In this document: positions 1 through 64,000 of the stretch, piece by piece | Layout of the letters: every line of letters starts with the position of its first letter | Numbering within the stretch: position 1 is the first letter of the stretch | Origin: a virus | Taxonomy: Duplodnaviria > Heunggongvirae > Uroviricota > Caudoviricetes | Strand: one strand, 5' to 3' | Virus record (IMG/VR): IMGVR_UViG_3300045597_000172 | Length of the DNA: 64,000 bases | The notes under the pieces: generated by a model | The model's input: the letters and a program-made list of their open reading frames with translations, nothing else | Database searches by the model: none | What the model was told of the DNA's origin: nothing | Made by a program: the position numbers and the translations under genes

Positions 1-1
1 T

Positions 2-799
2 AATAATCGACTTGAAAAAGACGAAAATGGTGTTGCAGAAGCACGTGGAAGTTCACTTACTTCATGGCAAGGGCCATCGACTCAGAATTCAATTGCACAT
101 CCAGCCGTTGTTGATTATGTACTTGCACAGTATCTTGCACATAAACCGGACGCAGTCAACCAAGAATTTGACACTGCGTTTACTAAAAAAATCTTTGCAA
201 AATTTGTATTCGAACACTCAAAATACAATCAGACCATTGCTGACACCCTGAGATTTTTCCAATTTCCAATTGTTGCCAATCCAAAGACTGCAAGATTCTT
301 ATTTGAATCAAAAATTGGTATTGACGACACAATCGAAAATGTCAAATTACTAAATGCTACAAATAGAATTTTCCTAGCGAAAAAATCTGCAAGTGATATC
401 ACTATCAAGTCAACTGGATTACAAACAGTCAACACCTCAAGTGCCAAGAAACGTGAACCAAATGCAGAAGTCCTTCGTGACATTATCAAAGTTGATCCCG
501 TAGCTGAATATGTAATTAAGGAAAACGCAAGTCAACAATTCTACAAAGATTTATTTGATCAACCATTCCGTCCAAAAACAACAATCAAAAGTGAAAAGCC
601 ACGTGATTTAACAATCATTAAAATTACTGATTTACCATTAGATCAACCAGTAATTATTCATAATGAAGATTTACATGACGTAACTCAAACTGAATACGAA
701 GACTTACTACAAAAATTAGATATGCATGCATATCTTGATCTCGTACAAAATAAGTTTGAGACTCAATGGCAGAATCACAATGTTGAAAAATTAGCATAG
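2..799 (+). CDS. hypothetical protein, C-terminal fragment (N-terminus lies upstream of the window)
   Basis: Frame 2 is open from the window edge to TAG at 797-799. The overlapping 12..251 ORF is in a different frame. Codon usage matches neighbouring genes. Confidence 0.45.
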   Translation, partial: NNRLEKDENGVAEARGSSLTSWQGPSTQNSIAHPAVVDYVLAQYLAHKPDAVNQEFDTAFTKKIFAKFVFEHSKYNQTIADTLRFFQFPIVANPKTARFLFESKIGIDDTIENVKLLNATNRIFLAKKSASDITIKSTGLQTVNTSSAKKREPNAEVLRDIIKVDPVAEYVIKENASQQFYKDLFDQPFRPKTTIKSEKPRDLTIIKITDLPLDQPVIIHNEDLHDVTQTEYEDLLQKLDMHAYLDLVQNKFETQWQNHNVEKLA

Positions 800-823
800 C
801 TGAATTTAGAAAGGATTTTAAAA

Positions 824-2038
824 ATGAAAACTTACAAAATTGCAAACGATCTAGGATACTCATCAATGAAATTCAACATTGACGGACAAAAAGAACACAT
901 TCCAAGCATCATCGCTATTCAACGACCACAAAACATTACGAAACCGGTCGTGTTTGACACTCCAGAAGAAGAATCTGAATATTACCGCAATTTATCACAG
1001 CATATGGATGTAACAGTAACTTCCCCATCCGTGAGTCTTCAAGGTCGATTCTTAGTCGGAAAACGGGCAATTGAAGCTGGAATCCCTACTCGTGCTTTTG
1101 ACGTTAATGACTTTTCTGGAAAATCTAAGTCTGATCTTTCCTTAATTCTTACGTTGTCACGAATTGCAAATCAAGTCGTAACTGACGCATATAAGAACAA
1201 ACAGCCATTAAACGAAGTAATTAAAGCGACCGTTCTTATGTCAACTGCATTACCTATCACAGAAGGTAAAACAAAAGGTGCAATCGACGCTTATCGAAAA
1301 CGATATCTTAAAGGAAAGCATTTAGTAAACATTTTGAACTTCGAACAACCTATTACCGTTGAATTAACATTTAAAGACGTTTACGTTGGATTTGAAGGCG
1401 AAATGGCTCAATTCAAAATTGCAAACGCCGATCCTACTTTGAAACAACAAATTCTAAACGATTTTGAAAATTCTTACCCAAGTTTCAAAGGACAAATGTC
1501 AGGCGATGATCTCATCAATCTAAAGAACATTCTCGGAATTGATATTGGCGAAGGTACAACCGATTTTGTTGTCGTTACTAACGGAAAAGCTAACCCTACA
1601 GTATCAACATCCCTAGAAACCGGCTACGGTAATGTTTTGCAAGATGCAGTTTCATTATTGCAACATGACGGAATGAACATTTCCAACCGTGGAGAACTCA
1701 ATGATTTTCTTGCAAAAGACGTTTCGATTTTGACGAAAGGACGTCAAGATCATGCTCGTCAAGTTGTATTTGACCAACTTGAACAACTAGTAGATCAAAT
1801 CATTGATGCTACCTCTGAAACCATGCGTCACGCTAATTCCGACATTGAACTCGTATATGTATACGGAGGTGGTTCAATTCCGTTACTGAAAAATTCAGAC
1901 ATGCGTACGCGTTTAGTAAACAAATTAAAAGGTTTTGCTGGAGGTTACGATATTCCTGTCATCTGGATTGATCCAAGTCGTGCACAGACACTTAATGAAG
2001 ACGGATTGAAACTCGTTGTAGACAACATTTTCGAATAG
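824..2038 (+). CDS. actin-like ATPase of the ParM/StbA/Alp family (plasmid-type segregation filament protein)
   Basis: N-terminal phosphate-1 motif IANDLGYSSMKF and phosphate-2 motif GIDIGEGTTDFVVV of the actin/Hsp70 fold. Size of 404 aa. RBS aaaggatttt 8 nt upstream. Confidence 0.7.
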   Translation: MKTYKIANDLGYSSMKFNIDGQKEHIPSIIAIQRPQNITKPVVFDTPEEESEYYRNLSQHMDVTVTSPSVSLQGRFLVGKRAIEAGIPTRAFDVNDFSGKSKSDLSLILTLSRIANQVVTDAYKNKQPLNEVIKATVLMSTALPITEGKTKGAIDAYRKRYLKGKHLVNILNFEQPITVELTFKDVYVGFEGEMAQFKIANADPTLKQQILNDFENSYPSFKGQMSGDDLINLKNILGIDIGEGTTDFVVVTNGKANPTVSTSLETGYGNVLQDAVSLLQHDGMNISNRGELNDFLAKDVSILTKGRQDHARQVVFDQLEQLVDQIIDATSETMRHANSDIELVYVYGGGSIPLLKNSDMRTRLVNKLKGFAGGYDIPVIWIDPSRAQTLNEDGLKLVVDNIFE

Positions 2039-2051
2039 GAGTGAATAACCA

Positions 2052-2429
2052 ATGTCAAAATACACATACAAATACACGCCTAATGGAAAAAATGCTGAAA
2101 AAATTACTGCATGGCTAAAAAATCAACCAAATAAAGCTGAGTCCTTAAACTTATTGATTTTACAAGCTGAACGAAAATATGGAAATCGTGATATCGTTGA
2201 TATGACCACACAGGCGTTTCTTAACGATGAAATTGGAAAAGTACCAACTTCGGAAACTAAGTCATTGGCCGCACAAGTTATCGAAAGTGCAACACCCAAA
2301 AATCAACAATCCGAAACTGATACGAAAAAATCAACGTATCATGAAGATGCACAACCAGTAACAACTTCACAAGTAAAAAAAGAACCTGAAAACAAAAAAC
2401 CAAATCTAGGCTTTTTAAGTAATAAATAG
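2052..2429 (+). CDS. hypothetical protein; possible ParR-like adaptor by position immediately downstream of the actin-like gene
   Basis: 125 aa, basic N-terminal half, tightly coupled to the upstream gene. Followed by tandem terminators. No motif recognised. Confidence 0.3.
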   Translation: MSKYTYKYTPNGKNAEKITAWLKNQPNKAESLNLLILQAERKYGNRDIVDMTTQAFLNDEIGKVPTSETKSLAAQVIESATPKNQQSETDTKKSTYHEDAQPVTTSQVKKEPENKKPNLGFLSNK

Positions 2430-2436
2430 ATAAAGT

Positions 2437-2470
2437 AAAACCCAACTATTCATAACGTTGGGTTTTATTT
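2437..2470 (+). terminator. rho-independent terminator (aaaacccaac...gttgggtttt)
   Basis: Stem cccaac/gttggg followed by a T-run. Confidence 0.5.
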
Positions 2471-2478
2471 TAAGTTGA

Positions 2479-2499
2479 GGCGCCAACGGCGCCTTTTTT
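2479..2499 (+). terminator. rho-independent terminator, GGCGCC-stem family
   Basis: ggcgcc-aac-ggcgcc followed by tttttt. Confidence 0.6.
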
Positions 2500-2572
2500 G
2501 TAAAATGTTGTCATGTCCCGTACAATATCACGCAAACCAAAAAAATTAATAATTAAAAAAAGGAGAATTTTT

Positions 2573-3880
2573 ATGTCATCTGAAAAAACAATTACATTCA
2601 AGACATTAGAACCATTACTTAAACTTCATATTCAATGCGATCAAGTACCATTCCTTGCTGGTGACCCCGGAATTGGTAAATCAGCAGTTCTAAAGAAACT
2701 TGCAAATAAGTTAGATACTCAAGTATTCGTATTATCAGTCAACCAGTTAGGCACCCGTGAAGACTTAACAGGTGCAAGATCTATTATGGACGAAAATACC
2801 AAAACTTATCGTCAAGTATTCTTTCCACATGCTATTATCCAAGATTGCATTGACTATGCAAATACGCACCCTAAAGAAACACCGTTACTGTTTCTCGATG
2901 AAGTTAATAGAACTAGCACAGATGTTACATCTGCCATCATGGCAATCATTACTGAACGTCGAGTAGGTACTACCGTCTTACCAAGTAACATTAGAATTGT
3001 TGCTGCCGGAAATGATGAAGGTAATATTAACGTCATGGATAACGCATCTAATTCTCGTATGCAAATTTATCACATTGCCCCAGATATTGAATCATTTATG
3101 AATGCACAACCAAATCTTAACTACTATATCAAAATCACATTAAACAAAAATCCAAGATTGCTTGTACAAATTCCAAGCACTACCGATGATCTTGTTGGCG
3201 ATAATGATCCAGATGGAGACGATGATGAAGACGATACAAATTTGGACGATTTGTTTGATGATAACGGAATGAAACAAATCACCGTTCCACGAACATTGAA
3301 CTATTTGAGCGATTTTCTAAACGCTGCTGGTTTCGATGGAAGAAGCATTCCAGCAAACGTTGATGACTTGTATAACCAAATGGAACCAACTGAATCACCA
3401 TTGTTTGCTGCAATTACTGCAACAATTGGCGAAACAGAAACCGCAACAACTTTGTTTGATACAATCGTTACATCAATGAACAACTTAGCTGTTGCACCAA
3501 ATGCAAGTGTTCCATCACTCAACGTTCCAAAGCCAAAGAAAGAAATTGTTGACGCTATGACAAACGATATCGAATCAGACGACGATGTCAATGAAATGTT
3601 TAACGACAACAATTTAACCAGCGATAACTTCGTGGATACATTCTTTACCTTAGTACAACTTGAAAATTACAAAAAGTTAAATTATCGTGATTCAATCAAC
3701 CAATATTACCGTAACTTGACACAGCTAAATCTTGATAATACTGCTCAAATTAAGTTCTCACAAACATTTGCAGAATTATTACGCTACAATTTGGTTCCAA
3801 CACCAATTATCAATAGCATTAAAACAGAATCAGACAGCTTATCAAGTCGATTAGGTGTCTTAATTGACACGTTAAGCTAA
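2573..3880 (+). CDS. MoxR-like AAA+ ATPase with a long acidic/low-complexity C-terminal extension
   Basis: Walker A LAGDPGIGKS, Walker B/sensor LLFLDEVNRTS (the DE[IV]NR signature of MoxR/AAA_5), VAAGN sensor-1 region. ATG at 2573 preferred over track start 2513 because of the aaaaaggagaattttt RBS. Asp-rich tract DNDPDGDDDEDDTNLDDLFDDNG. Confidence 0.6.
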   Translation: MSSEKTITFKTLEPLLKLHIQCDQVPFLAGDPGIGKSAVLKKLANKLDTQVFVLSVNQLGTREDLTGARSIMDENTKTYRQVFFPHAIIQDCIDYANTHPKETPLLFLDEVNRTSTDVTSAIMAIITERRVGTTVLPSNIRIVAAGNDEGNINVMDNASNSRMQIYHIAPDIESFMNAQPNLNYYIKITLNKNPRLLVQIPSTTDDLVGDNDPDGDDDEDDTNLDDLFDDNGMKQITVPRTLNYLSDFLNAAGFDGRSIPANVDDLYNQMEPTESPLFAAITATIGETETATTLFDTIVTSMNNLAVAPNASVPSLNVPKPKKEIVDAMTNDIESDDDVNEMFNDNNLTSDNFVDTFFTLVQLENYKKLNYRDSINQYYRNLTQLNLDNTAQIKFSQTFAELLRYNLVPTPIINSIKTESDSLSSRLGVLIDTLS

Positions 3881-3951
3881 AAGCAAAAGCTGGTGCAAAT
3901 AAGGGTTCGATTCCCTTTTTTGCTATTAAATATTGAAAGGAATAATTGTCT

Positions 3952-4461
3952 ATGTTAATCTCAGAAAATTTGCTTATAACTCTTGAAAAAATTGCAAACA
4001 CAAGTTTGAAATACTCACTTGTAGCATCAGAAACAGAATATACTCGTGAAATCGAAAATTTATTACGTGTAAGACCAATTATTTATTATCGAAGAATCGG
4101 ACGAGTTGCTAGTCAATTTGGATGGGAAGAACCAAAAATTTGGAAAACTTTTGCCCAATCCAAAAAACTATCACTCACTAAAATCAAAACTTTTAAATTA
4201 CTATACGGAATTCATAAAAGTAAAAAATACGGAGTTGGATTTATAATTCCGTATGAAGAATCAATTAATTTACAAGAAATAAACGAAGAATTAACAAAAC
4301 TCTTCAAATCACACATAAAAAAACAAGTTAGAGAACAACCATTCAGATTATATGATGATCAAGAATCAAAAGCATTAGTAATAATCGAACCATATCAAAC
4401 TTCAAAAAAGGAGAATACAAATCATGCCAAAAGTAATCATGCAAAACCAAGCACCATTTGA
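3952..4461 (+). CDS. hypothetical protein between the MoxR-like and vWA genes
   Basis: ORF with gaaagga RBS. Track start 3946 is TTG; ATG at 3952 has better spacing. No motif recognised. Confidence 0.4.
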   Translation: MLISENLLITLEKIANTSLKYSLVASETEYTREIENLLRVRPIIYYRRIGRVASQFGWEEPKIWKTFAQSKKLSLTKIKTFKLLYGIHKSKKYGVGFIIPYEESINLQEINEELTKLFKSHIKKQVREQPFRLYDDQESKALVIIEPYQTSKKENTNHAKSNHAKPSTI

Positions 4462-6130
4462 CTTTAGCGATTATGTTCCAAAATTAACACGTTTTGATAA
4501 CCCACTAGAAGATGAACTTCAAGATGCTTTATTCAAAAATTTACTTGCTAAAATGAAAACCCCTGTCAACAATACCGCACCTATCAAAATCATGGTCGAC
4601 GGTAAAGAATATAAAGATGACGAAATCATCAATGATTTAACAAAAAGTGTTGCAGAAGAAGATGTAAATATTCCACGTGATGAAATCTTATCATTACTAT
4701 TTCATCAATCGTCACGTTACCGTGGTAAACATCCAGAGAATTGGAAACAAATCATTGGCAATTCCATTTTATTAAAAAATAAAGCGCCATTGCCTACTGC
4801 AAGTATGCTTTACACATACAACACAGACATTCAGAACCAAGCAAAAGATTTCCTTATGAACGATACACCTCAAACAAGAACTGAACTTTTAATCGGATTA
4901 ATTGGTAATTTAATTGCCAATACAATTAGCGATCGTTGGTGCTTTATCTTAACTAATAATTCTGATTATGACCGTATTAAAGATGAACTTGATAAAGAAA
5001 TCCAAACCTTTACAACTGATCCAGCAATCCAAGGTTTTAATCGAGATGTCCAAGGCATTGCATTTAGTAAAGACGACTGTTTTACTTCGTGGGTTACCGG
5101 AAATAATGTTTTACCGGGATCACTTAATCGTTTTATTTTAGATACACTTGAAGCATTCAAACCAAGTGGTTTTACTGAAACTCTACCACTTAACATTCAA
5201 GGAATCCTGAATCCAATCGGATTTGCATTCATTAATGTTGAAGCATTAGCAAATAGTGACCAATTAAGTTACCAACACGAACTAAAACAGCTTCAATCAG
5301 TGTCAAATAATTTGAGACGTTTTAAAATCAGTAAGCTTTCAAAAATTAAAAACGCAACAAATTATTCAAGTTCTGCACCTCACTATCAGAAACAATATAC
5401 CAAAACCATGAATGGTATTGGATCAAGAAAGCAACGTGGATTTCATAAAACCTTACCATCAACTAAGTGGCAATTATCCGTGATGAGTAAGCTCATTAAG
5501 AAACGAACATCAAAAATTATTTCTGATACAACATACAAAAGTTTTATCACAAGTTTTATGAGAGCAAATCGACGTCATCCAAATGATCCAAACTTACGTG
5601 GACGACTACAAAAAACAAATTACCGTCCAGATATTCACATTTATTTGGACTCATCTGGTTCGATCTCTGAAAGACAATATCGAACTGCCGTAACATTGTT
5701 AATTTGCATTTCAAAGAAACTAAAAACGAACTTGTACTTTACAAGTTTTTCACATGTCGTATCGCAACCTGTTAAATTAAATACCAAAAACGCATCAGTT
5801 AAACAAATCTATCGTCAAATTCAGTTAGTTCCAAAAGTAACTGGCGGTACTGAATATGAAAATGTTTGGAGAATGATTGACGTTCTTGAGAAACAAAATC
5901 GATATCATCAATTATCTCCACAATTAAACTTTATGATTACGGATTTCGAATACAACATCAGTAGTACATGGAATCCTCAATTAAATAAAGCATCTACACA
6001 AAACACCTATTATGTTCCATTAGCTGCCACACAAGATGAATATAATCGAGTTAAAAGCTACGGCATGGATTTTGCTAACCAGTTAATCGATAAAGGTGAC
6101 ATAACAATTAAATCTCGAATGATTATGTAG
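4424..6130 (+). CDS. von Willebrand factor A (vWA) domain protein, partner of the MoxR-like ATPase
   Basis: MIDAS motif IHIYLDSSGSISERQY (DxSxS) in the C-terminal third. aaaaaggaga RBS. Canonical MoxR-vWA gene pairing. Confidence 0.55.
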   Translation: MPKVIMQNQAPFDFSDYVPKLTRFDNPLEDELQDALFKNLLAKMKTPVNNTAPIKIMVDGKEYKDDEIINDLTKSVAEEDVNIPRDEILSLLFHQSSRYRGKHPENWKQIIGNSILLKNKAPLPTASMLYTYNTDIQNQAKDFLMNDTPQTRTELLIGLIGNLIANTISDRWCFILTNNSDYDRIKDELDKEIQTFTTDPAIQGFNRDVQGIAFSKDDCFTSWVTGNNVLPGSLNRFILDTLEAFKPSGFTETLPLNIQGILNPIGFAFINVEALANSDQLSYQHELKQLQSVSNNLRRFKISKLSKIKNATNYSSSAPHYQKQYTKTMNGIGSRKQRGFHKTLPSTKWQLSVMSKLIKKRTSKIISDTTYKSFITSFMRANRRHPNDPNLRGRLQKTNYRPDIHIYLDSSGSISERQYRTAVTLLICISKKLKTNLYFTSFSHVVSQPVKLNTKNASVKQIYRQIQLVPKVTGGTEYENVWRMIDVLEKQNRYHQLSPQLNFMITDFEYNISSTWNPQLNKASTQNTYYVPLAATQDEYNRVKSYGMDFANQLIDKGDITIKSRMIM

Positions 6131-6144
6131 AAAGGAGTCAAATT

Positions 6145-8007
6145 ATGACTTATCACAATGTTCCAACCGGAACTACTAACAACAATAGTAATAGTAACAA
6201 CAACAATAACAACTCTGTACCACCCGTATTACCTATCAGTGCAAAAAAGGCGCTCAAAGATGACGTCCCCGATTTACTAATTGATTACGAAAAATTAGCA
6301 AAGAAACATAAAATCCAAAAAGTAATGTTTAGAGACAACATTATCAATCGATTATTGACAATCCTAACTACTAAAAATCATCCAAACGCATTACTTGTAG
6401 GTGAAGCCGGAACTGGTAAAACAGCTATTGTTAAAGACTTAGCTGTTCGATTATACGAAGCTGATCCAATCGTCACCGCTATGTTAGGGGATAAAACAAA
6501 AATTTACGAATTGCCATTAACAAACCTAGTAGCTGGCTCTGGCATCATGGGCACTATGGAAGCAAAACTAGATAATGTTGTGAAATTCATTAGCAATCCA
6601 AAAAACAACGCTATTCTATATCTTGACGAAATTCACCAATTAACAACTACTCAAAGTTTAAAAGAAGTCGCAGAAATTCTCAAACCTGCATTAGCAAGCG
6701 GAGAACTTCACGTGATCGGGTCTACTACTACTCAAGAACTAAAATTCTGGCGTAGCAATCCGGCATTAACAAGACGCTTTTCGAATTTAATTGTAGATGA
6801 GTTATCAAACGAACAAACGGAACAAATTCTTGCAAAACTGATTCCGGTTTTACAAAAATCTAACATCATGGTTCAAGTTGATCCTACAATTTTAAGTAGA
6901 GTCGTCAAAACGGGTAACCAATATGCTAAAACTCTGGATACACATCGTCCAGATTCAGCAATTACCGTATTGGATCAAGCAATGGCAATGTCAAGATTAC
7001 AATCAATTACGTTAAAACAATCTGGCGTAACAATTCCTGCCAAAGTAACCGAACAATTAATTGATCATGCCGGAAAACAGCTTGTCAATAATAACAACGA
7101 TGATTCATTAACATCGCAAACATTGTCAGATTTACAAACACAATTTGACGAAAATATTATCGGACAAGACAAAGCCAAATCAAAAATTCTTAAATCAATT
7201 CGATCAATGATTCTTGAATTAACGCCACAAAAACGTCCATATAGCTTTCTATTTGCCGGCTTAACCGGAACAGGTAAAACCGAAATCGCAAAACAATTAG
7301 CAAAGGTTTTATTCGGTGCAAAAGATCGATTCATATATCTCAATATGACTGAATACGCAACTGATGCATCATTAACTACGTTAATTGGATCATCACGTGG
7401 CTACGTTGGTTATGATTCCGCACAACCTTTACCACTTGATACCTTAAAATCAAATCCATTTCAAATTGTTTTACTAGATGAATTTGAAAAAGCTAGTACC
7501 GATGTCAAAAGATTGTTCATGCAAGCCTTGGACGAAGGTGAAATAAGTTACGCAGACGGATCACATGTCGATTTCTCACACGCAATCGTTATTGGAACAA
7601 CGAATTCTGGAACAGATAAATTATCAGAATCTCACGTTGGTTTCGGTAATAAAGAATCAATCACCGAATCTGACTTAACAAACGCATTATTAACAAGTTT
7701 TCCACCGGAATTGTTAAATCGATTCGAATATATCGTTGCCTTCGATAAAATCACAAAAGAACAATATGCTGAAATTGTAACAATCAAGTACAACCAATTA
7801 AGACAAGAAATTAAAACATCACATCCCGAACTGGATATCATTCCAACCGTTGCCGAACCCGATATGCCCTTTATTCAAAGTATCACTGATAAAAGCTACG
7901 ATGCGCTAAAGAACGCACGTCCAGCAGAAAGATCAGTTAGACATTTTGTAGAAGATCAACTTTTAAACGCCAATCAAGGAACTATCGACTTAACGGCAAT
8001 TGTTTAG
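6145..8007 (+). CDS. Clp/Hsp100-family double-AAA+ unfoldase (ClpA/ClpC-like, compact, no M-domain) with a putative ClpP-docking loop
   Basis: D1 Walker A LLVGEAGTGKTAIV, Walker B ILYLDEIHQL, IGSTTTQE...ALTRRF. D2 Walker A FLFAGLTGTGKTEIAKQL, Walker B IVLLDEFEKA, IGTTNSG. HVGFG tripeptide loop at the position of the ClpA IGL / ClpX IGF loop. Poly-Asn tract near the N-terminus. Confidence 0.75.
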   Translation: MTYHNVPTGTTNNNSNSNNNNNNSVPPVLPISAKKALKDDVPDLLIDYEKLAKKHKIQKVMFRDNIINRLLTILTTKNHPNALLVGEAGTGKTAIVKDLAVRLYEADPIVTAMLGDKTKIYELPLTNLVAGSGIMGTMEAKLDNVVKFISNPKNNAILYLDEIHQLTTTQSLKEVAEILKPALASGELHVIGSTTTQELKFWRSNPALTRRFSNLIVDELSNEQTEQILAKLIPVLQKSNIMVQVDPTILSRVVKTGNQYAKTLDTHRPDSAITVLDQAMAMSRLQSITLKQSGVTIPAKVTEQLIDHAGKQLVNNNNDDSLTSQTLSDLQTQFDENIIGQDKAKSKILKSIRSMILELTPQKRPYSFLFAGLTGTGKTEIAKQLAKVLFGAKDRFIYLNMTEYATDASLTTLIGSSRGYVGYDSAQPLPLDTLKSNPFQIVLLDEFEKASTDVKRLFMQALDEGEISYADGSHVDFSHAIVIGTTNSGTDKLSESHVGFGNKESITESDLTNALLTSFPPELLNRFEYIVAFDKITKEQYAEIVTIKYNQLRQEIKTSHPELDIIPTVAEPDMPFIQSITDKSYDALKNARPAERSVRHFVEDQLLNANQGTIDLTAIV

Positions 8008-8039
8008 TATTCGGGCCAATTTAGAAAGGAGCACCACCA

Positions 8040-11000
8040 ATGCCTGTTGACTTAACAAAAATTAACACTACTAAGCAACAAAAACCAAAATTTAACACAT
8101 CGTATTTTCATCATTCCCTTACGGGAATGGGTGGAAAAGTCGGATTGTTCAATAATACCAATACTGTTATTGCAGACAATTTCAAAAAGCATCTATTCCA
8201 ATCCCAACAAGCACTTCCAATTGTTGATCCAAAATTCAACAAATCTGATAAAGCCTTAATGTATGCTAGTGACCTAACTCCGACTGTGCCGGGAGGATAT
8301 CAAGACGATAAGCACCACACTTTTGATTTGTCGCCCCTCTCTATTTTGGCTCAAACTGAACAAAAATGCCGTACCGTTAGATTTACAAAACTGCCAGCAT
8401 TTCTTGCAGAATTGAAAATGCATGAACTTGCAAAAAACAAAGATGATGAAACGCTTAGCGTTGGACTAATCGCAAATCGTGTTGAATATTATCATTACCG
8501 CAACATGAAAGATACTGCCCTAACTGCCGAATCATTTATTTTACATTCAAGTCTTGTATTAAAAGTTACAAAACCAAATGCTAAACGAACAACTGTTCAC
8601 ATGCTCAGAAATGATAATTCTGAGTTAGTAACTTTACAGAAAAGCAGCAAAAGTAATCAAATCATTGTACTAAACGACATTGATCTGTACGTTGGTAAAG
8701 AAAATGGACAAGCATTACATCCAACACTATTCATGGCATTATCGCAAATTAAAAAGAATTACAATTTACAAGATGCTAAAGCAAAAAACACAAGTTATCC
8801 AAATGATCTATACGCTACGGCATCCGCAATCATGGATTATTTAGAGACCATTAACATGGCAGATTCAATCCGTGAGCAAGCACGAATTAATCATGAAAGT
8901 CTTCTTGATGATTTAGCAACATTGGTTAAGTTCATGAACAACACACCAGAACAATTTAACAACCATAGAAAAATCATCATTAACGCATATCATCTAATTA
9001 AACTGGAAGAGTTAAACTATAAGGAAAATGACTATCAAAGATTTTACAATGAAATCAAGTATCAAACGTTAAAGCATCATTGCAAAAATCCACTATATCG
9101 TTACAAACCATATAATTTTAACAAACTGATTTCCGTAAATACTAGACTTTCATTAACCCACCAAATTAGTAACCTGAAAAATAACTCTGCTGTTTATAAA
9201 TTCTCACCATCTGTTACAAAATTACAAACAACCGAGAAATATTCACCTGAACAATCTGCCATAATTCATACCACTGAACCATATAGTGTCGGAATTGCTG
9301 GAGCAGGATCAGGGAAATCACATACGTTACTAGGCCGATTAGAATTTCTACAACAAAACGGAATTGATTTCAAAAAGGTTTTAGTAACATCCTTTACCAA
9401 TACGGCTGCTCAAAATATTATTAACCGATTCAAAAGTGGAATTAACTCGTTAACTAACGCAAATTTGTTTCATAAAATCTATCAAGCAAATTTCCAACAT
9501 GAATTAACAAACGATCTAACCATCGCAAATTTGTTAAAGATGATTTCAGATTCAGCACCAATTATGAAATCAAATAGTACAATTAACGATACTCGTTTAA
9601 AGTTAGCAAAATTAATTGAAAGCAGTGTTTCAACTGGATTCCAGAAAGTTGATCCTCGAAAAATAACTGAATCATTAATTGCCTTAATCAACGAAAACTT
9701 AGATGACGTTATCACTATTTTAGATGCCGTTGGACAAACAAGTTTATTACTAGAACCAATCGTAATTAACGCATTAATGCAAAATCAAGCAACCATTAAA
9801 TATCCTAAAGAATTAAACAATCTTGACTTCATTATTACAGATGAATCACAAGATACATCCGCCTTTGAATATGTATTGTTATTGCAACTTGCACAAATCA
9901 ATGACGCACAGTTGATGATTATCGGTGATGCAAACCAAACATTGTATGAATTTCGTAATGCAAACCCTGATTTCCTGAATGCTCTTGAACGTTCAGATGT
10001 TTTCAAAACGTACACAATGTCAACAAATTATCGTTCAAAACAAAGTGTATTAACATTAGCAAATCAGTTTTTAGATGTTCTAAAAACAAATTCGACTGCA
10101 AAATTACAATTACATGCAAATAAATACAGTAATTTAGATTTAGCACAATTCAAAGACGACATTGAACTGGAAAACTTGATTTTACAACCTGAATCAAAAA
10201 AGGCAGAAGATTTCAAGTCTGAATTAATTAGAACTTTAGTTGATCGTCAAGACTTTCGTGATTGGGTTATTGACCAATACCATAACAAAAATCAAATTGC
10301 TATCATGGCATATCGTAATAATGACACCCAATCTATTGGCGAAGCCGTTCAAAGAGTCATTGAAAACACCCTTGGACAAACTGTAACTGTCGGATATACA
10401 AGACAGCCAACGCCACGTCCAAATACATGGCTTTCTCAAATGTTAAGTGGAACATACGATGCTGATTTCAAAAAGTTTGCAAAGAGTGGACATTTAACAA
10501 CTAAGCATGTAATCAATAGTTTAACTGCTAGACTTCAAGTCATTGCAAATAAACGTCATTACAACGCTGGCGTAATTAACCAATGGGCTTTAGACCAAGT
10601 AAATGAACTAACAAAACGACAAATTTTCAAAATCAACCTTAATGATCTCAACGCCAAACGTATTTCGTTAGGCGCATTTAATGGCTTCATCTCAATGTGG
10701 TTAATTAAAGCTGAAACTAAGAAAAACAACGTAAGTCGACTAATTAACAATCAACAAAACACCGACTGGCAAAATTGTGACATTGTCGTTTCAACAATTC
10801 ATTCAGCAAAAGGACTTGAGTTTGATTCTGTAATTTGTTACTTTGACGAAACCATGCGTTCAGCAACTACCCAAGAAAATCTTCGATTATTCGGCGTTGC
10901 CTTAACACGTGCAAAAAGTAAAGAACTGATTTTAAACCGTCCAAAATTAGAACGAGTAACCAATGCGATCCCTGTTCCAACAAGCTTTGCATATGAAAAA

Positions 11001-11087
11001 TCAGATATGTTTAAAACACCAATGCGAACTGCATACATGCGTGTAAAACAAGATTTAACACCCGCACCAAAAAAAGTAAATCCATAA
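8040..11087 (+). CDS. UvrD/PcrA-like SF1 helicase with an approximately 400-aa N-terminal extension of unknown function
   Basis: Motif I GIAGAGSGKSHTLLGRL, motif II FIITDESQDTS, motif VI VVSTIHSAKGLEFDSVI, LTRAK near the C-terminus. N-terminal 400 aa have no recognised motif. Confidence 0.7.
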   Translation: MPVDLTKINTTKQQKPKFNTSYFHHSLTGMGGKVGLFNNTNTVIADNFKKHLFQSQQALPIVDPKFNKSDKALMYASDLTPTVPGGYQDDKHHTFDLSPLSILAQTEQKCRTVRFTKLPAFLAELKMHELAKNKDDETLSVGLIANRVEYYHYRNMKDTALTAESFILHSSLVLKVTKPNAKRTTVHMLRNDNSELVTLQKSSKSNQIIVLNDIDLYVGKENGQALHPTLFMALSQIKKNYNLQDAKAKNTSYPNDLYATASAIMDYLETINMADSIREQARINHESLLDDLATLVKFMNNTPEQFNNHRKIIINAYHLIKLEELNYKENDYQRFYNEIKYQTLKHHCKNPLYRYKPYNFNKLISVNTRLSLTHQISNLKNNSAVYKFSPSVTKLQTTEKYSPEQSAIIHTTEPYSVGIAGAGSGKSHTLLGRLEFLQQNGIDFKKVLVTSFTNTAAQNIINRFKSGINSLTNANLFHKIYQANFQHELTNDLTIANLLKMISDSAPIMKSNSTINDTRLKLAKLIESSVSTGFQKVDPRKITESLIALINENLDDVITILDAVGQTSLLLEPIVINALMQNQATIKYPKELNNLDFIITDESQDTSAFEYVLLLQLAQINDAQLMIIGDANQTLYEFRNANPDFLNALERSDVFKTYTMSTNYRSKQSVLTLANQFLDVLKTNSTAKLQLHANKYSNLDLAQFKDDIELENLILQPESKKAEDFKSELIRTLVDRQDFRDWVIDQYHNKNQIAIMAYRNNDTQSIGEAVQRVIENTLGQTVTVGYTRQPTPRPNTWLSQMLSGTYDADFKKFAKSGHLTTKHVINSLTARLQVIANKRHYNAGVINQWALDQVNELTKRQIFKINLNDLNAKRISLGAFNGFISMWLIKAETKKNNVSRLINNQQNTDWQNCDIVVSTIHSAKGLEFDSVICYFDETMRSATTQENLRLFGVALTRAKSKELILNRPKLERVTNAIPVPTSFAYEKSDMFKTPMRTAYMRVKQDLTPAPKKVNP

Positions 11088-11234
11088 AACACAAGCCGTA
11101 AAGGGTACCTTGGCCCTCATGTTGGTTCAAATCCAATTACGGCTATTGCTATTCCAAAAAATATTCGTTATACTGTATCTGTCCAATATTTATATAATTA
11201 TATAAATAATACAGAACACAGGAGGTCAAAAAGA

Positions 11235-11393
11235 ATGTCAGAACGAGAAACATATTCCGTAAGACTATTGCCAAAAATTATGCAACAAGCACAAATAAAA
11301 GCAATTCAAGACGGATATAACAATCGCTCAATCCTAATCGAAAAGGCAATCATCGAATATTTGGAGGCGCACAAAAATGAAACCAAATCGTAA
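11235..11393 (+). CDS. ribbon-helix-helix (CopG/Arc/ParD-like) DNA-binding protein, 52 aa
   Basis: Not in the ORF track because it is under 60 aa. Strong RBS acaggaggtcaaaaaga-ATG. Sequence SVRLLPKIMQQAQIKAIQDGYNNRSILIEKAIIEYLEAH follows the RHH pattern (beta-strand then two helices). Overlaps the start of the nuclease gene. Confidence 0.5.
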   Translation: MSERETYSVRLLPKIMQQAQIKAIQDGYNNRSILIEKAIIEYLEAHKNETKS

Positions 11394-12234
11394 ACAAAAA
11401 TCCCTAGCACTATTACTAATTGGGATCTTAATCGTTATTGTACTATTCATTGCATCAATCGTCATCGGATCAATTGTTAGCAAAATTAGTAACAACAATA
11501 CAACAAAAACCGAAACTGTACAAAAAGCATCATCGTCAAGCAATACCCCAATCCAAAATATGCCAACACAAACACAATATCAAACAGCATATTACAATGT
11601 ACAAAGCATCATTGGGGATGCTACATACAACGGAAACGGCGCTTATATTGTTAACAATAATAAATCAACATTGATTGCAAAAAATTCAACAAAGCCATTT
11701 GCTGCCAACACACTTGACGCAAAAGGTCGTCCAAACACGGCTAACGCATTCTTGACCAAGCAAACAAGACAATATAAAAACCGTGAAGAAACCAATAACG
11801 GTCGTACAAAATGGGTTCCAAACGGATGGCATCAAGTTGTAAATCTTCCCGGAAAATACACATACGCATATAACCGAGGACATTTACTAGCATACGCACT
11901 TGTCGGTGGAATTAAAAAATACGATGCATCTGAATCTAACAAAAAAAATATCATTACACAAACTATGTGGGCAAACCAAGCATCCACAAGTAATAATACC
12001 GGACAGGCATACTATGAAACCATTGTCAGAAAAGCACTTGATAAAAACAAAAAAATAAGATATCAAGTTCGCCCACTCTATGGAGAAAAATCAAGTACAA
12101 ATGTCGTACCCTATGGTGTTCAAATTCAAGCAGTTTCAACAGACGGCACAATTAACTTCAACGTATTCATTCCAAATGCTCAAGGAAACATCAATGTAAA
12201 TTACAGTAACGGAACGGTTACACAATCAAATTAA
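11377..12234 (+). CDS. membrane-anchored DNA/RNA non-specific endonuclease, EndA/DNA-entry-nuclease-like
   Basis: N-terminal TM helix LALLLIGILIVIVLFIASIVIGSIV. Catalytic-region motif NRGHLLAYALVGG...SNKKNIITQTMWANQ resembles the (D/N)RGH...N...WxNQ signature of the EndA/Endonuclease_NS family. Confidence 0.55.
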   Translation: MKPNRKQKSLALLLIGILIVIVLFIASIVIGSIVSKISNNNTTKTETVQKASSSSNTPIQNMPTQTQYQTAYYNVQSIIGDATYNGNGAYIVNNNKSTLIAKNSTKPFAANTLDAKGRPNTANAFLTKQTRQYKNREETNNGRTKWVPNGWHQVVNLPGKYTYAYNRGHLLAYALVGGIKKYDASESNKKNIITQTMWANQASTSNNTGQAYYETIVRKALDKNKKIRYQVRPLYGEKSSTNVVPYGVQIQAVSTDGTINFNVFIPNAQGNINVNYSNGTVTQSN

Positions 12235-12260
12235 CAACGTAAGAAAGGAACATCAAAAGC

Positions 12261-12953
12261 ATGAAATTACTAGCAGAAGAAAATCTTGCTAACAACATTG
12301 TTACAGCTATCGAACACAGCTTTACCCTGCAAAAAAATATACACGTAACCTTTATTTCAGGAAATCAATTAAAAGAAATTCCAATTGGACAAAAAATACT
12401 TGATAACAGTCTAAACGATCTACAAGAAAATTATCACTTGAAAATCGGAAAGAACTATAACCAAATCGTGCCAACTAGACTATATCTAACGATCTTTGAA
12501 CCTCTGGCAAATAATCAAAACAGCATAAAACTAGTCGTACCATTCAGCGCTAACATTGCAAGCATTCTAATCGGAGCATTAATCAAAAATCCAAAAGATA
12601 AAACATGGACCGAAACTGAAATCACCACTAATCTGGACGAAATAAAAAGAAAATCATTTGACGATCTCGTTATTTACCAGTTGTTTAAATTCTACACACC
12701 TGATAAAGAGAAAGTACCTACTGTTCCAAAAGAAATCCTGAAAAAAATTTCATACAAAGGTTTCGAAAACGACAGTTTTAACATGGAAATTCTATTTGAA
12801 CTTCCAATTAATGATATTTACCAACCATTACAACTAAAAATCATCGAACACGAAAAAAACACAGATTACAATGAAATCTCATTGGCACCCGTGAAATTTA
12901 TCAGTTACGATGAAAAATCAAAAAAAGTACAACTAATTACTTCCTTATACTAA
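12261..12953 (+). CDS. hypothetical protein
   Basis: ORF with gaaaggaacatcaaaagc-ATG RBS. No motif recognised. Confidence 0.4.
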   Translation: MKLLAEENLANNIVTAIEHSFTLQKNIHVTFISGNQLKEIPIGQKILDNSLNDLQENYHLKIGKNYNQIVPTRLYLTIFEPLANNQNSIKLVVPFSANIASILIGALIKNPKDKTWTETEITTNLDEIKRKSFDDLVIYQLFKFYTPDKEKVPTVPKEILKKISYKGFENDSFNMEILFELPINDIYQPLQLKIIEHEKNTDYNEISLAPVKFISYDEKSKKVQLITSLY

Positions 12954-12989
12954 CCGAATAAAAATTAAGAAAGGAGGTCTTCTTATCAC

Positions 12990-15377
12990 ATGTTTAATTA
13001 TCAATCATTGATCAATCCTACTACCTCTGGAATATATCTAAAAGTACCAGCAAGATCACGAAAACAAGAATTTGCATTATATAAAATCACAGACGAGCCG
13101 CAAACAAATCTTGATGAACTAGAAAAAAACTTCGATTTTCGTTATCTAACACTTCAAAAGAACTCATTAACACTGGTATTAATTCCATTCGAAAACGAAA
13201 TCCGATCTGACCAATTTGAAAATCTGGAATTTGAATTTTTTAACGATAACTTCTCAAAATATACGTATGGACATTCATACCGCGACCGAAGCACTAATAT
13301 TGTACCTTTTGAACTACATCATCCTAAAAGTGATTACGTAAACGCTATGAAATTCGTACAAGATCAACAAATATATTTTGACACTGACAAAATTAAAGAA
13401 GCTTTAGCTGAATACGTTAAGACTGAAGAATTTAAAGATATTAGTATCGATGCCTTGAAAACAAGAACATTTTTGCATTCATTAGCAAACGATGTCTATA
13501 ACAGTATTTACACACAAACCGATTTGGACTTGATTTTAAGTATCTTACGACCTCATATTAAGAAAATCGGAAAAGAATATAAAACTGCATATAGTGAAAT
13601 TGATCAAAGTTCAGAACTTAGAGCAAGAACCAAGCCATTTGGACAATACCTAAAGTTATATCGAACCAACCACGGACAAGCCAAAAATATTGCACAGCAA
13701 ATGTTATCGATGATGGCAAGTGATTTTGAACCTAACCCGAAATTGGATCTCTCAATTGCTGCCGATTTAATATCTCAAATCTATCCACCTGCATTAATTG
13801 AAGGTGGTGGCCATGACCGTGATAATGTAGTAATCTTTGATCCACTTGAAGGAATCTGGATTCATAATGAAGACTTATTTTATTCGTTACTAACTGCAAT
13901 ACGTCCATATTCAAAACAAAACGAATTAACGACTATGGTTGCAACATTTGCAGCACAAGCACGTAATAAAGACTCATTTATAAAACCCTATAACCAAAGT
14001 AGATACTTGCCGTTTAAAAACGTAGTTTTAGATGTAAAAACAAAATTGACATATCCTCTCGATCACGATTTAGTCAAAAAACTACACTTTATTGAAAGAA
14101 CTCAAATAAATCTAAACTATGATCCCGAAGTTATTGCTGCCCCAGAATTTCCGGGAAAATTGAATAACCGAAATAAAAACGGAAACTTCACATGGGATCC
14201 ATGGACATTCTTTATGGCTTACGCTGATAACGATCCTAAGAAATTAAACTTCTTCATGTTTTGTCTTTCACTCGGACTATTCTCAGGACACAATTTCGGT
14301 GTTCATGTCAATATCAAAGGTGAATCTCGTTGGGGTAAAACAATCATTAGTGAAGTATTCAAAGGACTATTCCCCGGAAAAGTCTTTACCAAAGCATTTT
14401 CAACATTAAATGAACAATTTGGATTTACCAGTTATGATCCTTCGACAAGTGTTATCTGGATCGATGAATGTAACAGCGATGCCGCACCATTAAATAACGA
14501 ATACGGTATTCAAGTATATGATTCCTTAGCAAATAACCAAGCCCATTTACAAGTTAAAAGTAAAGGAGATCTTCAACTAAATAATCCGCCACAAATGTTC
14601 ATTGATGGTACATCATTTGTAAAAGCTAAAGATATGGATACTGGTCCTGCCGGTAGAACCTTAGTTTATAAATTACCAATGGAAGATGACTCAAAAAACA
14701 GCATCACTGAATTAATCCATCAAGCCTACGCAAAAGACATTATTGAATTATTACAAGATGAAGCTGTTTTACAATTTCTAGTAAACATGATGATTGAAGC
14801 TTACCGTACCTGTCTAGGTTTGACCCCTGATAACTACGATCGATTGTGGTCGTTAAAACTCAATTTAGGTGGACATTCAAGCGATACAACATTACTTCCC
14901 GAATTTGCACGTGATTGGCGTCAAGAAATGGCCAAAACGCAAGGTGGCGACATTCAAGAATGGTTTGAATATGATTTCATGCCATACTTCTCAACTGATC
15001 CAAAAGAGCCAACAAAGATGCACAACGCATTAGCATACTTATTCTATGCCAATGATTACAAAACAAAATACAGTCGCCAAGACCCACACAACCAATTCAT
15101 GTTGGCTGAACGAAACTTTTCTAATCAATTCAAAAATCTACTTAAAGAAAACGGTTGGGAACGTTCCGAAGTACGTGAAGCAAACGGAAGAAAAACTAGA
15201 CAGTCAAACAAATATCTATCAAAACTTAATTTCGCAGAACAAGCCTATAAAGATGACGGACATCAAATTCCAATTGAATTTACAAAAGAAAACATTGATT
15301 CCGATCGTCCATTGAGTTCATATCCACTTGGTATGAAAGTAACTGGTTGGTATAAAATAATCAAAGTAAAGCAATGA
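12990..15377 (+). CDS. P-loop NTPase, putative replicative primase-associated helicase (SF3/D5-P4-like)
   Basis: Walker A IKGESRWGKTIISEVF, Walker B-like VIWIDECNSD. 795 aa. Lies upstream of an AEP-type primase candidate. aaggaggtcttcttatcac-ATG RBS. Confidence 0.45.
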   Translation: MFNYQSLINPTTSGIYLKVPARSRKQEFALYKITDEPQTNLDELEKNFDFRYLTLQKNSLTLVLIPFENEIRSDQFENLEFEFFNDNFSKYTYGHSYRDRSTNIVPFELHHPKSDYVNAMKFVQDQQIYFDTDKIKEALAEYVKTEEFKDISIDALKTRTFLHSLANDVYNSIYTQTDLDLILSILRPHIKKIGKEYKTAYSEIDQSSELRARTKPFGQYLKLYRTNHGQAKNIAQQMLSMMASDFEPNPKLDLSIAADLISQIYPPALIEGGGHDRDNVVIFDPLEGIWIHNEDLFYSLLTAIRPYSKQNELTTMVATFAAQARNKDSFIKPYNQSRYLPFKNVVLDVKTKLTYPLDHDLVKKLHFIERTQINLNYDPEVIAAPEFPGKLNNRNKNGNFTWDPWTFFMAYADNDPKKLNFFMFCLSLGLFSGHNFGVHVNIKGESRWGKTIISEVFKGLFPGKVFTKAFSTLNEQFGFTSYDPSTSVIWIDECNSDAAPLNNEYGIQVYDSLANNQAHLQVKSKGDLQLNNPPQMFIDGTSFVKAKDMDTGPAGRTLVYKLPMEDDSKNSITELIHQAYAKDIIELLQDEAVLQFLVNMMIEAYRTCLGLTPDNYDRLWSLKLNLGGHSSDTTLLPEFARDWRQEMAKTQGGDIQEWFEYDFMPYFSTDPKEPTKMHNALAYLFYANDYKTKYSRQDPHNQFMLAERNFSNQFKNLLKENGWERSEVREANGRKTRQSNKYLSKLNFAEQAYKDDGHQIPIEFTKENIDSDRPLSSYPLGMKVTGWYKIIKVKQ

Positions 15378-15418
15378 CGGTGAAAAGCCGGTGTTAGGTG
15401 CAATTCCTAACATTGCTA
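15370..15418 (+). ncRNA. mini tRNA-like element (7-bp acceptor-like stem, short hairpin, T-arm with loop UGCAAUU); function unknown
   Basis: agcaatg...cattgct 7-bp closing stem. T-arm ttagg-tgcaatt-cctaa. Overlaps the stop codon of the upstream CDS. The 11-mer ggtgcaattcc recurs at 25630. Confidence 0.3.
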
Positions 15419-15463
15419 TAGTTCTATTAATACAAATAAACATGAAAGGATTGTTAATTATCA

Positions 15464-15829
15464 ATGAAATTACATCAAAAAAGTGTAAATATTAAACTTG
15501 ATGAAAATTTATCAAACGAAGTCTTCAACTATTTACAAACTAGCCCCCTATCCGAAGCTAAAAGCTTAACAAACCTTTTGACAATTGGACTAGATGTTGT
15601 AAACGGAAAATATCATGACCGTGAACTTCACGGACTAGAAACTAGAAACGATGAAGTAATCAGAATGCTAACTGCAATTGAAACTCACCAAAAAGTATTA
15701 CAACAAGGTCTGGCAGATATTAATGATGCAGTTACCGATCAAATCAGCGATACTGATTTACTAACTGATCCAATTACAAAAACAGCAATGAAAAAAGAAG
15801 AGCTTAGAAAGGATTCTCAAAATGCATAA
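15464..15829 (+). CDS. hypothetical protein, possibly RHH-like DNA-binding N-terminus
   Basis: N-terminus KSVNIKLDENLSNEVFNYLQ...SEAKSLTNLLTIGLD has strand-helix-helix character. Weak call. Confidence 0.35.
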   Translation: MKLHQKSVNIKLDENLSNEVFNYLQTSPLSEAKSLTNLLTIGLDVVNGKYHDRELHGLETRNDEVIRMLTAIETHQKVLQQGLADINDAVTDQISDTDLLTDPITKTAMKKEELRKDSQNA

Positions 15830-15962
15830 GAACAAGAAGAAATCACAAATCAAAAAGAAATTACGTCGTATTAAAGCAAAGAATATTGCAAATCAAATAA
15901 AAATTCAAAGCCTAAAGAAGACGTCTAAATCATAATAATTATTGTAAAAAAGGAGGTATAAT

Positions 15963-17009
15963 ATGACATCTTTTTATCAATTAATGAAAAATTTGGATCT
16001 TGCAAATGAACCGATTTGGACAATTTCTACGCTTAAAAAGCAGCCCTTAAATCCAAAACCTGCTTTAGCTGCTCACTTTAATCCCAAAACATTCCAAGAA
16101 TGGTTTGAATTATGTTCTGATCCAGAAAATCAATTAGTTACACTAACAGAACTATATAACGAACCAATGGCACCGCTTGACTTATGTACATTACGTGTGA
16201 ATATTGATAGTCAAAAAATCATGCTCGTGGATATTGAGGCAACTTACGATAAAAAAGTAAATCACTACCTAAAAAAAATGCCAGTCATATACGGAGAACA
16301 ATCAAAACATGGTGGTCAACACTACATCATACCAATTCCGGACAATGTTAAAAACGACATTAAATATCATGCGCTATTTATCAAATCGCAAGTTAAATTT
16401 GGCGAAACCAAAGAAAAACACTCTGGTGTTGAAGTATTCTTTCACAACCATTATTTAACATTTACTCAAAACCAAATTCCAATCAAAAATAAGAATACGG
16501 AACAAGATTTAAGGTATTTCCTAGATTATCTAGTTAACAATGTAAACACTAAAAGTATTAATGCCAACACGTATGTTACAAACCAATCCGACATTCCAAC
16601 CGATGCTCTCATAATTGCAAAACACGCAATTACTAAAAGTGGAGATCGCGATATTAAAAAATTCATTGCAAACAATGATTTACCAAACGATTCACAACGT
16701 GAATACCGAAATCTATATGTAATTGCTCGCAATATTATTAAAACCGAACAGTCGCATTACATGGCAAGTCCATTTGCACCAAACGAACTAATTAATCCAA
16801 AATCTGCACATGATCCAAAAATGTTAACATGGGCATTATTACATCTAGCATATAAATACCTAGAACCACGTACTAATCCAAACGTTAGTCCAAATGACCC
16901 AAATGATAAAAGTAATAAATGGAACCAAATGTCAAGTACAAATCAAACATACATTCAATATTCATGTAATAAGGCAATCAGTTACTGTTTAAAAAACAAA
17001 TCCTCATAA
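15963..17009 (+). CDS. archaeo-eukaryotic primase (AEP) PrimPol-like protein
   Basis: Motif I IMLVDIEATYD (DxE). Motif II about 25 aa later, SKHGGQHYIIPIP, matching the sGxGhH pattern. aaaaaggaggtataat-ATG RBS. Confidence 0.45.
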   Translation: MTSFYQLMKNLDLANEPIWTISTLKKQPLNPKPALAAHFNPKTFQEWFELCSDPENQLVTLTELYNEPMAPLDLCTLRVNIDSQKIMLVDIEATYDKKVNHYLKKMPVIYGEQSKHGGQHYIIPIPDNVKNDIKYHALFIKSQVKFGETKEKHSGVEVFFHNHYLTFTQNQIPIKNKNTEQDLRYFLDYLVNNVNTKSINANTYVTNQSDIPTDALIIAKHAITKSGDRDIKKFIANNDLPNDSQREYRNLYVIARNIIKTEQSHYMASPFAPNELINPKSAHDPKMLTWALLHLAYKYLEPRTNPNVSPNDPNDKSNKWNQMSSTNQTYIQYSCNKAISYCLKNKSS

Positions 17010-17023
17010 AACCTTTCAGTTCT

Positions 17024-17045
17024 ACTTACATGAGGCACTAAAAGT
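17024..17045 (+). terminator. rho-independent terminator
   Basis: aggcac-taaaa-gtgcct followed by ttttt. Confidence 0.6.
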
Positions 17046-17137
17046 GCCTTTTTTCTTTATTGTTGATTAATGGTTTAAAAACCCATTAACTTACAATATT
17101 TTATTGTATATTAAAAAACCGAAAGGAGAATCCCATT

Positions 17138-17281
17138 ATGAAGAAGGTAATTCACGCAATTAAAGGAATCAGCCTACTATTAATAATTGGGCTAAGCGTG
17201 TCTACCTTCATCATGATTAGAGTTATAATAGGCTTATGGATTGTTATCCAACTATTATGGCAAGGGTTCACACTTGGCTAA
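17138..17281 (+). CDS. small membrane protein (47 aa)
   Basis: Not in the ORF track. RBS gaaaggagaatcccatt-ATG. Hydrophobic sequence ISLLLIIGLSVSTFIMIRVIIGLWIVIQLLW. Confidence 0.4.
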   Translation: MKKVIHAIKGISLLLIIGLSVSTFIMIRVIIGLWIVIQLLWQGFTLG

Positions 17282-17391
17282 TAAACGACCGGTAAGTCGA
17301 TAAAAACTGCCAACTAAAAAACAGTCGACCAGTCAAGTCGTTAAATACCGACACAAAACTATAATACAAAAACTAAAGGAGGAGTCTAATT

Positions 17392-18078
17392 ATGGCTCTA
17401 CAAAAACGTCCATCTCTTTATGATTTCGTAAACCCCGGTGATCGGGTAGTATTAAAAGGTATCTTAGCATATTCATCTCTTCGTGAAAAGCGCAAGCCAA
17501 AGATTCAAAGCAAGTTTAATAACGATCCTCGTTATACTATCACAATCATTGATCCTGAAATTGTTAATGGTGCAGATACTGAACTTGGAAAGAACATTGT
17601 GCGTAAAGATGTCTCACATGGTTTCTATGATAGCAAAGCTGGCAAGTATGCTGGACACACTGCTTGGACTTTCGACTCGACTTCACTGTTTGCCCCAGCA
17701 ATTTACACCAAAGAAACTGGTAGCGACCATGTTCCAGCAAATGACTTCTTAGAAAAGGAATTGGGTGCTGGACAAGAAGTTGAAGTATTGTTCTCAATCT
17801 ATCACAACAACAAACGTGATATTAACAGTGGTCAACTTGACGGTGTCGTAATTGCTTCACCAGAAAACATTCAGTATTACGGTAGTGGTACCGATTATAC
17901 AGATATGCTGGGTAAGCCAAAGGGTACTTTACAAAAGTACGTTGACGAACGAAAAGCTGAACAAGGTGAAACTAATGTGGAAGATACTACTGAACCACAA
18001 AACGAACCTGCTGAAGAAAAGAAAGACGATGCAAAAGTCCAAAAGAAGGCCGAACAATTATTCGGTGATGACGACTAG
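17392..18078 (+). CDS. abundant small protein with an acidic C-terminal tail; possible ssDNA-binding (SSB-like) protein
   Basis: Very strong RBS ctaaaggaggagtctaatt-ATG. Host-like, higher-GC codon usage. C-terminal EEKKDDAKVQKKAEQLFGDDD tail reminiscent of SSB and T7 gp2.5 tails. Followed by a strong terminator. Function is inferred only. Confidence 0.35.
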   Translation: MALQKRPSLYDFVNPGDRVVLKGILAYSSLREKRKPKIQSKFNNDPRYTITIIDPEIVNGADTELGKNIVRKDVSHGFYDSKAGKYAGHTAWTFDSTSLFAPAIYTKETGSDHVPANDFLEKELGAGQEVEVLFSIYHNNKRDINSGQLDGVVIASPENIQYYGSGTDYTDMLGKPKGTLQKYVDERKAEQGETNVEDTTEPQNEPAEEKKDDAKVQKKAEQLFGDDD

Positions 18079-18093
18079 TCATTAGTTGTCACA

Positions 18094-18160
18094 AAGCATG
18101 ATTCAAAATAGTTTGCTGTTTCTATTGGTGAATCAGACGGTTCAAGTCCGTCCATGCTTA
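18094..18160 (+). ncRNA. degenerate tRNA-like element (acceptor-like stem plus canonical T-arm, no clear D or anticodon arms)
   Basis: aagcatg...catgctt 7-bp stem. T-arm gacgg-ttcaagt-ccgtc. Located between the CDS stop and the terminator. Confidence 0.3.
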
Positions 18161-18165
18161 TACAA

Positions 18166-18189
18166 CGCACCAGTTGGTGCGTTTTTTTT
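18166..18189 (+). terminator. rho-independent terminator
   Basis: cgcacc-agtt-ggtgcg followed by tttttttt. Confidence 0.7.
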
Positions 18190-18240
18190 ATTATGTAAAT
18201 TAAAAATTAAAAAAAAATACTAAAGAAAGGAACACCACTT

Positions 18241-27736: not shown

Positions 27737-28012
27737 ATCTCAGTACGAGGCGCAAAGATTGACGCTAAAAACAAAGAAATTTGTTATATCTGATAACCGA
27801 TTGTGAATTGGTTCAACACCAATACAGAAGTTGGAGCTTAGAATCGGTTAACTTATAAAGTTTGAATCCTTATCGTACTATTTCATGCGTGCATTAACTT
27901 GCCAACCATAATTGGTTGCCGTCGCATAGAACTGCACCGACGTCAGTACAGCGTCGTAAAATAAATTAAGCAACACTCCTACAAGGAAATATTGTGCAGG
28001 TATTTCCATAAT

Positions 28013-28084
28013 TGTCCAATAGTTCAGTGGTAGAATATCTGACTGTTAATCAGAGGGTCGTAGGTTCGAATCCTACTTGGACAG
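28013..28084 (+). tRNA. tRNA-Asn (anticodon GTT)
   Basis: Acceptor tgtccaa/ttggaca. D-arm gttc-agtggta-gaat. Anticodon arm tctga-ctGTTaa-tcaga. T-arm gtagg-ttcgaat-cctac. Confidence 0.75.
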
Positions 28085-28303
28085 TAGATGCTACTAAACA
28101 AAGGCATTGCGCTAATTGCGAAAACCAAATAACATTGTTTACTAACGGTGTAACTAAGCTGGGCTAAATGCATCAAAACGATGCATAAATTATGAGATAT
28201 AAATTAAACGCTGGATTGCAACCAGTTGCTCATAATACCAATATTAAAAATGGTACCATTCTTAATATTAGTAGTTAGGTTCGATTCCTAAACGCTGTTA
28301 TTT

Positions 28304-28369
28304 CGTGATTGTAGCTCAAGACAAGAGTCATCGTTGTGACGAGATATTGGTGCAAATCCAATCAATCAC
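28304..28369 (+). ncRNA. degenerate tRNA-like element (66 nt) with T-loop UGCAAAU
   Basis: Acceptor gtgattg/caatcac (7/7). D-arm-like gctc-aagacaa-gagt. T-arm attgg-tgcaaat-ccaat. Anticodon arm truncated. Confidence 0.3.
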
Positions 28370-28405
28370 ATCATAAAATTCAAAATTGGAAAGGAAGATG
28401 TAAAA

Positions 28406-28669
28406 ATGGAATACCGAGTACCCGTTGCATATGGCTCATACGGAATTGTAAAAGTTAATGCTAAAAACAAGCAAGAACTAATCGAAAAATTATCATCTCA
28501 AGAGTTTATTGCTGAAATGCCATTACCTGACAATCCTGAATATCTCGATGACTCATTCGAAATCGATGTAGATGGTTTAGAATTTGAAGAACAACACGAC
28601 AAAAACGGAAACGCTGTCACCCTAGCATTATCTCATAACGAAATTAAAAAAATAAGAAATCCAGAATAA
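28406..28669 (+). CDS. hypothetical protein
   Basis: RBS ggaaaggaagatgtaaaa-ATG. 87 aa. Confidence 0.4.
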   Translation: MEYRVPVAYGSYGIVKVNAKNKQELIEKLSSQEFIAEMPLPDNPEYLDDSFEIDVDGLEFEEQHDKNGNAVTLALSHNEIKKIRNPE

Positions 28670-29138
28670 AACATTGTCCGCAACGACAATCAGCATTCAT
28701 TAAACTACGTGGTGGAGATGGCGTAGAGTAAAACTCACGTCCAAGAAAAAATACAACATGCTTACATAATGTTGTTGTAAAACAGATATTAAACAAAAAA
28801 TAAATTCAAAGGATGTGATGATCGTGCATAGAAGCCGTTTGCTTCACCGTCCGCGCGACGTTATGATTGAAAATATCAATTCATAAAAAAACAATGCTGC
28901 ATATACTATAAAACATAATTGGTGCGTGGGAAGTTGAAATACTTCTATATCGTTAGTTGCTAAAACCGGCTAATGACGAATTAGAATAGGCAAGTTCCGT
29001 TAAATGTACGCCAACCTAGATCTATGTACGTAAAAGCATAATTGATCGCATAGGAAAGACAGCCAATTTAACTTAAAAAGTCAGCACTAGACAAAAAGCC
29101 GTATCGAAGAACGCGTAATGACGTAATCATTACAAAAG

Positions 29139-29166
29139 TTGACAACCAAAGCCAACATGCTAACAT
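29139..29166 (+). promoter_or_regulatory. candidate sigma-A-type promoter upstream of tRNA-Asn (TTGACA-N16-TAACAT)
   Basis: -35 box ttgaca at 29139-29144, 16-nt spacer, -10 box taacat at 29161-29166. tRNA starts at 29184. Confidence 0.3.
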
Positions 29167-29183
29167 AACGTGTGTTAGTTCAT

Positions 29184-29255
29184 TGCTCAGTAGTTCAGTG
29201 GTAGAATAATTGACTGTTAATCAAGAGGTCGTAGGTTCGAATCCTACCTGAGCAG
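29184..29255 (+). tRNA. tRNA-Asn (anticodon GTT), third copy
   Basis: Acceptor tgctcag/ctgagca. D-arm gttc-agtggta-gaat. Anticodon arm attga-ctGTTaa-tcaag (A-G at the stem base). T-arm gtagg-ttcgaat-cctac. Confidence 0.7.
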
Positions 29256-29533
29256 TTTAAAAAACTATGGAAAGCAAACCATTTAAACTCGGTTATTGAT
29301 TACTGTAGGTCAACAATTTTGTACTATATGCATCAAAGACCCACCGTGCAAAATCCAGCACAAACGAGTCTGAGACATCATTTATTCCATTGATATGTTA
29401 GTCCAACTGACAATTCCGGAAACGGACTAAAATCCGTTGTAGATTAGAATCGTTATTGGATGAGATTACGAAACCGGTCCAATGAATAATGTATCAAGAT
29501 GGTAACAAGGAATAAATACATCAAACAGACGGT

Positions 29534-29605
29534 ACATCTGTAAGCTTACTGGTGAACTATTGGTCTCCAAAACCAAAATTGTTGGTTCGAATCCAACCAG
29601 ATGTA
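29534..29605 (+). tRNA. tRNA-Trp (anticodon CCA)
   Basis: Acceptor acatctg/cagatgt. Anticodon arm ttggt-ctCCAaa-accaa. T-arm gttgg-ttcgaat-ccaac. D-arm imperfect but same architecture as the second Trp gene at 44559. Confidence 0.6.
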
Positions 29606-29766
29606 TAAATCAAATGGTTATATCAATCGTTTGATTCTAGTACCAAAGTCAGCAATAGACTATAACAGCCGTAAAAATAGACGCATACTAACGTAATTAC
29701 TGTATAAAAATCAAACGAAGCATAGTAATTTGATGTGTTATTAAGGTGTAGGATAACATTTATTTC

Positions 29767-30092
29767 GGGCTTGTTTTGGATTCGACAGGGCATTAACGCT
29801 TTAATCTCGTCAACCAGTTAAATATAACTGCAAAAGAAAACACTTTAGTTGCTGCCTAGTTTAACCACTAAATAGCAACACCTCAACCCACTGGCAAAGC
29901 CGTGATAACCAGTGGTTTCAAACACGGATAAGTTAATTATGTTCCATTAACATAATTAATCGAAAACTAAAATGGTTAATGAATGTTTGTCATTAGCAAA
30001 ACTCATTATAAAAAAAATAATTAATGACTATGACGTAAGAATGATTACGGTAAGTGATGTCTTGGACGCGGGTTCGATCCCCGCCAAGTCCA
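29767..30092 (+). ncRNA. ssrA: tmRNA (SsrA), about 326 nt, predicted tag (A)AKENTLVAA
   Basis: 5' end GGGCUUGUUUUGGAUUCGACAGGG (tmRNA hallmark GGAUUCGACAGGG). 3' tRNA-like domain gcggg-ttcgatc-cccgc plus acceptor caagtcc pairing with 5' gggcttg, including a G3-U70 wobble (Ala identity element). Conserved UUAAAUAUAACU precedes resume codon GCA at 29830. Frame GCA AAA GAA AAC ACT TTA GTT GCT GCC TAG ends at 29859. Confidence 0.7.
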
Positions 30093-30284
30093 TAAATCAA
30101 AAAAAAATCGTCAAAAATATCTTGACCAAACTTATATGTTAACATATAAGAGTAGTAGGACCGCATACGCGGGATCCTGAGTACAACTTAGTCTAAAGAT
30201 ACCAAGTTGGAATCAAGCAGAGTCAGCTGCTAAGTCAGACAATTTGAACTACTAATTTTACGATATTTATTAATATCGTATTTC

Positions 30285-30363
30285 GGACTCGAAATCAACA
30301 ACCCTAGGAACGTTGATTCCATGAATAGCTGTTAGCCAGATGGTTTGAATCCATCCGAGTCCA
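30285..30363 (+). ncRNA. degenerate tRNA-like element (79 nt)
   Basis: Acceptor ggactcg/cgagtcc (7/7). T-arm gatgg-tttgaat-ccatc. Middle has a tcaac/gttga hairpin with a 12-nt loop but no anticodon arm. Confidence 0.3.
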
Positions 30364-30394
30364 TTGCACCAAATAAAATAAGAAAGCTGGAAAT

Positions 30395-30955
30395 ATGATG
30401 ACCGATAACATTAAAAAGATTCCACAAATTCCATTGTTACACGATATTCCCTTCAATCAAGAAGACAAAGATCTAATCGTTCAACTATCATTACAAGGTG
30501 TAATTGCATCACTCCACAATGACCCAAAATACGGTTTGTTTTTATCAATCAAGAAACCTATTCGCGGCATGTTGTCAGTACAAATTCTCATCGAAAAAGC
30601 AACTCATGGAAATCTCAAAAAAAGTATTCTTGATAGTTGCAAAAATGCACCTGAACAATTATCAAAAATGCGAGATGTGAAATATTTGGATAGTTTAATT
30701 AATAACATCGAAAACTTCCATTTCATTCGCAAATATGACGAACCTTATTTTAAAGAAAACATTCAGCCATTACTAAACAATCACGCTGAGACAGAAAAAA
30801 TAGATAATAAAATTAATCAATACGAATCTGACACTGGCAAAAAAATTGATCTTACCAAACCTGATTTTCAAAAACGTTTAAACGAAATCCGAAAGATACA
30901 ACGACGAAAAATTCATTTTCAATGTAATCTTATTCGCATTGCTAACAGTATCTAA
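30395..30955 (+). CDS. hypothetical protein
   Basis: RBS aagaaagctggaaat-ATG. 186 aa. Confidence 0.45.
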   Translation: MMTDNIKKIPQIPLLHDIPFNQEDKDLIVQLSLQGVIASLHNDPKYGLFLSIKKPIRGMLSVQILIEKATHGNLKKSILDSCKNAPEQLSKMRDVKYLDSLINNIENFHFIRKYDEPYFKENIQPLLNNHAETEKIDNKINQYESDTGKKIDLTKPDFQKRLNEIRKIQRRKIHFQCNLIRIANSI

Positions 30956-30986
30956 AATTAATCACGGTAATCTATTACCGTGTTAC

Positions 30987-31059
30987 GCAGTTTTAGCTCA
31001 GTAGGTAGAGCATCTGTCTTGTAAACAGAAGGTCACAAGTTCGAGCCTTGTAAACTGCA
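30987..31059 (+). tRNA. tRNA-Thr (anticodon TGT)
   Basis: Acceptor gcagttt/aaactgc. D-arm gctc-agtaggta-gagc. Anticodon arm tctgt-ctTGTaa-acaga. T-arm acaag-ttcgagc-cttgt. Confidence 0.75.
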
Positions 31060-31140
31060 TTGCGGTTAATCCGCAATCTAATTGTTTTCTTCAATAGTAA
31101 ATTATTCCTTTTCCGATATGGTAAATCCATATCGTTTTAT

Positions 31141-31227
31141 GGACAGTTGGCCGAGTCTGGTTTATGACGCTGGCTTTGAACACCAGTTGTGAGCAATCAC
31201 ACACAGGTTCGAATCCTGTACTGTCCG
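31141..31227 (+). tRNA. tRNA-Ser (anticodon TGA), class II
   Basis: Acceptor ggacagt/actgtcc. Anticodon arm ctggc-ttTGAac-accag. Long variable arm with tgtga/tcaca stem. T-arm acagg-ttcgaat-cctgt. Confidence 0.6.
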
Positions 31228-31242
31228 TCCAAATATCTTAAA

Positions 31243-31290
31243 TAGACCTACTCTAATTGAGTGGGCCTATTTTTTACGAAAGCGAAGCGA
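31243..31290 (+). terminator. rho-independent terminator closing the tRNA island
   Basis: atagacctactc-taatt-gagtgggcctat followed by ttttt. Confidence 0.55.
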
Positions 31291-31357
31291 TATCAATGTA
31301 AAAAAAAGTCAAGATCTACTTCAGAAAAAAAATAAAAAAATCGAGGAGTTATTACAC

Positions 31358-32812
31358 ATGTCAACATCTTTAATTATCACTGGAGTAATTGCATTTTTAA
31401 TTGTCATTTTAGCCGTAATAATTATTACAGCATACAAGAAAGTCGCACCTAACGAAGTTCTAATAGTCACTGGTGGTTTTTTAGCTGGACCCTATGTTCA
31501 AACAAATCCACAAACACACACCAAAGTTAAAGTTGTGACCGGCGGTGGTACCTTTGTCATCCCCATCGTGCAACAATCACACATCTATTCACTTGACACG
31601 TTTAACATCGATGTCAACGTAAATGAAATTATGACTAAAGATGCAATTCCAGTTGACGCCGCAGCAAACGCCGTATTACGACCTGCTTCTGAACCACAAT
31701 TACTAGCAGTTGCTGCACAAAAAATCTTTGGCTTAACTGAAGAAGAACGCCGTACTCAAATGGAACAAGTTGTCTTAGGCGGTGTTCGTGAAGTCCTTGC
31801 CGGACTAACACCAATGGAAGCTAATAATCGTTCAAACTTTGCTCACGAAATTGTTACTTCAATTAAACCAACATTCGACAATCTGGGACTGGAAATTACC
31901 GCACTTCAAATCACTAAACTAAGTGATACACATGGCTATTTCGAATCCGTATCTAAACCAAAGATTGTTGATGCCGTATCAGTCGCACGTCAACGTACTG
32001 CTGAAGCTGACAAACAAGCAACATTAGTCGAAGCCGCTAACAATCTTGAAGCTCAACAAGGTAAACTTGATGCTGAGAAAAAGATTGCATTAAGTGAAAA
32101 AGACGTCAAAATTGCTAAAGCACAATACCAAAAAGAAATTAACATCAATGATGAAATGGCCGCTCAAGCTGGTGTCATTACCAAAACAGAACAAGATGCC
32201 ATCATCAAAGAAAAACAAATTGCTGTAAACGAAAACGAATTGAAAGCAACTAAAATTGCACAACAAAAAGCAGAATCAGAAGCAAAAACAATTCAAGCAA
32301 ATAATGATGCTGCCATTATCAAAATTAACGCAAATGCTAACGCAGCAGCAATCAAAACTCAAGCTGAAGCCGAATCAGATAAAATTAATAAAATTGGGGT
32401 TGCCAACGCAGCTGCCAGTGCCGCTAAAATTCGTGAAACTGGTAAAGCTCAAGCCGAAGCACAAGAAAAAATTGCAAATGCGTTATCTAAACATGGCGAA
32501 AATGCAATTATCATGGAAATCATTAAGCAATTACCAATCATCAGTCAAGCTTATGCCGAATCAATCTCCAATATTGATAACTTAACTGTCTTTGATGGTG
32601 CAAAAGGCGTTACAAATCAGCTAGATGCCCAAATGATTCAATCAAGTGAACTTATCAAGAAAGCTACCGGTTTTGATCTTTTTGATTATCTTGGCAAACG
32701 AGGAAACGGTAAATCAGACGTTAACCTAAACCTTAACGATAACAGTAAAGAAGCTCTGACCGAAATAACAAAATCAAACAAATCCGAAACAAATACTAGT
32801 TCAAATAAATAA
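31358..32812 (+). CDS. flotillin-like SPFH/band-7 domain membrane protein (FloT/YuaG-like)
   Basis: N-terminal TM helix IITGVIAFLIVILAVIIITAY. SPFH-like core. About 250-aa Ala/Glu/Lys/Gln-rich coiled-coil with EA-type repeats (AEAESDKINKIGVANAAASAAKIRETGKAQAEAQEKIA) typical of flotillins. Confidence 0.6.
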   Translation: MSTSLIITGVIAFLIVILAVIIITAYKKVAPNEVLIVTGGFLAGPYVQTNPQTHTKVKVVTGGGTFVIPIVQQSHIYSLDTFNIDVNVNEIMTKDAIPVDAAANAVLRPASEPQLLAVAAQKIFGLTEEERRTQMEQVVLGGVREVLAGLTPMEANNRSNFAHEIVTSIKPTFDNLGLEITALQITKLSDTHGYFESVSKPKIVDAVSVARQRTAEADKQATLVEAANNLEAQQGKLDAEKKIALSEKDVKIAKAQYQKEININDEMAAQAGVITKTEQDAIIKEKQIAVNENELKATKIAQQKAESEAKTIQANNDAAIIKINANANAAAIKTQAEAESDKINKIGVANAAASAAKIRETGKAQAEAQEKIANALSKHGENAIIMEIIKQLPIISQAYAESISNIDNLTVFDGAKGVTNQLDAQMIQSSELIKKATGFDLFDYLGKRGNGKSDVNLNLNDNSKEALTEITKSNKSETNTSSNK

Positions 32813-32821
32813 TCAAACAAA

Positions 32822-32852
32822 AAACCTGAACTTATGTTCGGGTTTTATTTTA
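32822..32852 (+). terminator. rho-independent terminator
   Basis: aacctgaac-ttat-gttcgggtt followed by ttatttt. Confidence 0.55.
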
Positions 32853-33062
32853 CTATAACGAATACAAAAAAATATTTAAAAAATTATTAAAAATCGAGTA
32901 TACCAATATATAATTTTATTATATAATAAAAAGTGTGACAATGCTATTATCCAAGATTCCCACGAAAAAAGGAGTGATGCAAAATGAAAAACTTAAATTA
33001 TTACATTAAAAAAACAAAACGAACTAAAAATCGTTTTAACAAAGACAAAGGACGGATCATTA

Positions 33063-36000
33063 ATGAATAAAAAAATAATAGCGAAAAAAGTTTCAATTAC
33101 TATTCTAATTACAATCCTTGGATTAACAAACATGTCAGATGTTTTTTTATTAAAAAATAACATTATACACGCAGATCCTACCAATTGGACACAAACTGCA
33201 AACAACGTTAACGCAACAAACAAAAATCTTATAGACAATGCTGTAACAAATTCAAAAAAGACAGAAAATACAAATTTAATTCAGGATCAAACGCAAACAA
33301 TCGATGCAACATCCTCGAATTTAAATGACATTGAAAATCAAGTCAAAAATAGCAACAACAACATGATATCGGAAATAAACAGCGATACCGAAAAACAAAA
33401 AGCTATTAACGAAAAAAATGAACAAATTGAAAAAGACAACAATTCAAAAAAACAATCATATGAAGCAGCATTAACAAATTATAATAACGAATTAGCTGCA
33501 TATAAAAAAAATCTACAAGATCAAGGATTAAATGATGGTATTGATCCTTCCACATTCAATCAACAACTCCAATTTACTCAAGATGACAGAAACAATACAG
33601 AACCAAAAGTGAGTGTTCAATTGTTATCAGGTGCAGTTAATTACAAAAAATTAATAAGTAATGGATACGGAACTAGTAATTTTCCATGGTCAAATTCACA
33701 TGAAGCTGAACAGATATATGCAAAGAATTCAAACGCTAAATCTATTAACGGTGATTTTGCAAAAATCACATGGGATGGTGTATATGGATATTCATATAAT
33801 GGTATACAAATTAAAAAAATTGTAGAAACATTCAGTGACTGGAAATTAGCTGCTACTAAACATGTAAGTGGCCCTCGTGGAATAACCGTGTATCAAAATC
33901 CAAATGAAAATTTTTGGTATTTAAACGGATCCGACACGACAACAAACTATCAATTTTACGATGAAAACGGGAATTTAATAAATTTCGAACCAAATAACGC
34001 ATACGTCGCGGTAGGTAGTTTGGACAGAGCATATTACGCATACGATTTTGGAAGTCACACATACAACACCAATATCGTAGCCAACCAAATCGAAGAAGTT
34101 CAATTATTGTCAGCCGGAACCGGAATACAATTAACAAACAGTACTATTAGCAATCACGATGGCAACAATATGTTTTCTGATAAAGATAATGTACAAATCC
34201 AATATCAAAATGGTGGATTAACAGAATATGGTGCATTTAACGTTACAGGTGGAAATATTAAACTACATTACCACACAAATATGACAAACGAAGCACCAAA
34301 CGCATCAACATTAACTTCATTTGCAACTATATTTCCATTAAGCTCTGCGCCAAAGAAACCAACAAGTCCAACATACACACCAACAGATCCGACAGTGACA
34401 GATATTCATTATCATTACACAAACATAAATTTAAAATTAACAGTCACAACAAATTATCTTCAAAACAATGATTCAAAAAAACAAGAAGATGGCTCAAAAT
34501 TAGCTGACTCTACAACACAATCCGGAGATAGTAACTCAAACTATTCAACTAGTAAAAAAGATTTCACTGGTTGGCATCTAACTTCTACGCCAACAAATGC
34601 ATCCGGAACATTAACAAATTATGACGTGACAGTTAACTATATTTACGACCGTGATCCCGAAACTGTAAAAGTAAAATACGTAGATGAAGAAACCGGAAAT
34701 GATATTAGCAATCCAACAACATTAAATGGATATTACGGATTATCATATACATCATCTCCGAAATCAATTACTGGTTGGACCTTATCTAAAACACCAAATA
34801 ATACATCTGGAACATATTCAAAGAGTAATGCCGATATCATCTATCAATACAAGAGAAATACCGAAACAGTAACCGCAAATTATCTTGCCAATAATGATAT
34901 TAATAAAAATGAATTTGGACAAAAATTAGCGGATTCAGTAACACAAAAAGGTGGTTTCGGAACAAACTACACAACATCTGCAAAAGATATTTTAGGATGG
35001 CATTTACTTGGAATTCCAACCAATCAAAATGGAACCTACCAAGAAAGTAACCCCGACGTCAACTACATTTACGATCGTGATCCTGAAACGGTAACCGTAA
35101 AATATGTAGACACTAAAGGAAACACGTTAGCAAAAAGCAATACCTTAATTGGATACTACGGATTGGATTATCAAACATATCCTGCAAGTATTGATAACTA
35201 CCACCTAACTGCAATTCCTACAAATGCAACCGGTAAATATTCAAATGGTCCAATTACCGTAACTTACATTTATGACGTTGATCCCGACATCAAAGAAGGA
35301 CTTTCTAACGATGCAATAAACAGTAAAAATTACGATACTGCAATTTCTAACACATCACAAAACGTACAATACAATAATGTTTACCACTATGTTGATAAAA
35401 TCACAGTCGGTGGATCCATGAACCTTACCGATCTAAAAATCCAAACAAATCTACCAAGTGATGTTAATCCAATCGTTAACGGTGGCGACATCAATAATCA
35501 AAACATTAAAGTTTATGTTCGTGAAGATGATGGTTCATTAACAAATGTTACAAGTCAAGGAACACTTGCGTATCAAGTAAACAACAAAGATGTAACTAGC
35601 GATAATAACAAAAATGTCGCAATTGATACTGATAAAACAAGAACTCTGACATGGACACCAAAAACACCATCTGCATTCACTGGAAAACAAATCATTACTG
35701 ATATTCCAGTAAATCTTCAACCAGATGCTGCAAAACTAAAAAGTTATAAATCTGACAACGGTATTAATATCAAACACACCACTCAATTAATTGAATCAAA
35801 TGATTTACCAAGTTCTGGTGAAATAAAAACTGATACCACATCACAAAAAACGTATACCAGCAACAATACAACAATTCAATTACCAAACATCTATACGTTA
35901 AAATTTTACAAATCAGAATTTCAAACCAACGATACAATTAATGGAAAAGTTTGGTTGAAACTATATCCAAACCTTGTCGGACAAGAAGATACAGGTAATA

Positions 36001-37334
36001 AAAAACTAGCAACACTAACAGTTAACGGTACAACTCAAGATGTACAAAGCAGTTTATCAACTAGCAACAAAGAAATTTTAACAAACGTAAATAGTTCAAA
36101 AACTGCTAATAATTCAGATCCAACATTTGATATTAACCTAAAAAGTAATCAAACAAACAGCAGTCAAAATCCAGTTGTTTTAACAAAGAGTCTTATTAAA
36201 GATCAAAGTAACAACAACTCCATTTCAAAAACAACTTACGTTTCAAACGATGATCTTTACACTAGCAAAAACACTGCTGCTCAATACAAAAAAGAAAACA
36301 CCTCAAGTACTGTTGGATCCGCACCTGAAGAAGTTGAAACTTATTACGACCAAGATTTAACAAATCCACAAACAGAAACGACTAACGAAACCTCTCCTAC
36401 TTACGTCAAACTCATGGAATACATGAACGCAAACTATAGTAAGACGGTTAGTGCAAAAGCTGGTTATGGTATTAAAAATGATTTGATTTTAAACTACTAT
36501 GGCCGTCATTTAACAAATCAGTCAACTTCTGATACTGATTTTGAAAAAAATAATCTTGCAACGATCTTTAGTACGGATACGGATTTAACCACTGCCAACG
36601 GAAAAACTTCAAGTCAAATTAACGATAATCAACATGAATTACTTGATTATAATGCCGAAGTCAATTCCGTTAACGACTTAATCAACAATGTCAACAATCT
36701 AACTACGAATGCACAAAAGACAAATTATCTTCAATCGAAACTCGGTACAAACGCCGGAAATTCATTTGTCTATAATCTAGCCGGAAAAGAAAACACACTT
36801 GATCAAGCCGTATCAGACATCAACAAGTCAACTGCCTATGTTAACCTTGATGATAAGACAAAATCATTCATCAATACCGTTGACACCGACACAAATTCAA
36901 AACCGATTGCGCCAAAACTATATAGTATGAATTACCGTTTCAACAAACGACTATTATCATACGAAAATAGTAACAGTAACGGTGTTGAATATTATGACCG
37001 AAACAGTTCACATGTAGCTCAAAACGATGACCAACTAATGAATAAAACCGATCCAATCAGTAGCACAACTGATGGCGGATACAAATTTTATACCAACCAA
37101 TGGTTAAAAATTGGAACATATCCGACACACTACACAAGTAACGAATTTGGAACTAACAATTTCAAATTAAAAGCTGATCGCGATCTAAACATTTATGGCC
37201 GACGTTATCTAACACGTTCTGATACTAAAAATGATGGAGATAAATATGATGACCTATCAATTCAACCTGTCATTTCGAAAAATAGTAACGGAACCGGAAC
37301 TACTATGCCTGACGGTGAATGGAGTAATAAATAA
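33063..37334 (+). CDS. large secreted adhesin-like protein with four MucBP-like repeats (1423 aa); possible phage receptor-binding/adhesion protein or host-surface adhesin
   Basis: Signal peptide MNKKIIAKKVSITILITILGLTNMSDVFLL. Four alternating repeats of about 70 aa between roughly nt 34380 and 35290: TV(K/T)VKYVD..GN.L.......GYYGL.Y and ...NY.T......GWHL...PTN..GT......V.YIYDRDPE. Asn/Thr/Ser-rich. No LPXTG at the C-terminus. Confidence 0.65.
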   Translation: MNKKIIAKKVSITILITILGLTNMSDVFLLKNNIIHADPTNWTQTANNVNATNKNLIDNAVTNSKKTENTNLIQDQTQTIDATSSNLNDIENQVKNSNNNMISEINSDTEKQKAINEKNEQIEKDNNSKKQSYEAALTNYNNELAAYKKNLQDQGLNDGIDPSTFNQQLQFTQDDRNNTEPKVSVQLLSGAVNYKKLISNGYGTSNFPWSNSHEAEQIYAKNSNAKSINGDFAKITWDGVYGYSYNGIQIKKIVETFSDWKLAATKHVSGPRGITVYQNPNENFWYLNGSDTTTNYQFYDENGNLINFEPNNAYVAVGSLDRAYYAYDFGSHTYNTNIVANQIEEVQLLSAGTGIQLTNSTISNHDGNNMFSDKDNVQIQYQNGGLTEYGAFNVTGGNIKLHYHTNMTNEAPNASTLTSFATIFPLSSAPKKPTSPTYTPTDPTVTDIHYHYTNINLKLTVTTNYLQNNDSKKQEDGSKLADSTTQSGDSNSNYSTSKKDFTGWHLTSTPTNASGTLTNYDVTVNYIYDRDPETVKVKYVDEETGNDISNPTTLNGYYGLSYTSSPKSITGWTLSKTPNNTSGTYSKSNADIIYQYKRNTETVTANYLANNDINKNEFGQKLADSVTQKGGFGTNYTTSAKDILGWHLLGIPTNQNGTYQESNPDVNYIYDRDPETVTVKYVDTKGNTLAKSNTLIGYYGLDYQTYPASIDNYHLTAIPTNATGKYSNGPITVTYIYDVDPDIKEGLSNDAINSKNYDTAISNTSQNVQYNNVYHYVDKITVGGSMNLTDLKIQTNLPSDVNPIVNGGDINNQNIKVYVREDDGSLTNVTSQGTLAYQVNNKDVTSDNNKNVAIDTDKTRTLTWTPKTPSAFTGKQIITDIPVNLQPDAAKLKSYKSDNGINIKHTTQLIESNDLPSSGEIKTDTTSQKTYTSNNTTIQLPNIYTLKFYKSEFQTNDTINGKVWLKLYPNLVGQEDTGNKKLATLTVNGTTQDVQSSLSTSNKEILTNVNSSKTANNSDPTFDINLKSNQTNSSQNPVVLTKSLIKDQSNNNSISKTTYVSNDDLYTSKNTAAQYKKENTSSTVGSAPEEVETYYDQDLTNPQTETTNETSPTYVKLMEYMNANYSKTVSAKAGYGIKNDLILNYYGRHLTNQSTSDTDFEKNNLATIFSTDTDLTTANGKTSSQINDNQHELLDYNAEVNSVNDLINNVNNLTTNAQKTNYLQSKLGTNAGNSFVYNLAGKENTLDQAVSDINKSTAYVNLDDKTKSFINTVDTDTNSKPIAPKLYSMNYRFNKRLLSYENSNSNGVEYYDRNSSHVAQNDDQLMNKTDPISSTTDGGYKFYTNQWLKIGTYPTHYTSNEFGTNNFKLKADRDLNIYGRRYLTRSDTKNDGDKYDDLSIQPVISKNSNGTGTTMPDGEWSNK

Positions 37335-37340
37335 CACAAA

Positions 37341-37370
37341 AAACCCGCATTTAACGATGCGGGTTTTTTT
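37341..37370 (+). terminator. rho-independent terminator
   Basis: cccgcat-ttaacg-atgcggg followed by ttttttt. Confidence 0.7.
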
Positions 37371-37515
37371 ATAACTATATAAAAAAAATATGCACAATTT
37401 AATCAAATACCATTGCATTTGTGAAATTTATAAGATAAAATAAAGTTCGTAAGTAATGTGTGCACACACCATATCGTTACATACATCATTCCAAAATAAA
37501 GGAAGTGTTTCAAAT

Positions 37516-37698
37516 ATGCCAGAAGCAATGGGTAATATCTCTTGGTCGACATACGCATTAGTAATTGCTGCCGTTATCTTAGGAGTTGTGCTAATTTCGT
37601 TCCCAGAAATTACAAAATCAATCATGTCATTCTTACAGACAATGATCACTACCGCGGGCGGTAAAATTACCGACACGTTAGCAAAATCAGCATCATAA
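37516..37698 (+). CDS. small hydrophobic protein (60 aa); candidate Flp-type major pilin
   Basis: RBS aaaggaagtgtttcaaat-ATG. MPEAMG-NISWSTYALVIAAVILGVVLI resembles the Flp G/xxxxEYxLIAALIAV pattern with TY in place of EY. Has its own downstream hairpin and T-tract. Precedes a Tad-like operon. Confidence 0.4.
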   Translation: MPEAMGNISWSTYALVIAAVILGVVLISFPEITKSIMSFLQTMITTAGGKITDTLAKSAS

Positions 37699-37797
37699 TA
37701 GCAATAATACAAGTCGATAACGCCGGGAAGATTGAAAAATCGACCCGGTTTTCTTTTTAAAATAAGTAGTAACTCTACAATGTAAGGATGTGAATAC

Positions 37798-38244
37798 ATG
37801 CTATCCGGAAAACTTTATACACTAGGTTTAGTTATGTTTTCAGTCTTTTGCAGTCTTCTAATTGCAATCTATTCAATCATGGAATTCACACAACAAAGAC
37901 TCCAAGGTTCACTTCAAACCGTTACCGAAGAAGCTATCTATGACGCACGGTACGATAACGCACGAAGCACTAATAAAGTTTTTGTACTAGATAAAACAGT
38001 CTTTGAACAAGACCTGATCCATAGCAATATCAAAAGTATTTCCAACGATTCAAGTTTAAAATTAGAATACATGCACGATGATAGTACCGCGGCAAAATCA
38101 CTAAACTTAACAGATTCCCGCATCCCTATCAAAGCAGTTAGAGTAACCGTAGTTGATGGAACAAACGATCACTTAAACAAAACAATTACTTACATCATCA
38201 ACTCAAATTCAAAAACTAAAGACGATGACTTATCAAATAACTAA
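37798..38244 (+). CDS. N-terminally membrane-anchored protein (148 aa); candidate TadE/F-like pseudopilin
   Basis: N-terminal TM helix LYTLGLVMFSVFCSLLIAIYSIM followed by a soluble domain. First gene of the operon containing the secretion ATPase. Confidence 0.35.
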   Translation: MLSGKLYTLGLVMFSVFCSLLIAIYSIMEFTQQRLQGSLQTVTEEAIYDARYDNARSTNKVFVLDKTVFEQDLIHSNIKSISNDSSLKLEYMHDDSTAAKSLNLTDSRIPIKAVRVTVVDGTNDHLNKTITYIINSNSKTKDDDLSNN

Positions 38245-38260
38245 TAAAAAAGGTGAACTT

Positions 38261-39691
38261 ATGGAAAATACAGAAAAAACAAACACTCCAATTACCAAAA
38301 CAGAAAATACCGCAACAAAATTTCACCCCTTTCACGACGACGGTGAAACTGATAAAATCTACAAAATCATCAGTGAACTTTTTGCAGACGAACTAACTGA
38401 AGCACTCTTACCAAAAGGCGATACAAAAAAGATTGTTGAAATTCTACAAACTCGAAAAGAATTTGAAGACTGCACAACTCACGACAATCCGCAACGGGCA
38501 CGTGAGATTGCAACTGATATTGCTGGTTTAGGTGTAATTGAAACTATCATTAAAAAATACAATCATGAAAATATCCAAGATATTGGTTACAACAGTAATC
38601 ACATTTTGACCATTGATACAGCCGAACATAAATTCGTATATACCGAAAAAAACTTTGATCCGCATATCAATACGCAATACATGTTAGGTTTGATTAATCG
38701 GTTAGCGCAGCATGAAGCCCCTTCCGGAAAACAATTCGTAGCTGACTCTCCGATTTATAATGGATCTGCTCATATTGGTGACGGTGACGACCGTATTTAT
38801 CTCCGTATTTCAGCAACACATACAAGTCTCGCACCAACTGGACCAACATTAAGTATACGTGTCTCAAAATCGCACCTAGCATTGACTAAAGAGAACTTCA
38901 ATAACATTGCACCCATGATGATCTACAATCTGTTACACGTCTTTATCGCGGCACACACGAGTATTGTGATTTCTGCCGAAACTGGAGCCGGAAAAACAGA
39001 ACTTCAAAAACTGTTACTTGGATTTGTACCATTTGATGAACGAATTGTTTTAATTGAAGATACAAACGAAATGCATTTGACCACCCTTTATCCAAAAAAA
39101 GATATTTTTTCATGGGTAAGTGATCCGTTACTAACTATAAATCATAAACCTGTTAACACCACTACATTAATCGAACAATCACTTCGTACAAACCCAAAAT
39201 GGTTAATCGTTGCAGAATCTCGTGGTGATGAAGCATACGAATTAATCAGTGGTGCTAGATCAGGTCACCCAATCATCACAACGCTACATGCTACATCAAA
39301 CGCAGCAGTACCCGGACGATTAATTGGGATGTCAGCAATGGGCTACAAATTCAACGAAGAAATGTTAGACCGTGATATTTTAAACTATATCAATATCGGA
39401 ATTCATTTAAACTTAAAATCCAATTATCATGGTCGAAAATTACGGTACATTGACCAAATCGTTGAATACGTACCACGCTCCGAAAAATACCCAGATGGAA
39501 TCAATATACTATTTCAACAACACATCGACAAAAATGGTTACCGCACATACTGGATAAACGAAGCCACTGACAAACTAAAAGATCATATTTACCGTGAACT
39601 TGATGAAAAGCTGAAATATCCAACAATTCAAAAAGACTCACCAAAAAAAGAAAAACTCTTTGAATTCAAGTCTGAAACGGGTGAACAATAA
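38261..39691 (+). CDS. VirB11/CpaF/TadA-family secretion (type IV pilus/T4SS-type) ATPase
   Basis: Walker A ISAETGAGKTELQKL. Asp box RIVLIEDTNEMH. Walker B/Glu box WLIVAESRGDEAYEL. His box SGHPIITTLHATS. ATG at 38261 preferred over track start 38225 because of the aaaaaggtgaactt RBS. Confidence 0.7.
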   Translation: MENTEKTNTPITKTENTATKFHPFHDDGETDKIYKIISELFADELTEALLPKGDTKKIVEILQTRKEFEDCTTHDNPQRAREIATDIAGLGVIETIIKKYNHENIQDIGYNSNHILTIDTAEHKFVYTEKNFDPHINTQYMLGLINRLAQHEAPSGKQFVADSPIYNGSAHIGDGDDRIYLRISATHTSLAPTGPTLSIRVSKSHLALTKENFNNIAPMMIYNLLHVFIAAHTSIVISAETGAGKTELQKLLLGFVPFDERIVLIEDTNEMHLTTLYPKKDIFSWVSDPLLTINHKPVNTTTLIEQSLRTNPKWLIVAESRGDEAYELISGARSGHPIITTLHATSNAAVPGRLIGMSAMGYKFNEEMLDRDILNYINIGIHLNLKSNYHGRKLRYIDQIVEYVPRSEKYPDGINILFQQHIDKNGYRTYWINEATDKLKDHIYRELDEKLKYPTIQKDSPKKEKLFEFKSETGEQ

Positions 39692-40515
39692 TGGCAAAAA
39701 ACAAAAAGATTAAAACTCGAAAAAAAAGATACACCATCAAAGACCTTGATGCGATGGAAGAACTTTACGGTTCACATTTTACAAAAACCACACTTGCACG
39801 AAATTTTCTAACGTACAGTATTGCATCAATTGCTTTCTCCTACGTCCTATATGCAAGTATTCCAATCGTCATCATTTACGTAATACTAAGTTGCCTGTAC
39901 GTTTACTACAACATTATTCCAAACAATGTACGGATGAATTATGAAATGAAAGCTCATGCCGAACGAAATCGTAGTATTAATATCGTAACCCAAAGTTTAT
40001 CGTCTGGACATACATCAATTAAAAACGCCATCAGCATGGCAATTAAAAACTCTAACGGTGAATTTCGCAAAGATCTTAAATTACTATATGCCAAGATCTT
40101 GAGTGATACCACATTCGAAGCAACTCATGACGCATTTACAAAACTAAAAACTAAATATCCTGACGATATCTACTTTGGACTATTCCTAGAACAACTTGAA
40201 GTTGGACTTAACAAATCTCATCCAGATCTAAGAACCCTCATGATCGTGAGAAAATCACACAATTACGAATACAATCGAATTAAAGTCTTTCGTTCCGCAA
40301 AAAGACAAGCGATGCGTGACATGATTAAAATGTTAAGCTTAACATTCGTCGTTTGCTGTACCGTTGCATTTATGTTTGGATATCAAAAGTTTTTAACTAT
40401 GTACGCTCATAACTTAGTCGGAATGGCAATTTCAACATTATTCATGTTCGTACTATTCATGATTATCAAAAAATTCATGAAAATGTATCAAGACACTGCC
40501 ATTAATTCGATCTAA
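39691..40515 (+). CDS. TadB/TadC-like (GspF-family) inner-membrane platform protein
   Basis: 274 aa. TM helices near the N-terminus (IASIAFSYVLYASIPIVIIYVILSCLYVYY) and C-terminus (LSLTFVVCCTVAFMFGY, VGMAISTLFMFVLFMII) with a cytoplasmic domain between. Translationally coupled (ATAATGG) to the ATPase. Confidence 0.5.
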   Translation: MAKNKKIKTRKKRYTIKDLDAMEELYGSHFTKTTLARNFLTYSIASIAFSYVLYASIPIVIIYVILSCLYVYYNIIPNNVRMNYEMKAHAERNRSINIVTQSLSSGHTSIKNAISMAIKNSNGEFRKDLKLLYAKILSDTTFEATHDAFTKLKTKYPDDIYFGLFLEQLEVGLNKSHPDLRTLMIVRKSHNYEYNRIKVFRSAKRQAMRDMIKMLSLTFVVCCTVAFMFGYQKFLTMYAHNLVGMAISTLFMFVLFMIIKKFMKMYQDTAINSI

Positions 40516-40532
40516 GAAAGGAGCACACTTAA

Positions 40533-41387
40533 ATGTTTAACAAACAAAAATCAAAAAACACTACTGAAAAAAAGAGAACAACCAACGTTACCGCGGAAGA
40601 CTTTGATGTTCAAACCATGCGATTAAATCTTGTTCGTGAAGAATTAACATTTCCAGCCAGTTTAATTGGTGATGGCGAACTAAGACTCATGCTCAAAATG
40701 GATACTAAAACACGAGTAATCAAAGGTATCATGGGTAACAGATTCCGTGTCGCAATCGCGGCCGTACTATTTGGACTAATTTTTGGAATGATTTCCAAGA
40801 AGTATTTTATTTTAATGTTGTTCCTAGGAATTTTGATAGCTGCCGTTTCGTGGAATGATAGTATTAAAAAAACAAAAAAATACTACCAAATCTATTCGAT
40901 AAATCGTCAAGTTGCATTTACTGAATTTACTAAAATTGCCGGCGCACTTCTTCCTGAATTAGATAACGGAAAAAACCTCCTATCAATCTTTGAAGAAGTC
41001 AGCAAACATATGGACAATGAAAACGATCGTAAAGCATTGAAACAGTTAATGACACACATGCAGAGTAATAACGAAAGCAGTCAGCCATTTCTTGATTTCG
41101 CCCATCAATTTTCCACCAGTGACCGTGCAGAACTAACCATGCTATACATGCACCAAATGTACCTTGGAAACACGGATACAAGCGGAATCCAATCACTGAT
41201 CAACGATTCAAACGAAGATTACCAAGCACAAACTGAAAAAATAATTACGACCAAAATAAAAAGATTTTACAGCACCGCTACAAAGATCGCAATGAGTGTT
41301 TCAATCGTCGTTTTCGGATATTTCGGCATTTACATTGTCAACATGTTCCAGCACATCTTTAAAATCATGTCCAACGTTAAATTCTAA
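40533..41387 (+). CDS. second TadB/TadC-like membrane platform protein
   Basis: 284 aa with the same TM/cytoplasmic/TM architecture (VAIAAVLFGLIFGMI, ILMLFLGILIAAVSW, IAMSVSIVVFGYFGIYIV). RBS gaaaggagcacactta-ATG. Confidence 0.5.
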   Translation: MFNKQKSKNTTEKKRTTNVTAEDFDVQTMRLNLVREELTFPASLIGDGELRLMLKMDTKTRVIKGIMGNRFRVAIAAVLFGLIFGMISKKYFILMLFLGILIAAVSWNDSIKKTKKYYQIYSINRQVAFTEFTKIAGALLPELDNGKNLLSIFEEVSKHMDNENDRKALKQLMTHMQSNNESSQPFLDFAHQFSTSDRAELTMLYMHQMYLGNTDTSGIQSLINDSNEDYQAQTEKIITTKIKRFYSTATKIAMSVSIVVFGYFGIYIVNMFQHIFKIMSNVKF

Positions 41388-41407
41388 AATAACCGAGGTG
41401 AATAATT

Positions 41408-41776
41408 ATGGACGACGTCAGTATTGGACAACTCATGCATTACCTAACGCTTGGATTATGGATTAGCCTCATTCTATTCATTCTTTGTTATCCAATGTAT
41501 TCAGTTGCACAATTAGTATCATTTCAACAATCATCAGCAACAATTCTATCACGATACGGTGGCGTAACCGCCGATGCCAAAAAAACAGTTAATACCATTG
41601 GGGAAACATATTACAGTAATAAATTCAGTATCGTAGATACCCCAAGCGACAAAACAAGCAATTACGGAGGAAACATTCCATACACAATTCATGTAAGAAT
41701 CCCCGTAATCAGTAACTTAGTCGAAACAAATATCCAAGCCAACACTGAATCAGACGTACGTAACGAAAACAATTAA
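41408..41776 (+). CDS. N-terminally anchored small protein (122 aa); pseudopilin-like, paralog of 41962..42336
   Basis: N-terminal TM helix LTLGLWISLILFILCYPMY. Shares a C-terminal motif Y-[TI]-I-x-V-[RH]-IP-[VL]-I with the 41962 product. Confidence 0.4.
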   Translation: MDDVSIGQLMHYLTLGLWISLILFILCYPMYSVAQLVSFQQSSATILSRYGGVTADAKKTVNTIGETYYSNKFSIVDTPSDKTSNYGGNIPYTIHVRIPVISNLVETNIQANTESDVRNENN

Positions 41777-41796
41777 AAAAAGAAAGATGTGATCAT

Positions 41797-41946
41797 ATGA
41801 AACGCGGTTTTTCAGAATTAGTATTCACAGTTCCCGGAGCGGCATTTATCGCAATGATAATCATTATAATCGCGGCATTTATTTCTCCCAATATGCTTCA
41901 AACAATGTGGTTACTTCTCGTGAATAACAATGGAATCACATTCTAA
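41797..41946 (+). CDS. 49-aa prepilin-like mini-protein (class III signal-like KRGF/SE motif)
   Basis: Not in the ORF track. MKRGFSELVFTVPGAAFIAMIIIIIAAFISPNML. The K-R-G-F-S-E pattern resembles the (K/R)G-F-T-L-[IV]-E prepilin peptidase site, followed by a hydrophobic helix. Confidence 0.4.
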   Translation: MKRGFSELVFTVPGAAFIAMIIIIIAAFISPNMLQTMWLLLVNNNGITF

Positions 41947-41961
41947 GGCGGTGATTAAATA

Positions 41962-42336
41962 ATGGCCCATTTTCCATTTGAAGAACTAATTCGTTGGTTA
42001 TTCATGAGTCTATGTATTGCGTTTTTTATAAATATTTGTGCAATCAGTTTTAACGTAATGCAAATCAATAACTACGAAAAAAATATCGACAATTACATTG
42101 AGAACAACGGAAAACTAGACAGTGCATATATTAACAACAATATTTCACCCAAATTCAACAATTATTTTACCGTAAAGCCCAAATCTACAAACGATGAACA
42201 ACCTCACGACTTTGGTAAAAGTGTTGATTACATCATAACTGTTCATATCCCGCTCATTGCATTTGCAAGCAAAAATGAATCACTTGGAATCAACACCACA
42301 TATTCTGGTTTCAGTACTTCAAAAATTTCAAACTAA
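41962..42336 (+). CDS. N-terminally anchored small protein (124 aa); pseudopilin-like paralog
   Basis: N-terminal TM helix LIRWLFMSLCIAFFINICAISF. C-terminal YIITVHIPLIAF motif shared with 41408. Confidence 0.4.
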   Translation: MAHFPFEELIRWLFMSLCIAFFINICAISFNVMQINNYEKNIDNYIENNGKLDSAYINNNISPKFNNYFTVKPKSTNDEQPHDFGKSVDYIITVHIPLIAFASKNESLGINTTYSGFSTSKISN

Positions 42337-42337
42337 A

Positions 42338-42359
42338 AGACACCTCGGTGTCTTTTTTA
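42338..42359 (+). terminator. rho-independent terminator
   Basis: agacac-ctcg-gtgtct followed by tttttt. Confidence 0.65.
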
Positions 42360-42400
42360 TTAACCCTTAAAATATAACGACCCGTTTATATTCCAAATAA

Positions 42401-42422
42401 AAGCGCCAAAGGCGCTTTTTTT
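42401..42422 (+). terminator. rho-independent terminator, GGCGCC-stem family variant
   Basis: aagcgcc-aaa-ggcgctt followed by ttttttt. Confidence 0.6.
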
Positions 42423-42460
42423 ATAAAACGTTCGTACAAAAAATCAAAGGAAGCGATAAT

Positions 42461-42652
42461 TTGAAAAACGTGTACATCCTAACAAATCATGAAACTGTAA
42501 AAAATTACGTTAAATCATTCAATCCACAAAATGGTTATATGAAATTCACAACAGAAAAACAACTCGCTGCAAAGGTGCAACCCCAAAATGCCCTTAAAAT
42601 CAAGGCAATGTTAGATCATAACAAATTGCATGCCACAATCGCACCTGCATAA
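42461..42652 (+). CDS. hypothetical protein (TTG start)
   Basis: aaggaag RBS. 63 aa. Confidence 0.3.
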   Translation: MKNVYILTNHETVKNYVKSFNPQNGYMKFTTEKQLAAKVQPQNALKIKAMLDHNKLHATIAPA

Positions 42653-42667
42653 AAAGGACTTGACTAT

Positions 42668-43027
42668 ATGAAATCAAAAATAAATCTTATAATTTCAGAA
42701 ACACCTGTTAACGATAAACGTTTCCCAAATTCAAGCATTATTGACACCAATTTCGTAGACAATCTTCACGACAACATTAGAATCTACCGTGTAAATAATA
42801 CCTTTACAGACGATGGTTATTTCAATGATGAATTATCCACCACTACACTTTCTAAATCTGAGCAATCGAAAATCATTGATCTTGCAACATCCCTATTTGG
42901 ATGTGAATTCAATGGAACCGAAATAACATGTACCACAACTGATTATGACAATGGACTCGCAAGAATCATTCAATGCTGTACTACTATCACTGCATTAACA
43001 ACATACACACTCGCAAAGGAGAATTAA
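42668..43027 (+). CDS. hypothetical protein
   Basis: ORF of 119 aa with several Cys. Confidence 0.35.
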   Translation: MKSKINLIISETPVNDKRFPNSSIIDTNFVDNLHDNIRIYRVNNTFTDDGYFNDELSTTTLSKSEQSKIIDLATSLFGCEFNGTEITCTTTDYDNGLARIIQCCTTITALTTYTLAKEN

Positions 43028-43030
43028 AAA

Positions 43031-43426
43031 ATGTCAATTTCATCTAACTTAAATCGTGATTCAAAAACTCGTGATCAAATAATCTTTGGCCAAGACGTAA
43101 CTAATACTTCATACGATATAAAGAACTTCGAAAATCTCTCGTTGAGTAAACTAAAAGAATTATTCAATAAAAACTTTATTGCAGACGGAGATTACCAAAA
43201 CGATTCTCCCACCGCAAAAGAATTTTTAGATTTTCTCAAAGAAAACCCCAACTTTACCGCAAATGGATATGTCGTATCAATAAAACGTGCCGATTATCGT
43301 ACAACCATAACCGGTGTAAACCACGACAAAACACCACTATCCAACGAAGAACTAATCAATTTTAGTAATATGTTTCATGACGCTGACGAATTCGATATCC
43401 AGAAAGGATATGCTTGGTATGATTAA
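43031..43426 (+). CDS. hypothetical protein
   Basis: ORF of 131 aa, translationally coupled to the next gene. Confidence 0.35.
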   Translation: MSISSNLNRDSKTRDQIIFGQDVTNTSYDIKNFENLSLSKLKELFNKNFIADGDYQNDSPTAKEFLDFLKENPNFTANGYVVSIKRADYRTTITGVNHDKTPLSNEELINFSNMFHDADEFDIQKGYAWYD

Positions 43427-43640
43427 CAATTCAGATGAACAAAAACTGTTAATAGAAAAAAGAGACAAACTTATTAAAGAACGAGATCAGTTAATTAACA
43501 ACATAAAAGATCAAGAAAGGAAAATGCAAAATGTCAACCATCAAATAAGAACTGCAAAGATAAAAATAGCAGTTGGATGCTTATTACTATTAGCATTAAT
43601 AATGGTAAACATATTTGCATTAGTAGAATTAAATAAATAA
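43419..43640 (+). CDS. coiled-coil protein with C-terminal TM anchor (73 aa)
   Basis: ATGA overlap with the upstream stop. agaaagga RBS. KIKIAVGCLLLLALIMVNIFALV C-terminal TM helix. Track start 43377 is rejected. Confidence 0.35.
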   Translation: MINNSDEQKLLIEKRDKLIKERDQLINNIKDQERKMQNVNHQIRTAKIKIAVGCLLLLALIMVNIFALVELNK

Positions 43641-43641
43641 T

Positions 43642-43887
43642 ATGACTAATAAAAACCAACCTCATAATTCAACTTGCCCATACTGTACTTTCGACATGCA
43701 TAAGACAGTCTTTGGATTGCATCTCGCAAAATCAATCGGTAACGGATTGGGATTAGCAGCATCATACGACGGATCTGATTGTAACATCTTATTAGTACAT
43801 ACCGAAGATGAAAACCAGACAGTCAGTTGCAGTGGTAATAACGTAAAACTTAAAGCTTGCCCAGTCTGTCAACGAAAATTCAAATAA
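43642..43887 (+). CDS. zinc-ribbon protein, paralog of 57663..57959
   Basis: CPYCTFD...CPVCQRKF. Shares CPYC.FD......G..LA...GN..GLA with the 57663 product. Confidence 0.4.
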   Translation: MTNKNQPHNSTCPYCTFDMHKTVFGLHLAKSIGNGLGLAASYDGSDCNILLVHTEDENQTVSCSGNNVKLKACPVCQRKFK

Positions 43888-43906
43888 CAAACGAAAGGAC
43901 TATACA

Positions 43907-44260
43907 ATGTATAAACCAATCAGTCAAACTAAAAAGTTAATCACCATTGTAAATTCGGCGGATACAAGAGTAACCAAAAAAATATTTTCCAAATCTCAAT
44001 TTTTAAAATCACTTCAATCAAATAAATCCATTCAAACATTATATGATATGGATGACATTACAGACTTAACTAATGAAGCAATACAAGCATCAGATACCAT
44101 TGGTGATGGCAAAATTAAAAACCACAACGATCTTATCCAACATGCAGAAAAATGTTTCAATAAAAACGAATCACTAACAATCTTATATTTAGAGGAAGGC
44201 GCCGCAATCATCATCATTGTTGACACCTTAAATCTAAACGATTACGAAGATTGCGAATAA
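43907..44260 (+). CDS. hypothetical protein
   Basis: ORF of 117 aa with gaaaggactatacA-ATG RBS. Confidence 0.35.
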   Translation: MYKPISQTKKLITIVNSADTRVTKKIFSKSQFLKSLQSNKSIQTLYDMDDITDLTNEAIQASDTIGDGKIKNHNDLIQHAEKCFNKNESLTILYLEEGAAIIIIVDTLNLNDYEDCE

Positions 44261-44271
44261 GAAAAAACGTC

Positions 44272-44321
44272 TACCGAGTATTCTCTTGGATATTATTTCG
44301 GTTCGAATCCGAACTCGGTAA
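44272..44321 (+). ncRNA. mini tRNA-like element (50 nt: acceptor-like stem plus canonical T-arm)
   Basis: taccgag...ctcggta 7-bp stem. T-arm ttcgg-ttcgaat-ccgaa. Only 18 nt in between. Confidence 0.3.
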
Positions 44322-44385
44322 TAAAATCAGAAATTGATACTTGCAACATTTACCTCAATCTGATATTATATAACCAAGCAGTTTT

Positions 44386-44459
44386 CAGGATATAGCTAAG
44401 TTTGGTACAGCGCCGCATTTGGGATGCGGAGGTCACAGGTTCAAATCCTGTTATCCTGA
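44386..44459 (+). tRNA. tRNA-Pro (anticodon TGG)
   Basis: Acceptor caggata/tatcctg. Anticodon arm ccgca-ttTGGga-tgcgg. T-arm acagg-ttcaaat-cctgt. Confidence 0.7.
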
Positions 44460-44465
44460 TTTTCT

Positions 44466-44538
44466 GGGACATTAGCGCAATTGGGAGAGCATCTGCTTTG
44501 CAAGCAGAAGGTTGACGGTTCAAATCCATCATGTTCCA
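44466..44538 (+). tRNA. tRNA-Ala (anticodon TGC) with G3-U70
   Basis: Acceptor gggacat/atgttcc with the G3-U70 wobble. D-arm gcgc-aattggga-gagc. Anticodon arm tctgc-ttTGCaa-gcaga. T-arm gacgg-ttcaaat-ccatc. Confidence 0.75.
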
Positions 44539-44558
44539 TAGTTACAAATTTTTAAAAT

Positions 44559-44630
44559 GTGCTGTTACGCTCAATGGTAAACTACCGGTCTCCAAAACCG
44601 GTCATCTTGGTTCGAATCCAAGACAGCATG
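44559..44630 (+). tRNA. tRNA-Trp (anticodon CCA), second copy
   Basis: Acceptor gtgctgt/acagcat. Anticodon arm ccggt-ctCCAaa-accgg. T-arm cttgg-ttcgaat-ccaag. Same architecture as 29534..29605. Confidence 0.6.
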
Positions 44631-44682
44631 TCAAAAAACCACAAATAGAAACCAAGGTGGTATACACGTCAATCAATTTTTC

Positions 44683-44709
44683 CGCCTTGTGATAAGCATG
44701 GCGGTTTTT
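44683..44709 (+). terminator. rho-independent terminator after the second tRNA cluster
   Basis: ccgcc-ttgtgataagcat-ggcgg followed by ttttt. Confidence 0.5.
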
Positions 44710-44734
44710 AAATTAAATAAAGGCGGTATCCATC

Positions 44735-45334
44735 ATGAATCTAAACAGTATTCTATGTATCATTGCATATCACAATGACGGACTACAAATTTTATTAGAA
44801 GAAAAAAATCAAAATTACGATCTGTTAAACAATCATGTTGATCAAAACTTGATTAATGATACAAAGAAATTCATTGACGAAAAATTCAACCTAAATCTAA
44901 GCACCAATCAAATTTCATTGTTACCGCCCCTACCGCAAATAAATAACAAAACTTTAAGTATACCTACAATCATTCAATTAACCTTAAATCAAGCCGTAAC
45001 ATGTGAAGACACATTCAAAAAAGAAAAAACCTTGGATTGGCATCCCTTCAAAACATTACCCGCCAAGCTAAACAACCGTGAGATAATTCAACAAACAAAC
45101 AGGTATCTTAACGAACAATACAAACTACATGAACTAACAGGGATCCATTATTTATTACCTCACCAATTTACAACACGTTCGCTTAGTGCATTGTTAAGTA
45201 ACTTGACAAATGACTTTATTAAGTATAATAATATCCGTAGAAAATTCGAAAATGAATTAGTCATTGTTAAGAAAGATCATTCAAAAAAAGGTCGACCCAT
45301 TACAATCTTTGAATACCGTAACACAAAAAAATAA
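44735..45334 (+). CDS. hypothetical protein
   Basis: RBS aaaggcggtatccatc-ATG. 199 aa. Confidence 0.4.
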   Translation: MNLNSILCIIAYHNDGLQILLEEKNQNYDLLNNHVDQNLINDTKKFIDEKFNLNLSTNQISLLPPLPQINNKTLSIPTIIQLTLNQAVTCEDTFKKEKTLDWHPFKTLPAKLNNREIIQQTNRYLNEQYKLHELTGIHYLLPHQFTTRSLSALLSNLTNDFIKYNNIRRKFENELVIVKKDHSKKGRPITIFEYRNTKK

Positions 45335-45405
45335 AAAACCATTTTTTGCTAATCTGAAAAATCAAAGATTAGCATTTTAATTTATAAAAGAAAGCAGGAA
45401 ATTTA

Positions 45406-45666
45406 ATGAATAACATTAAAAAGCAATACTACAAAATTACAAAATATGGACGATTATATAGTCGAATTGAAAAAAATCACTACGTTATAACATTTCACAA
45501 CATTGATCACCGTACTGAACCAGAACTACAAAAAAGCATTTATCCCAGCATAAATCTATTACAATCGGAATGTTTAACTAATAGAAAACTAATTAATGCT
45601 GCTAAAGCAAACCTAACATTCGAATCTGCAATTAATCAAACAAATGACATGGCCGTTATTAATTAA
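45406..45666 (+). CDS. hypothetical protein
   Basis: RBS aaagcaggaaattta-ATG. 86 aa. Confidence 0.4.
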   Translation: MNNIKKQYYKITKYGRLYSRIEKNHYVITFHNIDHRTEPELQKSIYPSINLLQSECLTNRKLINAAKANLTFESAINQTNDMAVIN

Positions 45667-46057
45667 TCGGCTATGCCTTTTTTATTTCCAAAAAAAATAC
45701 AAAGAAGATGATCTTATCAAATACGCACACTACTCAGAATTAACTGGCTTTCTACTTTACATTGCATTCGGAACAGGAATAATTATATGGACGTTCTTCT
45801 GTAATTCATTAACAACAGATAAACATCAAAAAAGACGCAACTTTATATATGGAGCACTTTCATGCTTATTTCTCGCCGGAGATATGGTTATTTGGTTAAA
45901 CTCGTGGGTATATCCGCCATTTGCAATGCCCTACGACAAAAACGGTGAGCAAACCACAATTTTTACGAATCTGTATGGCATCACCAATCTATTACAAACA
46001 ATATTATCTTTTAAAATAATTGCAAACAAACTAAAAAACAAACGAAAGGAAAAATAA
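45644..46057 (+). CDS. multi-TM membrane protein (start uncertain; track ATG overlaps upstream gene by 23 nt)
   Basis: Hydrophobic segments FLLYIAFGTGIIIWTFF and ALSCLFLAGDMVIWL. Confidence 0.35.
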   Translation: MTWPLLINRLCLFYFQKKYKEDDLIKYAHYSELTGFLLYIAFGTGIIIWTFFCNSLTTDKHQKRRNFIYGALSCLFLAGDMVIWLNSWVYPPFAMPYDKNGEQTTIFTNLYGITNLLQTILSFKIIANKLKNKRKEK

Positions 46058-46058
46058 T

Positions 46059-46232
46059 TATGTTCAAAAATCGAAAATCAAAACGTGAACCGATCTTCAA
46101 AAAGATTAAATACCAAACCGTAGAAACTGATCTTACAACTAAAACGTTGACACTAGTTGATCATCAAAAAAGTAGAAATTATTACAAAGATTTACATGAA
46201 ATCAAAATAAAAAAGCCGTTTAGGAAACCCTA
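46059..46232 (+). CDS. small basic protein (57 aa)
   Basis: Not in the ORF track. RBS aaaggaaaaataatt-ATG. Stop lies inside the bidirectional terminator. Confidence 0.3.
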
Positions 46233-46245
46233 AGCGGTTTTTATT
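46215..46245. terminator. bidirectional rho-independent terminator between convergent genes
   Basis: gccgtttagg-aaac-cctaagcggt flanked by aaaaaa on the 5' side and tttttat on the 3' side. Confidence 0.55.
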
Positions 46246-46703
46246 TAAACTAGGTAATCACTCACCGATTTAAACTTGGTTGGCGTTACCGTCATCACGT
46301 AATAAGGCCGATGCCATAATCTGGATAATCTCGGAACAGAGCCATTAGATGCAGTTGCTTTTAAAGACAAATCTGGATACTGGTTATTTAATTGATTAAT
46401 CAAATATTGAGCCGTAAACGTTACAAAACGATTAATATCTAATTTTGTCGGCGCAATAACTCTAAATGATAATCCATACGAAAATACCTTTGCATCTACA
46501 ATCCTAACTTGTGCATTAATCGCTCGTTCATCTAGCAACTGCATCAATGACTTTCTAACAGTCTCTGATTTAAAAAATGGCGTATTACCAACAGTCTTAT
46601 ATGCAATTATGTACTCTAAACCGGTCGAAGTTAAATCACGTGATAACGTTAAAACACCCTCATCTGAACTTGATTTCATAGTATCAATCCTCGCATTTAT
46701 CAT
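46245..46703 (-). CDS. hypothetical protein, the only clear minus-strand gene in the window
   Basis: 152-aa ORF. An internal Met9 start (46679) has a better RBS (gaggattgatact-ATG). No motif recognised. Convergent with upstream genes and divergent from the SNF2-like gene. Confidence 0.45.
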   Translation of the reverse strand: MINARIDTMKSSSDEGVLTLSRDLTSTGLEYIIAYKTVGNTPFFKSETVRKSLMQLLDERAINAQVRIVDAKVFSYGLSFRVIAPTKLDINRFVTFTAQYLINQLNNQYPDLSLKATASNGSVPRLSRLWHRPYYVMTVTPTKFKSVSDYLV

Positions 46704-46771
46704 AGATTTGTTAACATTTTTATTCTATAATAAGACTATAACATGCAATATCAAAAAAAACAAAAAAGTGG

Positions 46772-48091
46772 GTGAATATCATTTCTAAACGCATTAAATA
46801 TACAAAGCAAAAGAAAACAGAAATTGGCGCAAAAAAAATCTTCATTACATTACAAAAACATCCAATCGCAGTCGTGAACGTTGGAACTGGTGGCGGAAAA
46901 ACGTTTATGTCAATTCGAGCAATCGCAGCATACAAACATAACGCTCACATTCTAGTAATAACAACCCGCAAGCAAGTAGATTCACACGATTGGCCAGACT
47001 CGATTGATTCATATAATCAAGAAGTATCAGAAGCAAACTTAACATATACTGTTTGTACGTACGGCGCATTAAATTCAAAAAAACAACAATTGGAAATAGT
47101 TAAAGAACTTCTTGATCACCAAGATCAACCACTTTACGTGATTGCTGATGAAGCGCATCGCATTAAGAATCCAAGTTCAAAAAACTTTAAACACATTCAA
47201 AAACTAGCACAATTGCATAATCATGTTGGCACAATCTGCCTAACTGCGACACCTATCAGTGAATCATTGCTTGACGCACGATCATATTTAATTCTAGCCG
47301 GATTTTACCGTAATAAAACCCAATTCAACAAAGAACATGTGACTCGTTACGATGAATATTTCCAACCAATTACAAAAGATCGATCTGGACAAATACACAA
47401 CGAGTGGTTAAAAGATTATGAACTAATAATCAACCGATTAAAAGACATTCAAGTATATGTTCCGACAGACGATCTATTACCAAAAACAATCTATAAAGAA
47501 ATCAACTTTGAATACGATAAAGATACCCAAAAAGCATATCGTCAAATCAAAAAAGACTACTTAAACGGTGTTTATGAATCCGTCGCCGAAGCAAATGCAG
47601 CCCAACGACAATTTGTTGCTGAACATAACGAACAACGATGTGCATCATTATCCAAAATTATTGACGATCCATTAAGACCGTCCGGTCCAATCTTAATTTT
47701 TTATCAGTACAACGCAGAACTGGACAGTTTACTTGACTATCTACCAAACGCACATCCTGATTACAAAATTTTTGAAATAAATGGCCGTAATAAATATGAT
47801 TCGACCACGGTTCCACCAGAGAAATCATTATTTCTTTGTCAATACGTCGCGTCCGGTGAAGCGTTAAATGCGCAATGGTCACATGTTTCAGTCTTTTACG
47901 CACCGACATATTCTTGGGAAAAATTCAAGCAATCACGCGGTAGAAACGTTCGTGCTTACCAAAAAGGAACCACCTATCACATCCGGTTTGTTGTGCTAAA
48001 AACAATTAACGAACATTACTGGTATGATTTAATAGACAACAAAAAAGCATTCACCACAAATCTAATGACCGAATATTTAATGAAAGATTGA
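46772..48091 (+). CDS. SNF2/RAD54-family-like SF2 ATPase/helicase (compact, 439 aa)
   Basis: Motif I VVNVGTGGGKTFMSI. Motif II VIADEAHRIKN (the DEAH-R-[IL]-KN SNF2 signature). Motif III ICLTATPISESLLDA. Confidence 0.6.
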   Translation: MNIISKRIKYTKQKKTEIGAKKIFITLQKHPIAVVNVGTGGGKTFMSIRAIAAYKHNAHILVITTRKQVDSHDWPDSIDSYNQEVSEANLTYTVCTYGALNSKKQQLEIVKELLDHQDQPLYVIADEAHRIKNPSSKNFKHIQKLAQLHNHVGTICLTATPISESLLDARSYLILAGFYRNKTQFNKEHVTRYDEYFQPITKDRSGQIHNEWLKDYELIINRLKDIQVYVPTDDLLPKTIYKEINFEYDKDTQKAYRQIKKDYLNGVYESVAEANAAQRQFVAEHNEQRCASLSKIIDDPLRPSGPILIFYQYNAELDSLLDYLPNAHPDYKIFEINGRNKYDSTTVPPEKSLFLCQYVASGEALNAQWSHVSVFYAPTYSWEKFKQSRGRNVRAYQKGTTYHIRFVVLKTINEHYWYDLIDNKKAFTTNLMTEYLMKD

Positions 48092-48109
48092 CTAAAGGAG
48101 CCTTGAACA

Positions 48110-48316
48110 ATGATAAAAAAACTTAGTAAAATTAAAAATATAGAGTATTACATCCTATACACAATATTAGCAATTACCGCAATTTATGATGGACTAATGA
48201 TCTACGGACTAATCAATTATTTTTGGATAACTTCCACATGGATTGGAATCCAACTCATCATCATGACAAATCTATCGATTCATTGGCTGAAAACCGCAGC
48301 AACATCAAAACATTAA
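48110..48316 (+). CDS. small two-TM membrane protein
   Basis: 68 aa. YYILYTILAITAIYDGLMIYGL and WIGIQLIIMTNLSIHWL. Followed by a GGCGCC-family terminator. Confidence 0.35.
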   Translation: MIKKLSKIKNIEYYILYTILAITAIYDGLMIYGLINYFWITSTWIGIQLIIMTNLSIHWLKTAATSKH

Positions 48317-48325
48317 CAACCGTAA

Positions 48326-48347
48326 AGCGCCAATTGGCGCTTTTTTT
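48326..48347 (+). terminator. rho-independent terminator, GGCGCC-stem family variant
   Basis: aagcgcc-aatt-ggcgctt followed by ttttttt. Confidence 0.65.
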
Positions 48348-48432
48348 ATTAAATGATAATGTGTCTACAACACATTACCAATAAAGTCGTTTAGGATGTC
48401 TAAAACTGATATTATAAAAACAAACTAAAAAA

Positions 48433-48756
48433 ATGAGGTATACAACCATGTCAAATACGACTTTACTAAACGAACTCATCAAAACATTCGAAAACAATCT
48501 CGCTAAGATAGAAAACGCTTCGACAAAAGAAATCAAACCCCAACATGAAAAACAATACATGGCCTTAGAAATTTACATCAAAAACGATGCTGTTGGATAC
48601 TTAGAAGTCATCAACCGTGAAATTCCAAAATTTCGATATGCTACATATGATGATCCATTTATTACGGAAACGAACATTTATACATACTACAAAATAATTG
48701 AAACACTGAAAAATTTATTTAACAGCTATGAACAAATACAACATGAATTAAAATAA
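48433..48756 (+). CDS. hypothetical protein
   Basis: RBS aaaaatgaggtatacaacc-ATG. 107 aa. Confidence 0.4.
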   Translation: MRYTTMSNTTLLNELIKTFENNLAKIENASTKEIKPQHEKQYMALEIYIKNDAVGYLEVINREIPKFRYATYDDPFITETNIYTYYKIIETLKNLFNSYEQIQHELK

Positions 48757-48775
48757 AACCAGAAAGGAACCTAAA

Positions 48776-49189
48776 ATGCTTAACTTACGATCAAACACAA
48801 AAAAAAGACAAAAAGCTCTCGCTTTCTGTCATGAAAATAAATTTAAAATTTGTCTATTTCAAACAACCAACATGTCACCATCAATACACTACGATTATCT
48901 AGGAAGATGCGTCACAATAAATGATCGTAACTATCTAGTAAAAGATCACGATGGCTATTACTGGTCACCAACAAAAAGTCAGTATGAAAACGACTATTAC
49001 TTCGATCAAGCAGTTTGGTTTGATTCAATCCCCGATGTCATAACCTTTGTAACCAATCTAATTTCAAAAAACGAAATTAAAAATACAAATGTCGGAATTT
49101 ACAACTACTATACTGAACATTATGTTGGAAAATTTGAGACTTTCATCAAAGACTTAGAAACCTTAATCAAGAAAGGAATTTTATCATGA
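48776..49189 (+). CDS. hypothetical protein
   Basis: RBS gaaaggaacctaaa-ATG. 137 aa. Confidence 0.4.
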   Translation: MLNLRSNTKKRQKALAFCHENKFKICLFQTTNMSPSIHYDYLGRCVTINDRNYLVKDHDGYYWSPTKSQYENDYYFDQAVWFDSIPDVITFVTNLISKNEIKNTNVGIYNYYTEHYVGKFETFIKDLETLIKKGILS

Positions 49190-49827
49190 AATATTACGCA
49201 ATTAGATCTCCATTTAAGAAAATAGTAACAAGCTGGTTTGAATGCGAAAAATTAGTCAAAGGCGTTAGCGGTACGGAATTCAAATCGTTTCACACAATGG
49301 AAGAAGCTCAGGACTTTATTCACGGCGCTACAAGTAGTAAAACTTCAAAAGAAGATCAACAGAACGTCTTAGACCTACCCTACATCGGCACACGCGTCTT
49401 TGTAGACGGTTCATTTAACGCCCCGGCACATTTATACGGAGGAAGCGCAATCTTCATAGACGACAAACCAGAGCCATCTGTTATACAGACAATTCAATTC
49501 AACGGGAGCAATCCAGATTTCCTAAGATCAAGAAACATTTCCGGTGAAATCGGCGCAACTATTCGTGCTATTAACTATGCAATCAAAAAAAATATCAAAG
49601 AACTAACCATTATTCATGATTACGAAGGCATCGCCAAATGGGCTAATGGATTATGGAGAACCGATAAAACACCAATTGCAAGAGCATACAATGAATCTAT
49701 TGTAAATGCCACTCAAAACCACAACCTTAAATTAAAATTCATCTGGGTTAAGGGTCATACTGGCGTTAAATACAATGAACAATGCGATAAACTCGCAAAG
49801 GAAGCATGTGGTATTGGACTTAAATAA
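49186..49827 (+). CDS. ribonuclease HI with N-terminal hybrid-binding domain (HBD)
   Basis: N-terminal YYAIRSPFKKIVTSWFECEKLVKGVSGTEFKSFHTMEEAQDF (HBD/Cauli_VI-like). Catalytic FVDGS...E...D...VKGHTGVKYNEQCDKLAKEA. Overlaps the upstream stop (ATGA). Confidence 0.7.
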   Translation: MKYYAIRSPFKKIVTSWFECEKLVKGVSGTEFKSFHTMEEAQDFIHGATSSKTSKEDQQNVLDLPYIGTRVFVDGSFNAPAHLYGGSAIFIDDKPEPSVIQTIQFNGSNPDFLRSRNISGEIGATIRAINYAIKKNIKELTIIHDYEGIAKWANGLWRTDKTPIARAYNESIVNATQNHNLKLKFIWVKGHTGVKYNEQCDKLAKEACGIGLK

Positions 49828-49836
49828 GCAATAGAA

Positions 49837-50067
49837 ATGGAAAGATTAACGATGAATACACTAGACATTGAAATTAAAATAACCGATAAAAACATTGCCG
49901 CAACAAAATACAAAATTAGCAAAATTGCAAATCGCGTTTCATATGACTGGTTATTAAATGACGTAATGTTTGCATCAGTAACTCCTGCTCAATTTTCAAG
50001 AATAAAAAAATTAAATGTCGATACCAAAATTGATAACAAAACAATCCAAACAACTACAAAATATTAG
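49837..50067 (+). CDS. hypothetical protein
   Basis: RBS aatggaaagattaacg-ATG (track start 49837). 76 aa. Confidence 0.35.
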   Translation: MERLTMNTLDIEIKITDKNIAATKYKISKIANRVSYDWLLNDVMFASVTPAQFSRIKKLNVDTKIDNKTIQTTTKY

Positions 50068-50084
50068 AAAGGAACACTAAGAAT

Positions 50085-50531
50085 ATGCGTGAGCTGATCA
50101 AAATTCAAAAAAGTTATAAACCAGACAAGCAAACACTTTTCCAATTATATCGCCGATCAAGCATTACAAAAAAAGAACTTTCGTATATCGAATTCGGAAA
50201 AGCGATTGATAAAACTACCTTAATTGTTGCAAAGAACGAAAAAAATAAAATTGTTGGATTCAGCGCATATTACCACAATTGGGGATTTATTTACTTACTA
50301 TATGTTGATCCAAACTATCAGAATCACGGAATCGGAAATAGTCTAATTAAAAAAATCATTCAACTAAGAAGACATAATCGTTACGGACATACTATCAGAT
50401 TACTTTGTGCTATCGAAAATAAATCCGCTCAAAAATTTTATCAACACTTTGGATTTAAAAACAAAGAAACTGTCAAAGGAAACATGTCAGATTGTGTCTT
50501 ATTTATGTACAACCCAAACGAGGAGCTATAA
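50085..50531 (+). CDS. GNAT-family N-acetyltransferase
   Basis: VGFSAYYHNWGFIYLLYVDPNYQNHGIGNSLIKKI (motif A Q/RxxGxG/A). 148 aa. Confidence 0.6.
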   Translation: MRELIKIQKSYKPDKQTLFQLYRRSSITKKELSYIEFGKAIDKTTLIVAKNEKNKIVGFSAYYHNWGFIYLLYVDPNYQNHGIGNSLIKKIIQLRRHNRYGHTIRLLCAIENKSAQKFYQHFGFKNKETVKGNMSDCVLFMYNPNEEL

Positions 50532-50533
50532 CG

Positions 50534-50926
50534 ATGAAATCAATTAAGAAAGACACCCAAACTGCACTTTATGAATTGCTTACCCAAACCATCAACAATG
50601 CAAAACAAAAAGAAGTTGATACAAAAAAAGATATTTTAGTCGGAATTCAAAAATATCACAAAAGCTATATAATTATCGTAATTGAAAACAAACGGAAAAA
50701 TAAACGCGTAATGTCTAGTTACGTAATCAATGCGAATCAAGTAACATTAATGCCAACTAACATTCAAGATTTAGACATATTTTACACAGACGACGAAGTC
50801 AAACATGGTAAAAATCTAAAAAATGGAAAACCTATTACCAAGATGAACATCGATTTTGAACTTCACCCCAACTGGATAAAAAAACAAATCAACAAATTAA
50901 GATCAAAATTCACAAAACTAACATAA
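50534..50926 (+). CDS. hypothetical protein
   Basis: ATG at 50534 with RBS aacgaggagctataacg, preferred over track start 50492. Confidence 0.4.
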   Translation: MKSIKKDTQTALYELLTQTINNAKQKEVDTKKDILVGIQKYHKSYIIIVIENKRKNKRVMSSYVINANQVTLMPTNIQDLDIFYTDDEVKHGKNLKNGKPITKMNIDFELHPNWIKKQINKLRSKFTKLT

Positions 50927-50951
50927 ACCCACTACGAAAGAAGGACTTGCT

Positions 50952-51854
50952 ATGCCAGATTGGGCATATACCAAAATAACTGCACCCACCAATGAAAAAT
51001 TCAAGAAAATACTTACTGCACTCAGTCCAACAAATCAGCCTGAATACAAAGATCCAAAACTTAACAACCTAATTCCAATGCCGCCTGAACTACATCTAAA
51101 TTACAGTCACAACAGTAACGATTTAATCGAAATCTATTGTTTATCACTCCTACTTGCCGCAATTAAAGCACGCCTTACTAACAATCAATCAGAGTTTAAT
51201 AAAATCAAAAACAGATTGGATAAATTTACAGCATATACAAGATCAAAAAACACGCACGGTCTATTGCCGCATCGACTTGGCGATCTAAGCAATGAAATCA
51301 ACCAATCCGATCTCAAAACTAGAACTCGTGAAATTGAACAGTTATTAAACGACAATTTTTCAAATGCAATCAAAAACATTTATCACGATCCTAAATCTAA
51401 TCGAACACCAGCTGAAGACTTAATTTTAAATACCTTATCATCACTGGAATCAAGCCAAAAAAGAATTAAGATTGAGGAATTCATTAAAGCTTACAAGTTA
51501 GATTCATCGCTGACCTATTATTTCGAACCAAGTATTAATTACCATGACAAAAAACTCCTAAAACTTTTATATCAAATCGGAGAACGCTACTTCAACAATG
51601 TCTACGAACATGAAGCACTTTCGTGGTATGATTGGCGTCTTCTAAATTGGGGAACTAAGTGGGATCTTGTCAATGTGAAAATAGACAACAAAAACTTCAA
51701 CATTGAATTTCAAACTGCATGGAGTATTCCAGAAAATGGACTAATCGCATTAGCAAAACGTTGCGGAGAAATAACAATTTACATTTCCTACGAAACAGAC
51801 GATCCTGAAGATGAACCAGAAAAACATACCGTAACCGAAACCGAACTCATATAG
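50952..51854 (+). CDS. hypothetical protein
   Basis: RBS gaaagaaggacttgct-ATG. 300 aa. Confidence 0.4.
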   Translation: MPDWAYTKITAPTNEKFKKILTALSPTNQPEYKDPKLNNLIPMPPELHLNYSHNSNDLIEIYCLSLLLAAIKARLTNNQSEFNKIKNRLDKFTAYTRSKNTHGLLPHRLGDLSNEINQSDLKTRTREIEQLLNDNFSNAIKNIYHDPKSNRTPAEDLILNTLSSLESSQKRIKIEEFIKAYKLDSSLTYYFEPSINYHDKKLLKLLYQIGERYFNNVYEHEALSWYDWRLLNWGTKWDLVNVKIDNKNFNIEFQTAWSIPENGLIALAKRCGEITIYISYETDDPEDEPEKHTVTETELI

Positions 51855-51935
51855 AAAGGATGATCGAGATGTTCAACATCAGAAAAAAATTACAGCACTG
51901 GTAAGTACCATAAAAAATACTAAGGAAGTGCTACC

Positions 51936-52553
51936 ATGTCACAAAACATCATTAATCAATTTGCAATCATTAACGATAATTGCATTACATGCTACGATTA
52001 TCAAAATTTAGTTACTAAACTTGCCCTAGACATCAACCTGAAAGAAAAAATGTATGATGAATACTTGAACGATGTTTCGCAACTGCATTACCAAATTTTT
52101 CGAGTAAGTAATCCAATCGTAAAACAAAATAAATATGTAACCTATCAAGAAAGCACAAAGACAATTGATTTTGAAAAACTCAATCATGACATTTCTACAA
52201 AATTAAAAAACAAAGATTTCAGCAGTAATAATTGGACCGTATCTGAATTAAAAATACCTAGTCAGATTAAACACACACAATATCAAATTGAAAGACGTAA
52301 ATCACATAGTAATCAACACTTAAAAATTGGACGTGTTAATCATGCAGGACTTTATTCTTACTGTAAATACTGGATTCGATGCAACGACGTCATGAACGAA
52401 CCCATTCTCGAAAAAATTGATAAAAAAGTAATCAAACACCAACGACGGTATACAAAACAAAAACTAGAATGGTTTGATGAATGGGAAACATATACGGGTA
52501 AGAAATCAACCGGTTGGAAAAATACCAAACGTAAACATCAATACAAAAACTAA
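51936..52553 (+). CDS. hypothetical protein
   Basis: RBS actaaggaagtgctacc-ATG. 205 aa, Cys/His-containing. Confidence 0.4.
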   Translation: MSQNIINQFAIINDNCITCYDYQNLVTKLALDINLKEKMYDEYLNDVSQLHYQIFRVSNPIVKQNKYVTYQESTKTIDFEKLNHDISTKLKNKDFSSNNWTVSELKIPSQIKHTQYQIERRKSHSNQHLKIGRVNHAGLYSYCKYWIRCNDVMNEPILEKIDKKVIKHQRRYTKQKLEWFDEWETYTGKKSTGWKNTKRKHQYKN

Positions 52554-52570
52554 AGGAAAGGACATTTATT

Positions 52571-52843
52571 ATGTCAAACTGGAAAACTATCCTCGAAACT
52601 ACAACAATCAAAACAACGTCAAAAGAATTTCTCAACGGAAATCAATTAACAAAAACTCCATGGAAACGTGCATTAGAAATCATGCGAAATTATGACAACA
52701 TTGCATGGATTGACACATTTAAAACAAAAAACGAATGCTTTAACTACATTCAAAACGATGATTACTTATCAAAAGTATCATTAAAAAACATGCAACTATA
52801 TCAGATTACTGATCTTGAAGAAGTTTTACTAATTGTCTACTAA
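52571..52843 (+). CDS. hypothetical protein
   Basis: RBS aaaggaaaggacatttatt-ATG. 90 aa. Confidence 0.4.
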   Translation: MSNWKTILETTTIKTTSKEFLNGNQLTKTPWKRALEIMRNYDNIAWIDTFKTKNECFNYIQNDDYLSKVSLKNMQLYQITDLEEVLLIVY

Positions 52844-52860
52844 AGGAGATCTATTAACAA

Positions 52861-53316
52861 ATGGCACAAACACCAGAAAAGAAAATCGAAAACAAAATTC
52901 GAGATGATTTTGAAACTGCCGGTGGATATATTAAAAAGTTTTTTGCAAGTCCGCATACCAATAAAGGAATTCCGGATTTAATTGGTGTTCTAAACGGCGT
53001 TTATGTTGCATTAGAAGTAAAAAGACCCGTTGGAGGTAAACCAACACCTGTCCAACTAAAGAATTTACAAAAAATCGCTAATGCTGGTGGTATCGCATGT
53101 GTAACCAATGATCCCGGAATTGTTTCAGCATTAATAAAGAAAACAACAAATTACAATCCCGAAAATCAAAAAATCACACCCAGCAACAAAAATATAATTA
53201 TAAACTACAAAAAAATACCACAAACCGGCATTACTGAAACTGTTGCAGCTCATTTGTGGAATCAAACAACCGGCCCCCACAGTTTACAAATTTTAAAGAA
53301 GGAGCCATCGCAATGA
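52861..53316 (+). CDS. VRR-NUC domain (PD-(D/E)xK) nuclease
   Basis: GIPDLIGVLNGVYVALEVKRPVGGKPTPVQLKNLQKI matches the VRR-NUC GxPDhh...h.hEhK....LsxxQ pattern. Confidence 0.55.
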   Translation: MAQTPEKKIENKIRDDFETAGGYIKKFFASPHTNKGIPDLIGVLNGVYVALEVKRPVGGKPTPVQLKNLQKIANAGGIACVTNDPGIVSALIKKTTNYNPENQKITPSNKNIIINYKKIPQTGITETVAAHLWNQTTGPHSLQILKKEPSQ

Positions 53317-54458
53317 CTAACGAAAAAATAAAGCCTTACGATTATCGTTCAGCTATCAGAAACGTGATTGACCAATTACCAGATTCAAAACAAGGATTGA
53401 AGATCGGAATCGTCAGCATTCAAGGAATTCTTGATATGGCAAAAATTGCAATTGCAGAACCTGCACCAACAGAAATTAAAAAAATAGAAATTCCACATGA
53501 ATCAAATGTTAACACCAAAACCGAGCCAAAAAAGAAAAACGAAAAACCTGAATTTCTTCAAGTCGAACGATTAATCTCAGGATTCGATTTATACGATCCT
53601 AAAAACCCAGAAAATCAATTAAACTATCATTACGATGAAATCACTGCTCGACGGCTAAGCGTTGAAAATCACGACATCGTCAAAGTTGATTACCAAAACA
53701 CTATGCAACGAAATATTCCGTACATTGTTGAAATTGTCAAAAGTGTCAATGACCCTACGTATTTTACATTACTAAAATATTGCAAAATCGAAAAAGACAA
53801 TCATGGACAACTAATCGTTAAAGAAACCTATAATCATCAATCATTAAAAAGTATGAATCGAGTATTTGACTATTACCTAATTCCTAAGACTATGATTGCA
53901 AAACTCTTTATCAAAGAGGATCAATTGATTGATATTGGATGGTACAATGACGAGCCAGAACGAATAATCGTGAGTCTAGTACATTATGAAGATGAACTAA
54001 CTTTACCCAAAAAAGAAAAACCAAAACAAATATCAAATCAAAATAGTCAAGTAAGCAAAAAAGAAACCGAACCTGAAACCGTATCAACTTTAAAATTTAA
54101 TCTTCAAGGAAAACATGTCGGAATTGTGGTTGGTGACGAACTTAGAAGTGCACCAATCAAAAAATTAATCCAAGAACATCACGGAAGATTAACAATGATT
54201 GATGCCTTTAAACACTCAGACAGCGCAGGTTTTTACGACAAACAACTACGAAAGAAATTTGACATTATTGTAATGGTTCAAAATCAAAATAAACACAACA
54301 CGTCAAAAGCACTTAATAAAGCAACAAAAAAATATCACTTAAACATGGCAATTTCAGACGGATTAGGAATTCAACAAATTGAACGTGCAATCTATCGTGC
54401 ACTTAATAAATATCCTGCATACGAATCAAGTGCAAACATTGACTATCCGATGTTATAA
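53313..54458 (+). CDS. hypothetical protein
   Basis: ATG at 53313 with aagaaggagccatcgca RBS, preferred over track start 53256. Confidence 0.4.
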   Translation: MTNEKIKPYDYRSAIRNVIDQLPDSKQGLKIGIVSIQGILDMAKIAIAEPAPTEIKKIEIPHESNVNTKTEPKKKNEKPEFLQVERLISGFDLYDPKNPENQLNYHYDEITARRLSVENHDIVKVDYQNTMQRNIPYIVEIVKSVNDPTYFTLLKYCKIEKDNHGQLIVKETYNHQSLKSMNRVFDYYLIPKTMIAKLFIKEDQLIDIGWYNDEPERIIVSLVHYEDELTLPKKEKPKQISNQNSQVSKKETEPETVSTLKFNLQGKHVGIVVGDELRSAPIKKLIQEHHGRLTMIDAFKHSDSAGFYDKQLRKKFDIIVMVQNQNKHNTSKALNKATKKYHLNMAISDGLGIQQIERAIYRALNKYPAYESSANIDYPML

Positions 54459-54487
54459 AAAGTGATTTTAAGAAAGGAGATCATCAC

Positions 54488-54943
54488 ATGGGACTCTATC
54501 TATATGCCGCAATCAACAAAGAATCATTAGGTGGAATAGACATTAGTTATGGCAGATTCTTTTGGTTACGAAATGAAATTGCAAAATTAACAGGTTTTGA
54601 ATACCAATACAAAGAAATGACAACTTTACCAAATACGTACTTTGATAAAACAAAACCTGAAAACCGATTAAACAATTCAAAATTCATTCCCAAATACGAT
54701 TCACCATTACTCTTAAAACATCCAGATTCAACATTATTAACAAAAATTGAACTCAAACATCTAATTCAATTTTTAACAATGTCTGATGTTGAAGGCAAAT
54801 TAACAAGAACACAAATAAAATCATTGTGGAATGTTTTAAAAAATAAAGAATCAAAAAACATCAACGTTAAAATGGCGTTCAATGATTTCAAAAATGTATT
54901 ACACATTGCATACGAAAAAAAAGGATATATCAGATGGGAATAA
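54488..54943 (+). CDS. hypothetical protein
   Basis: RBS aagaaaggagatcatcac-ATG. 151 aa. Confidence 0.4.
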   Translation: MGLYLYAAINKESLGGIDISYGRFFWLRNEIAKLTGFEYQYKEMTTLPNTYFDKTKPENRLNNSKFIPKYDSPLLLKHPDSTLLTKIELKHLIQFLTMSDVEGKLTRTQIKSLWNVLKNKESKNINVKMAFNDFKNVLHIAYEKKGYIRWE

Positions 54944-54969
54944 ACCAAATCAACTAGGAGGATATCTCA

Positions 54970-55647
54970 ATGAGTTTTTTATCATTACCAAAAAACAACT
55001 GGCGAAAATCATTACCGTTATATCTAAATCAAGACGATATGATTGAACTAAACAAAAAAGTCAAAGCTGCCTACGAATCTGAAACGGTTCTACCAGAAAA
55101 ATCAAGTATCTTCAAAGCCTTAGAATTAACCGACTACGAAAACGTAAAAGTTGTAATTTTAGGACAAGATCCCTACCCTAACCCAAATAATGCAATGGGA
55201 TTAGCGTTTTCCGTAAAACCAAACGTGAATGTACCAATGAGTTTACAAAACATTTATACCGAACGTTATCATGACCTTGGAATCCCAACATCAAATTCAG
55301 GCGATTTAACAAGTTGGGCAAAACAGGGTGTTCTATTATTAAACACCTCCCTAACCGTAGCTATGAACAATTCAGATAGCCACCGTGACATTGGATGGAC
55401 AGAATTTACAGATGGTGTTATTAAGGCACTTGTAAATCGAAACAAGCCGGTTGTCTTTATTCTTTGGGGAAGTCATGCGCAAAGTAAGACTGATTTAATT
55501 CCAAAAAAGAACAACATTTTAGTACTTAAAAGCAGCCATCCAAGCCCATTTAGTGCAAGAATCTCATTCTTTGGATCATATCCATTTAGTAAGACAAACC
55601 ATTTTCTAAGTGAACACGGATCAAAACCAATCAATTGGGAAAACTAA
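54970..55647 (+). CDS. ung: uracil-DNA glycosylase, family 1
   Basis: KVVILGQDPYPNPNNAMGLAFSV (GQDPY water-activating loop), LLLNTSLTV, HPSPFSA (HPSPLS His motif). RBS actaggaggatatctca-ATG. Confidence 0.75.
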   Translation: MSFLSLPKNNWRKSLPLYLNQDDMIELNKKVKAAYESETVLPEKSSIFKALELTDYENVKVVILGQDPYPNPNNAMGLAFSVKPNVNVPMSLQNIYTERYHDLGIPTSNSGDLTSWAKQGVLLLNTSLTVAMNNSDSHRDIGWTEFTDGVIKALVNRNKPVVFILWGSHAQSKTDLIPKKNNILVLKSSHPSPFSARISFFGSYPFSKTNHFLSEHGSKPINWEN

Positions 55648-55666
55648 AAAACGAAAGGTCAACGTC

Positions 55667-56416
55667 ATGGATAACAAATCAAAACTAATCGTTATTAAAA
55701 ATCGTGCATTAAACAATGACATTAAATTTTACAGCGAAACAAAATCAGTCAAAGATTTTCAAGATGATACCACCATGTTTCTTCAGACTGTCAGCAAACA
55801 AGTAGCAGAACCAGTCTTAAATCAACTAGAAACGCAATTGAAAATTTTAATTGACAGAACAAAACCTTTATATCAACCAACAAAAATTGTATACGAAAAT
55901 AGAATTAACGTTGATCCAGCTGCAACCCGACAAGAAAAAACAAGATTGACTAGAATTGCAACCAAAAATGGAAACATCTTACAAAACATAATCTATGAAG
56001 AACTTCATAAGAACAAAATAGAACCGCAAAACGAATATGAAAATCTTGTTATCGATGCACTTGAAAAATATTATGGCGAAATTTCAGACACTGATGTATT
56101 AGCCAATTACGTTCCATTAAATAACATTCCAAGAATTCTTAACATTGTCGACCAATTCAACGCTGGTTATAAAGACACCGAAATAAGAAATATGACTTTA
56201 TCAGCACTCAAACAAAACAACCTTGAAACCAAGAACTTAAAATTAACATGGTCACGTTGGTCAGATGACAATATCTGTATGTTTGAAAAACGTCATCTTT
56301 TACAAATGAAGATCGGAATAGCATTTTCAATGTCATACAAGTTATTGACGTACGTCGAATTTATGACATGTAACGGATGGAAAACTACCAAAAACTTTAC
56401 CAACGTTGAAATTTAA
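55667..56416 (+). CDS. hypothetical protein
   Basis: ATG at 55667 with aacgaaaggtcaacgtc RBS, preferred over track start 55610. Confidence 0.4.
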   Translation: MDNKSKLIVIKNRALNNDIKFYSETKSVKDFQDDTTMFLQTVSKQVAEPVLNQLETQLKILIDRTKPLYQPTKIVYENRINVDPAATRQEKTRLTRIATKNGNILQNIIYEELHKNKIEPQNEYENLVIDALEKYYGEISDTDVLANYVPLNNIPRILNIVDQFNAGYKDTEIRNMTLSALKQNNLETKNLKLTWSRWSDDNICMFEKRHLLQMKIGIAFSMSYKLLTYVEFMTCNGWKTTKNFTNVEI

Positions 56417-56428
56417 AAACGAAAGAAG

Positions 56429-57646
56429 ATGAATATTGTGTATACAGTAGAAGGACGATACGCCACTGCAAAAGTTTTCAATAACTTAACCGATGCAAAT
56501 GCCATCGGACAACTAATTGGTATTTGTAATGAATTAATTACACAAAACACAAAAGTCGCACTAATGCCAGATGGACACTTCGGCGCAGGTGTTCCAATCG
56601 GAACTACTATCAAATTGCCAAAAGAAAAATCTAAATGGCGCATCTCACCTACGATTATTTCCGGTGATATCGGATGTGGTATGCTCGCCATTAAAATTAA
56701 GCAACACGATCTTGATTTCAAGAAATTAGACGACTTTATAACAAAAAACATTCCAAACGGTGCCGAAAAGAATACAAAAAAGCAAAATGTTAAATTTTCA
56801 ATTGAGACCATTGCAAAAATGACATTCAATTCATCTAAATTTGACAAAGAAGATGTCCTTTACAGTTTAGGCAGTCTTGGCGGTGGAAACCACTTCATTG
56901 AAATCGACAAAGACAAGAAAAATAACTTTTGGCTCGTTATTCATTGCGGATCAAGACATGTTGGTATTGCAGTCTTAAAAGCACACATGGCAATTGCTAA
57001 ACAACACTATTCAGATCAATATTTAGAAACTCTAAGTGAATTTTATCGTGCTGCTGGCCGTGAGAAAGAATTAGAAAAAACACTAAAGGCATTTAAACAA
57101 ACTGACATTTTAACCAATATTGACTATGCATTTTTACAAGGAACATATTTAGAAGATTATTTACATGATGTCAAAATTGCACAAGCCTTTGCTTCAAAAA
57201 ACCGTGAGATTATTGCTAATCAAATCTTAAAAGCCATGAACTGGACAATCGACGAAAAAGTTGAAACGATTCATAACTATTTTGACTACAATGATAATAC
57301 ACTTCGCAAAGGTGCAACTTCTGCACATCACGGACAAAAATTAATCATCCCATTAAATATGCGAGATGGTGCACTAATCTGTTATGGTCGCGGTAACGAA
57401 GATTGGAATTATTCCGCACCACATGGCGCGGGACGTAAATTAACAAGATCAGAAGCCAAAGAAAAAATAAACTTAGCCAATTTCAAAGATGAAATGTCTG
57501 GAATCTATACGACATCCGTTGAAACATCAACTATTGATGAAGCTCCCGAAGCTTATAAACCTACGGAACAAATTACCGAAACCGTTGGTGATACCGTACG
57601 TATACTTGACCGAGTAAAGCCTGTTTATAACTTCAAAGCTCATTAG
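56429..57646 (+). CDS. rtcB: RtcB-family RNA 3'-phosphate/2',3'-cyclic phosphate ligase
   Basis: MPDGHFGAGVPIGTT, GSLGGGNHFIEID, IHNYFDY...LRKGATSA, NYSAPHGAGRKL. All are canonical RtcB metal/GTP-binding motifs. Confidence 0.8.
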   Translation: MNIVYTVEGRYATAKVFNNLTDANAIGQLIGICNELITQNTKVALMPDGHFGAGVPIGTTIKLPKEKSKWRISPTIISGDIGCGMLAIKIKQHDLDFKKLDDFITKNIPNGAEKNTKKQNVKFSIETIAKMTFNSSKFDKEDVLYSLGSLGGGNHFIEIDKDKKNNFWLVIHCGSRHVGIAVLKAHMAIAKQHYSDQYLETLSEFYRAAGREKELEKTLKAFKQTDILTNIDYAFLQGTYLEDYLHDVKIAQAFASKNREIIANQILKAMNWTIDEKVETIHNYFDYNDNTLRKGATSAHHGQKLIIPLNMRDGALICYGRGNEDWNYSAPHGAGRKLTRSEAKEKINLANFKDEMSGIYTTSVETSTIDEAPEAYKPTEQITETVGDTVRILDRVKPVYNFKAH

Positions 57647-57662
57647 AAAGGAGATCTTTACA

Positions 57663-57959
57663 ATGAATTGGATTAAACCGCCATCAAAAAAATACCCCGG
57701 ATATTCAGAGTGCCCATATTGTTCATTTGATTATTACCACCCTGTCAACGGTTTCTACCTTGCCGAAAAACCTATTGGCAACAATATAGGATTAGCCCAA
57801 TATGAGCAATCAACAAAACTTAAAAATGGAAAGGTACACACTGATATCACAATTGTACATCTTGATTCTAAAACTCAAAAAATCACTGCAAGTGGCAGAA
57901 CTACCAATATAAACAATTGCCCCATGTGTGGAAACCTACTAAATTCAACTATTTTTTAA
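57663..57959 (+). CDS. zinc-ribbon protein, paralog of 43642..43887
   Basis: CPYCSFDYYHPVNGFYLAEKPIGNNIGLA...CPMCGN. Confidence 0.4.
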   Translation: MNWIKPPSKKYPGYSECPYCSFDYYHPVNGFYLAEKPIGNNIGLAQYEQSTKLKNGKVHTDITIVHLDSKTQKITASGRTTNINNCPMCGNLLNSTIF

Positions 57960-57982
57960 AACAATAAAAGGAGATTTTTAAA

Positions 57983-58246
57983 ATGTTAGATCCTAAAATT
58001 AAGAACTTAAACAAAAAAACACGAGATGTTTTGGAAATGATGTATGCTGTAAAACTTGTTTACAAAACAAAAAATCCAATTGATGCATTCAAGAAAATAA
58101 AAGAATCATTATCTGATAGTACATTTACTGATCCTGATTCAGCAAGAAATTTCAACATTGTTATGAATCATCCAACCGAAAAACAGTTAGCAATCGAAAT
58201 ATTCCAAAAATATTCACCTGAACAATTTGATAAAGTAACTGCCTAA
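57983..58246 (+). CDS. hypothetical protein
   Basis: RBS aaaaggagatttttaaa-ATG. 87 aa. Confidence 0.4.
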   Translation: MLDPKIKNLNKKTRDVLEMMYAVKLVYKTKNPIDAFKKIKESLSDSTFTDPDSARNFNIVMNHPTEKQLAIEIFQKYSPEQFDKVTA

Positions 58247-58264
58247 AAATAAGGAGTCTTAACT

Positions 58265-58696
58265 ATGTCTACTATCAATACTTCCCTAATTAAGCCGGAC
58301 GCTGACAATCCTAGATACGGACTTTATCTAAATCCGAGAGAAACATTCGGCTGGAACGAACAACTAATTCAACTTATAGAACAAACACCAGAACAACCAC
58401 TGGATTCTCTTTTAGAAGAATATCAATGTCTTAACACGAAAGAAATGCAAGAAAATCCAACCGTGAAAAAGCTAAGTGAATTACTAAACCTAGAAATTCC
58501 TATTTACGGTATTGGAAAGAATTCAAAGCAAGCTTTAAATAATGCTACGAAAAAACTAAACAATCAGTTCAAAAAACTAATGTTTGGGCAATATTCAAAT
58601 GCAGTAGCATTCAAGTGGACATATCTTGATCCACAATATTTAAAAATTATCAAAACAACCATTTCTGAAAATCAAATTATCATTCTAACAAAATAA
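58265..58696 (+). CDS. hypothetical protein
   Basis: RBS aataaggagtcttaact-ATG. 143 aa. Confidence 0.4.
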   Translation: MSTINTSLIKPDADNPRYGLYLNPRETFGWNEQLIQLIEQTPEQPLDSLLEEYQCLNTKEMQENPTVKKLSELLNLEIPIYGIGKNSKQALNNATKKLNNQFKKLMFGQYSNAVAFKWTYLDPQYLKIIKTTISENQIIILTK

Positions 58697-58724
58697 TCTT
58701 AAAATAAGAAAGCTGGAAAAAATT

Positions 58725-59207
58725 ATGTCAACAAATGCATCTATTTCAATTCAAGAAAACAAAAAAATCACAACAATCTATAATCATTGGGATGGTTACA
58801 TCGAAGCTCTTGGAGAAACTCTAATTCAAAACTATACGGATCCTGAAAAAGTAAAAAAACTCATCGAACTCGGTGACGCATCAAGTATTGGAAAAACCGT
58901 AGAGCCATCTAAATTAACTCAAAAATTTGGATTTGACGGCAGCCTAAGTGATGAATTCAAAGCCTTATCTAGCAAACAAAAACATGAACTACGAAAAGAT
59001 GATCAATCAGATAACTATTCATTATTCTACGGTCGTGATCGTGGCGAAAAAGATATCGAAGCTAGAGAATACAACTCAATTGCAGACATGTATCGGCACG
59101 AAGGACAAGAATACAACTATCTGTTTAAAGATGGAAAATGGTACGTTTCATACAGCGAAAAACCAAATTTCAAATCATTAAAAGATGAAATAGAAACTGA
59201 GGAATAA
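58725..59207 (+). CDS. hypothetical protein
   Basis: RBS aagaaagctggaaaaaatt-ATG. 160 aa. Confidence 0.4.
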   Translation: MSTNASISIQENKKITTIYNHWDGYIEALGETLIQNYTDPEKVKKLIELGDASSIGKTVEPSKLTQKFGFDGSLSDEFKALSSKQKHELRKDDQSDNYSLFYGRDRGEKDIEAREYNSIADMYRHEGQEYNYLFKDGKWYVSYSEKPNFKSLKDEIETEE

Positions 59208-59234
59208 ACAATTCAAAAGAAAGGAAGCTAATTC

Positions 59235-60509
59235 ATGACGATCAATCAACCATTAGCAGACAAATTACGGCCAAAAAAATTAAATGATGTCGTTGGACAA
59301 CATGAATTAATCGATGAAGGAAAACCCTTGCGAACTCTAATTGAACAACGCAAAGCTCTTTCTTTCATTTTCTATGGGCCGCCCGGTGTTGGCAAAACAA
59401 CAATTGCCAATGTGATTGCTAACGAATGGAAATTACCTCTTGAAAAATTTAACGCATCAATCGACAACAAAGCAAAATTACAAGCAGCCGTAAAACATCA
59501 TCCAGACGAAACTTTTGCTTTAATTCTTGACGAAATTCACCGCTTAACAACGCCATTACAAGATTATTTACTACCATTCCTAGAATCAGGACAAATCTTA
59601 TTACTAGGCGCAACAACCGAGAACCCTATTATCACCATCAGTCCCGCTATTAGGTCGCGGTGTGCATTATTCGAACTCAAGCCGGTAAATATCCATGACC
59701 TCGCGCAATCGCTCAAACGCGCATATATGAGCTTTAACGAGCAGCAAACACCCGAAGAAAACATATTTGAAACAATCGCTAAATTTGCAAACGGGGATGT
59801 TCGGACAGGCATAAATCTACTTGAAACTCTGCATACGATGTATGGCCAAAAAATTACAATCGACAATATTCAAGAATATGCAAAGCAACAACATTTTGTA
59901 TTCGATAAAAAAGGAAACTTCCATTACGACACGATTTCAGCACTCCAAAAATCCATTAGAGGATCAGATACCGATGCAGCATTGTTTTACGCTGCCCTAC
60001 TAATGCAAGCCGGAGATCTCGAAACCCTCTTACGCCGTATGAAAGTCATTGGATATGAAGATATTGGTCTAGCCGATCCAGAAGCTGTCCAACAAGCAGT
60101 TACTGCGTTAAAAATCAGCGAGGAAGTCGGATTGCCTGAAGCTCGAATTCCAATCGCTAACGCCATCATCATTCTATGTAACGCCAAGCATTCGAACTCA
60201 GCACATGATGCAATCAATCTTGCATTAGAAGATGCCAAAGACAATCAAGCACATCCAATTCCATATCACTTACGCGATACTCACTATTCCGGATCACAAA
60301 AATTAGGTCACGTTGGATACAAATATCCGCATGATTATAAAAATGACTGGATTGCTCAACAATATCTTCCAGACGATCTGCTCAACAAACGTTATTATTT
60401 TCCAAAGAAAAATAAAAACGAAAACCGAATCAAAGAATTTTATCTTGGATTAAAAGAACTACAATTAGAAATACTAAAAGATAAAGGAGCGTTACCACAT
60501 GACAAATGA
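59235..60509 (+). CDS. rarA: RarA/MgsA-like AAA+ ATPase (replication-associated recombination protein A family)
   Basis: DVVGQHELIDEGKPLRTLIEQRKALSFIFYGPPGVGKTTIANVIA, LILDEIHRL, LLLGATTENP, GDVRTGINLLE. Confidence 0.7.
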   Translation: MTINQPLADKLRPKKLNDVVGQHELIDEGKPLRTLIEQRKALSFIFYGPPGVGKTTIANVIANEWKLPLEKFNASIDNKAKLQAAVKHHPDETFALILDEIHRLTTPLQDYLLPFLESGQILLLGATTENPIITISPAIRSRCALFELKPVNIHDLAQSLKRAYMSFNEQQTPEENIFETIAKFANGDVRTGINLLETLHTMYGQKITIDNIQEYAKQQHFVFDKKGNFHYDTISALQKSIRGSDTDAALFYAALLMQAGDLETLLRRMKVIGYEDIGLADPEAVQQAVTALKISEEVGLPEARIPIANAIIILCNAKHSNSAHDAINLALEDAKDNQAHPIPYHLRDTHYSGSQKLGHVGYKYPHDYKNDWIAQQYLPDDLLNKRYYFPKKNKNENRIKEFYLGLKELQLEILKDKGALPHDK

Positions 60510-60717
60510 TCCACACGATAGATTAAAAGAAATTACCATCAACGACGTCATAATGAATCACAGTAAAATTAACGTACCGCAACTACCAGCCGTACAATTA
60601 TTTCTACTAAAAAATCCCAATCACAAAATCCAAACCTACTATGGATGCAACACCTTTTCAGCAAAAAACATAGAAACCCATTGCGGAAAATTAACAGTCG
60701 TATTTAAACAATGTTAG
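60499..60717 (+). CDS. hypothetical protein
   Basis: 72 aa, overlapping the RarA stop. Confidence 0.3.
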   Translation: MTNDPHDRLKEITINDVIMNHSKINVPQLPAVQLFLLKNPNHKIQTYYGCNTFSAKNIETHCGKLTVVFKQC

Positions 60718-60732
60718 AAAGGACTTTATAAT

Positions 60733-61380
60733 ATGTTTACAATAAATGTAATCATGGGAAAAACACTATCCGGAAAATCAACAACATTAAAATCGTTGAA
60801 AAAAATAAATGTGCCATCGCTAATCACCACAACTACAAGACCAAAAAGAACCAACGAAAAAAACCATGTAGATTACATTTTTATCAATGACACTGAATAC
60901 CAATCAGAACTAAAATTGAACAATGTAATCGCGCCACGAAAATACAACGTGGTTAATAACCAAACGTGGTACTATTTTCTAAACAAATCAACATTGACAA
61001 GAGCTATTGCCGAATCTGAAACTAACAATGTTGCACTAATAATTGATCCCGTTGGCTATTTTGAACTAAAAGACTACCTTGAAAATCAAATCAACGACGA
61101 AAAACTAAAGCAAATCAAAATTAAAGGCTGGTATTTAGACGTTTCGCTGAAAGAAAGAATGTCACGCTATCTATCATCACCACGACAAAATGAAAATCCA
61201 CAAGAAGTTTTAAGACGACTTTACGATGACGAATTCCATGCCTTTAAACCACTGGACGACGAAAAAGTCAGAACTGAAAACAATATCACAATCGTAAAAA
61301 ATTCCATGGACTTAATTGAAAAACTCGCAATTAATGCAATTAAAGATCGAATCGAGGAGGAAAACCAAAATGCAAAGTGA
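60733..61380 (+). CDS. guanylate kinase-like P-loop nucleotide kinase
   Basis: VIMGKTLSGKSTTLKSL P-loop. TTTRPKRTNEKNHVDYIFI matches the Gmk (S/T)TTRxxRxxExxGxDYxF motif. Confidence 0.55.
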   Translation: MFTINVIMGKTLSGKSTTLKSLKKINVPSLITTTTRPKRTNEKNHVDYIFINDTEYQSELKLNNVIAPRKYNVVNNQTWYYFLNKSTLTRAIAESETNNVALIIDPVGYFELKDYLENQINDEKLKQIKIKGWYLDVSLKERMSRYLSSPRQNENPQEVLRRLYDDEFHAFKPLDDEKVRTENNITIVKNSMDLIEKLAINAIKDRIEEENQNAK

Positions 61381-61870
61381 TTACCTAAGAAAACTACAAC
61401 GTGAAAATTTTGGAGAAGCGTATCGGCTACATTTAGAAAACCGAGATTCTAACAAAAATACAAAAATCCGAATTATACGACTAAAATTTCCAATTCAGTT
61501 TTATAACAACCACACCCAATTGATTGATGACTGGATCGATAATTGTAATCGTAACTTAAAACCTCGCGAATATGGAATCAATTATTTACAACCAACCGAA
61601 AATCCAAACATCTTCGATGGCCTTGCGTTTCTTCCAAACAAAGAACACCAAGAAAATTTACTACTCACTAACGATAGTGAAATTCTTGGAGAAGATCAAA
61701 TTGCAATTGCTTTATACAATGAAAATGCAACCCTAGAAATCGAAATCACCAAAACAACCGCCCCAACGATTGCTAATTATTACCAATATCCACACATGAG
61801 TGAAACTGAAATTAAAGTCTTAAAAATCAAACACGATTCACCAAAGTACTATACCCAGCTAGTCTTGTAA
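61370..61870 (+). CDS. hypothetical protein
   Basis: ATG at 61370 with cgaggaggaaaaccaaa RBS, preferred over track start 61316. Confidence 0.35.
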   Translation: MQSDYLRKLQRENFGEAYRLHLENRDSNKNTKIRIIRLKFPIQFYNNHTQLIDDWIDNCNRNLKPREYGINYLQPTENPNIFDGLAFLPNKEHQENLLLTNDSEILGEDQIAIALYNENATLEIEITKTTAPTIANYYQYPHMSETEIKVLKIKHDSPKYYTQLVL

Positions 61871-61923
61871 TTACATGATATATGTTATAATTGGACTAAA
61901 ATTAAGTACTGAAAGGATGACTT

Positions 61924-62499
61924 ATGATTAAGAAAAATATTAAAGAACACAAAAAACTATACGTAGGAGGTTTGACAATCATCCTAATTTTGAGTTTGTT
62001 AGCAATCATGCATTTAATACACAGACAAAATAATTATGTGAGTTTACCTCAATCAAACACCCCTGCAAAAATTTTAAGTACCAGTCAAGACTACGCAAAC
62101 AGTAATAAACTTAGCTACGAAATATACTATCGTCCAGACTGTATTGATTGCCAAAAAATGATGAAAGCCGGATTAGTCAAAGCATTGCATCAAACTAAAG
62201 GAAACGTTGTCGCAATCAATACGCTAAAGTTCAAAAATGCTAACAAAAAACAATCATCTGCATGGTTTTCTGAAAATTATGTTACAAATACACCAACTTT
62301 GATTGTAAAATCACATGGATATCCAATTTATCTTTATGCCGGTGATAATATTAAGACATTCAAAACTTTGCTAAATGGAAAAAATCCAAAAACAAACAAA
62401 ACTTTATCCCACAGCAAACATCCAACAAAACAATATTATCAAAACGACTTTACTAAATCGGATACCACATTTGTTCCGTATAAAGTCAACCAAAACTAA
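61924..62499 (+). CDS. membrane-anchored thioredoxin-fold thiol-disulfide oxidoreductase-like protein
   Basis: N-terminal TM helix LYVGGLTIILILSLLAIMHLI. CxxC YYRPDCIDCQKMM. cis-Pro region NTPTLIV. Confidence 0.45.
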   Translation: MIKKNIKEHKKLYVGGLTIILILSLLAIMHLIHRQNNYVSLPQSNTPAKILSTSQDYANSNKLSYEIYYRPDCIDCQKMMKAGLVKALHQTKGNVVAINTLKFKNANKKQSSAWFSENYVTNTPTLIVKSHGYPIYLYAGDNIKTFKTLLNGKNPKTNKTLSHSKHPTKQYYQNDFTKSDTTFVPYKVNQN

Positions 62500-62590
62500 T
62501 AAATCAAGCCATGACGAGAACCAGCTCGGTAATGTACGCAATCTACATCATGGCTTTTAGTTTTAAAAAATAAAAGAAGGAGACCTACTC

Positions 62591-63484
62591 ATGGAATTTC
62601 CAACACAAAAAAAGCTCTACATTTATAACAAGAAGCATCAACGACAGCATCCAGACCACGTGAGTTTTTACTTTTTCGGATCAGGATCAACTGGAAACTC
62701 AGTCTATCTGAAAAAATCAAGACTACTGATTGATCTTGGATTCCCCTACAAAAAGTATCAAAATGTATCACCTATCTTTTTCTACAATGTACGCTATGTT
62801 CTACTGACTCACGAGCACACTGATCATTTAAACGTTGCGACATTATTCAAGTTGTTAGATATGTACCCACATTTGAGATTTCTAATCTCAAAAAGAATGT
62901 TCAAACGTATAACCAACCCACTATACACTACTAACTTCAACACAGATCGTAAAAAAAGAGATATCCAAAAAGAATTACTTAAACAAAAATATTATCAACG
63001 ATTTACAATCATTGATAGTGATACCAAAGAACTCACATTGTATCGACATGATCTGAAGTTAGCACCCGTAGAAATCTATCCACATATCGTTACACATGGC
63101 GATATCACAAATGTAGCCTACGAAATTAAAACTACCGAACTACATGTACTATATTCAAGTGACCTTGATCACGTCTTTGCACCTGAAAGTACCGGACGCA
63201 TCGATAGCGGATTGAATCTTCCACTTGAATATGATCGTTCCGGCAATGTTAAGATTTTCGAACATCCATTTGACTTAATTTTCCTTGAAGCAAACTACGA
63301 TAAAGAAATTCTTGACCGTGTATTAGAAGAAGAACCAGAAAATGCTCACGCTCGTGGAAACTTACGCCACATTTCAGAACAAGAAACATGGCACTACCTT
63401 GATTACGCTCTTGCTAACACCGGTACATTTGTTCCACTTCATGCATCACAAGCATACGGTACGTTAGTACAAGACCTAAACTAA
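62591..63484 (+). CDS. metallo-beta-lactamase-fold hydrolase
   Basis: VLLTHEHTDHLN (HxHxDH), downstream H and D residues. 297 aa. Confidence 0.6.
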   Translation: MEFPTQKKLYIYNKKHQRQHPDHVSFYFFGSGSTGNSVYLKKSRLLIDLGFPYKKYQNVSPIFFYNVRYVLLTHEHTDHLNVATLFKLLDMYPHLRFLISKRMFKRITNPLYTTNFNTDRKKRDIQKELLKQKYYQRFTIIDSDTKELTLYRHDLKLAPVEIYPHIVTHGDITNVAYEIKTTELHVLYSSDLDHVFAPESTGRIDSGLNLPLEYDRSGNVKIFEHPFDLIFLEANYDKEILDRVLEEEPENAHARGNLRHISEQETWHYLDYALANTGTFVPLHASQAYGTLVQDLN

Positions 63485-63506
63485 TATTTAGAAAGAAGAT
63501 ATTCCA

Positions 63507-63851
63507 ATGAAAAAGAAAGTTGTCATCTATACAAAACCAAATTGTCCGCAATGTCATATCACACAAATTCGATTCCATGATCATCACGTTCCTTGCCAAA
63601 CAACTTACTACGGCAACAAAGACGAATCAAATGAAGTCGATATTCTAAGTAAAAATCCCAAAAAACGAGATTGGTCATTACAAAAAATTAATGACCTAAA
63701 ACAAAAATATCATGTGCAAGCCTTACCTTTCGTAAAAGTAATCAATGCAAAAACTGGAGAAATCCTTGATTCGTGGACACATTTTCGACCTAATAAAATC
63801 GACGAAGTTATCAACGAAAATAATGAAAATCATAATTACATTGCTGAATAG
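63507..63851 (+). CDS. glutaredoxin/NrdH-like redoxin
   Basis: KVVIYTKPNCPQCHITQ (CPxC at the N-terminus after a beta-strand). 114 aa. Confidence 0.5.
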   Translation: MKKKVVIYTKPNCPQCHITQIRFHDHHVPCQTTYYGNKDESNEVDILSKNPKKRDWSLQKINDLKQKYHVQALPFVKVINAKTGEILDSWTHFRPNKIDEVINENNENHNYIAE

Positions 63852-63863
63852 AAAGGACATCTC

Positions 63864-64000
63864 ATGCCAAATATCTATAATTTATCATTAATCATATTTG
63901 TCATTTGGATAATCGCAAACATCCTCGAAAGTTGGACCGATAAATGGTTTACAAAAAGCGAAACTTCTAACAGAAACAGCATTAATGCTGTTAAAGAATA
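63864..64000 (+). CDS. hypothetical membrane protein, N-terminal fragment (continues beyond the window)
   Basis: RBS gaaaggacatctc-ATG. Hydrophobic LSLIIFVIWIIANIL. Confidence 0.3.
   Translation, partial: MPNIYNLSLIIFVIWIIANILESWTDKWFTKSETSNRNSINAVKE

Follow-up and report, generated by a model that had tools for sequence, protein, structure and literature searches.

Introduction

Ligases of the RtcB family join RNA ends by GTP- and Mn2+-dependent chemistry that proceeds via an enzyme-GMP intermediate. To our knowledge, their substrates come only from metal-independent RNases (PrrC, RloC, colicins E5, D and E3, MazF and HEPN enzymes); VapC-type nucleases, which are Mg-dependent PIN-domain enzymes, leave 5'-phosphate and 3'-OH ends that RtcB cannot seal.

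In E. coli and Salmonella, RtcB belongs to the chromosomal, RtcR-regulated rsr-yrlBA-rtcBA stress operon and uses GTP and Mn2+ to seal 3'-phosphate or 2',3'-cyclic phosphate ends to 5'-OH ends, with damaged tRNA and rRNA as proposed substrates (PMC7790460). RtcB2 (TIGR03073/PRK09588), a short bacterial-type RtcB, is coupled to PrfH, thus pairing ribosome rescue with repair (PMC9304027). In phage T4, Pnkp and Rnl1 counter PrrC by reversing anticodon-loop cuts that leave 2',3'-cyclic phosphate and 5'-OH ends; the proposed logic is the same, but T4 relies on ATP-dependent heal-and-seal by unrelated enzymes, whereas RtcB seals directly with GTP. Archaeal and metazoan RtcB/RTCB is associated with Archease. 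Herelleviridae and other Firmicutes phages (e.g., Enterococcus phages phiSHEF16 and EFDG1 and Bacillus phage Bcp1) also carry rtcB, with a product of ~395-412 aa annotated as tRNA-splicing ligase or RtcB; in phiSHEF16, the gene stands alone in the non-structural region, surrounded by small ORFs, and no tRNA is annotated closer than 8 kb.

A tRNA-repair role for RtcB accompanied by tRNAs has already been proposed (Pope 2011, PMC3203893; Iyer 2021, PMC7824862; Santamaria-Gomez 2021, PMC8421152), and both the hypothesis for phage RtcB with tRNAs and evidence for the action of bacterial RtcB on damaged tRNA and rRNA are on record (PMC3203893, PMC7824862, PMC7790460, PMC9304027). Large elements that combine RtcB with a tmRNA and many tRNAs are thus already described, as is the idea that such a combination reverses attacks by the host on tRNA; the instance analysed here, in a 64,000-nucleotide stretch of DNA (hereafter, the window), is real but ordinary.

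Results and Discussion

A full-length RtcB with a complete predicted active site

56429..57646, + strand: rtcB, ATG start, 405 aa; RNA 3'-phosphate/2',3'-cyclic phosphate to 5'-OH ligase, as predicted from family and residues

This ORF can be assigned as a full-length RtcB-family ligase with a complete predicted active site. Its product matches Pfam PF01139 at 204.7 bits (E=3.9e-60; gathering score 27), with residues 41-403 aligned to profile positions 13-425 of 426, as well as PHROG 1075 ("tRNA splicing ligase"; E=2.5e-119), with residues 4-404 aligned to positions 56-441 of 459. Residues were mapped by aligning a profile of 32 homologues to Pyrococcus horikoshii RtcB (PDB 1uc2/4dwq), giving the equivalences D48=D65, H50=H67, D80=D95, C83=C98, N154/H155=N202/H203, E158=E206, H172=H234, H282=H329, H332=H404 (the guanylylated histidine) and R336=R408; all mapped active-site positions are invariant in the 32-homologue alignment. 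The two-metal site would be formed by D80, C83, H155, H172 and H282 (P. horikoshii D95, C98, H203, H234 and H329), with the GMP-accepting H332 lying within SAPHGAGR (HGAGR motif), as does R336, the counterpart of R408. An AlphaFold2 model (pLDDT 90.5, pTM 0.88) retrieved RtcB/RTCB chains for 16 of 16 Foldseek matches against the PDB at E<=0.001, the remainder being noise; the best match was 4dwq_A (E=4.9e-24, TM 0.73). The earlier note's statement that the catalytic motifs are intact is therefore borne out by Pfam, PHROG, the residue alignment and AlphaFold2/Foldseek alike.

The protein shares its fold and inferred active-site residues with E. coli/Salmonella RtcB. Its best structural matches are P. 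horikoshii 4dwq and human 8odp, whose metal-binding residues and GMP-accepting histidine are identical to its own, yet it is ~75-100 residues shorter than the archaeal and metazoan proteins and only 16-20% identical to them. Firmicutes phage RtcB proteins fall in the same PHROG 1075 and align over the full length at 41-44% identity, the level also being a point of difference (~43%). Overall, the window RtcB is at most 50% identical to every known sequence except one, i.e., the RtcB of contig L172, its closest relative at 70% identity. Against this relative, pN/pS is 0.24 with saturated synonymous sites; as judged from these substitutions, rtcB is retained by purifying selection on its element.

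The carrier is most likely a huge phage

The carrier, which is uncultivated and low in GC, spans at least 237 kb and comes from a Gram-positive-type host. The earlier note took it for a phage, and we consider a huge phage most likely, given its phage-typical auxiliary genes (a T4 gp30.3-family protein, NrdD and a CobS/CobT-like pair), its orphan Dam and N6/N4 methylases, its many PHROG matches and the genes it has in common with the phage-like contigs L007 and L009. Phage identity is made less certain by an LPXTG protein, a MucBP adhesin and a T2SSE-family ATPase, which are encoded in the window, and by the search for virion genes: no capsid, terminase, portal or tail gene was found in the ~114 kb covered of this element of at least 237 kb, including flanks of ~9 kb to the left and ~30 kb to the right of the window. 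The element further differs from the Firmicutes phages (~150 kb) in its size and in these same LPXTG, MucBP and T2SSE-family genes, and among deposited phages and plasmids none resembles the window at the DNA level. A search for the same element in IMG/VR found none, and the sample accessions gave no match in the literature. All contigs recovered from three samples match the window at 100% identity and thus offer no strain variation for testing conservation of its tRNA-like genes.

rtcB lies in a DNA-metabolism block without known RNA-repair partners

46772..60509, + strand: co-directional, tightly packed block holding, in order, an SNF2 helicase, RNase H, GNAT, an endonuclease-like ORF, a DUF2325 protein, a 151-aa ORF, UDG, a 249-aa ORF, rtcB, four small ORFs and an MgsA-type AAA+ protein

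The immediate neighbours of rtcB are DNA-metabolism genes and ORFans, a guanylate kinase gene also forms part of this DNA/nucleotide-metabolism block, and no + strand terminator-like site was found between 52.5 and 61 kb. Pfam searches of the scanned window ORFs and the flank tables returned no Archease, Pnkp, Hen1, RtcA, PrfH or RNA-ligase domain, in agreement with the note, which had seen no Pnk, Hen1 or Archease in the window and had proposed searching beyond it; in the flanks of 10-30 kb, likewise, Archease, Pnkp, Hen1 and ATP-dependent RNA ligase gave no Pfam match. The window differs from T4 in having neither Pnkp nor Rnl, and from the archaeal and metazoan systems in having no Archease or splicing endonuclease (no match to PF01951 or PF01974 among scanned ORFs) and no canonical intron-bearing tRNA. 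Compared with the E. coli/Salmonella operon, RtcA, the sigma-54 activator RtcR, Ro60 and Y RNA are absent near rtcB, which here resides on a mobile element; no RtcR (CARF plus sigma-54 AAA+) was detected near the gene, the only sigma-54-type match being generic AAA+ similarity in the MgsA homologue.

Several candidate partners were set aside. A PHROG "phosphatase" match, considered for end healing, is located 5.4 kb beyond the left end of the window and more than 60 kb from rtcB, and a VWA protein in the window lacks the DUF2828/TROVE-like similarity that would have made it an RNA-repair partner. The 151-aa ORF (54488..54943) is the only other gene common to the window and the closest relative's contig; it was rejected as a dedicated RtcB partner because its family has only five relatives among 1.84 billion representative proteins, one of them in a phage-like replication module without rtcB. 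It has no relatives in the PDB. Separately, a Metallophos protein and a DHH/DHHA1 phosphoesterase are encoded 10-12 kb downstream, outside the window.

Given this setting, RtcB might instead cap or seal DNA 3'-phosphate ends alongside the surrounding UDG, RNase H, SNF2 helicase, endonuclease-like ORF and MgsA. E. coli RtcB reportedly acts on DNA 3'-phosphate ends in vitro (work of the Shuman laboratory), and the bacterial locus L048 has MgsA 1 kb downstream of rtcB. However, the neighbours are not kept in relatives, clade neighbourhoods concern RNA repair and regulation, and we know of no established biological DNA role for RtcB; we consider this reading very improbable.

tRNAs and tmRNA are distant from rtcB and largely match codon demand

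22540..31231, + strand: main tRNA array with interspersed small ORFs (ARAGORN, Rfam), containing 14 tRNAs whose anticodons could be assigned (Thr, Ser x3, Glu, Tyr, Leu, Asp, Asn x3, Lys, Trp, Thr), a further call listed as "tRNA-???", the tmRNA and sequences resembling degenerate tRNAs
22540..22611, 24109..24174, 25973..26058 and 28305..28370: extra tRNA-like sequences
29767..30095, + strand: tmRNA, tag peptide AKENTLVAA (ARAGORN, 29767..30092; Rfam RF00023, 105.9 bits)
44385..44632, + strand: second small tRNA cluster (Pro-TGG, Ala-TGC, Trp-CCA)

ARAGORN called 18 tRNAs in the window, including Asn(GTT) x3 and Trp(CCA) x2, plus the tmRNA; together with Rfam, this confirms the three Asn tRNAs, two Trp tRNAs, tmRNA and tRNA-like sequences noted previously. 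No SmpB gene was found in the window. The tRNAs closest to rtcB are those of the small cluster, 11.8 kb upstream, and the main array with the tmRNA lies 25-34 kb away (tmRNA, 26 kb), such that the main-array tRNAs are putative RtcB substrates physically unlinked to the gene. The earlier note had described repair enzyme, tRNAs, tmRNA and tRNA-like sequences as a layered defence; these distances, the placement of rtcB in a DNA-metabolism block and the lack of any conserved neighbour argue against such a defence as a genetic unit here.

The tRNA set is largely accounted for by codon demand, since the tRNAs of the window can read 51.5% of its codons, Asn makes up 8.7% of codons, and the codons they cover are more frequent than those they do not (p=0.023); Lys also stands at 8.7%. 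Outside this explanation fall the rare-codon tRNAs, i.e., Trp x2 (0.8%), Ser-CGA (0.41%) and Thr-CGT (0.7%).

The tmRNA also bears on a role in ribosome or general RNA repair. Here, RtcB would reseal mRNA or rRNA, such as the 16S 3' end after cleavage by a colicin E3- or MazF-type toxin, while tmRNA clears stalled ribosomes, analogous to the rescue (PrfH) and repair (RtcB2) pairing (PMC9304027). A tmRNA on the same element, the absence of linkage between rtcB and tRNA genes in the window, and the fact that the best-scoring NCBIfam models are the PrfH-coupled PRK09588 and TIGR03073 are all consistent with this. The scores are nonetheless far under the cut-offs (142.5 versus 407 for NF007153/PRK09588; 115.1 versus 271.8 for TIGR03073), indicating that the protein belongs to neither family; no release-factor-like prfH gene occurs within 10 kb on either side of rtcB, and the tmRNA is remote. 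Moreover, relatives of the gene have tRNA clusters, PTH2 and a Pnkp/Rnl1-like protein as neighbours. We thus regard ribosome repair as unlikely.

Relatives point to RNA repair, with weak physical linkage to tRNAs

RtcB proteins of this clade are found in 687 phage records, at least 577 IMG/VR contigs and at least 594 bacterial species. No conserved rtcB neighbour was found in common with L006, L007, L009 or 160 genome and viral loci. Individual neighbourhoods are nonetheless suggestive: L009 encodes an 804-aa fusion of kinase, Metallophos and RNA_lig_T4_1 domains (Pnkp/Rnl1-like) 3 kb upstream of rtcB, thereby carrying the T4-type and RtcB systems side by side, and L007 has PTH2 upstream and six tRNAs 0.6-5 kb downstream. 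In bacterial genomes, rtcB neighbours include WYL and WCX regulators (14 loci each), DUF2828/DUF7788 (8) and Macro (6). Among possible roles for this clade, RNA repair has the best support.

A strong enrichment of tRNAs beside viral rtcB was not accepted. Raw counts (viral, 42/80; genomic, 12/80; p=8e-7) were inflated by redundant contigs, and clustering at 80% RtcB identity, which left 31 viral and 65 genomic clusters, removed the signal for any-tRNA proximity (10/31 viral versus 12/65 bacterial-genome clusters, p=0.19). Arrays of at least two tRNAs within 6 kb of rtcB were ~3.5-fold commoner in viral than in genomic clusters (7/31 versus 5/65, p=0.051); several of the viral contigs with such adjacent arrays are huge-phage contigs of 357-419 kb. 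The de-duplicated comparison tempers a common assumption, in that physical RtcB-tRNA linkage in this clade is weak.

These data also bear on whether any functional connection exists. The tRNAs could simply supply codons, the tmRNA could serve rescue or sensing, and rtcB could be an accessory gene that was acquired independently and is often exchanged, with the "layered defence" amounting to features that any very large element would be expected to combine. The codon statistics, the nonsignificant any-tRNA proximity, the want of rtcB neighbours shared with relatives and the wide occurrence of rtcB in many unrelated phages and bacteria would all fit; the rare-codon tRNAs beyond demand, the commoner arrays near viral rtcB and the RNA-repair genes adjoining rtcB in L007 and L009 would not. 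On balance, we find the absence of any connection doubtful, albeit deserving of some weight.

A stand-alone accessory RtcB may reseal cut translation RNAs

The reading we favour, with a modest degree of confidence, is that a stand-alone accessory RtcB reseals cut translation RNAs on this element, with tRNAs and tmRNA acting in parallel. By analogy with characterized RtcB enzymes, the protein would guanylylate itself on His332 with GTP and Mn2+; the GMP would pass to an RNA 3'-phosphate, after opening of any 2',3'-cyclic phosphate, whereupon a 5'-OH end would attack the activated 3' end to reseal the break. The translation RNAs in question would be those cut by metal-independent host ribonucleases, i.e., HEPN-type anticodon nucleases and colicin-like or MazF-like toxins, with tRNAs of both host and element the most probable targets. 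Of the nucleases named in the earlier note, PrrC, RloC and the colicin types are compatible with RtcB-type ends, but VapC types are not, owing to their 5'-phosphate/3'-OH products. The element's tRNAs would mainly top up codon supply while tmRNA would rescue stalled ribosomes; RNA repair, codon supply and ribosome rescue would thus operate side by side across the element as a whole, not as one co-regulated module.

In favour of resealing by RtcB are the intact enzyme kept by selection, the repair neighbourhoods in L009, L007 and bacterial genomes, the tRNA arrays near viral rtcB (p=0.051) and the published hypothesis, together with the 18 tRNAs and tmRNA on the element; against it are the DNA-metabolism genes and ORFans next to rtcB, the absence of a conserved neighbour, the distance of at least 11.8 kb to tRNAs, the p-value of 0.19 and the codon-explained tRNA set. 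The proposal of a tRNA-repair strategy accordingly stands as regards an intact enzyme and element-level co-occurrence with tRNAs and tmRNA, but it is weakened by the lack of physical linkage and by codon demand. If the standard hypothesis is right, this would be one more large element equipped with a one-enzyme RNA repair kit against host ribonuclease immunity, leaving the overall picture unchanged; the case is useful for cataloguing counter-defence genes and adds a divergent RtcB lineage on an element that is very large, Gram-positive-associated and otherwise unknown.

Interrupted tRNA-like genes in the window and its closest relative

25973..26058, + strand: tRNA-like gene with an interrupted anticodon loop; acceptor, D and T arms normal

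Of all the features described, a pair of interrupted tRNA-like genes is the only one that could raise a new question. At 25973..26058, 22 nt (direct repeat UCGGAUAU x2) stand in place of a 7-nt anticodon loop; removing 13 or 15 nt in silico restores a standard tRNA-Pro(CGG) at default thresholds. The copy resembles a product of slippage duplication and lies 30 kb away from rtcB. On L172, the gene at 85..199 lies 72 nt upstream of the rtcB whose product is 70% identical to that of the window, and removal of its insertion in silico yields a default-threshold tRNA-Arg(CCT). The anticodon-arm insertions measure 15-22 nt in the window and 20-50 nt on L172.

RtcB could therefore be a processing ligase: both elements would carry tRNA genes with short, non-group-I anticodon-loop insertions, an endonuclease would excise the insertion, and RtcB would rejoin the halves; alternatively, the genes would serve a bacterial mobile element as deliberately "pre-broken" decoys that go through cycles of repair. 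If true, RtcB-joined tRNA halves would constitute protein-dependent tRNA splicing in such an element. The restored tRNAs and the position of the L172 copy are in line with this, yet the window insertion folds as an extended hairpin with 1-nt bulges and not as a 3-4-3 bulge-helix-bulge motif, no EndA-type endonuclease was found among scanned ORFs, and the window copy has the slippage-like character and distance noted above. Furthermore, no interrupted tRNA-like gene was found beside rtcB in 163 other loci or in the window between 45 and 64 kb, and our search found no published precedent for such genes with RtcB splicing. Splicing and decoy forms, even taken jointly, thus seem only a slim prospect beside the resealing of cut translation RNAs. 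Intron-bearing tRNAs as a general companion of rtcB were likewise rejected, as ARAGORN intron mode and the tRNA covariance model returned L172 only; the unusually long Gln, Cys, Asn, Met and Arg tRNAs of huge-phage contigs owe their length to long variable arms, not introns.

Identity and integrity of the RtcB protein

The ORF at 56429..57646 (+), where the earlier note had placed rtcB, opens with an ATG and encodes 405 aa; its product is an RtcB enzyme. It matches the Pfam RtcB profile PF01139 over positions 13-425 of 426 (204.7 bits, E=3.9e-60) as well as PHROG 1075, "tRNA splicing ligase" (E=2.5e-119). An AlphaFold2 model built on A2, an alignment of the protein with 31 homologues, is confident (pLDDT 90.5, pTM 0.88), and Foldseek comparison with the PDB (E<=0.001) returned exclusively RtcB/RTCB chains (4dwq_A, E=4.9e-24, TM 0.73). 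Searching the A2 profile against PDB sequences recovered the published Pyrococcus horikoshii residue numbering, with D48=D65, H50=H67, D80=D95, C83=C98, N154/H155=N202/H203, E158=E206, H172=H234, H282=H329, H332=H404, and R336=R408. The guanylylated histidine and all metal ligands are thus present, and they are invariant across A2, bearing out the earlier description of the catalytic motifs as intact. Compared with its closest relative (P0002, 70% identical, encoded on contig L172), rtcB shows a pN/pS of 0.24 with saturated synonymous sites and is therefore under purifying selection. A 144-aa ORF antisense within rtcB (56413..56847, -) was rejected as a shadow ORF; since similar antisense ORFs recur in 49/83 related rtcB loci, it reflects conserved coding sequence and does not represent a gene.

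By analogy with the well-established reaction of RtcB enzymes (Tanaka & Shuman 2011 and Chakravarty et al. 2012, as relayed in PMC7824862 and PMC7881722), (i) His332 would be guanylylated using GTP and Mn2+, (ii) an RNA 3'-phosphate would receive the GMP, and (iii) attack by a 5'-OH end would reseal the break. Repair of DNA 3'-phosphate ends by this enzyme strikes us as very improbable.

Distribution of the clade

By tblastn, 687/50,697 phage records contain homologues (Mycobacterium 221, Bacillus 63, Listeria 58, Enterococcus 23, and others); the best phage matches, 41-44% identical, come from Enterococcus Schiekvirus and Bacillus Herelleviridae. Further homologues come from 228 plasmid records, at least 577 IMG/VR contigs, and at least 594 species-representative bacterial genomes, mainly of Bacillota. 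P0002 excepted, no sequence in a 5.8-billion-protein collection is >50% identical to the window protein, which, given the wide occurrence of its homologues, thus represents a divergent lineage within a very common clade. Membership in the PrfH-coupled RtcB2 group was rejected, the NCBIfam scores falling far short of the cut-offs.

Genes around rtcB in the window and in relatives

The gene lies in a co-directional, tightly packed block (~46.8 to 60.5 kb), flanked by intergenic gaps of 12-16 nt. The + strand has no terminator-like site from 52.5 to 61 kb, and the frequency of promoter-like sites does not exceed that in shuffled sequence. The block encodes an SNF2 helicase, RNase H, a GNAT protein, an endonuclease-like ORF, a DUF2325 protein, a 151-aa ORF, UDG, a 249-aa ORF, RtcB, four small ORFs, and an MgsA-type AAA+ protein. 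The 151-aa ORF (54488..54943, +) resembles L172 1657..2118 (44% identity), which adjoins rtcB there; these two genes are the only ones common to the window and the L172 contig. Among 1.84 billion representative proteins, the 151-aa family counts no more than 5 relatives, one of which lies within a phage-like replication module without rtcB.

Domains of Archease, Pnkp, Hen1, RtcA, RtcR, PrfH, RNA ligases, or splicing endonucleases were found neither among the scanned window ORFs, in agreement with the earlier statement that the window holds no Pnk/Hen1 or Archease partner, nor in the precomputed Pfam tables for the window's flanks. A NUDIX hydrolase, a Metallophos protein, and a DHH/DHHA1 phosphoesterase are encoded 9-12 kb downstream of rtcB, just past the window end.

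Neighbours of rtcB lack conservation: the gene is the only one common to the window and three relatives' contigs (L006, L007, and L009), and almost no neighbours are shared with 160 further rtcB loci. L009 encodes, 3 kb upstream of rtcB, an 804-aa AAA_33 kinase + Metallophos + RNA_lig_T4_1 protein (Pnkp/Rnl1-like), while L007 carries a PTH2 peptidyl-tRNA hydrolase gene upstream of rtcB and six tRNA genes 0.6-5 kb downstream. Recurrent neighbours in Bacillota genomes (L010-L089) are the regulators WYL (14 loci) and WCX (14 loci), DUF2828/DUF7788 proteins (8 loci), and Macro-domain proteins (6 loci). These neighbourhoods fit a role of the clade in the response to RNA damage.

Nature of the element and its host

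The exact window RtcB protein occurs on contigs from three samples, the longest spanning 236,971 bp. When contigs L001-L005, L170, L171, and L173 were compared with the whole window, three independent datasets (JGI 3300044212, SRR16379729, and SRR35178714) proved 100% identical at every overlapping base, with assemblies interrupted at ~29.2 kb, where tRNA-Asn copies repeat. No DNA similarity to deposited phages or plasmids was found, and a search of IMG/VR did not recover the element. The sequence viewed (~114 kb: the window, 9 kb to its left and 30 kb to its right) contains the following genes outside the rtcB block:

824..2038, 2513..3880, 4424..6130, 6145..8007 (+): actin-like (ParM/MreB-like) partition protein, CobS/CobT-like AAA+ and VWA pair, ClpB-like double-AAA+ protein (PHROG 4871, E=8.5e-125)
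19086..22463 (+): LPXTG cell-wall-anchored protein, 1125 aa
33063..37334 (+): 1423-aa protein with four MucBP domains
38225..41387 (+): T2SSE-family ATPase, then ORFs of 274 and 284 aa
right of the window (contigs L170/L174, ~+4 to +30 kb): NUDIX, Metallophos (272 aa), DHH/DHHA1 (308 aa), T4 gp30.3-family protein, N6/N4 and Dam methylases, WDGH protein, NrdD, second non-specific endonuclease, second guanylate kinase-like protein

Leaning towards a phage are the T4 gp30.3-family protein, the anaerobic ribonucleotide reductase NrdD, the orphan Dam and N6/N4 methylases, the WDGH protein, two guanylate-kinase-like proteins, the CobS/CobT-like pair, a few genes that the element shares with the phage-like contigs L007 and L009, and many PHROG matches. 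Atypical for a phage are the LPXTG-anchored protein, the MucBP adhesin, the T2SSE-family ATPase, and the ParM/actin-like partition protein. Neither capsid, portal, terminase, or tail matches nor relaxase, VirB4, or VirD4 were found in the ~114 kb viewed. tRNAs, tmRNAs, and SmpB are among the known cargo of huge phages, and analogous gene sets occur on some large putative plasmids (PMC7162821). The element is probably a huge phage or phage-plasmid; the earlier phage framing is likely, although no virion gene was seen in this stretch. The LPXTG, MucBP, and T2SSE genes point to surface-adhesin and secretion or pilus-like functions and to a Gram-positive, Lactobacillales-like host.

tRNAs, tmRNA, and the proposed role of RtcB

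ARAGORN detected 18 tRNAs and one tmRNA in the window, all on the + strand and all confirmed by Rfam (tmRNA, 105.9 bits):

22.5-31.2 kb (+): main array, Asn-GTT x3, Lys, Thr x2, Ser x3, Tyr, Asp, Glu, Leu, Trp
44.4-44.6 kb (+): small cluster, Pro, Ala, Trp
29533..29606 (main array), 44558..44632 (small cluster): tRNA-Trp(CCA) x2
23910..23997 (main array): tRNA-Ser(CGA)
23826..23901 (main array): tRNA-Thr(CGT)
22540..22611, 24109..24174, 25973..26058, 28305..28370 (+): additional degenerate tRNA-like sequences

The co-occurrence of rtcB with three Asn and two Trp tRNAs, a tmRNA, and tRNA-like sequences is thus real. Within the window, the tRNA closest to rtcB is 11.8 kb away, the main array 25-34 kb, and the tmRNA 26 kb. 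Among relatives, a tRNA lies <=6 kb from rtcB in 42/80 viral vs 12/80 bacterial-genome loci (p=8e-7). These raw counts include much redundancy among the viral loci; with RtcB sequences clustered at 80% identity, they become 10/31 vs 12/65 for any tRNA (p=0.19) and 7/31 vs 5/65 for arrays of >=2 tRNAs (p=0.051). Linkage in viral contigs is therefore suggestive at best; the most distinct examples are a few huge-phage contigs (357-419 kb) in which rtcB is surrounded by 11-15 tRNAs.

Together, the window's tRNAs decode 23 codons, which account for 51.5% of all window codons, and usage is higher for covered than for uncovered codons (Mann-Whitney p=0.023). Because of this, and because the window's genes are rich in Asn (8.7%, alongside Lys 8.7% and Thr 8.1%), three Asn tRNAs are what codon supply predicts. 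Codon demand leaves Trp x2 (0.8% of codons), Ser-CGA (0.41%), and Thr-CGT (0.7%) unexplained, in contrast to the remaining set.

We lean towards a role in resealing tRNAs, possibly also rRNA, cut by metal-independent ribonucleases, the substrate being inferred. The earlier tRNA-repair/anti-ribotoxin reading is upheld as regards the intact enzyme and the tRNA/tmRNA co-occurrence; it is weakened by the distance of at least 11.8 kb, the weak linkage, and the codon-supply account of the Asn tRNAs. That rtcB and the tRNAs are functionally unconnected is unlikely in our estimation, and ribosome or general RNA repair coupled to tmRNA rescue is a doubtful proposition. VapC-type nucleases, also named earlier as a threat, do not suit repair by RtcB, since PIN-domain VapC toxins leave 5'-P/3'-OH ends, which RtcB cannot join.

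The RtcB-tRNA repair interpretation is already published. In mycobacteriophages, Pope et al. (2011) found rtcB solely in subcluster genomes also encoding a tRNA and suggested that its product guards against the cutting of tRNAs by the host (PMC3203893); Iyer et al. (2021) described jumbo-phage tRNAs as supplemented by RtcB and ATP-grasp ligases that repair RNase damage (PMC7824862); Santamaria-Gomez et al. (2021) connected tRNA arrays, RtcB, and the idea of tRNAs as nuclease sponges (PMC8421152); and the same reasoning was applied to phage Privateer (PMC7881722). No experimental test of any phage RtcB was found in the literature searched. What the window presents is a divergent further case of a known kind, an RNA-repair ligase of the RtcB family that stands alone on a large element bearing tRNAs and a tmRNA.

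Irregular and interrupted tRNA-like genes

At 25973..26058 (+) lies a tRNA-like gene (42.2 bits as a tRNA) whose acceptor, D, and T arms are normal and in which 22 nt, including a direct repeat of UCGGAUAU, take the place of the 7-nt anticodon loop. On the closest relative's contig, a 115-nt tRNA-like gene (L172 85..199, +; 45.9 bits) has its anticodon arm extended by a 50-nt insertion; it precedes the co-directional rtcB by 72 nt. In-silico removal of 13-15 nt from the former yields tRNA-Pro(CGG), and of 20 nt from the latter tRNA-Arg(CCT), at ARAGORN default thresholds. Splicing of such transcripts by RtcB is a far-fetched explanation: the insertion lacks a bulge-helix-bulge motif, no splicing endonuclease appears among the scanned ORFs, no interrupted tRNA-like gene lies near rtcB in the window or alongside it in 163 other rtcB loci, and the retrieved contigs, all 100% identical to the window, offer no variation by which to gauge conservation. 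Decayed tRNA genes are the most economical reading.

Of the other degenerate sequences, 22540..22611 (+) is an ARAGORN "tRNA-???" with a 2-nt anticodon, and 24109..24174 and 28305..28370 (+), 66 nt each, are detected by covariance models only (25-37 bits); all three could be decayed genes or decoys. Separately, in tRNA arrays adjoining rtcB on large or huge phage contigs, several tRNAs whose isotypes (Gln, Cys, Asn, Met, and Arg) ordinarily have short arms are 86-95 nt long and bear long variable arms:

L107 3453..3547
L109 2698..2787
L112 2553..2642 and 10221..10306
L120 3840..3926
L101 9061..9153
L007 16233..16321
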